DNA from: Candidatus Lokiarchaeum ossiferum
Lineage (GTDB): Archaea > Asgardarchaeota > Lokiarchaeia > Sigyniarchaeales > Promethearchaeaceae
NCBI GenBank assembly: GCA_025839675.1
Contig: CP104013.1
Span: 2,550,001-2,582,000 of the forward strand
Direction of reading: 5' to 3'
DNA length: 32,000 nucleotides
Part shown: positions 1 through 32,000 of the stretch, in pieces
Numbering within the stretch: position 1 is the first letter of the stretch
Layout of the letters: every line of letters starts with the position of its first letter
Notes under the pieces: model-generated
What the model was told of the DNA's origin: nothing
Databases searched by the model: none
The model's input: only the letters and a program-made list of their open reading frames with translations
Translations under genes and position numbers: made by a program

Positions 1-755
1 TCAAACTGGATAGAATTTTCTTCAATTGAGATTTTAGGAAGGTATAACTCCGATATTTGTAAATAAATTTGATCATCTTGGGAATGCAACCAGTTATTCA
101 ATTCCAAGGAATAATGAGATAATTTAATCAATATTTGGCTATAAGATTTCTGGGAAAACTGTGTTTTAATGATTCGAATAAATATAATAAAGATTTGTTG
201 AAAAATGCCTAATATGTCAAAAATATCCCCCAAATCCATCATTTGATTTGCTTGGATCCATTGAGCTTTTAATAAGTCGAGTACATCAACAAAATTTTTG
301 AACGGATTTATATTCGAAGACCAAGATTTCCAAAAATCGGGGGTAATTTGATAGGTTTTTATAAACATCCGTTTGATAACATCTAATCGGGAGAGCATTA
401 ATTTTGCATTTCCCGTTTTTGGTCCTGCACCCACCACCATTAAATTACATGGGAGAGAGTATGAATAGACCCATCGAAGTCCGCCCATATCGATATTTTC
501 TATGCCTTGTTCTTCAAGTTCAAATTCAGAAAAGTGATTTAAAGCCGAGAGAAGTCCAGAAATTAACACCCCATCAAGTTGGAGATCTTTATTACAATGA
601 TGATAGAAAATGAGTTTAGAAGTCTGCTTCTCAATAATCCATAGATATTGAATTAAATCATCTCCATTATCCTCACACATTTCTCGCCCATACGCTGATC
701 GCGAGGGTTTGTATTTTATATCTTGAGAATTTTGGATTTCTAAACTGTTTTCCAT
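1..755 (-). CDS. hypothetical protein (3' end runs off the window); possible longin/Roadblock-like alpha/beta regulatory fold
   Basis: Not in the supplied ORF track because no stop lies inside the window. My minus-strand translation from the ATG (complement of 753-755) reads MENSLEIQNSQDIKYKPSRSAYGREMCEDNGDDLIQYLWIIEKQTSKLIFYHHCNKDLQLDGVLISGLLSALNHFSEFELEEQGIENIDMGGLRWVYSYSLPCNLMVVGAGPKTGNAKLMLSRLDVIKRMF... It stays open for ~251 codons down to position 3, which is improbable by chance in stop-rich AT-rich DNA. The strand-strand-helix(ISGLLSALNHF)-strand-strand-helix order suggests a longin-like fold; that fold call is inference only. Confidence 0.6.
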   Translation of the reverse strand, partial: MENSLEIQNSQDIKYKPSRSAYGREMCEDNGDDLIQYLWIIEKQTSKLIFYHHCNKDLQLDGVLISGLLSALNHFSEFELEEQGIENIDMGGLRWVYSYSLPCNLMVVGAGPKTGNAKLMLSRLDVIKRMFIKTYQITPDFWKSWSSNINPFKNFVDVLDLLKAQWIQANQMMDLGDIFDILGIFQQIFIIFIRIIKTQFSQKSYSQILIKLSHYSLELNNWLHSQDDQIYLQISELYLPKISIEENSIQF

Positions 756-921
756 TCTACATGGTAACAAGTAAGGTAAGTTCTTATTAGATAAGAATTG
801 GAAACTTTCGAATATTTTTTGGAAGGGGAGGTTAAATATAATAGAAATTAGTCATTTGATAACTTCTTCAGAAAAAAGCATCCTACAAATAATTTCCAGA
901 ATTAAAAAACACTGAACTTTA

Positions 922-1581
922 TCATGTCTCTAAGAAATTTTTCATTGACATCTTATGCAGAGGTAAAATGGAAAAGAAGACATTAAATAAATGATCTCCT
1001 TTTCTTTGCTGTTTACTGCCATAAATCTCAAGTTTTTGAATAAATTCAGTAATTATTGCTTGGATGTCCTTCCAATTTTCGTTAGTCACATCCAATTCAA
1101 TAAGTGAAGCTTGTGCTTTAAGTAAAATTTGAGAATTCTTTGCATCCTCAAGAGGATTGAGTTGATATAGATCGAATAAACCTTGATTTAATGCAGAAAG
1201 AGACTGAAATCCATTTGCAAAATTCCTCATTACATCTTTTGGGTCAATTTTGAGTTCTCGTTCAAAATTTTCTTTAGCCTCTTCAATCAATTGATCCTTT
1301 TGATTATAAACAGCCTCAATCATTGCTGTGACTCTATAATATTTCCCCGATTTTTCCGCTGTTTTAACTGGATCTATCTCAATCCATTTTTTTTTTAATA
1401 ACACAGAGATTTTACGATAAAGAGTAGCTTTGGAGATTAAAGGGGGGGACCCAAATAAATTAAGGATATTAGAAGAACTAAGAGAATCAAAGTGACGGAG
1501 ATAGGTTAAAATTAGAAATTCTTTATCATCCTGACATAAGTCATATATGAATTTGGGTTTTTTAGTGGGCTCATCAACCAT
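922..1581 (-). CDS. winged helix-turn-helix transcriptional regulator (ArsR/PadR/MarR-like), family not resolved
   Basis: 219-aa ORF. The N-terminal ~95 aa (FLILTYLRHFDSLSSSNILNLFGSPPLISKATLYRKISVLLKKKWIEIDPVKTAEKSGKYYRVT) show the helix-turn-helix plus beta-hairpin wing pattern, followed by a helical C-terminal half. The gene is divergent from the MFS gene across a 138-bp spacer that carries palindromic sites. Confidence 0.55.
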   Translation of the reverse strand: MVDEPTKKPKFIYDLCQDDKEFLILTYLRHFDSLSSSNILNLFGSPPLISKATLYRKISVLLKKKWIEIDPVKTAEKSGKYYRVTAMIEAVYNQKDQLIEEAKENFERELKIDPKDVMRNFANGFQSLSALNQGLFDLYQLNPLEDAKNSQILLKAQASLIELDVTNENWKDIQAIITEFIQKLEIYGSKQQRKGDHLFNVFFSILPLHKMSMKNFLET

Positions 1582-1692
1582 TGATAAACAGAAAGAAAAA
1601 GACTAATTTAAATATAGCTCATATTGAGACATATTCTCATATTAAGAAAAGTTTAAATAAATTAATAATTAAATATCTCATAATGATAAAAT

Positions 1693-1707
1693 GTCTCATG
1701 TTGAGAC
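1693..1707. promoter_or_regulatory. perfect 6-3-6 palindrome GTCTCA-TGT-TGAGAC, candidate operator in the wHTH/MFS divergent spacer
   Basis: Read directly from the sequence. A related site, gCTCATATTGAGAC, lies at 1618-1630, and TCTCAT half-sites occur near 1636 and 1676. The palindrome is 13-22 nt upstream of the MFS start (1720 TTG / 1729 ATG). Confidence 0.35.
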
Positions 1708-1719
1708 TATCAAAAGAGA

Positions 1720-2997
1720 TTGATAAAAATGAACTCTACTGAAAATGTATCTATTGAATCCACTTTGGAATCCAAACTAGGCAGATATTGGTTATTTTGG
1801 AGTGGTCAGAAAATTTCTTTATTAGGATCGGAAATTGTCCAATTTGCCTTAACTTGGGTTCTAACTGTGATCTATAAAGACCCGATAATCCTATCAATAT
1901 CAATGTTTTTAATTTTTATCCCCCGCTTAATATTTGGTCCATTATCTGGTGTGATCGCAGATAAGTATGATTATAAAAAGATGATTGTCTTATTTGATGG
2001 ATTACAAGCGGTAGCAACATTTCTTCTTATAATACTTATCCAAGTAGGTTTGGAAAACTTGGGACTTTATTTAGGTTTTATTTTTATAAGATCAACCTTC
2101 CAAACATTACATGGTCCAATAGTAACTGCCTTATCAAGAGCCACAATCCCCAAATCAATGGTCAATCGATATCAAGGTGTTAATCAGCTATTTTCTAATA
2201 TAATAATGATGATGGCACCCCTTTTAGGCGCTTTATTATTAAGTTTTGCAGATATCCAACAAGCTCTCTGGGTTGATATCATTACTTTTTCAATTGCTTT
2301 TGGATTATTAATTATTTCCCCACTCAAGAAAAATGTTAATAACAAAATTTCTTCAGATTTTAGTGAAGAAGAGAAGAAAAAGGGAATAATCAAACAATTC
2401 AGTGAAGGAACATCAATTCTCAAGGAGATTCCAGGATTAACAGAAATAATTGCGATTTCAATAGTTTCAAATTTCTTATTGAGCCCATTTAACACATTAC
2501 TACCATATCTGATTAATGTAGTCCATAATGGGACAGAATTTGACATGGCTGCAATCAGCATTACCATGGAAGCTGCAATGATTTCTGGTTCCATCATAAT
2601 GGCTTTAAAAAAGAAATGGAAACGGAAATCACTTATAATGGTTGGAACCACAATACTTCTCTTCATTGGCATCGCAGTAATAGCGTTAGCCCCAAAAGGA
2701 GATATAGTATTTTTGAGCGTGGTTAGTTTTCTTGCTTTATTTTTTATACCGATCAAATCTACAATTTTAGTGACTATTTTACAAAAATCTATCCCCGTGG
2801 AAAAGATGGGAAGGGTTTATGCACTCCTAAATATGTTGATGAGTGTTGCGACACCATTAGGATTTATTTTGTCAGGACCACTGGCAGATTTAATCGGAGC
2901 AGTCAACTTGCTGGTAGGTAGTTCAATATTAGGTATCATATCCGCTCTTGTTATTGGATATTGTGGAAAAATTAGTAAAATAGATTCATTGAAGTAA
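1720..2997 (+). CDS. MFS transporter (MFS_3 / EntS-like efflux family)
   Basis: 425-aa ORF with ~12 hydrophobic segments split by a charged central loop (SSDFSEEEKKKGIIKQF). The N-terminal motif FWSGQKISLLGSEIVQFALTWVL is typical of the MFS_3 exporter family. The track start is TTG at 1720; an in-frame ATG at 1729 is equally plausible. Confidence 0.85.
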   Translation: MIKMNSTENVSIESTLESKLGRYWLFWSGQKISLLGSEIVQFALTWVLTVIYKDPIILSISMFLIFIPRLIFGPLSGVIADKYDYKKMIVLFDGLQAVATFLLIILIQVGLENLGLYLGFIFIRSTFQTLHGPIVTALSRATIPKSMVNRYQGVNQLFSNIIMMMAPLLGALLLSFADIQQALWVDIITFSIAFGLLIISPLKKNVNNKISSDFSEEEKKKGIIKQFSEGTSILKEIPGLTEIIAISIVSNFLLSPFNTLLPYLINVVHNGTEFDMAAISITMEAAMISGSIIMALKKKWKRKSLIMVGTTILLFIGIAVIALAPKGDIVFLSVVSFLALFFIPIKSTILVTILQKSIPVEKMGRVYALLNMLMSVATPLGFILSGPLADLIGAVNLLVGSSILGIISALVIGYCGKISKIDSLK

Positions 2998-3050
2998 GGG
3001 GGATAATTTTTTATCAATCAAAATCCTATTTCAAAATAGGGATTAAAAGA

Positions 3051-3839
3051 TTGAAAAAACAAGTAATTGCACTTTTGGGTGGAAAAAGAAATGGAAATAC
3101 ACACAATCTTCTAAACCATTTTCAAGCACGTCTTAATCAAAATGGGATTGATTTAAAGATTATTCATCTGAATGAAATGGATTTACAGGATTGTCAAGGA
3201 TGTGAAAATTGCGTATTTGGAAATGGTTGTGCTATTAAGGATGATATGCCAGAAATAACAAACTTAGTAGAAGGAGCAGAAGGAATTATTGTCGCATCTC
3301 CCGTGTATAATAATAATGTCAGTGGAAAAATGAAGATGTTTATCGATAAAACCGTCAAATGGGCGCACAGTCCTACATTAACAGGTAAACCATACATAGG
3401 ACTCTCTACAACCTCGAGTTCAGGGCTTGATATGACATTAAAATATCTCACAATTGTTGGAGTTAATTGGGGTGCCCATCCTATCGGCAATATTTGGGCG
3501 AGTAAACGAACAACGAATATGAAGAGAAATATGAAGGTGCTGTCACGCTTCATCTCAGCGATCCATCAAGATCCCAAATATCATCGACCGACTTTGAATC
3601 AAGTCATTCAATTCCAAAAGAAAAAAGTTCTTGCCAAAACGGTTTTCCCGAATGATTTAGCACATTGGGAAAAAAATCATTGGTTAGATAAAGCGTATTA
3701 TTATGAAGCCAAAATTACTCCTTTTAACCGGGTAATGGGGAGCTTTTTCCATTGGATGCTTCTTAAAATTCTTACAAAGGCTATGAAAAATTATACGACC
3801 GAAGTCGGCAGCAAAGACTATGGTAAGTTAGTTTATTAA
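3051..3839 (+). CDS. iron-sulfur flavoprotein (Isf-like), NADPH-dependent FMN reductase / flavodoxin-like fold
   Basis: 262 aa. An N-terminal flavodoxin-like strand and phosphate loop (VIALLGGKRNGNT) is followed by a compact Cys cluster, CQGCENCVFGNGC (C-x2-C-x2-C-x5-C). IIVASPVYNNNVSGKMKMFIDK also matches the Isf / FMN_red family pattern. TTG start. Confidence 0.8.
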   Translation: MKKQVIALLGGKRNGNTHNLLNHFQARLNQNGIDLKIIHLNEMDLQDCQGCENCVFGNGCAIKDDMPEITNLVEGAEGIIVASPVYNNNVSGKMKMFIDKTVKWAHSPTLTGKPYIGLSTTSSSGLDMTLKYLTIVGVNWGAHPIGNIWASKRTTNMKRNMKVLSRFISAIHQDPKYHRPTLNQVIQFQKKKVLAKTVFPNDLAHWEKNHWLDKAYYYEAKITPFNRVMGSFFHWMLLKILTKAMKNYTTEVGSKDYGKLVY

Positions 3840-3919
3840 TGACGGACCTAATTTCGTGCAAAATTAACCAGTAAGTGTGAGAACAATTTTCAAGGTCGCA
3901 GAATTTCTTTTCATCCATT

Positions 3920-4027
3920 GCAATCTTTCGTGGGATATCTCTTTTTATTTGTGGTTTTGATCATAACAATTATATTATTCAAGCCCCAATTTTGTAATGA
4001 TAGAACTCTACAAAATAGTCACAGAAG
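3920..4027 (+). repeat. copy A of a ~108-nt direct repeat (decayed copy of the promoter + 5' end of the 4513 gene)
   Basis: Hand alignment with 4431-4539 gives about 15 mismatches plus one 1-nt indel over ~108 nt. The identical core is TGATCATAACAATTATAT, which includes a TATA-like box, followed by CCCAATTTTGTA and GAACTCTACAAAAT. In copy A the ATG of copy B is lost (GATAGAAC versus GATATGAAC). An alternative ATG at 3997 opens only a 26-codon frame. Confidence 0.8.
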
Positions 4028-4090
4028 GAGGTCATTTCAATTTCAATTTTCTCTTACGAATGGGTTTAAAAAACTAATTATAAACACTAA

Positions 4091-4312
4091 CTAGCTTAGA
4101 GCTAAAAAGATAAGAATCGCGGCAAAAATAGCTCCTAAAATCAGGTAGGTAATTTTCCGATCATATTTTTCTAAAAAGGATTTTTTGGACATTTGTTTTT
4201 TTCGAAGGTCTGTATCATCCAAAGGACGTTCTGATCGTTTATAATCTTCATGACGATATCTATATTGATCCGTTTGTTCTCGCATAATTCTTGAAGTGTC
4301 TCTACTGAACAT
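4091..4312 (-). CDS. small tail-anchored membrane protein, unknown function
   Basis: 73-aa ORF with a highly charged N-terminal ~50 aa and a single C-terminal TM (ITYLILGAIFAAILIFLALS). It lies exactly between the two repeat copies. No recognisable family. Confidence 0.4.
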   Translation of the reverse strand: MFSRDTSRIMREQTDQYRYRHEDYKRSERPLDDTDLRKKQMSKKSFLEKYDRKITYLILGAIFAAILIFLALS

Positions 4313-4430
4313 TTTCTGTTTTCCCTTATTTTTTTAAACTTATTAGATTATTGGTAGATAAGAGTCATATTCTTTCCCCTATGGAATCATATGGTTCCAA
4401 TTGGTTCAACGAATATTTTTTTTATTCATC

Positions 4431-4539
4431 GCAATCTTTCGTAGTATGTATCTTTTTTTTTGTAGAACTGATCATAACAATTATATAACTCAAGTCCCAA
4501 TTTTGTATTGATATGAACTCTACAAAATCGTCACAAAAG
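4431..4539 (+). repeat. copy B of the ~108-nt direct repeat; functional promoter/5' end of the large beta-helix gene
   Basis: Contains the TATA-like TTATATAA (4481-4488), centred ~28 nt upstream of the ATG at 4513. That spacing suggests a leaderless or very short-leader mRNA. The repeat also covers the first ~9 codons (MNSTKSSQK). Confidence 0.8.
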
Positions 4540-7500
4540 ATGCTGTTTATAATGATTTGTTTTTTACTGGCTGGAAATGTGTGTAACTCTAATAATAATC
4601 TCAATCACACTAAAGGAAAAATACATGCAGCCCCAGAAACCTATGATTTTAATACAACCTCTAATTCTAATAGTTTAGAAATTCTAAATGAAACAGATCT
4701 TGCACTTATTGCTACCTCAGGAAATGGAACTTTTGAATCACCATATATTTTAGAAAACCTTATAATTAATGCAGAAATGAAGGAAAACGGGTTACGGATT
4801 GAAAATACTCGGTCAACTCTCAAAATTCAGAATTCTAGCTTTTATTTTTCTGAATTAAGTTCTTCTTTCGCTGGTATTTTTTTGAAAAATTGTTCAAATA
4901 TCATCTTTGAGAACATATTGTGCGTTGCAAATTACCACGGCATTTATATAGAAAATTCCACCAATATTTCCGGTTCTTTATTGCAAATCTGGAATAATGA
5001 ATATTCAGGATTTCGAATTAAGGATTCTTCCAACATAATTTTTCATTCAACTTCAATTTCTAAGGGGCAGTATGGACAATATATAACTGACTCACATAAT
5101 ATTACACTTTTTGATTCGGAAATTCACTTTTCATCTGCAGGAATAGACGTGAGTGATTCTACGACCCTGAACTTCAGCTATATTCTGTTTGATGAAACAG
5201 CTCGTCGAGGGATAGATATGGAATCGTGCTCGGATATTGAAATTTATTCAAATGATCTGGCTAATTGTGATAATAGCAAGTATGGATCAGGACTCGGAAT
5301 TTATACTTATCAAAATCAAAATATAACTTTGCGAAACAACACTTTGACTGATTGTTATTTGGGAACAAGTTTCAATAACGCTCCCTCACTATTGGATATG
5401 CAACACGATATTGATGATTCTAATCTCATCAACGGTCTTCCAATTGGCTATATCCACGATGGAGTAAATTTAGATTCAACTATATTCGAAAACAAATCCC
5501 AACTAATTGTCGTTAATGTGAATCACACCATTATTGAGGATCTAAATTATTCCAATATTCCATACCCTATCAGTTTTTATTACTGCAATAATTTAACCTT
5601 TGAAAGTTCTGTTATTACAAATGCCATTTATCCATTATATTTTTGTGAATCTACCAATTGCTCAGTTCAAAATAATGATATAACTGATTGTGACCAATAT
5701 ATGGGGTATTTTCTGGAATGTACAGACTTTCTTGTATCGAATAACAATTTTGAAAACACGAACAATGATGCAATTTACTTAAGAAATACAGAATACTTTA
5801 ATATTCATCAAAATACAATTACTTTTTCCACTGCTGCGATTAAATCCTACCATTCGCAACACACTATTATTCAGAATAATATTCTAACCAACAATATTTA
5901 TGGTTTTTCCAATAATTGGTTTGACAACTTGACCATTTATAACAACCAAATTAATAGTAGTTCCTATGATCTTAATTTCTACCAGACATCAGCTTCCAAT
6001 TTGAATATTTCAAAAAATGACATGCATGGGAAAGGAATCCTGTTTTCAGAACAATTAGGTAACTCAGTGTTTGCATCCTATACTATTGAAGGAAATCTGG
6101 TGCATGATAAACCGATTTATTGCTATTATTCAGAATCTGGATTAAACCCGAGCGATTTTCTCAATGCAGGTCAAATTTTTGTAGTGGATTGTAGTGATGT
6201 CCACATAGAAAATTTGGCCATGGCTGATGTGGCAGAGGGTATTTATCTTCTATATTCAACTGATAGTTTCATCTCAAATATAAGCTTAGATAATATTGCT
6301 CGATTTGGAATCATTGTCAGTAATGGGCAAAACGCGATTATTGATGGTGGCAACATCACCAACTCCGATACCGCAATCATTTGTCGTGGGGATAATATGA
6401 ACTCGGTGGAAAATTTTACTGTGGGTAATACTAACATCAGAAAGGCCGAAGAAGGAATTCGGTTTGATTATGTCAATATCTTGAATATCTCGAATAATTA
6501 TATCCAAGAGATTTTTGAAAGTGGGATTATTATTCGAAACTGGGGTTTTGGAGATATTGGTCATAATATTATTGAAGTTGAAGAAGGTACTGCCATTGAA
6601 CTAATTCGGTGTGAAGAAATGAATTTTACTGATAATGCCATGATTGGTTCGGGATTTGAATTTGAACAATTAGGTGGATCGAGTTTTGAGTATCATGACT
6701 CCCATTTAATCCCAATTACGAATACTGTAAATGGAAAACCAGTTTATTATTATTGCCATGAAACAGGATTAGTTCCGCAAGACTTTGCCAATGCCGGTCA
6801 GGTCATACTAATTGATTGTGCGGATTCAGAAATAGCAGATCTCGATCTATCATATAACTACTATGGGTTATTCGCATCATCTTGCGAAAACCTTGACTTA
6901 TGGAATATTTCTGTCTCAAATTGTAAAAAAATGGGATTATATTTCGCAGAATCACAATTCTGCACTCTTTCTCAAATAACTGCAACATATAATTATGGAG
7001 GAATTGAATTCAAAGGAGGTTCCAGCATAAAACATCCCAATAATACAATTTCAGATAGCATTATTAGCCATAATGAAGGGATTGGATGTTATATTTCCTA
7101 TTCTTATAATTTTACTATTCGCGATTCCTTGATAAATAATAACACAGATGGATTCTACCCTAGCAGTTCTCAGTACACCCACTTCATAAACAACACATTT
7201 ACAAGTAACAACTTTGCCATTAAGGATTATTATTCTCATAATTTGACGATTTCAAAATGTTTCTTTACCAATAACGTCGAAGGGGCACTAAAATATCAGT
7301 CCAAAGATCTTAAATTTTCAAATAATACCATGGTAAATGGGGGGATAGTTTTAAACCATTATGACTTTGAAGATATTGACACCTTTGAGATTTCCAACGA
7401 TAATTGGATTAATGGCAAAAAATTGTATTTCTACAAAAATATGGCCAGTTTGCAACCTGCAAATTTCTCAAATGCAGGTCAAATCATACTTTTTAATGTG

Positions 7501-8322
7501 GATAATGTGTCAATTAGTAGCGTGAATCTTTCAAATGCCTCGTGCGGAATCTATATCATCGAATCAAGTAATATCTCAATTGAGAGCGTAGAAAGCACAA
7601 ATAATATAATAATGGGCGGCTTTTTCCTAGATTCTCAAGAAATTCAGATTGATCAAAGTGATTTTTCATCAAATGGTGATGGGATGTTTTTTGATAATTG
7701 TTTGTCGATAACATTAAATAATCTCCAAATAAACCACAACCAAAATTATGGCCTTTATACCAACTATCTCATCAATTCTATAATCTCGAATTCCATTTTT
7801 GAAGGAAATGATCAAACAGGGATATATCTTAGATATTCCAGCAATAATTCATTTTCATCCAACTATATTGTTGATAATTTTGAAGCAGTAATGCTTAGTA
7901 ATACTGAATGCAATGAAAATCGATTCTGGAATAATTCCTTCATTGGAGATAACCTATTGGTCACAGATTATGGTCTTCTGAATAGGTACAATGTGAATTC
8001 GATTGGAAATTATTGGGGAAATTATGAAATTCGATACCCAAGTGCAACCAAACTAGCTTATTATTGGAGCACAAGTTACAGATTAGAGGGAACGTACTGT
8101 ATTTATGATAGATTCCCATTAATTGTAGATCCGTTCAATCCCTCCAATCCAGAAATTCCCGATGACCCTGATGATACCACAACTTCCGATACTTCCACCA
8201 CAGATCCTAGTAATTTTTCTCGTCCCTTAGCAGAAATATTAGTGTACTCCATTACAGGAGGAATCTTGGGCGTTGGATTAATCGGAGTTATAATCTATCG
8301 CATTAAATTACTAAAAAAATAA
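4513..8322 (+). CDS. large secreted, C-terminally membrane-anchored parallel beta-helix (PbH1 / NosD-like) surface protein with four tandem modules
   Basis: 1269 aa with an N-terminal signal/anchor (MLFIMICFLLAGNVC). Pervasive ~22-aa beta-helix coil repeats are present (xNxxIxxNxI, e.g. NNTLTDCYLG, NNDITDCDQY, HNEGIGCYIS). A module-start motif recurs four times: NGLPIGYIHD (nt ~5431), DKPIYCYYSESGLNPSDFLNAGQIFVVDC (~6106), NGKPVYYYCHETGLVPQDFANAGQVILIDC (~6730) and NGKKLYFYKNMASLQPANFSNAGQIILFNV (~7411). The protein ends with a Pro/Asp/Thr-rich stalk (PEIPDDPDDTTTSDTSTTDP), one TM (ITGGILGVGLIGVIIY) and a basic tail (RIKLLKK). N-x-S/T sequons are very numerous. Confidence 0.88.
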   Translation: MNSTKSSQKMLFIMICFLLAGNVCNSNNNLNHTKGKIHAAPETYDFNTTSNSNSLEILNETDLALIATSGNGTFESPYILENLIINAEMKENGLRIENTRSTLKIQNSSFYFSELSSSFAGIFLKNCSNIIFENILCVANYHGIYIENSTNISGSLLQIWNNEYSGFRIKDSSNIIFHSTSISKGQYGQYITDSHNITLFDSEIHFSSAGIDVSDSTTLNFSYILFDETARRGIDMESCSDIEIYSNDLANCDNSKYGSGLGIYTYQNQNITLRNNTLTDCYLGTSFNNAPSLLDMQHDIDDSNLINGLPIGYIHDGVNLDSTIFENKSQLIVVNVNHTIIEDLNYSNIPYPISFYYCNNLTFESSVITNAIYPLYFCESTNCSVQNNDITDCDQYMGYFLECTDFLVSNNNFENTNNDAIYLRNTEYFNIHQNTITFSTAAIKSYHSQHTIIQNNILTNNIYGFSNNWFDNLTIYNNQINSSSYDLNFYQTSASNLNISKNDMHGKGILFSEQLGNSVFASYTIEGNLVHDKPIYCYYSESGLNPSDFLNAGQIFVVDCSDVHIENLAMADVAEGIYLLYSTDSFISNISLDNIARFGIIVSNGQNAIIDGGNITNSDTAIICRGDNMNSVENFTVGNTNIRKAEEGIRFDYVNILNISNNYIQEIFESGIIIRNWGFGDIGHNIIEVEEGTAIELIRCEEMNFTDNAMIGSGFEFEQLGGSSFEYHDSHLIPITNTVNGKPVYYYCHETGLVPQDFANAGQVILIDCADSEIADLDLSYNYYGLFASSCENLDLWNISVSNCKKMGLYFAESQFCTLSQITATYNYGGIEFKGGSSIKHPNNTISDSIISHNEGIGCYISYSYNFTIRDSLINNNTDGFYPSSSQYTHFINNTFTSNNFAIKDYYSHNLTISKCFFTNNVEGALKYQSKDLKFSNNTMVNGGIVLNHYDFEDIDTFEISNDNWINGKKLYFYKNMASLQPANFSNAGQIILFNVDNVSISSVNLSNASCGIYIIESSNISIESVESTNNIIMGGFFLDSQEIQIDQSDFSSNGDGMFFDNCLSITLNNLQINHNQNYGLYTNYLINSIISNSIFEGNDQTGIYLRYSSNNSFSSNYIVDNFEAVMLSNTECNENRFWNNSFIGDNLLVTDYGLLNRYNVNSIGNYWGNYEIRYPSATKLAYYWSTSYRLEGTYCIYDRFPLIVDPFNPSNPEIPDDPDDTTTSDTSTTDPSNFSRPLAEILVYSITGGILGVGLIGVIIYRIKLLKK

Positions 8323-8336
8323 ACCCCTTATAATAA

Positions 8337-8343
8337 TTTTTTT
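8337..8343 (+). terminator. oligo-T (T7) candidate terminator of the beta-helix gene
   Basis: A T7 run lies 15 nt after the stop at 8320-8322. Archaeal intrinsic termination uses oligo-T tracts. Confidence 0.4.
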
Positions 8344-8432
8344 AAATATTCTTTAGAAATGAATTTCTACAAAAATCAGTTTTCTAAATTTACATGGAAG
8401 ATTAGCAGATGTAAAGTAATCAGAAAATGAAG

Positions 8433-8440
8433 AAAAAAAA
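8433..8440 (-). terminator. oligo-T (T8 on the minus strand) candidate terminator of rpoB
   Basis: An A8 run on the plus strand lies ~27 nt downstream (minus sense) of the rpoB stop at 8467-8469, in a convergent 144-bp spacer. Confidence 0.45.
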
Positions 8441-8466
8441 GTAATGACCTGTCAACTTCAACCAGA

Positions 8467-11400
8467 TTAGGCTCGATCGCGTAATAACAACCGAGGCGCT
8501 AACCCCAACGACATCATTTCTTGCAAGAGTAATTTGAAGGCATACGAACACGTAACGGTCGAAATTAAGGATTTTTCGCCACACACCGGACAATAACTGC
8601 GGTCGCGATTGCGATCATAGGTGCCTAACAACCCACATTTTTCGCAGATGAGAATCGTAGTCCTATCTGATTCATCTAAGAGCCGTTCCTTCAAGAGCAC
8701 GGAAGATCCGTGTCCTACCAAACAATCCCGCTCCATTTCCCCGAATCTCAGACCCCCTTCTCTGGCCCTTCCTTCGGTAGGTTGGCGTGTGAGAATTTGG
8801 ACAGGTCCACGGGCCCGTGCGTGAATCTTATCGGCCACTAAGTGGTGCAGTTTTTGGTAATAGACACATGCGAAATAGATGGCGACATCATATTTCACTC
8901 CAGTGACTCCATTGTAGAGTGTTTCTCGGCCCCCGTAATCGAAATTGTTGTCCACGAGTTGCTGTTGCAAGATATCCATATCTTCCATTTCAAAAGGTGT
9001 TGCATTGCCAATGGTGCCAGTAGCGGCAGCGACTTTTCCAAGACACCCTTCAAACATTTGTCCGAGCGTCATCCGCGAAGGCATCGCATGAGGATTAATT
9101 ACCAAATCAGGGACAATTCCTTCAGCAGAGAAGGGCATATCTTCTTGAGGGCAAATTAAACCAAGCACACCTTTTTGACCGTGGCGAGAAGCAAATTTGT
9201 CACCAAGTTCGGGAATCCGGAGATCACGCACTTTGATTTTAATAAGTTTGTTCCCATCAAGGGTTTCAGTAATGATTACAGTATCAACAGTTCCATTTTC
9301 ACTGTGACGCATATTGATAGAAGTTTCCCGACGTTGAGGTTGGGATAGATCATCGAAATCATCATAAGGATGAGTGAAACGGGGAGGGGAAGTTCGTCCA
9401 ATGAGAACATCACCGCCTTTACAGATAGTTTCTGGTTCGACAATACCATCATGGGCTAAATGGCGGTAAGCTTCTGAGGCTCGATAACCGCGCACTTCCT
9501 TTTCCGGTACTTCAAATTTATCTAATTGACCACCTGGATATTTCCGTTCTTCTCCTTCATAGGTACGGAAGAAAGTGCTCCGTGCCAAACCTCGTTCAAC
9601 GGAGGCTTTGTTCATAATAAGTGCATCTTCTATATTGAAGGCTTGGAAGGACATAATGCCTAACACGAAGTTTTGACCCGCCGGGCGAGTTGCAAAACCA
9701 ACAATATCCATCGCACGAGTGGTGGTGAGCGGTTGTTGGGGATAGTGAAGTAAATGACCTCGAGTATCTAACCGTAAGTGGAAGTTGGCGGCAAAGATTC
9801 CAAGGGCTTGTTTTGCCATCCCCGCTTCGTATGTATTTCGAGGACTTTGGTTATGGTCAGGGAAGGGAATCAAAGAAGCAGTAATCCCTAAAATAGCAGC
9901 AGGAGCCACTTCTAAATGAGTATGTTCCATGGTGATATATTCTTCTTTCATGGCGATGAAAGCATTCTCTTCTTCTTCAGCATCGAAGTATTCAATCAAT
10001 CCCCGAGCAATTAAATCATTCCAGGTTTCTTCACCCCGTTCAACCCGAGTGATGTCATCCTTGGTCATCATTAACTTACCGTTTTTCACAACCAAAAGAG
10101 GGCGGCGTGCACGACCGGCATCACAATTGATTTGCACTTCATTAGAATCTTCATAGAAGGCAATGTTAACATTAGAACTTAAATCACCGCGTCGTCGTTT
10201 CATCCGAATGGTTTCGACTAAAGGTTTATAATTTGGATGGATTCCGAGTAATTTTCCGTTCAAATAGATTTTAGCCTTACCACTCACTTCTTCAACTTCT
10301 TCCAGCGGGATAACGCCTAAATCATAAAGATCGGTTTCAATTTTCTTTTCATTGGTTCCAACGGAGATTAATGCGGTTAGTGCCAGGTTTTTGACCAACC
10401 CGCAGTTGGGGCCTTCAGGAGTTTCAGCAGGACAAATTTTCCCCCATTGGGTAGGATGTAAATCTCGGGCTTCAAAATGAGGTTGAGACCGACTTAAGGG
10501 AGAAATAATACGTCGTAAATGACTGAGAGTAGAGATATAATTGGTTCGATCTAATAATTGAGAAACTCCTGCCTTCCCACCAACCCAATTACCGGTGGCT
10601 AAAGCATGTCGAATTCGTTCAGTAATAACATCAGCCCGAACAGCAGTTTTTATATTGGGTTTTCGACCCCGCACAGCGGTTCGTTCTAATTGGTATTTTA
10701 TATCTCGCGATAAGTTTAAGAAAGACACACGAAATAGAGAAGTAAACAAATCTCCAGCTAATTTCAAACGTTTATTTGAATAATGGTCTTTATCATCAGG
10801 GCGACGGATATCTAAGGACAATTCCAGAACTTTTTGAGTCATTTGCCCAAGGAAATAGGCTTTTTTAATTCGATCTTCTCGCTCATATCCAATATGAGGT
10901 AAAAGATACCGATCTAAGATTTGTTGAGCCCGTTTAATACGATACTCACGAGTTTGTCCAACAGCCACACGTTTCCCAACATAGTCAAGAGCATTCATTT
11001 GGGATTTTTCTGGATCCGAAGAAACTTCAATGGCAGCAGCAACATCCACAATCGGAATTAATTCTTTTTGAATTTCGGGGTTATCACTGATAGCTTCAAA
11101 AATCTTCTTATCGGAACCAAGGCCGAGAGCACGCATTAAAATAGCGATGGGAATTTTACCTGGAACGGAAGGAAGCGAGACGCGAATATTGCCATCCTTA
11201 CGTCGTTCAATGGTGACTGGAGCACGGAAACCATGAGTTGTAGAAAAGACTTTTGCAATATGAGTCGCTGAAGAACTTCGGCTGGCTTCTTCAATTAAAA
11301 TACGATTTGGGGCTAAATCTTCTTGAGTAACTAAAGCCCGTTCGGTTCCATTGATGATGAAATAACCACCAGGATCTAACGGATCTTCTCCAATTTGAAT

Positions 11401-11859
11401 TAATTCTTCAGCAGTATGCATTTGGGAAAGTGGACATTTAGAAGACTTTAACATAATGGGCAATTTGCCAATATAAGTATTGATGGTTTCGTTATAATGA
11501 GGACGTTGAGTTCGTTCATCAATAGTCACAGGAGTCATTTCCAAATAGATTTTGGAAGCGTAAGTCAATTCTCGAATCCGGGCTTCTAGAGGAGTTACAC
11601 TCTTTGTGGCTCCATCAGCTTCACGAACTTGAGGTTCTTCAACAGTGATTCTTCCAAAAATAATGTAAAAATCGGGAATATCAGGGATAATTTTTTTGGT
11701 TTCATCGCAAATTTGTTGAAGAGTTTCTTCTAAAAAGACATTAAATGAATCTAAATGCTGGCGAACCAATCCGATTTCTTTGAAATAAGCATTTAATAAA
11801 TGCCATTTATCTTCGGGACTGATTCCGCTTAAATGGGTGTTTGTTATGGACATAGTCAT
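8467..11859 (-). CDS. rpoB: DNA-directed RNA polymerase subunit B (Rpo2), unsplit
   Basis: 1130-aa ORF. It carries the hallmark motifs of the second-largest RNAP subunit: GDKFASRHGQKGV, PFPDHNQSPRNTYE, GEMERDC and a C-terminal zinc ribbon CEKCG...CPVCG. It is encoded as one polypeptide, not split into B'/B''. Confidence 0.98.
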   Translation of the reverse strand: MTMSITNTHLSGISPEDKWHLLNAYFKEIGLVRQHLDSFNVFLEETLQQICDETKKIIPDIPDFYIIFGRITVEEPQVREADGATKSVTPLEARIRELTYASKIYLEMTPVTIDERTQRPHYNETINTYIGKLPIMLKSSKCPLSQMHTAEELIQIGEDPLDPGGYFIINGTERALVTQEDLAPNRILIEEASRSSSATHIAKVFSTTHGFRAPVTIERRKDGNIRVSLPSVPGKIPIAILMRALGLGSDKKIFEAISDNPEIQKELIPIVDVAAAIEVSSDPEKSQMNALDYVGKRVAVGQTREYRIKRAQQILDRYLLPHIGYEREDRIKKAYFLGQMTQKVLELSLDIRRPDDKDHYSNKRLKLAGDLFTSLFRVSFLNLSRDIKYQLERTAVRGRKPNIKTAVRADVITERIRHALATGNWVGGKAGVSQLLDRTNYISTLSHLRRIISPLSRSQPHFEARDLHPTQWGKICPAETPEGPNCGLVKNLALTALISVGTNEKKIETDLYDLGVIPLEEVEEVSGKAKIYLNGKLLGIHPNYKPLVETIRMKRRRGDLSSNVNIAFYEDSNEVQINCDAGRARRPLLVVKNGKLMMTKDDITRVERGEETWNDLIARGLIEYFDAEEEENAFIAMKEEYITMEHTHLEVAPAAILGITASLIPFPDHNQSPRNTYEAGMAKQALGIFAANFHLRLDTRGHLLHYPQQPLTTTRAMDIVGFATRPAGQNFVLGIMSFQAFNIEDALIMNKASVERGLARSTFFRTYEGEERKYPGGQLDKFEVPEKEVRGYRASEAYRHLAHDGIVEPETICKGGDVLIGRTSPPRFTHPYDDFDDLSQPQRRETSINMRHSENGTVDTVIITETLDGNKLIKIKVRDLRIPELGDKFASRHGQKGVLGLICPQEDMPFSAEGIVPDLVINPHAMPSRMTLGQMFEGCLGKVAAATGTIGNATPFEMEDMDILQQQLVDNNFDYGGRETLYNGVTGVKYDVAIYFACVYYQKLHHLVADKIHARARGPVQILTRQPTEGRAREGGLRFGEMERDCLVGHGSSVLLKERLLDESDRTTILICEKCGLLGTYDRNRDRSYCPVCGEKSLISTVTCSYAFKLLLQEMMSLGLAPRLLLRDRA

Positions 11860-11904
11860 TTTTTTTCTTCCTTTATACTTTAAATTGTGAAATATGAATG
11901 TAAA

Positions 11905-12180
11905 TTAAGTTCGCCGAACTACCACGAATCGGTAGGTATCAATACGATCTACCATGGTAGTTGATTTCCGAACGATTTTGACCACGGAACCTTCTTTGGC
12001 ACCTAATGCAAGGGCTGCAGGATCATCTTCAAAAATACGGGGGAGGTTCACTAATCGAATACTATAATCTTTCAACAACTGATCTGTTTCGGCTTTGGTT
12101 AATATGGTGTGGCTAGGGACCAACTCATGGGCCAAAACATCTAATTTTTTACTTTTTGCGGTTACCAATGATAAATTCAA
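11905..12180 (-). CDS. rpoH: DNA-directed RNA polymerase subunit H (Rpo5)
   Basis: 91-aa ORF. HELVPSHTILTKAETDQLLKDYSIRLVNLPRIFEDDPAALALGAKEGSVVKIVRKS...YRFVV matches the RpoH / Rpb5 C-terminal domain pattern. It lies 45 nt upstream of rpoB on the same strand. The start is uncertain: TTG at 12180 or TTG at 12168, with no ATG available. Confidence 0.88.
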   Translation of the reverse strand: MNLSLVTAKSKKLDVLAHELVPSHTILTKAETDQLLKDYSIRLVNLPRIFEDDPAALALGAKEGSVVKIVRKSTTMVDRIDTYRFVVVRRT

Positions 12181-12315
12181 CCCTCTATAGGAATTCTAAA
12201 TAATAAGAAAATAACTAGTAACTTCATAGAAGTGACGAGCGCTCAAAGGTTATGAATATAGCAAAGATAAAAAATTTTATGGAAGGGGGAGGAGATTTTT
12301 AAATTTTATGCAAGG

Positions 12316-12335
12316 AAAACCAAAAACCAAAAAAA
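12316..12335 (-). terminator. triple oligo-T tract (TTGGTTTTTTTGGTTTTTGGTTTT on the minus strand), candidate terminator after the methyltransferase gene
   Basis: Read directly, 38-57 nt downstream of the stop at 12373. It separates the cbf5-methyltransferase unit from rpoH. Confidence 0.45.
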
Positions 12336-12372
12336 CCAATTCAAGAAAGTAACGATTCAAGGGAGTAATAGA

Positions 12373-13095
12373 TTAAAAATAACCACCATAATCTTCTTTC
12401 TCGAATTCTCGTTCAATCGGGGAAATTAAGATTACTTGAAATCCACCTTTCTTTTTTAAAATATAGAAATACCATTCGGGTTTGAGATCTTGGAGTTTTT
12501 GTAAGAAACCTGGCGCACCTAATTTTTTTAGATGAACGTATTGAATGTAACCATCTGGGGAAAGCAAATCCATAGCCCCTTGGAATAACTCAAGCATTAC
12601 TTCATGACCAGTTTTTAATGGTGGGTTGGTGAAAATTGCTTTGAAGGTAATCCCGTGAGCTTTTAATTCATCAATTTGATCACGAAAATCACCTTTAAGA
12701 ACAATGACATCCTTGCAATTATTTGCAAGGAGATTTCGATTAAGTAACCAAACTGCCCGATCATTAACTTCCGATGCATAAATTTGGGGAAGGGGGGGAT
12801 TGCCCGAGATAGAGTGGTGGCGTAAATTGTATTCTTTATGCAGCCAAATTGTCAGAGGTCCATAACCTGCCCCTATTTCTAAAAGGTTCATATTTTCTTG
12901 TGAATCAGGAATAATCATATTCTCAATCAGCACGCGCGTCCCTTTATCTATAGCATCGGGGGAAAACACTCCTGAAGAGGTTTGCAGAGACATGGAATGG
13001 GCTCGAACACTCTCAAATAACTTTCGCATTCGTTGAGCGGAGGTGGGATGTTGCGAAAAATAATGATTATCTTTAGGATCAGGCATTAATATCAC
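12373..13095 (-). CDS. class I SAM-dependent methyltransferase, small-domain (MTS, RsmC/RlmG-like) family
   Basis: 240 aa. Motif I is LLEIGAGYGPLTIWL and motif IV is IFTNPPLKTGHE (NPPxxxG, typical of N2-guanine/N6-adenine MTS enzymes). The GTG start at 13095 lies 3 nt after the cbf5 stop; an alternative ATG is at 13086. Confidence 0.8.
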   Translation of the reverse strand: MILMPDPKDNHYFSQHPTSAQRMRKLFESVRAHSMSLQTSSGVFSPDAIDKGTRVLIENMIIPDSQENMNLLEIGAGYGPLTIWLHKEYNLRHHSISGNPPLPQIYASEVNDRAVWLLNRNLLANNCKDVIVLKGDFRDQIDELKAHGITFKAIFTNPPLKTGHEVMLELFQGAMDLLSPDGYIQYVHLKKLGAPGFLQKLQDLKPEWYFYILKKKGGFQVILISPIEREFEKEDYGGYF

Positions 13096-13098
13096 GGA

Positions 13099-14118
13099 TT
13101 AAGGGGTAATTACTTTCGCTTCTTTATTCCAATGAGGATATAAACCTCGTTTCATGAAGACTCGAGTGGGTTTTGCACAAATACCATGATCATTTTTCAA
13201 GATGGCACTAGTAGAAAGCAGTGATTCCCCGAAAGCAACCAATTCACCTTTCTGAGTCATTATCGCAACAGATTCATGGCGCTCGATCGATTTTTCCAAA
13301 TAGAGTACCCCCGCAACAGCAAGACCCGCCCCATGAGCAATAGCATCTACTGCTGAATCTCGAATGTAGATCTTCTTCCAATGTTGGACTGCTTTTTCCA
13401 TAGGTGATATGAGCTTACGTAAATAGGAAGCATCTTTTTCTTCCCGATAAATCTTTATTGCATCGTTTAGATCTTGGAGAGTACAAAGAGTATCATCTTC
13501 CCGAAATTCGGCGGTTCGAGATCTTCGCAATTCTGCCATATGGGCTCCACATAATAAAGCTTCCCCAATGTCAAAACAGAGTTTTCGTATATAGGTTCCA
13601 GCTTCACATCCAACACGAAAAAGTGCAAATTGGTTCTTCACTTCAAGTAATTGAGTATAATAAATAGTCCGCATCCGCAATCTACGAGCAACGGATGATT
13701 TAAGAGGAGGACGTTGATACAATTGTGCAGTAAAAATATTTAAAACATTTCTAATTTTTTCTTCAGGAATTTCCTCATGAAGATACATTAAGCAAATATA
13801 TTCTTTTCCTGCGCTCAACAGTGCTTTCACAACTTTAGTTGCTGGCCCCAAAGCCACTGGAAGGATCCCAGTAACATGAGGATCCAGAGTCCCACCATGA
13901 CCTGTTTTTTCGAGACCAAGAACTTTTTTAACCCAAGAAGCGACTTCATGGGAAGTGGGACCCGAAGGTTTATCTAAATTTACCATACCACAGTCTATGT
14001 AATACGCCAAAGGCCGTTTCAATGGTTCAAAGCCATACTGCGGATCCGTGGGCTCTTCACTTTTTACCACGTATTTGTGAGGAACTGATTCATAGGGGAG
14101 AAGATACTCAAAAGACAC
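13099..14118 (-). CDS. cbf5: H/ACA RNP pseudouridine synthase Cbf5 (TruB family with C-terminal PUA domain)
   Basis: 339 aa. VNLDKPSGPTSHEVASWVKKVL...GHGGTLDPHVTGILPVALGPATK contains the TruB catalytic Asp motif (GTLDP). The C-terminal IYIRDSAVDAIAHGAGLAVAGV...GELVAFGES is PUA-like. GTG start. Confidence 0.93.
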   Translation of the reverse strand: MSFEYLLPYESVPHKYVVKSEEPTDPQYGFEPLKRPLAYYIDCGMVNLDKPSGPTSHEVASWVKKVLGLEKTGHGGTLDPHVTGILPVALGPATKVVKALLSAGKEYICLMYLHEEIPEEKIRNVLNIFTAQLYQRPPLKSSVARRLRMRTIYYTQLLEVKNQFALFRVGCEAGTYIRKLCFDIGEALLCGAHMAELRRSRTAEFREDDTLCTLQDLNDAIKIYREEKDASYLRKLISPMEKAVQHWKKIYIRDSAVDAIAHGAGLAVAGVLYLEKSIERHESVAIMTQKGELVAFGESLLSTSAILKNDHGICAKPTRVFMKRGLYPHWNKEAKVITP

Positions 14119-14184
14119 ATTATCTATTTAACTACCATTCCCTTTCAAAATTACGATTTTTATTTAGAAAGAATTAAAAAACAA

Positions 14185-15183
14185 TTAACTTAGTGGTTGA
14201 CCGATTTTTTCTTTATGAATGAAAAGAAATGCGATGGTTCTAAAAGCTTCATCAACAATATCTTTGTTTAAAGCGCTGGTCTCATAATAGGCAATACCTA
14301 ACTTTTCAGCTAAGGCTTTGCCTGCTTCTTGAGTAACTTGCCGATTTTCAAGAAGATCAATTTTATTCGCCACAAGCATCAATAAAATATCAGGTTCAGC
14401 ACGCTTCGCTTCATTATACCAATCTTCTATACTTGCAAAGGTTTCAGGACGAGTTACGTCATAAATAATAAAACCTGCTTTAGCCCCAGCAAAATAAGTT
14501 TGACGTACTCGTTTAAATTGTTGTTGGCCCGCTAAATCATACAATGTTAGCCGCACTTCCACCTCCCATTCGGGAAAATTAATGGCTTTCTTCATTATAG
14601 AAACGCCAATGGTGCTTTTGTAATCATTTTCAAAAGTGGAATCGACAAATTGGTGAACTAAAGTTGTTTTCCCAACCCCACCGTCGCCTCCTAAGATCGT
14701 TTTCATTACAAAAGATCCTTTTTCAATAACAATTTGTTGAAGACTTTTCCCCCCCTCAAGGGAATGAATTTGATTTTTAAAATCAGGGATCACGGGTGAC
14801 ACAGGGCGTCCATCAAAAATTCGGATCACCTTTTCTGCACACAGATAGGCGTATGGAAAAAGAGAATCGAGACTTGCCATCATATCTGCCACTAAAACTA
14901 AGATTGCATCGGGTCCTGCTTCACAAAAGATCATACGATTTTTATCGGTATCAAAACTACCGGTTCCAAAATTTCCCGATTGGAATTCTGCTGCGATCCG
15001 CTTTAAAACAGGTTCTACAAGGGCAGCAATCCCTCCCAGAAGATCTTCATCCATCCCTTCTTTAAGGTGACTTGCCATTACCAACCCATCTCGGTTCACT
15101 ATTACCATAGCATGAAGATCTTCCCCGATGGTTTGAAACATCCACTTTAGCAAGGCATCCAATTTTGCTCTATCGATGGCCAT
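14185..15183 (-). CDS. Roadblock/LC7 (MglB-like) domain fused to a Rab/Ras-like small GTPase
   Basis: 332 aa. Residues ~1-120 look Roadblock-like (LHAMVIVNRDGLVMASHL...LLGGIAALVEPVL...MIFCEAGPDAILVLVAD). Residues ~158-325 form a complete small GTPase: G1 GGDGGVGKTT, G3 DLAGQQQF, G4 NKID, G5 ETSAL. Confidence 0.88.
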   Translation of the reverse strand: MAIDRAKLDALLKWMFQTIGEDLHAMVIVNRDGLVMASHLKEGMDEDLLGGIAALVEPVLKRIAAEFQSGNFGTGSFDTDKNRMIFCEAGPDAILVLVADMMASLDSLFPYAYLCAEKVIRIFDGRPVSPVIPDFKNQIHSLEGGKSLQQIVIEKGSFVMKTILGGDGGVGKTTLVHQFVDSTFENDYKSTIGVSIMKKAINFPEWEVEVRLTLYDLAGQQQFKRVRQTYFAGAKAGFIIYDVTRPETFASIEDWYNEAKRAEPDILLMLVANKIDLLENRQVTQEAGKALAEKLGIAYYETSALNKDIVDEAFRTIAFLFIHKEKIGQPLS

Positions 15184-15426
15184 ATATAAATATACTTCGT
15201 CTAATAAACTAATAAATTTGATTGTTGTTTTGATAAAATATCCACTTTCAATTGATGGACATTAATTTCGTCAACAAGACTACTTTCCTATACCATGATG
15301 AGGTTAAACTTATAAATTAATAATCTATTATTCTTCCATATTAGCATGAATTCCATATTGATGGATATAACCAAAAATGTAAATCATGATAATATGACTA
15401 AAATAAAAATAAATAAGTGAAAAATA

Positions 15427-16533
15427 ATGACCCAATTCAATGACCGTCTAGCAAAATTAGTTGTCAATTATTCTTTAGGTGTAAAAGTTGGAGATCGTGT
15501 AGCAATTCAAAGCCCAGCTATAGCAGAGGATTTATGTTCTGCATTGTATAAAGAAATTATCATCGCTGGTGGATATGTTACTCTTCAAATTGGTCTTCCA
15601 GGAATTCAGGAAATCCTTTTTGAATATGGAAATGATAACCAATTGAAACATATCTCCGAACTTACTAAATTTGTTTATGAAAAATTTGAGCACATAATCA
15701 CAATTGATGCCACCTATAACTCCAGATCTCTTGAACTTATAGACCCGAAGAAGAAGCAATTGCGGAATTCAACCCCCGAAAATGCTGCACTAATGCAAAC
15801 ATTCATGAAACGTTTAGAATCCAAAGAACTCCATTGGATAGGGATCCCTTATCCATGTTTTTCAAAAGCTCAAGATGCTGGGATGGGCATCCATGCATAC
15901 AAGAAATTCATTTCCAAAGCTCTAAATATTGATAAAGAAGATCCTATTGCATATTGGAGGCAAGTTCAAAAAGACCAAAATAGATTAATTCAAATTCTAG
16001 ATGAGACAAATAAAATTAAAGTATTTGGTGAAGATACAGAACTATCTTTATCTGTTAAAGGTAGAAAGTGGATCAATTGCAGTGGACAAAATAATTTACC
16101 TGATGGAGAGGTATTTACTGGTCCAATTGAAGATTCAATTAATGGACATATTCGGTTTACCTATCCGGGGATCTTCCAAGGTCAAGAAATTGAAAATATT
16201 TATCTCGAATTCAAGGATGGAAAGGTGATCAAAGCGACAGCCGAAAAAGGTCAAAAATTACTTGATTCTATCTTAGAAATTGATGGAGCAAATGGAATTG
16301 GAGAATTTGCCATTGGAACCAACTATAATATCACAAAATTCACCAAAAATATGCTCTTTGATGAGAAAATTGGGGGTACAATGCACATGGCATTGGGTAT
16401 GGGTATCCCAGAATCTGGTAGTCTTTCAAAATCAGCAATTCATTGGGATATATTGAAAGATATGAATTCAGAAGACTCACGCATTGAGGCAGATGGAAAA
16501 ATAATTTATCAAGCAGGACAATGGAAAATTTAA
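15427..16533 (+). CDS. aminopeptidase, peptidase family M29 (AmpS/PepS-like)
   Basis: 368 aa. NLPDGEVFTGPIEDSINGHIRF, GEFAIGTN, FDEKIGGTMHMALG and AIHWDIL match the conserved M29 metal-binding/catalytic blocks. Confidence 0.85.
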   Translation: MTQFNDRLAKLVVNYSLGVKVGDRVAIQSPAIAEDLCSALYKEIIIAGGYVTLQIGLPGIQEILFEYGNDNQLKHISELTKFVYEKFEHIITIDATYNSRSLELIDPKKKQLRNSTPENAALMQTFMKRLESKELHWIGIPYPCFSKAQDAGMGIHAYKKFISKALNIDKEDPIAYWRQVQKDQNRLIQILDETNKIKVFGEDTELSLSVKGRKWINCSGQNNLPDGEVFTGPIEDSINGHIRFTYPGIFQGQEIENIYLEFKDGKVIKATAEKGQKLLDSILEIDGANGIGEFAIGTNYNITKFTKNMLFDEKIGGTMHMALGMGIPESGSLSKSAIHWDILKDMNSEDSRIEADGKIIYQAGQWKI

Positions 16534-16587
16534 TTATTGATTTCGTCTTTTTTTCATATTTAATGAAATAGAAAAAATTAAAATTTT

Positions 16588-17727
16588 TTAAAAATTAAAG
16601 TCGGATCTTTTTAAATCTTTACCACATTCTTCACAATAGGCATCTTTATTGGAAAGAATGCGAGCAATTAATGTTTTCGCTAAGTAATCTCCACATTCTG
16701 GACAACGAAGATTTAGAGCAGAAGAGTGAATACTTGATTTTTCAACTTCAAATTTTGATTCACTCTTTCCTCGCGATTGAATTGAAGGTGTTTTTTGATA
16801 TAAATCAGTATTCAAATCCAATTTCGCGCTTTGTTTTTCTATTGGAAAAGCAGAGGCAGCAACCACCGGCTTTTTATCAGCTTCGATATATGCTTTGGGA
16901 TCTTTTACTTCAATATTAATTATTTCCATATGATTATTCTCAGTTAAAACCACTAAAGCATCAATATCGGGAGAAAATAAAGGTCCAGCAGATAAACTCT
17001 GAATTGGAGCTCGGCAGCGATATGTTTCAAAGGTATTTCCTTTTTTATCCAAAATGTGAATTGTGTTGGAATTATCACCAACAGCTAATAGTGTCTGATC
17101 ATATAAAGAAAGAGTAGTAAAGCCTGTGATCACCGGAATATCCACAGGAATTTTTTGCACGGATGCTTCAATGTCCAACACATTTACCGAATTATTTTGA
17201 TCAACAAATACAATCACCTTTTTCTGAGTTGAATTAATTTTCCCAATATCAACAAATAGGATATCTGTAGGATGTTGGTACTTTGCCATAACTTGTCCTT
17301 GGTTATTTAGAACAAAAATTCGGTGATCTTCTAAGAGAACTACTATTTCCAATCCGGGATCATAATCTAAATTTCCAACGATTCCATTAACAATACCAGA
17401 AGGAAGGGTTTTCTTCCAGATTTCGCCTCCATCTTTAGAAAAGACCCGAATTTCTCCAGAATATGAGAAAGAAACAAACACATTGTCACCTTTATCATAG
17501 ATATCCTTTAAAAATAAGGCAGAAACATCAGAAGAGAAAGGAAATTTAGAAAGGGATTTACCTTCGGAATTAAAGATGGATAATTTTTCATCATAACTCA
17601 AAAGTAATATTTCTGGTGTTGAATTTTGGGTAAAATGACCAAGGGAACAGAAATAGAATGCAGATTGGCTAAAGATTGATCCTTTTTTAACAAAATTCAA
17701 CGATTTACTAAATTTTTTCCAGCTCAT
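16588..17727 (-). CDS. cytoplasmic ~6-bladed beta-propeller (FG-GAP/PQQ/BBS2-like repeats) with C-terminal zinc ribbon
   Basis: 379 aa with no signal peptide or TM. About six ~43-aa repeats each end in a hydrophobic strand plus turn, for example GHFTQNSTPEILLLSYDEKLSIFNSEGKSL, KDIYDKGDNVFVSFSYSGEIRVFSKDGGEIW, GNLDYDPGLEIVVLLEDHRIFVLNNQGQVM and GPLFSPDIDALVVLTENNHMEIINI. A ~60-aa polar linker follows, then CPECG-x18-CEECG. Confidence 0.6.
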   Translation of the reverse strand: MSWKKFSKSLNFVKKGSIFSQSAFYFCSLGHFTQNSTPEILLLSYDEKLSIFNSEGKSLSKFPFSSDVSALFLKDIYDKGDNVFVSFSYSGEIRVFSKDGGEIWKKTLPSGIVNGIVGNLDYDPGLEIVVLLEDHRIFVLNNQGQVMAKYQHPTDILFVDIGKINSTQKKVIVFVDQNNSVNVLDIEASVQKIPVDIPVITGFTTLSLYDQTLLAVGDNSNTIHILDKKGNTFETYRCRAPIQSLSAGPLFSPDIDALVVLTENNHMEIINIEVKDPKAYIEADKKPVVAASAFPIEKQSAKLDLNTDLYQKTPSIQSRGKSESKFEVEKSSIHSSALNLRCPECGDYLAKTLIARILSNKDAYCEECGKDLKRSDFNF

Positions 17728-17767
17728 TGTTATTTTCTCAAGTTCTTATTTAATTATCATGTAATGC

Positions 17768-17776
17768 AAAAAAAAA
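17768..17776 (-). terminator. T9 tract (minus strand) 6 nt after the Cache-HAMP gene stop; possible (leaky) terminator
   Basis: Read directly. A TATA-like TTAAATAA follows, ~20-28 nt upstream of the propeller ATG (17727). The propeller gene may therefore have its own promoter. Confidence 0.35.
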
Positions 17777-17782
17777 GGGAAA

Positions 17783-19213
17783 TTATTTATTTTTGCTATC
17801 TTCTTTAATTGCCGATAGCATACCCTTAAATGCGCGGGTTAAATCACCAATTTCATCATCTTGGGCTTCAAGAGTTTCATCAATCACAATATCTTCCCCT
17901 GATGTTAGCATCGAAGATACAGAATCTTGACTGGTCAATTTTTGAATAGATTCGGTTAGGATTTTTACAGGTTTTGTAATTTGTCCCGCTATCATAGTCC
18001 CTAAAAAGACAGAAACTCCCGCTGCGATCAAAATAATAATAATTAGTGTGATCTGCACAGCTCGAATTGCTTTCGAGACTTCACCTTGCAATACTGCTAC
18101 AGAAGCTAACGCATCATCTTCAGAAACCACATTAACTAGGATAAAATCGGTACCAGCAATAGCACTATATGCATAGTAAAAGTCTTCATCAGCAGTTTTT
18201 TCATAGGTCCCCACACCAGAACTATAAGTTGTCATTTCTGTAATTGTGGAAGTTGAAAAAGGTTCAACATCAGCAATATTAACAGTAACGTCATCCCCAT
18301 CTTCAGGATCATCAACATCTGGGTGAACAACAGCTAACCCAGTATTATCGATCAGAAATGCATAACCTTTCCCATCCAGAAAACTTATATCCAAAATATT
18401 TTCTTTAATCGTATCAATTGTTAAATCCACGGCAATTATTCCAATTAATGAATCATCAGTCTCATTGAAGACACCTTGGGCAATAGTGATCATCAGCCCT
18501 AATCCATTGGCATCCATATATGGAGAAGTAATCAGTAAGTCGGAAGATTCTTCAAGACTTGATGTATCATACCACGATCTTGTTCGCGGGTCATAATCTT
18601 CATCAAATTCTGACCATGGATAACATCGGAAAATTCCGAGATCAAAACCCATATAAATCCAGCCTAAATCGGGATTTGCGGTTTTAGTATATCTAAATAT
18701 GTGATCCAAATTAGCAGAAATATTCACCATTTTTTGAACTGTTTCGTTGGCATCAGAATATGTCGAAGTATATGTGTTCGGAGCCAAATGATACATCGAA
18801 TAATTGAAGCTGACAAAACCATCACCATAATTACTATCCAATTTGAATTCAATATCAGGGTTACCCTGATGATCATCAAGAATATCCGTAAAGGACGGAT
18901 ATGGCCCATAATCATCCGGATTGTTGAATAGATTTGTGGCAAAGTAAGCCATTGATTTAACATCATTTATGGATGATTTTATCTTTTCACCAATCGTGTG
19001 GGCATTTTCTTGTGCACTTAAAATCATATTGGCTTGAATTTGATCTGTTAAAGCCTCTTCACTTTCGTTCGTTGTAGTTAATTTCATCGTTCCAAAGAAG
19101 CCTAAAATAATGGCACTTACACCAATTAAAGCGATTATTGAAAATACAGTAAATGCGAGCAAAATTTTAGTTCGGATTCCGTACTTAATAGATTTTTTAG
19201 TAGTTGTTGTCAT
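17783..19213 (-). CDS. membrane sensor: TM - double-Cache-like extracytoplasmic domain - TM - HAMP, with no output domain
   Basis: 476 aa. TM1 is ILLAFTVFSIIALIGVSAIILGFFG. Cache hallmarks are GWIYMGFDLGIFRCYPW...YDPRTRSWY...MDANGLGLMITIAQGV...IGIIAVDLTI...GYAFLIDNTGLAVVHP. TM2 is ITLIIIILIAAGVSVFLGTMIAG. The HAMP-like segment is ITKPVKILTESIQKL...DDEIGDLTRAFKGMLSAI, and the protein ends 8 aa later. Confidence 0.8.
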   Translation of the reverse strand: MTTTTKKSIKYGIRTKILLAFTVFSIIALIGVSAIILGFFGTMKLTTTNESEEALTDQIQANMILSAQENAHTIGEKIKSSINDVKSMAYFATNLFNNPDDYGPYPSFTDILDDHQGNPDIEFKLDSNYGDGFVSFNYSMYHLAPNTYTSTYSDANETVQKMVNISANLDHIFRYTKTANPDLGWIYMGFDLGIFRCYPWSEFDEDYDPRTRSWYDTSSLEESSDLLITSPYMDANGLGLMITIAQGVFNETDDSLIGIIAVDLTIDTIKENILDISFLDGKGYAFLIDNTGLAVVHPDVDDPEDGDDVTVNIADVEPFSTSTITEMTTYSSGVGTYEKTADEDFYYAYSAIAGTDFILVNVVSEDDALASVAVLQGEVSKAIRAVQITLIIIILIAAGVSVFLGTMIAGQITKPVKILTESIQKLTSQDSVSSMLTSGEDIVIDETLEAQDDEIGDLTRAFKGMLSAIKEDSKNK

Positions 19214-19225
19214 AATGGTTCACCT

Positions 19226-21958
19226 TTAATTAGATTCTATGAAATCCTCCACGTTTATTTGAGCCATCAAATTAGAAACTTCTTGGAAAGCATTTTGAAT
19301 CGCTTTTTTCGCATTCTGAGAATCATGCACAGGGATATATCTTCCTTGAACACTTCTTTCGCAGATTTTTCGCAAATCGCCTTCAATAGGGATTAACTCA
19401 TTACCGATTCCAATAATAAGAAGGTTCATGGAGATTAAGTTTTCCTCAATATATTCTCCAAGACCAACCCGTTTATCAGAATTCATAAATTTCCAAAAAC
19501 CTTTATATTGTCGATCTTGTAAATTGAATTGGTTGCTTTGGTTATCCATTCCATCAGTTAGAGCGATAACCCATTTATGTTCATCAGAAATTCTTTGATT
19601 TATAAGGTTGAAAGAATCACCAATTGCATCAAACATTGCCGTCTGATAGCGTGTAGCACGTATTCGAGAGATAATTCCCCGAATATGTTCTTCATTTCCT
19701 CCTTTTAGGGTTGGTGGTAAAATCACTTCTGAAATAGAGTGGAATAAGACAATTGCAATTTCATCTTGAGGATTAATTTGGGTATCATAAATTTCTAATG
19801 CCCCACTAACAGCAGCATGGATTCGATTTCCAACCATTGATCCTGATACATCAATAACCATTACAACAAATTTCTTCTGGATCAAACTCACACGTAATTT
19901 CTCATATTCCACACGCATTCGATGGGCTTGAGGACGTTTTCGAGTATTTTGATACACAGTTTCCATTTCTTTATATATATTCATTTGTAATCGAATATCT
20001 TGCGCTTTTTTAGCGCCAGTCAATGCTTCTTCGAGAATACTGATTGCTTCAGGATCATTCTCAATAGTAGCAATTTTCCCAAGATAAAATTGGTTGTAGG
20101 CAGTACCAAGATCATCTTGATTATTGAAATCTATATCAAGGGCAGAGCGAATTAAGGCTTTTCCATCCTCCACTTGACCATGTTGTGCTTTAAACAAGCC
20201 AAAATTTCTAAAGATTAAAGCGAGATCGGCTTTTAAATTATTGCTATTGCATACATTTACCGCTTTTTCAAAATAATCACGAGCGAGGTTTACATTTTCT
20301 GAATCAGCATATAATTGAGCGAGGTTATTATATCTTTTAGGTAGGACAGTGTTATCTTTCATCTCAAGAGCGATACTGATTGCAAGTTTGTAAGAAGTTT
20401 CCGCGTCAGCAACATTACTCCGAATCCGATAGATATTTCCAAGATTATTCGCGCAAACAGCCATACCTTTCTGATTGCCAGAAATTTTGAAAATTTCTAA
20501 TGCTTTATTATAGTTTTTAGCAGCTAAATCTAAGTTTCCTCGATAATAATCCGAATTTCCTAAACGAAGCATGGTGATTAAATTTTGGAAGGATGAGGTT
20601 AAAACTGCAATTTCATCATTCGCACTTTTTGATTCCATCGGGATTTCCCGAGAAATCGAGCCTTGCGATATAAAATTCATCATTTTTGTCAAATTGGTGA
20701 TTGGATTCACGATGCGTTTACTTACATAACTGCTGGTAAATCCAATGAGCACAACTGAACCGATAAGGACAACCAAGAGAATTACTAATTGTTGTCGTGT
20801 CAAAGCAAGGATTTTACCACGAATTGTCGAGGCAGGAGCCACAATCTCTTCAAGAGGAACAACAACAGCAAACTTATACTCAGTAGAAGGAATTGTTTGG
20901 TAAGTAATATACCAGCTATCCCCATCTTTTGTAAAAGTACCATTACCCATAGAATGTTGATTCATCTGAGTTAAAATCGAAGAAAAACCGGATCCTTCTA
21001 AGGAGGAATCATCAATAGGTTTATTAATTTCAGCTTCTGCTGAGGCAATAGTACTTAAATCCAAACCAGGATGTGAAACAGTAGCTCCTGAATCACTGAT
21101 TAAAAATGCATAACCAGAATCCAAGATTTCAGTTTGTAAAATAGAATCTTGCAATGATTGGATAGTTAAATCTACTGCGATTACACCAATTAATGTCCCA
21201 TTCGCATAATGTACGGGTTTAGCTATAGAAATCATTAATCCCAAACCATTCGCATCAATGTAAGGTTCAGTAACAATAGTCTTGTCTTCCAATTTTGCTT
21301 GTTTATACCACCCACGTTGTCTTGGATCATAACCTGTATTATCAGTATCCCATTCAGTGAATGGGAAACATCGGAACAACCCTTGTTCTTCAAAACCCAT
21401 GTAAATCCACCCATATTCGGGTGAAGTTGTTTTTAATTGTTTAAAGAAAACATCAAAATGCGCTGATAAATCGATTGTATTGTTCATAGATGCACTTTGA
21501 ATTGTGGGATCATTACCAACAATACTCGTCGGAGGAAAATAAATAAATGATGCATCAAAGGATAAAGTGATTCCACCATATTCTGATGGACTCTCATAAT
21601 CGAGACTAGTGGGAATTTCAGTATGATAGTAGGACGGAATTTTATTCACGGCAATTTTTCCATTGAAAATATCTTCGGCATATTGAGCGAAAGATTCAAC
21701 ATCACTAACTTTTTTTGTGAATTGATCGTCGATATACGTCCCCAACGTATTGGTAACTTCATCCATAGAACGATACTGTTCATTTTCCAACGCCCCACCG
21801 CTTATATTTGCAACATCATTCCCCAACCCATTCATATTACCAAGTGATACTGACACTATGACAATTATAGGAACAATTAGAAACAGAATAAACGCGAGCG
21901 TAATTTTATTTTTAATTCCGAGCAGACGTTGTTGCTTGGAACTATGATTTTCTGCCAT
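19226..21958 (-). CDS. membrane receptor: TM - double-Cache-like domain - TM - HAMP - TPR repeats - von Willebrand factor A (MIDAS) domain
   Basis: 910 aa. TM1 is ITLAFILFLIVPIIVIVSVSL. Cache hallmarks are GWIYMGFEEQGLFRCFPF...YDPRQRGWY...IDANGLGLMISIAKPV...IGVIAVDLTI...GYAFLISDSGATVSHP. TM2 is LVILLVVLIGSVVLIGF. The HAMP-like segment is VNPITNLTKMMNFISQGS...NDEIAVLTSSFQNLITML. It is followed by ~5-6 TPR-like units of ~40 aa (e.g. GMAVCANNLGNIYRIRSNVADAETSYKLAISIA). The C-terminal ~216 aa (nt ~19229-19876) form a vWA domain with MIDAS residues VIDVSGSM ... T ... LTDGMDN. Confidence 0.82.
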   Translation of the reverse strand: MAENHSSKQQRLLGIKNKITLAFILFLIVPIIVIVSVSLGNMNGLGNDVANISGGALENEQYRSMDEVTNTLGTYIDDQFTKKVSDVESFAQYAEDIFNGKIAVNKIPSYYHTEIPTSLDYESPSEYGGITLSFDASFIYFPPTSIVGNDPTIQSASMNNTIDLSAHFDVFFKQLKTTSPEYGWIYMGFEEQGLFRCFPFTEWDTDNTGYDPRQRGWYKQAKLEDKTIVTEPYIDANGLGLMISIAKPVHYANGTLIGVIAVDLTIQSLQDSILQTEILDSGYAFLISDSGATVSHPGLDLSTIASAEAEINKPIDDSSLEGSGFSSILTQMNQHSMGNGTFTKDGDSWYITYQTIPSTEYKFAVVVPLEEIVAPASTIRGKILALTRQQLVILLVVLIGSVVLIGFTSSYVSKRIVNPITNLTKMMNFISQGSISREIPMESKSANDEIAVLTSSFQNLITMLRLGNSDYYRGNLDLAAKNYNKALEIFKISGNQKGMAVCANNLGNIYRIRSNVADAETSYKLAISIALEMKDNTVLPKRYNNLAQLYADSENVNLARDYFEKAVNVCNSNNLKADLALIFRNFGLFKAQHGQVEDGKALIRSALDIDFNNQDDLGTAYNQFYLGKIATIENDPEAISILEEALTGAKKAQDIRLQMNIYKEMETVYQNTRKRPQAHRMRVEYEKLRVSLIQKKFVVMVIDVSGSMVGNRIHAAVSGALEIYDTQINPQDEIAIVLFHSISEVILPPTLKGGNEEHIRGIISRIRATRYQTAMFDAIGDSFNLINQRISDEHKWVIALTDGMDNQSNQFNLQDRQYKGFWKFMNSDKRVGLGEYIEENLISMNLLIIGIGNELIPIEGDLRKICERSVQGRYIPVHDSQNAKKAIQNAFQEVSNLMAQINVEDFIESN

Positions 21959-22079
21959 GGTTAATGAATGTAATAGATTTTTTCAAAAATAAATCTATTT
22001 CATACGGTTTCAATCTTCCCAAGTACTTCATATTTTCCATATGGTAGAGTTTTAAACCTTATGCAAATTCTAAAATAAT

Positions 22080-22904
22080 GTGGGAAAACCAAAACGAAAA
22101 CTAAAACGAGGATATCCTCTTGCATTACTTATTGGGTTTGAACCCATGCGCACTATCTATTGGAATATTTTTAGCGAACGCGCAGAACTTCGTAAGATAC
22201 AGAAGTTACCCCGCAAAAATGATAATATGGACAAAGCTCAACTATATCAATTTCATGAGAATCTTGTGGATGAATTACGACCCATTCTCAAAGATGGGAT
22301 GAAAAGTGTTATTTTGGTTACAGCTCCGAAAAAAAAATATTCTACCCTTTTTCTGGACCATGTGTCCCGTCATCACCAATGGATGATGAGTGATAAACAT
22401 CCCAATTCTGCATCCTTTAAATTACTCACGGGTAAAATTTCAGATCTCGAAGAAACGACTAATTTGATTCAATCTTCTGAATTTAAAGCAGCCTTGGGAA
22501 AAGTCACAGAAGAAGAAGCGGACCGAATCCTAGAAATTTTGGAAAAACGACTCAACGATGAAGATGACGGTTTTGTGCTTCATACATTGAAAGAGATCGA
22601 AGATCTTCTCTATGCAGGTGGGAAACGAAAAAAAAATTTTAAAAATTTACCTCTATTACCAGAATACGTAGTACTGACTAATGAATACTTGGAAAACCAT
22701 CCAAATAAGAACCGGTTACAACGGTTGTTACAGATAGCAAAAAATCGCAAAATTAAAACAAAAGTTGTCGATTTTGAGACATCTGCCGGTATTCGCATAG
22801 CTCAACTTGGAGGCATTGTATGTTTCTTGGAGATTACTTCAAAATATGAGAAACAGAAAGGTGAAGAATTTTTCGAAAAACAACACCAAAAAAAAAGGAA
22901 ATAA
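22080..22904 (+). CDS. Pelota/eRF1-like protein comprising only the central and C-terminal domains (no N-terminal domain)
   Basis: 274 aa, aligned by eye to the Pelota/Dom34 layout. LALLIGFEPMRTIYWNI resembles the first strand of the central domain. KSVILVTAPKKKYSTLFLDHV resembles the 'IVAGPGFxKxxF' block. EEEADRILEILEKRLNDEDDGFVLHTLKEIEDLL resembles the helical linker, and EYVVLTNEYL the 'ETLLVSDxLL' block. NRKIKTKVVDFETSAGIRIAQLGGIVCFL resembles the C-terminal 'G..V.IVS..HE.G..L..LGGIAAILR' block. It has no GGQ and a basic N-terminus (MGKPKRKLKRG). GTG start; a TATA-like TTTTAAA ~25 nt upstream suggests a leaderless transcript. Confidence 0.5.
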   Translation: MGKPKRKLKRGYPLALLIGFEPMRTIYWNIFSERAELRKIQKLPRKNDNMDKAQLYQFHENLVDELRPILKDGMKSVILVTAPKKKYSTLFLDHVSRHHQWMMSDKHPNSASFKLLTGKISDLEETTNLIQSSEFKAALGKVTEEEADRILEILEKRLNDEDDGFVLHTLKEIEDLLYAGGKRKKNFKNLPLLPEYVVLTNEYLENHPNKNRLQRLLQIAKNRKIKTKVVDFETSAGIRIAQLGGIVCFLEITSKYEKQKGEEFFEKQHQKKRK

Positions 22905-22911
22905 AATGGCA

Positions 22912-23406
22912 CTAGGATTTCTCAAAAGAATTACGAACATTTCTTTCCCAGTCAGCAAAGTTGGAATCTAATTGGGAAATTAAATCAAATGTATCAGATT
23001 TCTTGATAAAAACCGCGTTTTCAGCATCATATTCAACAGGAAAAGTTATCTCTTTTGCCGTATAAAATAAAATAGCTTTTAATACCCCATACACGTTCTC
23101 TTTTACGAATATTATCCTTTTATTCAGCTTCTCTTTCAAGGGCCTCTCATCAATCAGATCCCACAGAGGTACATAGGAATCGACCGGTTTCTGTGTAAGA
23201 CGATAAAAAATTCGTTTCATTTCATCCAAAACACTCATTTTCGAACTCCAAAAAAAGTGCATTTCAATAGAACTGATTCTAAATTTGATTAGATCCTCCT
23301 TATTTCTTTTCCTAAACAGCATTCCTTGATAAGCATCCGAAACAATATACCTATCAACAATTTTCCAAATTGTATTCACAAAATCATGATTAAATGCCTT
23401 TTCCAT
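22912..23406 (-). CDS. hypothetical protein
   Basis: 164-aa ORF with an ATG start. It is convergent with the Pelota-like gene across a 7-nt gap and downstream of the DJ-1 gene on the same strand. No motif I can recognise. Confidence 0.5.
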   Translation of the reverse strand: MEKAFNHDFVNTIWKIVDRYIVSDAYQGMLFRKRNKEDLIKFRISSIEMHFFWSSKMSVLDEMKRIFYRLTQKPVDSYVPLWDLIDERPLKEKLNKRIIFVKENVYGVLKAILFYTAKEITFPVEYDAENAVFIKKSDTFDLISQLDSNFADWERNVRNSFEKS

Positions 23407-23474
23407 AAATTATTCATGAAAATCGGCTTTTTATTTTTTTTGGCTGAATATTTAGAAGGAAAAAAAGGAAATTT

Positions 23475-24047
23475 TCATATAGAAATGTTGAGTTCATCTA
23501 TCCATTGTTTCTTTTCATCCTCTGAAACAATAATCTTAAGATAACTCCAAATTTTCAAGGCAAAATCATTGTAAGCATATCCTTTGGCAGTAATGATGGT
23601 TCCATCTTGAACACATCTTTGTTCTTGATAATTTTCCCATGGAAATGGATCTGTTTGTTCTAATTCAATGTATCGTTCATGTGTCCGAGTAGTAGTATAT
23701 TTATGCCTATCTAATAAACCGCAGGCGGCAAGATATTGGGGACCAGCACAAATCGCAGCGAGCAAACACTTTTGCTGATAACAAAACATGATGAGATGTT
23801 TCAAGTCATCTCGTAAATCTAAAATGCTTCCTCCTGGAATGATTATTCCAGCAATATTCTGAGACAATTCAATTTCAGAAACTAGTTTATGGGGTAAAAA
23901 TTGAAACCCAGAAGAAGAAACGATGGGATCTAAAGTGTAAGCAATGGTAGTAAATTTATATCCATTATCAGCATTTAATTCCATAGAAACAGGAGTTATT
24001 TCAAATTCTGCAAATCCTTCATATAAAAAAACTAAAACGGTCTTCAT
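23475..24047 (-). CDS. DJ-1/PfpI family protein (class I glutamine amidotransferase-like fold)
   Basis: MKTVLVFLYEGFAEFEI is the typical first strand, IIIPGG is present, and the nucleophile-elbow motif is LLAAICAGPQYLAACGLL. The track ORF starts at TTG 24071. I prefer the in-frame ATG at 24047, which gives the canonical N-terminus. Confidence 0.8.
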   Translation of the reverse strand: MKTVLVFLYEGFAEFEITPVSMELNADNGYKFTTIAYTLDPIVSSSGFQFLPHKLVSEIELSQNIAGIIIPGGSILDLRDDLKHLIMFCYQQKCLLAAICAGPQYLAACGLLDRHKYTTTRTHERYIELEQTDPFPWENYQEQRCVQDGTIITAKGYAYNDFALKIWSYLKIIVSEDEKKQWIDELNISI

Positions 24048-24089
24048 ATTTGAAATGAAGAGGGAATCCAAGATAAATTTTCCAATCAG

Positions 24090-24109
24090 AAAAAAAAAAA
24101 AAAAAAAAA
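24090..24109 (-). terminator. T20 homopolymer (A20 on the plus strand), 27 nt downstream of the metalloprotease stop
   Basis: Counted directly: A from 24090 to 24109. It is the longest homopolymer in the window and is positioned as an oligo-T terminator for the 24136-26364 gene. Confidence 0.5.
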
Positions 24110-24135
24110 GAGGGGTTTGATTATGAGCTTTTTAC

Positions 24136-26364
24136 TCACGCCAAGGTATAATATCCAATATTGAGAGAATAGGCTGTTGTTTTTGCGTTTCGAGAGACCA
24201 TACGGACTGCAATGTAGTAAGTTCCAGCGGAAGGAATATTAACCGAACAACTTTCTGGATTAGTACCTGCATTGCCAATTGCAATAGAATCGGTATAATC
24301 GGCGGAATTACAAATATATACATCAAGATTATAATTATTACTCCAAGATAGAATTGCTTCCATCATTCCAGGTTGAGCAGTGATAGCAAAGTAATCCACT
24401 TCGAATTTTGCAATACTACCGGTCAAAGTTTCTTCAACATAAACGACATCACCAGATACTTCGTTATCAACAGTAACAGAAATGCTATCTTCACCATAAT
24501 TTCCTGCGGCATCGTAAGCCCGAACGCTGATAATATGATTTCCATTGACTACTGTTGTTGAATCCCAAACCCATGTATAAGGAGCAGACGAATCGGAAAT
24601 CCAACTTCCACCATCAATTGAATATTGAACATAACTCACACCAATATTATCTGAGGCACTTGCTTCAATGGAAATAAAATCACTAACAATTGCAGCATCT
24701 GCAGGAGACGTAATACTCACTTCAGGATCTACCGTATCAGAAGGTGTACTGCCTTGTTCAATTGAGAATGAATAATCAACTAAACCAACATCAGCACTCG
24801 CTATCATTAAAACATATCCATCATCGACAAATCCACCTAAAGCGAATGGATTAATTGTAGTTTCGGTAGAATCATCTAAAATCAAGGTTTCTACAGCAGT
24901 ATAAGTGGGAACCCCACCAACAAGTTCTACCGAAATTAAGGATACTAAGAAATCAGTTTCAGTAGTTCTCCTTCCTCCTGCAGGAGCACCATCGTCTCCG
25001 TTAAATGAAAACATAGGATTATATTCAGAAGAAATTTGATTAAACCGGACATAATCGGATCCATAGGATCCCAATTCATATACGCCTGTTGCATCTCCTA
25101 AATAACTGAGAGTTTCTCCAAAGCTTGAGCCTAAAACATTCGTTACGAACATATCATCTATATCATAAATTCGTGTCTGGGTTGGTTCCAATTCATCTAA
25201 ATCGAAAGTTGTATAGTCATATTTTCCTCCACCAATTTCTGTTGTATGGATTAAATTGGCAATTCGCCAGTCATGATAAACATCTTCGAAAGTTTCTGTG
25301 TAACCAAAGTAACTTAAGGCTTGATTAATTCCAGTCACACCAGCAACTCCTGCTTGGACAAAATGACTTATAAGTTCAGCCCCACCATAGTGATCCGATA
25401 AATAGACGGTCCACATTAACGCTGAACCATAATCTGCTAAAATATTGATTCCACCTTGATCTTCCCAAACTGTTAAAGAATTGTCAGGAGTCGCAAGATA
25501 AGCTTCGATATCACCCCATGCCACACCATACCCACATAATGGTTCAGCATACATTGAGCATCCTTCATTCATGAAGGTATCATCATTGGAATTGTAATCA
25601 TCATGAATCAGATGTTGATATTCATGCGCTACAACACCTTCATATAAGTTTGGGCGTAAAACATCATCCCCGATTCGATTTTCCCAATCCATACAATCAA
25701 TTGAGATAATATTACGATCAAAGGCTTGTTCAAAAACACCCCAATAAAAACCAACGATATAATAAGGATAACTTGCATCATAATACATATCATCACGAAT
25801 ATTGGAAACTAACATAACTGATCTTCCTGATTCTTCATAATATGCATCACCTTGTTGAGCTGAACTTCCATCATGGAAATCTGGGCTACCAAAATATGTT
25901 GTATCTATTGGATAAATGTTATTATCAAATTCATCAATCATGTAAGCGACTTGTTCATCGGTAATTACCGGTACTTCACGATCATCAGGGAAACTTAAAT
26001 CTAAAGCAACCCAAATTTCAATATTGTTTCCAACCCCTCGAAGTTCGAAGGGGAGAGTTATGGTTCCATCATTCATATCATAACCATACCAATCCACAAT
26101 ATCACCGTCAGCGTAATAGCTTAAAGCTTCCACACTAGAAACAGTAGTATCTTCAGAAGAAGAAATCTGTCGATCTGGAGTAGAAACAGCAGGTAAATTC
26201 TCCATTGTCCTTCCACGTATTTCAGGACCTAAATCAATAGGTTCATAAGCAGCATAATTATATTGTTTTTTTTGGTTTTGCTGCATTGCTGCACCTAATG
26301 TAAGGATATTTGAACATACGATGACAAAAACTAATGAGAAAATCATAGATTTATTGTATTTCAT
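24136..26364 (-). CDS. secreted zinc metalloprotease (gluzincin, HEXXH...E) with C-terminal Ig-like and pre-peptidase C-terminal (PPC)-like domains
   Basis: 742 aa with a signal peptide (MIFSLVFVIVCSNILTLGAAM). The catalytic motif is VVAHEYQHLIHDDYNSNDDTFMNEGCSMYAE: HExxH plus a downstream NEG glutamate. An Ig-like segment follows (DPEVSITSPADAAIVSDFISIEASASDNIGVSYVQYSIDGGSW...ISVRAYDAAGNYGEDSISVTV). The final ~95 aa are PPC-like (DYFAITAQPG...LDVYICN...AGTYYIAVRMVS...AYSLNIGY). The MEROPS family is unresolved (M30/M6-like at best). Confidence 0.8.
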   Translation of the reverse strand: MKYNKSMIFSLVFVIVCSNILTLGAAMQQNQKKQYNYAAYEPIDLGPEIRGRTMENLPAVSTPDRQISSSEDTTVSSVEALSYYADGDIVDWYGYDMNDGTITLPFELRGVGNNIEIWVALDLSFPDDREVPVITDEQVAYMIDEFDNNIYPIDTTYFGSPDFHDGSSAQQGDAYYEESGRSVMLVSNIRDDMYYDASYPYYIVGFYWGVFEQAFDRNIISIDCMDWENRIGDDVLRPNLYEGVVAHEYQHLIHDDYNSNDDTFMNEGCSMYAEPLCGYGVAWGDIEAYLATPDNSLTVWEDQGGINILADYGSALMWTVYLSDHYGGAELISHFVQAGVAGVTGINQALSYFGYTETFEDVYHDWRIANLIHTTEIGGGKYDYTTFDLDELEPTQTRIYDIDDMFVTNVLGSSFGETLSYLGDATGVYELGSYGSDYVRFNQISSEYNPMFSFNGDDGAPAGGRRTTETDFLVSLISVELVGGVPTYTAVETLILDDSTETTINPFALGGFVDDGYVLMIASADVGLVDYSFSIEQGSTPSDTVDPEVSITSPADAAIVSDFISIEASASDNIGVSYVQYSIDGGSWISDSSAPYTWVWDSTTVVNGNHIISVRAYDAAGNYGEDSISVTVDNEVSGDVVYVEETLTGSIAKFEVDYFAITAQPGMMEAILSWSNNYNLDVYICNSADYTDSIAIGNAGTNPESCSVNIPSAGTYYIAVRMVSRNAKTTAYSLNIGYYTLA

Positions 26365-26888
26365 AATTCAACCACATTTATGTCAACCAATTAATCATTT
26401 TTTCAAACGATTATATACCTTTTGTTCAGAATATTTATAAATATTTTGGACATGTGTTCTATATAAAAATCAATTAAATTTATTCAATAAATTTTTCTTT
26501 AATTAAATTAGAGTTATCTAAGATCATAGAGAAAATGGCCAGAAAATATGAATTAACTCTAATTCTGGTGGCACATTAGCTTTTAATAACATTTATTCTA
26601 AAGAAATAGATTTTATCGAGGTTTATTAGGACATTATGAAAAAAAACAATATGAGCGTCCTTCTAAATTCCCGAAATGTATTACATCCTCAATCAGTACA
26701 CCAGACTTATCTGATGACCTATCAGCGACGAACAGCCATTAGTTGTCTACTCCTCGCATTGTTTTCAGAAGCAATTTTCATATTACTCATGTTCAAAAAG
26801 ATAATTATCATCACCCTGAAAAAACAAAAATTTTTCCAAGGTAAAAGAAAGAAGAAAAAACGATAGAAAATGATATGAAATGAAAAAA

Positions 26889-27998
26889 TTAGTTGATTTT
26901 TCTTTTGACGAGCAGAAAAACAGATACTGCAACACAATATAGAATCATTATTGGTATGTTAAATCCGGGAATTCCAGTACTGACTTCCGCATTATAGCTC
27001 AAATTCAAAGTAGGGACTTCTACAAGAGGGAAGTTATCATCGTTTCTTGACCCAGAGATGTGATACTTTATATCCCACATTCCATTTTCTGAATTGGCGG
27101 ATGGATACCGGGTAGAATAATCCCCCCAAAAATTTCCGTGAGTGCCATTATCCCAATCGTTTATTCCCGACCCATCATCATATCCTTGATTACCTACATT
27201 TTTACTAAATATGTTGTAATAGATTTTGTTAAAACTTGAAGTTTCTTTTACTTGAATTCCATGTCCGTTGTACATAACTTTATTCTGAGTTATAGTGGTG
27301 TTTTTGGTATCATAGACCTCCAAACCATTGCTCGTACTGTTAATTATATAGTTATTGGAAAATTTATGCTCTAATCCTTCAAATAATACCGTTCCTTTAA
27401 AGTTAAATTCGATATGGTTTCCTTGGAATGTATCCCCGACAGAAAAATGAGAATATAAGCCCATTTGTTCACTTCCACAGATATAATTTCCTGAATATAT
27501 CCCATTTTTGCTAACATAAGGATAAAGCCCAATTCGAGAATTATTAATAAAATCGCAATTTAAGACTTGATTAAACTCACCATAAGCAGAATAGATTCCT
27601 TTATAATTCTCAATAAAAGTGCAATTACGAATGATCACATTGTCACACCGCATTAAAGTAATTCCCGCATCTTGTGCTAAATAACCGGAGTTTGTAATCG
27701 TGCAATTTTCGATTAAAACATATTTTTCAGAATTTTCTATTCTGATTCCAGAACCAGATTCATCAGCATCGATAATCAGATTCTGTAGTTTATACGGATT
27801 GGATTTAGCCCCGCTACCAGTGACATAGGGACAATCTTTCCAAGACATATCATCTTGAGTGGGATCGATAAAAATGGTATCATGAAGGCCTACAATGGGG
27901 TCTGCAGATACATCAACCATACCAAAATTAATGGTAGAGCCGATTATTATGCTTAAAAATAGGCTTGAAAGAAAAATTATTTTCTGATTTGTTTTCAT
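26889..27998 (-). CDS. secreted single-module parallel beta-helix (PbH1/NosD-like) protein with a PGF-like C-terminal anchor; paralog of the 4513-8322 product
   Basis: 369 aa with a signal peptide (IIFLSSLFLSIIIGSTINFG). The N-cap SNPYKLQNLIIDADESGSGIRIENS matches ESPYILENLIINAEMKENGLRIENT of the large protein. Beta-helix coils are present (NCTITNS, NCTFIEN, NCDFINN). The C-cap GNFWGDYSTRYPSAN...DNFPLVEVP matches GNYWGNYEIRYPSAT...DRFPLIVDP. The C-terminus is GIPGFNIPIMILYCVAVSVFLLVKRKIN. Confidence 0.82.
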   Translation of the reverse strand: MKTNQKIIFLSSLFLSIIIGSTINFGMVDVSADPIVGLHDTIFIDPTQDDMSWKDCPYVTGSGAKSNPYKLQNLIIDADESGSGIRIENSEKYVLIENCTITNSGYLAQDAGITLMRCDNVIIRNCTFIENYKGIYSAYGEFNQVLNCDFINNSRIGLYPYVSKNGIYSGNYICGSEQMGLYSHFSVGDTFQGNHIEFNFKGTVLFEGLEHKFSNNYIINSTSNGLEVYDTKNTTITQNKVMYNGHGIQVKETSSFNKIYYNIFSKNVGNQGYDDGSGINDWDNGTHGNFWGDYSTRYPSANSENGMWDIKYHISGSRNDDNFPLVEVPTLNLSYNAEVSTGIPGFNIPIMILYCVAVSVFLLVKRKIN

Positions 27999-28575
27999 AT
28001 TCAGATCAAAATACTTAAGAAAGGGCTAGCATAAAAAATTTTTGAAAAATGAATTATGAGTAAAATCAATTAGAACTACTTTTCATGAATTATAATTAAT
28101 TAAATTAGATTAATAGAAAAAAAATAATTTCAAAATATTTTAAGATTTTTGATTTAATTCAATTTAATCTTTTACTTGAAATGTGATTGACACAAACTTC
28201 TACAAAAGAAACACCTGGATTTTTTTTTTTAAATTCCGCTTTAAAAAAGTGCATTCTGATTCATTTCACACATATTTTTAGCTTATTAATACAAGCTCAC
28301 TTTTTAATTTCTGAAATCATCCCATTTATCAAATATTTGGTCGAGTTGAGAAATAAAAAAGAGAGTAGTATGGTGGTAATAAAAATGGAAGAATGCCCAT
28401 AAATAAGGGATTAATCTAAGATGGCAGCCCCGATGCAGAACCTCTAATAAAGTTTTTCATCGCCCGAGCAAAAAATTTTTATTGAGTGCGCCACTGAGTA
28501 ATCATGTTCTCATCTGTTTGATAGTCAAATGAAAATTATTTTAATTGATGAATCATATATGATAACAATTACCTT

Positions 28576-28681
28576 GGGCCATTGACGCAGCCAGGTAGCG
28601 TGTCGGGCTTTTAATTGATGAGCATTTCGCTCAAAAAAAGCCACCCGCAAGCCGGGGGTTCGAATCCCTCATGGCCCGCCA
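28576..28681 (+). tRNA. tRNA-Lys (anticodon UUU) with a 29-nt intron at the canonical 37/38 position; CCA encoded
   Basis: Folded by hand. The acceptor stem GGGCCAT/ATGGCCC has 7 perfect pairs, with U8. The D-arm is ACGC-AGCCAGGTA-GCGT and includes G18 G19. The anticodon stem TCGGG (28603-28607) pairs with CCCGC (28644-28648), leaving one U27:C43 mismatch. The loop is C-T-TTT-A, with the anticodon at 28610-28612. The intron is 28614-28642 (ATTGATGAGCATTTCGCTCAAAAAAAGCC). The variable loop is AAGCC, the T-arm is GGGGG-TTCGAAT-CCCTC, the discriminator is G, and CCA follows. A TATA-like ATATAT lies at 28555-28560 upstream, and a T-rich tract lies downstream. Confidence 0.85.
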
Positions 28682-28825
28682 TTATTTCTTTTCTATTTAG
28701 TAACCCACTAAGTAAATTTTAGACATCCCATATTAGCCCAATTTCCTGGTTAAAAATTATCTTAATAGAAGGAAACTTCTACAAATTTTAAGAGTGAATA
28801 TTTGCACCAAAAATTATTGAGAAGT

Positions 28826-28843
28826 AAAAAAAAAAAAAAAAAA
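28826..28843 (-). terminator. T18 homopolymer (A18 on the plus strand) immediately after the stop of a small zinc-ribbon ORF
   Basis: Counted directly: A from 28826 to 28843. The minus-strand stop codon occupies 28844-28846. Confidence 0.4.
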
Positions 28844-28978
28844 TTAAGAAAACTCATCGGCAATGGAATTACCACACTTGCCACAAAAGGAACTAAGGTT
28901 ATCTAACACAGCCCTGCATTGATTACAGGAAGGAGAATAGCATAATTCTAAGATGTTTGGTACAAATCGATTTTCCAC
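28844..28978 (-). CDS. possible small zinc-ribbon protein (44 aa), not in the ORF track
   Basis: My own translation gives (GTG)MENRFVPNILELCYSPSCNQCRAVLDNLSSFCGKCGNSIADEFS*. CNQC-x11-CGKCG is a classic zinc-ribbon knuckle pair, and FCGKCG is typical of the DZR/zinc_ribbon_2 family. The ORF is followed directly by T18. Weaknesses: only a GTG start is available, no clear SD, and the ORF is short. Confidence 0.3.
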   Translation of the reverse strand: MENRFVPNILELCYSPSCNQCRAVLDNLSSFCGKCGNSIADEFS

Positions 28979-29166
28979 ACTTTTCGCAAATCAGATTCGT
29001 CGGAAATTGACAGATATAGCAATTTGGGGGAATTTTTTTCAACAGATTTGTTATTTTTCTTTTGGGTGTTGGGAAAATAAGCTTCTACCAGATGAAGCAA
29101 ATATAAAAGAATAAAATTTAAGGGCAAGTCGATTATTATGACAATTATGGATTTAAAGGTGATAAA

Positions 29167-29538
29167 ATGAGCGATGTATTAGTTCAAGGGCCAAAGGATT
29201 ACTCCTTTCCGATCATTCGCGCTGATACTGAGGAAGACGATGAGTTTCCCAATCCACCAGACCGACCTATCGAACCAATTCATGCCCTGCAATTATTTTT
29301 CCTGCCCTTTTTGTTGGGATATCTCTTATTATCCTTATTTGCTGCAATAATGTTTCAGAGTTATATATTGTTGGGAATAAGCGGATTTTCCATCATTGTT
29401 CTGATTGTGGGGAGAATGTTGGAGAAAATATGCCTAAATAACTTCATCAAACGTAGAACTATTGCTATTCGAGTATTAGGGGTTGAAATTGTGCTTTTCT
29501 TTATATGGCAAAGCACTTGCGTCTACCTATATTATTAG
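29167..29538 (+). CDS. small integral membrane protein (3 predicted TM), unknown function
   Basis: 123-aa ORF. A strong Shine-Dalgarno-like AGGTGA lies 6 nt upstream of the ATG. An acidic N-terminal tail (TEEDDEFPNPPDRP) is followed by three hydrophobic segments. Confidence 0.55.
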   Translation: MSDVLVQGPKDYSFPIIRADTEEDDEFPNPPDRPIEPIHALQLFFLPFLLGYLLLSLFAAIMFQSYILLGISGFSIIVLIVGRMLEKICLNNFIKRRTIAIRVLGVEIVLFFIWQSTCVYLYY

Positions 29539-29913
29539 ATTTATTGCCAACCAAATAAATAATATTGAATATTTTCGCCAATTATTCGATTCCCATTTTT
29601 TTCAGAACATATGTCAAAGTCCCAACAAGGTAAGAAGTTGAAAATTGCTGGATCATCAATTTCTTTATAATCTGCGTTTTTATCTCAATTTTCACCCGCG
29701 AGATTTCTATAATCGAGTCTGGGTGAATCACTCTAACTTCCCCGATCATAAGGATTACTTCAAACTTCCAGTAAAAATCATGATAATCATTAAATCGTAG
29801 AAGAAAAATCTCGAAAGAAGAAGGAGAATAAGATAGGGAAAAAGAAAAGTAACCTATTTTCTAACAAAGAGAAAATATCTCAATTTGAAAAATTATTTCT
29901 AATATCCAATCGT

Positions 29914-30090
29914 GTGAAGATTTTAGATATTTGTGCTAATCTTGATCTTTCTCGAAAAAAAATTATTACCTTATTGATTGAATGGGAAGGGGAAGTTTCC
30001 GGATACAAACTTGAAGGGGATGAAATAATTATGGATAATACGAAGAGTAAACAAGATTTTCTTATTCTTATTGATGACCAATTTTTCTAA
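29914..30090 (+). CDS. possible small winged-helix-like protein (58 aa), or the 3' remnant of a decayed gene
   Basis: Frame 1 is open for 99 codons (29794-30090), but the first usable start is GTG at 29914. That gives (M)KILDICANLDLSRKKIITLLIEWEGEVSGYKLEGDEIIMDNTKSKQDFLILIDDQFF*. It is below the 60-aa cut-off of the supplied track. See the finding on 29569-30090. Confidence 0.25.
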   Translation: MKILDICANLDLSRKKIITLLIEWEGEVSGYKLEGDEIIMDNTKSKQDFLILIDDQFF

Positions 30091-30178
30091 TTGGAATCAA
30101 AAAGTAGAACTAAGTGTTGGAAAAAAAGAGTAATAAAGTGGGAGTTGATCTTGCTTTATGATGAAATTTTTTTTTGTT

Positions 30179-31342
30179 TTATAGTTTAGGCATTTTATTT
30201 TGAGTTTTTGTTTTTTTTCTGAGGAAGAGAATTATGGAAAGAAGGGAGATCCCTAAAAAGATGAAACCAAACGATATTGTTCCATTTTCATCACTTTCAG
30301 AACTAAAATCAGTAGAAAGAGGTTCCCATTTAGAGTCTGTAGAATCATAGGACCATAAATCCCCATAGTTCACACTATAGTCTTCTCCAAGCCCTCCAAA
30401 TAGGTAAGTTTTATTGGTTGACGAAGCAAAAGCCATGGCATGTCCGGTTCGGGGGGATGGAGTGCTATCGGGAGAGAATTCAGTCCAAGTTGAAGAGGAA
30501 GATCCATTGAAACACCATGTATCCCCCAAAGCTCGAATAGGGGATTCTTCATTATCACCTCCAAACAGGAGGCTTTGACCCAAATGAGAATCAAATACCA
30601 TAGAAAACCAATATCGGCTTAAAGGAGTTGTATTAGGAGACTTTTTTTGCCAAGTACCTTCTGTAAGATTCAAACTCCATGTTTCACTAGACAGACCAGA
30701 GACACGCCCTCCAAAAAGTATTCCTAATTTAGCATTGGTATCGTATACCATAGCATGGCCATAACGAGCTTGGGGTGGAGTATTTGTGGTTAATTGCACC
30801 CAATTTTCAGTCTGTGGATTAAAAATCCATGTTGCATCCTTAAGAACAAAATTGGGATCAACGTGACCTCCATAAATAACAATTTTTTGTTCGTTTTCAT
30901 CATAATGCATAGAGAAATCAGCCAAATTTGGTGGAGAATTTTCGGGTGATAATTTTGTCCAAGCGTTAGAAGAAGGATCAAAAGCCCATGTTTCACCTCC
31001 ACCAAAATAAATGACCCGATTTGTGGATGGATCGTAGACCATTCCAGAATTTTCTTGAATTCTTGGAACGATTGGAGTATTTATAGGAGTCCAAGTATTA
31101 TTGGATAGATGATAAAGCCACGTAGAATAATCTGGAGAACTACTTGCCATAGTTCGACTTCCGAAAAGAATTAGTTGATTTTGAATAGGATCGAAGACCA
31201 TGGAATGGGCATACAGAAGAGAAGGTCCATCATTAGAAGATGAGGAATAACCAAGCGAAGGAAAACTTATCAAACCGAAAATGAAAATAAAAAAAGCAAA
31301 TTTAAGTTTGAAGTCGCGGTGAACTTTTAATTTTGACGACAT
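30179..31342 (-). CDS. secreted Kelch-repeat beta-propeller protein with C-terminal TM anchor
   Basis: 387 aa with a signal peptide (FAFFIFIFGLISFPSLGYS). Six Kelch-type repeats each carry a W-x-x-L/I...P-x-x-R-x-G-H-x-M-V-Y-D...L-x-L-F-G-G pattern (e.g. PPQARYGHAMVYDTNAKLGILFGGR, PSPRTGHAMAFASSTNKTYLFGGLG). The C-terminal TM is FGFIFLGISLLSIILFL, followed by a basic tail RKKTKTQNK. Confidence 0.85.
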   Translation of the reverse strand: MSSKLKVHRDFKLKFAFFIFIFGLISFPSLGYSSSSNDGPSLLYAHSMVFDPIQNQLILFGSRTMASSSPDYSTWLYHLSNNTWTPINTPIVPRIQENSGMVYDPSTNRVIYFGGGETWAFDPSSNAWTKLSPENSPPNLADFSMHYDENEQKIVIYGGHVDPNFVLKDATWIFNPQTENWVQLTTNTPPQARYGHAMVYDTNAKLGILFGGRVSGLSSETWSLNLTEGTWQKKSPNTTPLSRYWFSMVFDSHLGQSLLFGGDNEESPIRALGDTWCFNGSSSSTWTEFSPDSTPSPRTGHAMAFASSTNKTYLFGGLGEDYSVNYGDLWSYDSTDSKWEPLSTDFSSESDENGTISFGFIFLGISLLSIILFLRKKTKTQNKMPKL

Positions 31343-31418
31343 AAACTGATTAATACCAAACTATAATATAAACCAAGGGAACTGAATTTTTAGATTATTC
31401 AGATGATTTAGAACCCCT

Positions 31419-31427
31419 AAAAAAAAA
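31419..31427 (-). terminator. T9 tract (minus strand) ~55 nt after the stop of the 31482-32000 gene
   Basis: A9 on the plus strand, counted directly. Confidence 0.35.
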
Positions 31428-31481
31428 GATATTTTACAAATCAATGAATGAAAAATGGATTTAATCCTTTTTCTAAATACG

Positions 31482-32000
31482 CTATTCATACGTTTTTATT
31501 AATTTTTCAATATCTTTAACAACTCTCTCAGAAGAAACTGGATTAAAATCATGATCTAGCGCATTATTAGCATGATCAAAAAGATAATGGAGTTTTAATT
31601 CTCGATCTCCAGATAAACCTGATATCGGAAGTATATAGGATCTAGTCATCTGCATTTGTGTACGGTAGGCTAAAATAACACTGTCTCCAATTTTGCAAGT
31701 TTGATTCAAGTCTGGATTTGGTATAAATTGCATATGATAATCAATATCTTGTACTACATCGAAATTATATCTAATTTTATTTTTCCGAGCTTCATCCCAT
31801 GTTGAGCCAATTAAAGCATTAATTTGGTCACTATAATTCGTGTGATAAACTCCTCCTCCATAAGCGTAAGCTCGCTCTTTATAGAAATGAGAAATTTCTG
31901 TAAGATATATAAAAGCCGTCTTTTCAGCACAATCATTTCGAAATGCGTTTGAGGGAGTTGTGCCTAATAATGCGTTACCAGGTTCTACATGAGTCGCACC
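31482..32000 (-). CDS. hypothetical protein, N-terminus outside the window
   Basis: The track lists only 31482-31733 (83 aa from an internal Met). My translation shows the same frame stays open to the window edge, exactly 173 codons: GATHVEPGNALLGTTPSNAFRNDCAEKTAFIYLTEISHFYKERAYAYGGGVYHTNYSDQINALIGSTWDEARKNKIRYNFDVVQDIDYHMQFIPNPD... No family recognised. Confidence 0.6.
   Translation of the reverse strand, partial: GATHVEPGNALLGTTPSNAFRNDCAEKTAFIYLTEISHFYKERAYAYGGGVYHTNYSDQINALIGSTWDEARKNKIRYNFDVVQDIDYHMQFIPNPDLNQTCKIGDSVILAYRTQMQMTRSYILPISGLSGDRELKLHYLFDHANNALDHDFNPVSSERVVKDIEKLIKTYE

Follow-up and report, generated by a model that had tools for sequence, protein, structure and literature searches.

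Three adjacent genes of Candidatus Lokiarchaeum ossiferum, referred to here as A, B and C, may encode a single transmembrane signalling module specific to Asgard archaea, in which the output would be protein binding instead of catalysis and C would be the recruited client; we place the probability of this reading at roughly 45%. All three genes lie on the minus strand of the window (the whole 32,000-nucleotide stretch of DNA analysed), and their open reading frames ended exactly where a first-pass annotation, made from the sequence alone, had placed these consecutive genes. That annotation had also suspected an Asgard-like host, and the C product was 100% identical to NEF87_002143 of Ca. Lokiarchaeum ossiferum.

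19226..21958, minus strand: gene A, 910 aa, with TM1, dCache_1, TM2, HAMP, TPR and vWA (ORF and Pfam)
17783..19213, minus strand: gene B, 476 aa, with TM1 (17-35), dCache_1, TM2 (390-408) and HAMP (408-470) (ORF and Pfam)
16588..17727, minus strand: gene C, 379 aa, soluble, with propeller, linker and Zn ribbon (ORF)
21959..22079, minus strand: region upstream of A with an A/T-rich TATA-like element, ATTTATTTTT (sequence reading)
17728..17782, minus strand: B-C intergenic region of 55 bp with a T9 run, then ATAATTAAATAA (sequence reading)

Genes A and B were separated by 12 bp in the window and overlapped or abutted elsewhere. The TATA-like element ATTTATTTTT was located ~27-36 nt ahead of the ATG of A, and on reading the sequence the intergenic region 21959..22079 is probably the promoter of A-B. 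The T9 run and ATAATTAAATAA possibly represent a terminator and a separate promoter for C, which fits the movement and inversion of C relative to A-B in other lineages. Given this possible promoter and the inversion of C in Heimdall, co-transcription of C with A-B is not universal.

In both A and B the Cache domain is bracketed by two hydrophobic helices; C lacks any hydrophobic segment. The basic N-terminus of A suggests an N-in topology.

21848..21904, minus strand: A transmembrane helix 1, residues 19-37 (score 3.13 in a Kyte-Doolittle window of 19 residues)
20804..21826, minus strand: A extracytoplasmic double-Cache sensor, residues ~45-385 (dCache_1 E = 1.5e-18)
21170..21331, minus strand: A amino-acid-binding motif Y210, R215, W217, Y218, Y233, D263 (YRWYYD by alignment-based extraction)
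20732..20788, minus strand: A transmembrane helix 2, residues 391-409 (Kyte-Doolittle 2.80)
20564..20725, minus strand: A HAMP linker, residues 412-465 (Pfam HAMP 19.4 bits, under the cutoff of 25)
18425..18595, minus strand: B amino-acid-binding motif YRWYYD, residues 207-263 (alignment-based extraction)

Profile searches supported the Cache, HAMP, TPR and vWA domains proposed earlier. The dCache_1 domain scored 67.7 bits in A (Pfam cutoff 45) and 45.0 bits, at the cutoff, in B. HAMP scored below its cutoff in both window proteins (24.7 bits in B, just under) and at or above it in 6 of 10 diverse B orthologs, while NCBIfam aligned the A region to histidine kinase HAMP regions. B had been described as stopping after HAMP; it ends a few residues past this domain, which was the last one in all 10 B orthologs. 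The paralogy claimed for the two sensors was evident from 30% identity across residues 1-465 (E = 1e-59). Mean identity was 0.43 within the A clade, 0.41 within the B clade and 0.30 between them, with an A|B split in the tree at a bootstrap of 127/200. Because the branching orders of the two clades were identical and their constraint similar, the duplication appears to be ancient, with both copies maintained. B adjoined A wherever flanking sequence was present, the exception being a divergent 1043-aa variant (L006).

The best PDB sequence matches of the A sensor were the sensor domains of PctC/PctA/PctB and Mlp24/37-type amino-acid chemoreceptors, and CACHD1 and alpha2delta-1 were matched as well. 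Both sensors carry the complete published amino-acid-binding motif, defined in PctA by Y121, R126, W128, Y129, Y144 and D173 (PMC8915833), a feature that the first-pass annotation did not contain. Judged by this motif, A and B most likely sense amino acids. In Thor and Heimdall, Glu/Asp takes the place of the carboxylate-binding pocket Arg, and the trio cluster also includes a gene for SpeA arginine decarboxylase, a link likewise new here; these two observations tie the module to amino-acid/amine physiology. A and B share the two-helix topology, the extracytoplasmic dCache with full motif and the HAMP domain of dCache_1AA chemoreceptors (PctA/PctB/PctC, Mlp24/37, Tlp3), whose non-enzymatic cytoplasmic part works by binding partner proteins, as that of A would. 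The trio differs from these receptors in lacking a methyl-accepting signalling hairpin and CheA/CheW partners, in the TPR and MIDAS vWA that make up the arm of A, and in the neighbouring genes for an obligate output-less paralog and a propeller partner. By analogy, A resembles a chemoreceptor with its kinase-control tip replaced by TPR-vWA.

The cytoplasmic arm of A follows HAMP directly, through a junction (R465-x-G467-N468) that was at least 95% conserved across 76 orthologs.

19883..20563, minus strand: A TPR superhelix of 12 helices, residues 466-692 (TPR_12 E = 1e-17; AlphaFold pLDDT ~90)
19259..19873, minus strand: A cytoplasmic vWA, residues 696-900 (VWA_2 E = 3.8e-12; Rossmann-type fold)
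19838-19852 and 19541-19558, minus strand: complete A MIDAS, D703-x-S705-x-S707 (first interval), T773, and T801-D802-G803 (second interval)

TPR_12 (64.4 bits, Pfam cutoff 30.1) and VWA_2 (47.2 bits, cutoff 27) both scored above their cutoffs. The MIDAS was complete, as previously read, with D703, S705, S707, T773 and D802 in place; its residues were at least 95% conserved (76 orthologs), and DxSGSM and TDGxDN were found in 74 of 77 A orthologs. An Asn ladder in the TPR (N468, N482, N505, N508 and N545, NLGN motif) was conserved to the same level in the 76 orthologs. The best Foldseek matches of the TPR were the peptide-binding TPRs of LGN/Pins and kinesin light chain (E ~3e-8), which share its Leu-Gly-Asn-type repeats and the conserved Asn ladder lining the groove, and which bind extended peptides. 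This likeness is one of fold and motif only: A has no GoLoco or kinesin context, and its TPR, unlike theirs, forms one polypeptide with a membrane receptor and a vWA. The vWA matched ITIH1/4, BatB (3ibs) and CMG2. Bacteroides BatA/BatB-type proteins, like A, have a membrane-anchored vWA, with TPR in BatB, but they lack Cache/HAMP sensors and are encoded in operons with a MoxR ATPase, and no MoxR gene was linked to the trio. Alpha2delta/CACHD1 proteins combine the same amino-acid motif with a vWA/MIDAS in one polypeptide (A-CACHD1 E = 1.2e-14). In those proteins the vWA is inserted within Cache and both are extracellular, whereas in A it is C-terminal and cytoplasmic, after TM2, HAMP and TPR, and the fold search returned no alpha2delta-specific vWA similarity for A.

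No kinase, MCP, GGDEF/EAL, cyclase, phosphatase or DNA-binding domain was detected in the proteins with Pfam or NCBIfam. We also looked for a conventional output hidden in the TPR region, and the AlphaFold model of A residues 461-910 (pLDDT 87) contained only the 12 TPR-type helices and the vWA Rossmann fold, with fold matches solely to TPR and vWA proteins and no hidden catalytic domain. This lack of enzymatic or DNA-binding output in A and B, together with the frequent role of vWA and TPR domains in oligomerisation, is compatible with an arm that is not an output at all and instead clusters A/B into arrays or senses intracellular Mg2+/Mn2+/Ca2+, making the pair a membrane scaffold or nutrient-responsive anchor without a dedicated effector. 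We consider this improbable, as an invariant HAMP-TPR junction suggests that conformational signals are passed into the arm, and a clustering role leaves the strict linkage of C and its effector-like variable C-termini unexplained.

The association of the three genes extended across the Asgard archaea, a spread beyond the first-pass annotation. A had ~20 full-length homologs, every one from Asgard MAGs, and 71 loci in genome representatives. The trio was linked in ~75 loci of Loki-, Thor-, Heimdall/Hod-, Hermod- and Sigynarchaeia (six named Asgard groups), and none was found outside Asgard. Three gene orders were observed, C>A>B in 48 loci, A>B>C in 18 and A>B<C in 4, with C inverted in Heimdall, and the flanking genes were unrelated between loci. 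No A-B locus without C was seen among those with enough sequence. All C homologs found by sequence (16/16) were from Asgard; those examined adjoined A-B and none was found away from it. No other gene family was linked to the trio in more than two lineage groups. Complete chromosomes carried a single copy of the trio per contig, the trees of A and B mirrored each other, and we therefore favor vertical inheritance. Adjacency by chance of three functionally unrelated genes, for which the possible separate C promoter is the sole argument, is refuted by the ~75 linked loci in which six named groups retain the trio despite rearrangement and unrelated flanks.

The C protein had been read as a soluble, approximately six-bladed FG-GAP/BBS2-like propeller with a zinc ribbon, which was borne out by the model, the fold matches and the Pfam matches of relatives.

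16903..17700, minus strand: C six-bladed beta-propeller, residues 10-275 (AlphaFold, 24 strands, pLDDT ~90)
17338-17376, minus strand: single FG-GAP-like loop of C, residues 118-130
16795..16827, minus strand: C linker motif AKLDLNTDLYQ, residues 301-311 (ortholog alignment; low-confidence strand 302-305 in the model)
16621..16704, minus strand: C C-terminal Zn ribbon, CPECG (342-346) ... CEECG (365-369) (pLDDT ~80; weak Pfam Zn_ribbon matches)

The blade number follows from the 24 strands of the model. The top six Foldseek PDB matches were human ITFG2, followed by BBS1/9/2/7 (E = 8e-12 to 1e-9, TM ~0.5). The window propeller itself was below all Pfam thresholds, so its class label comes from fold matches and from orthologs and relatives: a Hermod ortholog matched BBS2_Mid at 29.3 bits (cutoff 27), and relatives matched FG-GAP, Itfg2, BBS2 and BBS7 at 1e-19 to 1e-40. 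Assignment to the FG-GAP/ITFG2/BBS2 class is thus supported. The eukaryotic ITFG2 (KICSTOR) and BBS1/2/7/9 proteins act in membrane-associated complexes, KICSTOR in amino-acid signalling. Unlike them, window C is under every Pfam cutoff and has six blades in the model, and none of their eukaryotic partner subunits was identified for C; the resemblance is too unspecific for a claim of orthology.

Outside the propeller, which was kept, the C-terminal modules of C were exchanged between lineages, another observation new to this analysis. In the window protein the module is a Zn ribbon, with four Cys invariant or nearly so in ortholog alignments; C of Thor combines a Zn ribbon with winged-helix-like domains, and C of Heimdall carries a cross-brace Zn finger. 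A fixed propeller with variable C-terminal modules is what one would expect of a docking domain joined to an effector, and C may be likened to an adaptor with swappable output, as in a response regulator. The short conserved motif AKLDLNTDLYQ, set in an otherwise disordered and variable linker and confined to Loki-type orthologs, is a candidate docking peptide.

An alternative is that A/B are a true receptor pair whose arm signals to partners encoded elsewhere (cytoskeletal, trafficking or GTPase), with C as an accessory such as an assembly factor, a chaperone or a regulator that acts in parallel and shares their control. TPR and vWA are separate docking surfaces that could serve several clients, C has a probable promoter of its own in the window and varies in position and strand among lineages, and no Rosetta-stone fusion of a C-type propeller to vWA, TPR or Cache was present in 18 sampled relatives. 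We nevertheless regard an accessory C as unlikely: its linkage to A-B survives three rearrangements in all sampled Asgard classes, other gene families are linked in at most two lineage groups, and no C homologs were found away from A-B.

More distant propeller relatives were fused to STAND NTPases, TIR or HD-CE domains, and vWA and TPR are common in biological-conflict systems. The trio could on these grounds be a conflict or defence system built from vWA, TPR and propeller parts, in the manner of vWA-MoxR ternary or STAND-propeller systems. The probability of this appears very low, given that no NTPase, nuclease, protease or TIR genes were linked to the trio, PADLOC returned a generic TPR match only, inheritance appeared vertical, and an extracellular amino-acid sensor with SpeA linkage is more in keeping with a physiological role.

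The first-pass annotation had also seen an echo of integrins, and this stood at the level of domain classes only. The trio consistently keeps a propeller of the FG-GAP class next to a MIDAS vWA, a pairing also found in the integrin alpha/beta head. However, vWA and propeller both lie on the cytoplasmic side, C being a soluble protein, the modelled propeller has six blades instead of seven and a single FG-GAP-like loop, its best fold matches are ITFG2 and BBS proteins and not integrin alpha, the vWA is nearest to ITIH, BatB and CMG2 and not integrin beta, and the leg, hybrid and EGF domains are absent from the trio. It is thus highly doubtful that the pair of integrin beta-I domain and alpha-propeller shares its origin with these domains or arose from them. 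A precedent for a cytoplasmic MIDAS recruiting a propeller-containing client is Rea1/midasin, whose MIDAS binds UBL domains in Ytm1 and Rsa4, both WD40 proteins, via an acidic residue, but the trio has no AAA+ motor and no ribosome-biogenesis context, and C has no UBL.

In the signalling module that we favor, A and B would form a complex, probably a heterodimer around a TM2/HAMP four-helix bundle, with only one cytoplasmic arm remaining. Binding of an amino acid by the extracytoplasmic double-Cache domains may be passed through HAMP straight into the rigidly attached LGN/Pins-type TPR groove and MIDAS vWA, which would offer classical docking surfaces for a peptide or an acidic residue. C is the most likely client, and could be either held at or released from the receptor by ligand; among the residues of C, none could be singled out as a ligand of the MIDAS. 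The conserved linkage makes MIDAS/TPR-dependent recruitment of C more plausible. The lineage-specific C-terminal module of C would then deliver the downstream effect, probably by nucleic-acid or protein binding. With its sensors free of output enzymes, its propeller protein and its restriction to Asgard archaea, the trio looks like an undescribed way of signalling across the membrane.

The three genes lie on the minus strand as ORFs at exactly the positions proposed for them in the first-pass annotation, with gaps of 12 bp (A-B) and 55 bp (B-C). The trio and the other features seen around it are as follows.

Genes of the trio and surrounding features (window positions)
19226-21958, minus: A, dCache_1-HAMP-TPR-vWA receptor gene, ORF of 910 aa
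17783-19213, minus: B, dCache_1-HAMP paralog without an output domain, ORF of 476 aa
16588-17727, minus: C, soluble propeller and Zn ribbon protein, ORF of 379 aa
14185-15183, minus: Roadblock/LC7 domain fused to a Ras-family small GTPase (Ras E = 2e-45), Asgard-typical, 1.4 kb from C
15427-16533, plus: M29 aminopeptidase, convergent with C
22080-22904, plus: ORF of 274 aa beside A on its upstream side and divergent from it, no Pfam or PADLOC match
22912-23406, minus: ORF of 164 aa on the upstream side of A, no Pfam or PADLOC match
23475-24071, minus: DJ-1/PfpI protein, near the trio
4513-8322 (plus), 24136-26364, 26889-27998 and 30179-31342 (all minus): four large proteins (two NosD/beta-helix, one of 742 aa with Big_7 and PPC, one Kelch-repeat propeller), likely surface or secreted
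28576-28678, plus: tRNA with a 103-nt span (Rfam 50.6 bits, unreported by ARAGORN), probably an intron-containing archaeal tRNA

The window neighbours of the trio (Cbf5, RNA polymerase subunit B, the Roadblock-Ras GTPase fusion and the M29 aminopeptidase) are archaeal housekeeping and Asgard-typical genes. The earlier guess of an Asgard-like host was correct, since C matches NEF87_002143 of Candidatus Lokiarchaeum ossiferum with 100% identity. The M29 aminopeptidase and DJ-1/PfpI genes were also observed a few kb from the trio in L009, a locus of 80% identity, which looks like local synteny confined to close relatives. The trio had no recurrent GTPase family nearby in other lineages, and neither the 274-aa nor the 164-aa ORF recurred at other loci. 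Reading the sequence for transcription signals, we observed a TATA-like A/T-rich element ~27-36 nt before the ATG of A, a T9 run followed by a second A/T-rich box in the B-C spacer, and T-rich tracts downstream of C. On these signals A and B probably form a single transcript and C may have a separate promoter, which would fit the mobility of C relative to A-B in other lineages.

Both membrane proteins reached the Pfam cutoff of 45 bits for dCache_1 (PF02743), with 67.7 bits for A and 45.0 bits for B, and B orthologs scored 44-87 bits. The two proteins share 30% identity over residues 1-465. Two hydrophobic helices bracket the Cache domain in each (A 19-37 and 391-409; B 17-35 and 390-408), and therefore the Cache domains are predicted to be extracellular and everything after TM2 cytoplasmic; C contains zero hydrophobic segments. 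The HAMP domain (PF00672, cutoff 25) scored below cutoff in both window proteins, at 19.4 bits in A (residues 412-465) and 24.7 bits in B, with the canonical pattern P...G[DS][LI]...DEI..L..[AS]F readable in the sequence. Six of ten diverse B orthologs exceeded the cutoff at the same position (27.5-33.6 bits), and HAMP was always the last domain in B orthologs, the protein ending a few residues after it. The dCache-HAMP architecture first read from the window is borne out at or above cutoff for its dCache_1 part in A and B, and for its HAMP part in six of the ten B orthologs.

The best PDB sequence matches of A were the sensor domains of PctA/B/C and Mlp-type amino-acid chemoreceptors, followed by CACHD1 and alpha2delta-1. 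In PctA numbering, the dCache_1AA motif consists of Y121-x4-R126-x-W128(-Y129), with Y144 after 13-17 residues and D173 after ~27-34 (Gumerov et al. 2022, PMC8915833). The corresponding residues of A are Y210, R215, W217, Y218, Y233 and D263, and equivalents are present in B (YRWYYD), at the prescribed spacing (W-to-Y 16 in A; Y-to-D 30 in A and B). Both proteins combine the features of the dCache_1AA class, namely a Pfam dCache_1 domain, the amino-acid motif and extracytoplasmic placement with a transmembrane helix after it, and from these features their sensors look like amino-acid sensors. [quoted passage not shown]

Conventional outputs were considered for both proteins. A methyl-accepting chemotaxis protein was rejected, with MCPsignal (PF00015) absent from A and B in Pfam and NCBIfam and MCP homologs aligning only with the Cache/HAMP part. 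A two-component sensor histidine kinase was likewise rejected, HisKA and HATPase_c being absent in Pfam. The NCBIfam kinase, phosphodiesterase and phosphatase models aligned only with Cache/TM/HAMP or TPR segments, far under their cutoffs. The cytoplasmic part of A instead matched TPR_12 (64.4 bits) and VWA_2 (47.2 bits, cutoff 27). An AlphaFold model of residues 461-910 (pLDDT 87) contained 12 TPR-type helices followed by the strand-helix alternation of a vWA Rossmann fold, and its Foldseek matches in the PDB were the TPRs of LGN/Pins and kinesin-light-chain and the vWA domains of ITIH1/4, BatB and CMG2. The PDB fold matches of this segment included no catalytic fold. A conventional output concealed within the TPR region is thereby ruled out, in line with the first reading, which saw none.

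The complete MIDAS motif (DxSxS...T...D) recognized earlier in the vWA domain is confirmed by the VWA_2 score, the Rossmann-type model and its five residues (D703, S705, S707, T773, D802), each conserved to at least 95% across 76 A orthologs that span all lineages. The same degree of conservation in these orthologs was observed for the HAMP-to-TPR junction (R465-x-G467-N468) and for an Asn ladder that includes an NLGN motif (N468, N482, N505, N508, N545). In LGN/Pins and KLC structures such ladders line grooves binding extended peptides, and the metal coordination of a MIDAS is completed by an acidic residue of the ligand protein. We therefore read the cytoplasmic arm of A as built for docking. 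HAMP helix AS2 runs into the first TPR helix with no linker in between, which suggests direct conformational coupling of HAMP to the TPR.

The AlphaFold model of C (pLDDT 79) contained 24 strands forming six four-stranded blades (residues 10-275), after which come a disordered linker and a Zn ribbon whose four Cys are conserved. In the Foldseek search of the PDB the first six matches all fell on one KICSTOR chain, ITFG2 (E = 8e-12 to 5e-11), and the next were BBS1, BBS9, BBS2 and BBS7, then generic WD40 proteins. Window C reached no Pfam cutoff, including those of Itfg2, BBS2_Mid and Beta-prop_BBS7, and had no significant sequence match to a solved propeller, with weak WDR5 and zinc-finger matches only. 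A Hermod-type ortholog, in turn, scored 29.3 bits for BBS2_Mid (cutoff 27), and Thor orthologs carry a GDxDGDxxxE FG-GAP-type loop, the only such loop in the alignment. An exhaustive profile search with the C propeller returned 3,130 representatives at E up to 1e-3, and sampled relatives matched FG-GAP, FG-GAP_3, Itfg2, BBS2_Mid and BBS7 at 1e-19 to 1e-40. Because the Hermod ortholog passes BBS2_Mid and the relatives lie far above the cutoffs, C belongs to the wider FG-GAP/BBS2-like class, an assignment set by relatives and fold matches, with window C itself under the ITFG2/BBS2-BBS7 Pfam cutoffs; the label given in the first-pass annotation was right at this class level.

Only the propeller is universal among C proteins, and the C-terminus varies by lineage, as listed below (L-numbers denote loci fetched from other genomes).

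C-terminal modules of C by lineage
Loki: linker and Zn ribbon
Thor (L026, L040): short Zn ribbon and ~170 aa with two winged-helix-like repeats, weak signals
Heimdall (L015, L018): eight-Cys cross-brace finger, weak Siva/FYVE/RING-like matches
Sigyn (L019, L073): helical, winged-helix-like tail, no Zn site
Hermod (L020, L024, L025): ~230-aa insert and Zn ribbon

The winged-helix hints in the Thor extension were weak (PCI in 5 of 13 members, best E = 1.6e-4; DprA_WH; TFIIE_alpha; TrmB), and this extension had no match in the PDB. C resembles a docking domain that carries an exchangeable effector. Response regulators, which pair a constant receiver with variable output, show a pattern like that of C, with its constant propeller and variable C-terminus. 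Within the variable disordered linker of Loki-type C we observed an island motif, A-K-L-[DE]-x-N-x-[DE]-L-[YF]-Q (16795-16827, minus strand, C residues 301-311), a possible docking peptide that would engage either the TPR groove or the MIDAS site. A Rosetta-stone test on 18 propeller relatives found no fusion of a C-type propeller to vWA, TPR or Cache; the architectures among them were multi-propeller, STAND, TIR, HD-CE and CARDB. Four relatives from the representative search (P0067, P0077, P0106, P0073) comprise ~1,600-aa proteins joining multiple FG-GAP/BBS2-like propellers to STAND NTPases, and fusions to TIR or HD-CE domains.

Full-length A homologs were confined to Asgard MAGs, with identities down to 29%. 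When one genome per GTDB species was scanned, 71 A loci emerged, every named one of which is Asgard (Promethearchaeum, Heimdallarchaeota, Hodarchaeum, Sigynarchaeum, Hermodarchaeota and ~48 Thorarchaeota). Running sensor, TPR, vWA and propeller HMMs over 81 fetched loci revealed three gene orders.

Gene orders of the trio
A>B>C: Loki, Sigyn and Hermod, 18 loci
A>B<C: Heimdall and Hod, 4 loci
C>A>B: Thor, 48 loci

The genes flanking the trio are unrelated between these three groups. All loci seemingly without C end on the side where C is expected. L005 alone seemed to break this rule, but its cut end encodes the C-terminus of a Thor-type C (E = 3.6e-82). B followed A wherever flanking sequence was present, with the sole exception of a divergent 1043-aa variant in L006. 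This A relative (L006:6145-9276) has YRWYYD intact, only faint TPR and vWA signals and a divergently oriented actin-family gene ~600 bp away (L006:4520-5518), and its contig ends before the position of B or C. In L008 (3629-9185 of an 89-kb contig) A and B are split into several ORFs and C is intact; the split is probably a frameshift error of long-read assembly and may be pseudogenisation. Chance adjacency of the three genes is excluded by a trio conserved in three gene orders with unrelated flanks and with gaps only at cut loci. All major Asgard lineages sampled have the trio, and we did not find it outside Asgard.

The A and B clades show identical branching order, with mean identities of 0.43 within A, 0.41 within B and 0.30 between them, and a bootstrap of 127/200 for the A|B split. 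The mirrored branching and these identities point to an ancient duplication of which both copies have been maintained. As candidates for a fourth component, the small ORFs that lie upstream of A in L001, L002 and L009 were rejected because they are not conserved between lineages. A second linked cluster proved to be an antisense artefact overlapping C.

SpeA (in Thor and Heimdall) was the only other gene family to recur with the trio. The gene, for a biosynthetic arginine decarboxylase of SpeA type (NCBIfam PRK05354, E = 8e-97), comes immediately after B in ~42 Thor loci (e.g. L040:9899-11800) and is divergent from A in the Heimdall/Hod loci L015-L018; the window locus, like those of Loki, Sigyn and Hermod, lacks it. 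The lineages with linked SpeA are precisely those in which A and B alike have Glu, Asp or Gln instead of the carboxylate-binding pocket Arg (PctA R126), with the other five pocket positions unchanged (YEWYYD vs YRWYYD). One plausible reading of this replacement is that Thor and Heimdall sensors have shifted from amino acids to candidate decarboxylated cationic ligands such as agmatine or polyamines.

The trio was compared with known systems that share its parts. Functionally, A resembles a chemoreceptor whose kinase-control tip has been replaced by TPR-vWA. In alpha2delta/CACHD1 proteins the vWA is inserted within dCache_1 and both are extracellular (PMC8915833), whereas that of A is C-terminal, after TM2, HAMP and TPR. 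The vWA-MoxR(-VMAP) ternary systems and the Bat operon have a linked MoxR-type AAA+ ATPase that the trio lacks; no MoxR-type gene recurred near the trio and none was present in the window neighbourhood. A reading of the trio as a defence system is unlikely, PADLOC having given a generic TPR match only. The integrin-like logic suggested earlier stands insofar as a MIDAS vWA is paired with an FG-GAP-class propeller, and fails for the seven blades, the several Ca2+ loops and the extracellular head. Integrin alpha has a seven-bladed FG-GAP propeller with Ca2+-binding loops in several blades, whereas C has six blades and one FG-GAP-like loop. The integrin head is extracellular and built from two type-I membrane subunits, whereas the vWA of A is placed after TM2/HAMP, and thus in the cytoplasm, and C has no hydrophobic segment. 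No integrin beta chain was found among the top 50 fold matches of the A arm, and homology of the vWA-propeller pair to that of integrins is unlikely. The closest folds to C, ITFG2 of KICSTOR and BBS1/9/2/7, share with it a class-level likeness that is suggestive.

We propose that A and B would form a receptor complex binding extracellular amino acids, that HAMP would relay the ligand-induced change into the TPR-vWA arm, that this arm would bind or release C, and that the C-terminal module of C would act downstream. We give this mechanism as a whole a probability of roughly 0.45. The domain architecture and topology, the motif conservation, the lack of an enzymatic output, the linkage of the genes and their confinement to Asgard are shown by the data; the A:B complex, contact of A with C, the direction of control, the ligand and the target of C are inferred. 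The main rival of this mechanism assigns C an accessory role and has the TPR-vWA arm signalling to partners that are not linked to the trio; we regard it as rather unlikely. A broader reading built on the proposed mechanism is a long shot: the trio would be an Asgard-invented, recruitment-based transmembrane nutrient signalling system, evolutionarily continuous with eukaryotic machinery. Here an extracellular amino-acid sensor of the alpha2delta/CACHD1 motif class would control a cytoplasmic MIDAS/TPR platform docking an ITFG2/BBS-type propeller, from a lineage ancestral to, or sharing ancestry with, the propellers of KICSTOR or the BBSome. KICSTOR serves amino-acid signalling to mTORC1 and the BBSome membrane receptor trafficking. 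If true, the pairing of a MIDAS with an FG-GAP-class propeller would predate integrins.

The usual prokaryotic transmembrane schemes are histidine kinases, chemoreceptors, nucleotide cyclases, Ser/Thr kinases/phosphatases and membrane-bound transcription factors, and the trio fits none of them. A known sensor and transmitter (amino-acid-type dCache with HAMP) would here drive two protein-docking domains, with a dedicated soluble partner co-encoded. What is new is a Cache-HAMP receptor whose non-enzymatic TPR-vWA output is without precedent, accompanied by an obligate paralog that lacks an output and by a dedicated partner of propeller type. Public annotations of these proteins read hypothetical, TPR, Cache, zinc-ribbon or WD40, and the searched literature yielded no account of the system and no mention of its locus tags. 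Candidatus Lokiarchaeum ossiferum is cultured and grows on amino-acid-rich media, so direct tests are possible for the ligand, for A-C interaction and for where C is localised. In Thor and Heimdall the Arg-to-Glu switch, which is coupled to arginine decarboxylase, offers a natural comparison for ligand specificity. The propeller class of C is used by eukaryotes in membrane-associated nutrient-signalling and trafficking complexes, and the resemblance to the ITFG2/BBS propellers is at class level, suggestive and unproven. Found in every major Asgard lineage sampled and not elsewhere, the trio probably existed at an early stage of the group that gave rise to eukaryotes.

Follow-up and report, generated by a model that had tools for sequence, protein, structure and literature searches.

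The bacterial dCache_1AA chemoreceptors, exemplified by PctA, PctB and PctC of P. aeruginosa, Mlp24 and Mlp37 of V. cholerae, and CtaA, are homodimers in which an N-in TM1-dCache_1-TM2-HAMP half is joined to an MCP output that signals to CheA and CheW. Their amino-acid-binding site is recognised by the motif YxxxxRxWY and then by Y144/D173, 13-17 residues later, the motif residues of PctA being Y121, R126, W128, Y129, Y144 and D173 (Gumerov et al., 2022; PMC8915833). The eukaryotic alpha2delta subunits and CACHD1 combine a motif-bearing dCache_1 domain with a MIDAS-containing vWA domain in one protein, and in alpha2delta the vWA domain is inserted within the Cache domain, both being extracellular (PMC8915833). 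In SiaA-type Cache-HAMP-PP2C, RsbU-type TPR-PP2C and TPR-histidine-kinase proteins, Cache-HAMP or TPR segments precede a phosphatase or kinase output, and the aerotolerance proteins BatA and BatB are membrane-anchored with a vWA domain, accompanied in BatB by TPR; a MoxR ATPase and DUF58 are their operon partners.

To our knowledge, nutrient and partner sensing in Asgard archaea is essentially unknown, and both cultured Loki-type strains reportedly live on amino acids and peptides. The gene considered here, NEF87_002145 of Ca. Lokiarchaeum ossiferum B-35, lies in the 32,000-nucleotide stretch of DNA that was analysed (the window); database look-up matched its product exactly to UYP45860.1, and its annotation is generic only. 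The sequence-only reading had presented this long protein as a single-polypeptide architecture. It is not a stand-alone receptor, because a truncated Cache-HAMP paralogue always adjoins it and a beta-propeller protein is encoded in linkage with it; the long, short and propeller genes together make up a conserved module (Table 1). What is new here is this conserved module, the ligand motif in both of its sensors, its range across Asgard archaea together with a giant-virus clade, and the lack of a prior family.

Table 1. Features of the module and its flanking sequences, in window coordinates.
Feature	Position (nt)	Strand	Remarks
Propeller protein gene, NEF87_002143	16588-17727	(-)	379 aa, cytosolic; beta-propeller aa 10-274, linker, zinc ribbon
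55-nt spacer	17728-17782	(-)	T9 run, then A/T-rich TATA-like box; read from sequence
Short subunit gene, NEF87_002144	17783-19213	(-)	476 aa; TM1-dCache_1-TM2-HAMP, no output domain
12-nt spacer, long stop to short start	19214-19225	(-)	AGGTGAACCATT; contains Shine-Dalgarno-like AGGTGA
Long subunit gene, NEF87_002145	19226-21958	(-)	910 aa; ORF with ATG start; TM1-dCache_1-TM2-HAMP-TPR-vWA
Cytoplasmic vWA, aa 696-899	19262-19873	(-)	VWA_2; six-stranded alpha/beta fold in AF2 model
MIDAS D703-x-S705-x-S707; T773; D802	19838-19852; 19640-19642; 19553-19555	(-)	
Cytoplasmic TPR solenoid, aa 466-691	19886-20563	(-)	TPR_12 and other Pfam; five helix pairs and capping helix
HAMP, aa 412-465	20564-20725	(-)	Sub-threshold Pfam; invariant P419, DEIxxLTxSFQNL AS2
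TM2, aa 391-409	20732-20788	(-)	Hydropathy 2.8; followed by SKR
Extracellular dCache_1 sensor, aa ~40-385	20804-21841	(-)	Pfam PF02743, 67.7 bits
Amino-acid-binding motif	21170-21331	(-)	Y210, R215, W217, Y218, Y233, D263
TM1, aa 19-37	21848-21904	(-)	Hydropathy 3.13; preceded by K/R-rich cytoplasmic N-terminus
Putative promoter, 121-nt upstream intergenic region	21959-22079	(-)	A/T-rich ATTTATTTTT ~35-45 nt before ATG; inference only

A protein search returned 19 full-length homologues of the long subunit, and full-length homologues score E = 0, which excludes chance for this ORF. Pfam assigned dCache_1 (PF02743) to residues 193-365 (E 1.5e-18), with 67.7 bits for the long subunit and a borderline 45.0 for the short (gathering cutoff, GA, 45), TPR_12 to residues 462-531 (E 1.1e-17) with more TPR matches at 541-570, and VWA_2 to residues 698-803 (E 3.8e-12, 47.2 bits, GA 27); the same scan of the long subunit found no enzymatic or MCP signalling domain (MCPsignal, PF00015). 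The HAMP match at 412-465 is weak, PF00672 scoring 19.4 bits in the long and 24.7 bits in the short subunit, both against a GA of 25, and the HAMP-like features are its site directly after TM2, the invariant P419 and a DEIxxL AS2 motif. Hydropathy gives exactly two transmembrane segments, and TM1 has four K/R residues before it and none after; together with the SKR that follows TM2, this pattern indicates an N-in, Cache-out, C-in protein. The two ORFs at 22080-22904 and 22912-23406 matched no family or structure.

In the AF2 model of the long subunit (mean pLDDT 78.4), a helix spanning residues 447-472 runs unbroken from the HAMP AS2 into the TPR region and is followed by eleven more helices at 476-691 (five pairs and a cap, pLDDT mostly 85-95) and by a six-stranded vWA fold at 696-899; the HAMP segment itself (414-462) is of low confidence in this monomer model. 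The model gives about 5.5 TPR units. The MIDAS residues comprise D703, S705 and S707 in VIDVSGSM, together with T773 and with D802 in LTDGMDN, and are invariant in all 19 aligned family members, as are the equivalent positions in 37/37 members of a divergent clade (56/56 sequences overall). The domain has a vWA fold with the DxSxS...T...D pattern and is predicted to bind metal. On these points the sequence-only reading has held up well, since it had placed the Cache domain outside the cell between two transmembrane segments and HAMP, TPR and vWA inside, counted five to six TPR units, described the MIDAS as intact and raised a HAMP output helix continuing into the first TPR helix. Mean column conservation is highest in the protein at the HAMP-TPR junction (458-476, 81%), with 70% for the HAMP region, and is greater for vWA (67%) than for the sensor (60%). 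The best solved-sequence matches of the vWA domain are ITIH4 and CLCA1 (E ~0.02), and a word-indexed protein search with TPR-vWA alone as query revealed no other protein class uniting the two.

The closest solved sequences to the sensor are PctC (8.8e-21), Mlp24, Mlp37, CACHD1 (6.9e-17) and PctA, and Foldseek against the PDB returned the same set; the nearest solved relatives include the amino-acid- or GABA-binding dCache domains of PctA/B/C, Mlp24/37 and CtaA. Beyond anything in the first reading, both the long and the short sensor carry the complete amino-acid-binding motif YxxxxRxWY...Y...D, and both are predicted to bind such ligands. The N-terminal part reads Y210-DPRQ-R215-G-W217-Y218 in the long subunit and YDPRTRSWY in the short; in the long subunit 14 residues separate Y218 and Y233, D263 aligns with the Asp of Mlp24 and PctC, and all six positions are identical to those of Mlp24 in the HMMER alignment. 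The motif is kept in 15 of 19 family members, or in 17 if Y-to-F at position 210 is allowed, two members having lost R215, and in all four short paralogues.

The short subunit aligns colinearly over residues 6-465 of the long one (30% identity, E 1e-59) and ends six residues past AS2. It has transmembrane segments at 17-35 and 390-408 by hydropathy and matches dCache_1, VWA_N and HAMP in Pfam, the VWA_N model, which was built on alpha2delta, being passed at 38.5 bits (GA 34.7); neither Pfam nor alignment to the long subunit reveals an output domain. In each of the 77 Asgard loci with room for it, a short paralogue lies immediately downstream of the long gene on the same strand, at a median distance of 13 nt (72 loci, gaps of 9-19 nt), and this pairing spans lineages that are only ~30% identical. 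Moreover, seven sequences in about five clusters, of 1520-1650 aa, are natural fusions of short and long in one chain, with four transmembrane segments, a single MIDAS vWA and two Cache domains that both bear the motif. Obligate hetero-dimeric sensing is suggested by this arrangement, with the fusion proteins in support. It could be argued that long and short are instead two independent homodimeric receptors, the short form being a decoy or ligand sink or signalling by TM/HAMP contacts to another protein, and that their adjacency reflects no more than tandem duplication and co-regulation. The two are indeed paralogues, and in a neighbour-joining tree of the sensor region all short sequences, and likewise all long ones, group in only 17 of 200 bootstraps, with no tested grouping above 65%; the tree leaves short orthology between viruses and Asgard archaea undecided, so that truncated copies might have arisen repeatedly. 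However, the unbroken adjacency at such short distances in such diverged lineages, the fusions, and the same pairing in giant viruses (5/5 distinct loci, the short gene directly upstream of the long) all tell against independence, and a decoy would have no need of so conserved a HAMP. We therefore regard independent homodimers as unlikely.

The family occurs in Loki-, Thor-, Heimdall/Hod-, Hermod- and Sigynarchaeia, which makes it one of few receptor systems conserved over these groups. Its phylogenetic range is limited to Asgard archaea, with giant viruses in addition. A scan of GTDB species genomes found 78 full-length loci, each carrying either an Asgard lineage label or the name 'uncultured archaeon', and the sequences considered number about 89 full-length-like ones, mostly representatives of 50%-identity clusters. 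An initial figure of ~20 members from the word-indexed protein search was discarded as a sensitivity artefact in the light of an exhaustive profile search and the genome scan. The divergent clade lies in giant-virus genomes, as short and long pairs that are sometimes fused to a four-TM polypeptide; an alignment-based scan of viral contigs found three GVMAG loci, and a scan of viral contigs with the single protein P0128 as query found nothing. A Trimastix marina transcript is a possible protist member. That giant viruses of eukaryotes share this gene pair is so far unexplained, and it bears on gene flow between Asgard archaea and early eukaryotes with their viruses.

The third component is linked in 70 of 80 Asgard loci, nine of the ten misses being truncated contigs, in a gene order that varies three ways across lineages whose flanks are unrelated. 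It has no transmembrane segment by hydropathy, a disordered linker at 284-337 and a C-terminal CxxC...CxxC zinc ribbon (C342, C345, C365, C368), whose cysteines are nearly invariant. Its AF2 model (pLDDT 79.3, pTM 0.73) is a non-WD propeller with FG-GAP-like blade motifs (D-x-D-x-D...hydrophobic), and the top Foldseek matches are a KICSTOR subunit and the propellers of BBS1, BBS2 and BBS9 (TM ~0.5). No Pfam FG-GAP, Itfg2, BBS2_Mid or integrin family scored above threshold in the protein or its orthologues, sub-threshold matches in orthologues being BBS2_Mid (25.7, GA 27), Itfg2 (16.6) and FG-GAP_3 (17.7). A candidate acidic linear motif in the linker, AKLDLNTDLY, was dropped as only close Loki relatives have it, and a winged-helix repeat suspected in the C-terminal extension of Thor propeller proteins had no detectable solved relative. 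The 55-nt spacer ahead of the gene may hold a terminator and a separate promoter for it.

We propose that the long protein supplies the output of a heteromeric amino-acid receptor that controls MIDAS-dependent docking of a partner in the cytosol, which may be the propeller protein; ligand, heterodimer and partner are what we infer, and we give the proposal an even chance of being right. The long and short subunits would form a heterodimer or hetero-oligomer, so that one long and one short chain would build the four-helix HAMP bundle and only one TPR-vWA arm would extend from it. The ligands, amino acids or closely related derivatives, would occupy the membrane-distal pockets on the outer side of the cell, and the resulting HAMP rearrangement would be passed through the rigid AS2-TPR helix to alter how the MIDAS face is exposed or shaped. 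The metal of the MIDAS would then bind or let go of an acidic residue on a partner in the cytosol, so that the output would be protein docking and not catalysis. The likeliest partner in Asgard archaea would be the co-conserved FG-GAP-like beta-propeller/zinc-ribbon protein, which the receptor would draw to the membrane or set free from it in the manner of receptor-controlled sequestration, for which Mlc-PtsG offers an analogy. The propeller gene is absent from the flanks of the giant-virus loci and so cannot encode a universal partner, and its seemingly own promoter and the fact that Heimdall/Hod loci carry it on the other strand count against the partnership. The sub-threshold and poorly modelled HAMP of the long subunit, the loss of R215 in two family members and the low bootstrap values of the paralogue tree also weigh against the proposal.

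All-versus-all clustering of the Asgard flanks revealed only one recurrent extra family, a PLP-dependent Orn/Arg decarboxylase (PF02784, ~610-640 aa). Its gene comes after the short gene in 45 Thor-type loci; in five Heimdall/Hod loci it stands upstream of the long gene in divergent orientation. This linkage may hint at basic amino acids or amines as ligands, not amino acids generally. Carried further, the ligand would be a basic amino acid derivative, an amine or a polyamine, and the module would regulate polyamine or arginine metabolism; amine-sensing dCache domains are reported to derive from the amino-acid sensor (PMC10104139). However, Y210, R215, W217 and Y218, the part of the motif that binds the carboxyl group, are kept here, and no such decarboxylase is encoded in the Loki window or in other Loki, Hermod and Sigyn loci. 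We regard this reading as unlikely, and we continue to favour amino acids or close derivatives as the ligands of the heteromeric receptor.

Intracellular prokaryotic vWA proteins are often paired with MoxR AAA+ ATPases, and the TPR-vWA arm might, as in the vWA-MoxR, BatA/B or Mg-chelatase ChlD systems, be a dock for a MoxR-type AAA+ ATPase or another chaperone-like machine rather than for the propeller. One family member is named 'Mg-chelatase subunit ChlD' by JGI, a weak NCBIfam cobaltochelatase match (E 9e-7) falls far below its cutoff, and an AAA/AAA_5 gene lies 400 nt downstream in one giant-virus locus. However, neither AAA+/MoxR nor DUF58 genes recur across lineages in the flank clustering, where the decarboxylase stands alone, and the window holds no MoxR-like or DUF58 gene, which makes such a machine a very unlikely partner. 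The idea that the vWA domain is extracellular, in an adhesin or an alpha2delta-like surface protein, draws on the extracellular placing of dCache_1 and MIDAS vWA in alpha2delta/CACHD1 and on the similarity of CACHD1 to the sensor, but is effectively refuted by there being exactly two transmembrane segments, the N-terminus and the stretch past TM2 being positively charged, by a HAMP directly after TM2 with the vWA C-terminal to TM2-HAMP-TPR and not within the Cache domain, and by the four transmembrane segments of the fusions, which fit both HAMPs and the vWA inside.

The docking receptor proposed above would extend the known outputs of Cache-HAMP receptors to one that is non-enzymatic, the docking of proteins through a MIDAS, and its ligand prediction is directly testable in a cultured organism with the sensor domains of NEF87_002145 and NEF87_002144. 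A far broader reading, which we judge quite doubtful, is that the module is an ancient Asgard hetero-dimeric nutrient receptor with an integrin-head-like MIDAS-vWA/FG-GAP output, and a prokaryotic forerunner of eukaryote-style signalling by regulated docking at the membrane. If true, the module would rank as a signature system of Asgard archaea and eukaryotes that has been overlooked, from which the dCache/vWA combination of alpha2delta type might alternatively have come, and the giant-virus pairs, possibly with protists such as Trimastix marina, would imply passage via the early eukaryotic lineage or its virosphere.

How, then, does the module compare with described systems? No Pfam, NCBIfam or PADLOC family was found for the whole architecture, and the literature search found no publication describing the family or uniting HAMP, VWA, TPR and Cache. 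The first reading had recognised no described receptor class here and had allowed that a common and already characterised architecture would overturn this; the architecture proved to be common within the Asgard group (the 78 loci), yet it is uncharacterised. A known anti-phage defence system was set aside, with no PADLOC system-protein match; only the generic TPR model of PADLOC matches the long subunit, and the short and propeller proteins have no match. As the first reading had also maintained, the protein is not of the BatA/BatB kind: its domain order, Cache-HAMP-TPR-vWA in Pfam, is reversed, Cache and HAMP are present, and MoxR/DUF58 operon partners are absent from the window and not recurrent nearby in Asgard loci. 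Nor does it belong to alpha2delta/CACHD1, as its vWA is not inserted in dCache_1 but is cytoplasmic, after TM2-HAMP-TPR, and is not specifically alpha2delta-like in sequence. The coupling of a MIDAS vWA gene to that of an FG-GAP-like propeller recalls the integrin alpha/beta head (FG-GAP propeller and MIDAS betaI), whereas the Asgard parts are all cytoplasmic and known only as linked genes, so that this is analogy and not membership. The nearest non-family matches for the HAMP and TPR parts are SiaA-type, RsbU-type and TPR-histidine-kinase proteins, none of which unites Cache, HAMP, TPR and vWA, and where their outputs are enzymes that of the long subunit is a non-catalytic MIDAS vWA. The long subunit is likewise not a methyl-accepting chemotaxis protein, as it lacks the MCPsignal domain (PF00015) that is present in non-family matches. 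With the bacterial dCache_1AA chemoreceptors it shares the membrane-spanning sensor half and the six motif residues, whereas it carries TPR-vWA in place of an MCP output and, unlike those receptors, an obligate-looking truncated partner.

The open reading frame listed at 19226..21958 on the minus strand (the long gene) encodes, in a single 910-residue polypeptide, Cache, HAMP, TPR and vWA domains in that order, and the Pfam matches and an AF2 model confirm in every particular the architecture that a sequence-only reading had proposed. A Kyte-Doolittle scan finds exactly two transmembrane segments (residues 19-37 and 391-409), with four Lys/Arg in the 15 residues preceding the first and none after it, and SKR following the second. 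Together these features predict that the ~350-residue Cache region lies outside the cell and HAMP-TPR-vWA inside, again as first read. In the model (pLDDT 78.4, from a 19-sequence alignment) the Cache region is bimodular, the second transmembrane helix is long, the TPR region has eleven further helices (476-691) and the vWA domain is a six-stranded fold (696-899). The HAMP segment (414-462) is of low confidence, as expected when a dimeric bundle is predicted as a monomer. HAMP AS2 and the TPRs are linked by one unbroken helix (447-472), so that the HAMP output helix is indeed predicted to continue into the TPRs. The long, short and propeller proteins are identical to NEF87_002145, NEF87_002144 and NEF87_002143 of Ca. 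Lokiarchaeum ossiferum B-35, and the annotations found among them read 'hypothetical protein', 'tetratricopeptide repeat protein', 'cache domain-containing protein' and 'VWA N-terminal domain-containing protein'.

Locations of the module and associated features (L-numbers are loci with their own coordinates; P-numbers are family proteins)
Feature	Location	Remarks
Short gene	window 17783-19213 (-)	476 aa
Propeller gene	window 16588-17727 (-)	379 aa
dCache_1	long residues 193-365	Pfam, E 1.5e-18
HAMP	long residues 412-465	below Pfam threshold
TPR_12 and other TPR models	long residues 462-570	Pfam
VWA_2	long residues 698-803	Pfam, E 3.8e-12
Variant propeller orthologs	L019:4432-5937 (+); L037:9550-11430 (+); L011:10303-11616 (-)	first is Thor
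Orn/Arg decarboxylase, directly after short gene	L019:10316-12157 (+) and 44 others	Thor-type loci
Orn/Arg decarboxylase, divergent, upstream of long gene	L011:3926-5854 (-); L012; L013; L015; L010	Heimdall/Hod
Fusion P0170	L087:478-5319	assembly GCA_013565615.1
Other fusions: P0179, P0188, P0203, P0211, P0232, P0233		
Viral pairs	L088/L089 8313-12637; L090/L091 8264-12697; L092 937-5221; L093 3068-7868; L094 4359-8762	
P0128 (CAH6420882.1)	650-kb contig	'VWA Cache recognition domain protein [uncultured virus]'; beside D5-type primase, RING proteins
P0205	contigs of 299 kb (locus read) up to 802 kb	with TopoIB, RNA ligase, RecQ, cathepsin, FYVE-PI3K genes
P0020	L086:6145-9276	9.7-kb, 52%-GC contig
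Roadblock/LC7 + Ras-family small GTPase fusion	window 14185-15183 (-)	332 aa
M29 aminopeptidase	window 15427-16533 (+)	convergent with propeller gene
ORFs adjoining module	window 22080-22904 (+); 22912-23406 (-)	274 aa; 164 aa
NosD/beta-helix protein	window 4513-8322 (+)	1269 aa
NosD protein	window 26889-27998 (-)	369 aa
Big_7/PPC protein	window 24136-26364 (-)	742 aa
Kelch-repeat protein	window 30179-31342 (-)	387 aa

The short gene encodes a paralog that is colinear with long residues 6-465 (30% identity, E 1e-59), shares its two-transmembrane topology and stops a few residues beyond HAMP AS2. The two genes are separated in the window by a Shine-Dalgarno-like spacer of 12 nt, AGGTGAACCATT, and HMM searches of all locus ORFs place short immediately downstream of long at 77/77 loci with room for it (median spacer 13 nt), distances that suggest translational coupling. 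An exhaustive profile search also recovered seven sequences of 1520-1650 aa, in about five clusters, in which a complete long protein carries a TM-Cache-TM-HAMP unit fused to its N-terminal side. The five fusions examined (P0170, P0179, P0188, P0203 and P0211) each have four strong transmembrane segments, two motif-bearing Caches and one MIDAS vWA, a predicted topology with the two sensors outside the cell and the two HAMPs within it. Such natural fusions favour a heterodimer and, in Rosetta-stone fashion, argue that short and long associate physically. A HAMP bundle requires two protomers, and a long-short pair would supply one bearing a single TPR-vWA arm. It is therefore quite probable that long and short form a hetero-oligomer.

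Scans of long with Pfam and NCBIfam revealed no domain of kinase, phosphatase, cyclase or MCP type. The MIDAS, the vWA metal site that the sequence-only reading judged intact, is invariant in 19/19 close members and in 37/37 members of a divergent clade. Conservation peaks at the HAMP-TPR junction (81%, motif LR[LF]GNxxYYxG), followed by HAMP (70%), vWA (67%), sensor (60%) and TPR (57%), a ranking which argues for selection on a signal path running from HAMP via the TPRs to vWA. Used as the sole query, the TPR-vWA half retrieves only family members having both parts, and the vWA domain has no close solved relative, the best matches being ITIH4 and CLCA1 (E ~0.02).

The dCache_1AA class of amino-acid-binding sensors is defined by PctA residues Y121, R126, W128 (with Y129), Y144 and D173, giving the motif YxxxxRxWY, a Tyr 13-17 residues on and then an Asp (PMC8915833). 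The corresponding residues in long are Y210, R215, W217, Y218, Y233 and D263, and all six positions are identical to those of the amino-acid-bound Mlp24 domain in a HMMER alignment, so that by sequence criteria the input half is a member of this class. The full motif is present in 15/19 family members (17/19 allowing Y-to-F at position 210) and in 4/4 short paralogs, and the divergent clade retains GYDPRCRxWY. The solved sequences and folds nearest to the sensor all belong to receptors for amino acids or GABA, or to CACHD1 and alpha2delta. Judged from these residues, the ligands are reasonably likely to be amino acids or close derivatives, a prediction that can be tested directly in a cultured Asgard archaeon. 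Short also passes the Pfam VWA_N model (residues 110-200; 38.5 bits vs GA 34.7), which derives from the N-terminal half of the first dCache in eukaryotic alpha2delta/CACHD1. This annotation is missing from the bacterial MCP matches of the same search, a hint that Asgard and eukaryotic dCache domains have a particular affinity. A PLP-dependent Orn/Arg decarboxylase (PF02784, ~610-640 aa, SpeA-like by length) is linked to the module at 45 Thor-type and five Heimdall/Hod loci and was not found in the Loki window; this linkage may point to basic amino acids or polyamine metabolism as input or target.

A scan in which each GTDB species was represented by one genome yielded 78 full-length loci, labelled Promethearchaeum/Promethearchaeota, Heimdall-/Hodarchaeota, Thorarchaeota (the majority), Hermodarchaeota, Sigynarchaeum or 'uncultured archaeon'; its bacterial matches were TPR-only fragments. 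The family thus extends over the major Asgard classes sampled. The same three genes occur between wholly different flanks in a Promethearchaeota MAG, a Hodarchaeota MAG and a third contig. Of 80 loci, 70 have the propeller gene, and nine of the ten without it are contigs truncated on the relevant side. L013, a 67.9-kb 'uncultured archaeon' contig, is the sole Asgard locus with ~6-kb flanks on both sides yet no propeller gene by long/short. Gene order varies with lineage (propeller>long>short at 50 loci, long>short>propeller at 15, long>short with a convergent propeller at five), and linkage that outlasts rearrangement amid unrelated flanks is a classical signature of functional coupling.

Neither the propeller protein nor any ortholog has a transmembrane segment. 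In its model (AF2, pLDDT 79.3, pTM 0.73) a beta-propeller (10-274) is followed by a disordered linker and, at the C-terminus, a CxxC...CxxC zinc ribbon. Among the orthologs inspected, those of Loki, Hod, Heimdall, Thor and Hermod have this ribbon and the Sigyn-type ones lack it. Foldseek matches the protein best to a KICSTOR subunit chain, the BBS1/BBS2/BBS9 propellers and Raptor (E ~1e-11 to 1e-9, TM ~0.5); orthologs match Pfam BBS2_Mid, PHTB1_N, Itfg2 and FG-GAP_3, all sub-threshold, and those from Thor carry clear D-x-D-G-D-D...EVVV blade motifs. Beyond the zinc ribbon, Thor propellers have ~170 extra residues in which two internal repeats resemble winged helices by eye only, without database support; Hermod-type proteins have a ~300-residue insert ahead of the ribbon, and Heimdall proteins four CxxC pairs. 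MIDAS-dependent docking of a cytosolic partner is a fairly likely output, and the propeller/zinc-ribbon protein is a possible, tentative candidate for that partner in Asgard archaea. The integrin head likewise combines a MIDAS vWA with an FG-GAP-like propeller, a resemblance offered here as analogy only.

Of the 89 full-length-like sequences, most of them 50%-identity cluster representatives, about half form the divergent clade, 23-28% identical to Asgard members and richer in cysteine. Their origin is indicated by P0128 and P0205 on giant-virus contigs, by three IMG/VR giant-virus MAG loci with a long gene, and by P0146, which UniRef labels 'viral metagenome'; in BFVD, the closest fold is that of a Mimivirus LCMiAC02 Cache protein. 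A short-type gene (504-579 aa) lies directly upstream of long in 5/5 distinct viral loci, with pairs arranged either head-to-head or in tandem, and no propeller gene was found near these five. P0110, a full-length member in the Trimastix marina transcriptome (EukProt EP00771), and P0020, beside a Mec-17-type tubulin acetyltransferase and actin, may be eukaryotic genes, giant-virus genes or contamination.

The other genes of the window, among them an unsplit RpoB, Cbf5, a Roadblock-Ras GTPase, a Kelch protein and NosD-like beta-helix proteins, fit an Asgard genome. The GTPase fusion, Asgard-typical and two genes from the module, is not kept with it at other loci. The M29 aminopeptidase is suggestive beside an amino-acid sensor, and is not conserved at orthologous loci. 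For the two ORFs adjoining the module, Pfam, NCBIfam and the sequences of solved structures gave no match. Large repeat-protein genes are clustered with the Kelch gene, the NosD and Big_7/PPC products being probably surface or secreted. GC content rises to 0.38-0.45 at 8000-15000 (vs 0.31-0.35 elsewhere), coinciding with the housekeeping genes rpoB (1130 aa), a methyltransferase and Cbf5.

NCBIfam has no model specific to long, short or propeller, and the literature searched yielded no paper joining HAMP, VWA, TPR and Cache, or giant viruses and Cache domains. The first reading, which recognised no described receptor class in Cache-HAMP-TPR-vWA, agrees with these sources. PADLOC gave no match of long to a defence component. 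MCPs have PF00015, which long lacks, and long is hence not an MCP. In alpha2delta the vWA is inserted in the Cache, whereas in long it lies outside the Cache domain and is predicted to be cytoplasmic. BatA/BatB differ in both domain order and operon, as the first reading said of the order. The module can be classed as a transmembrane receptor of the Cache-HAMP kind whose output is new and non-enzymatic and whose truncated partner looks obligate.
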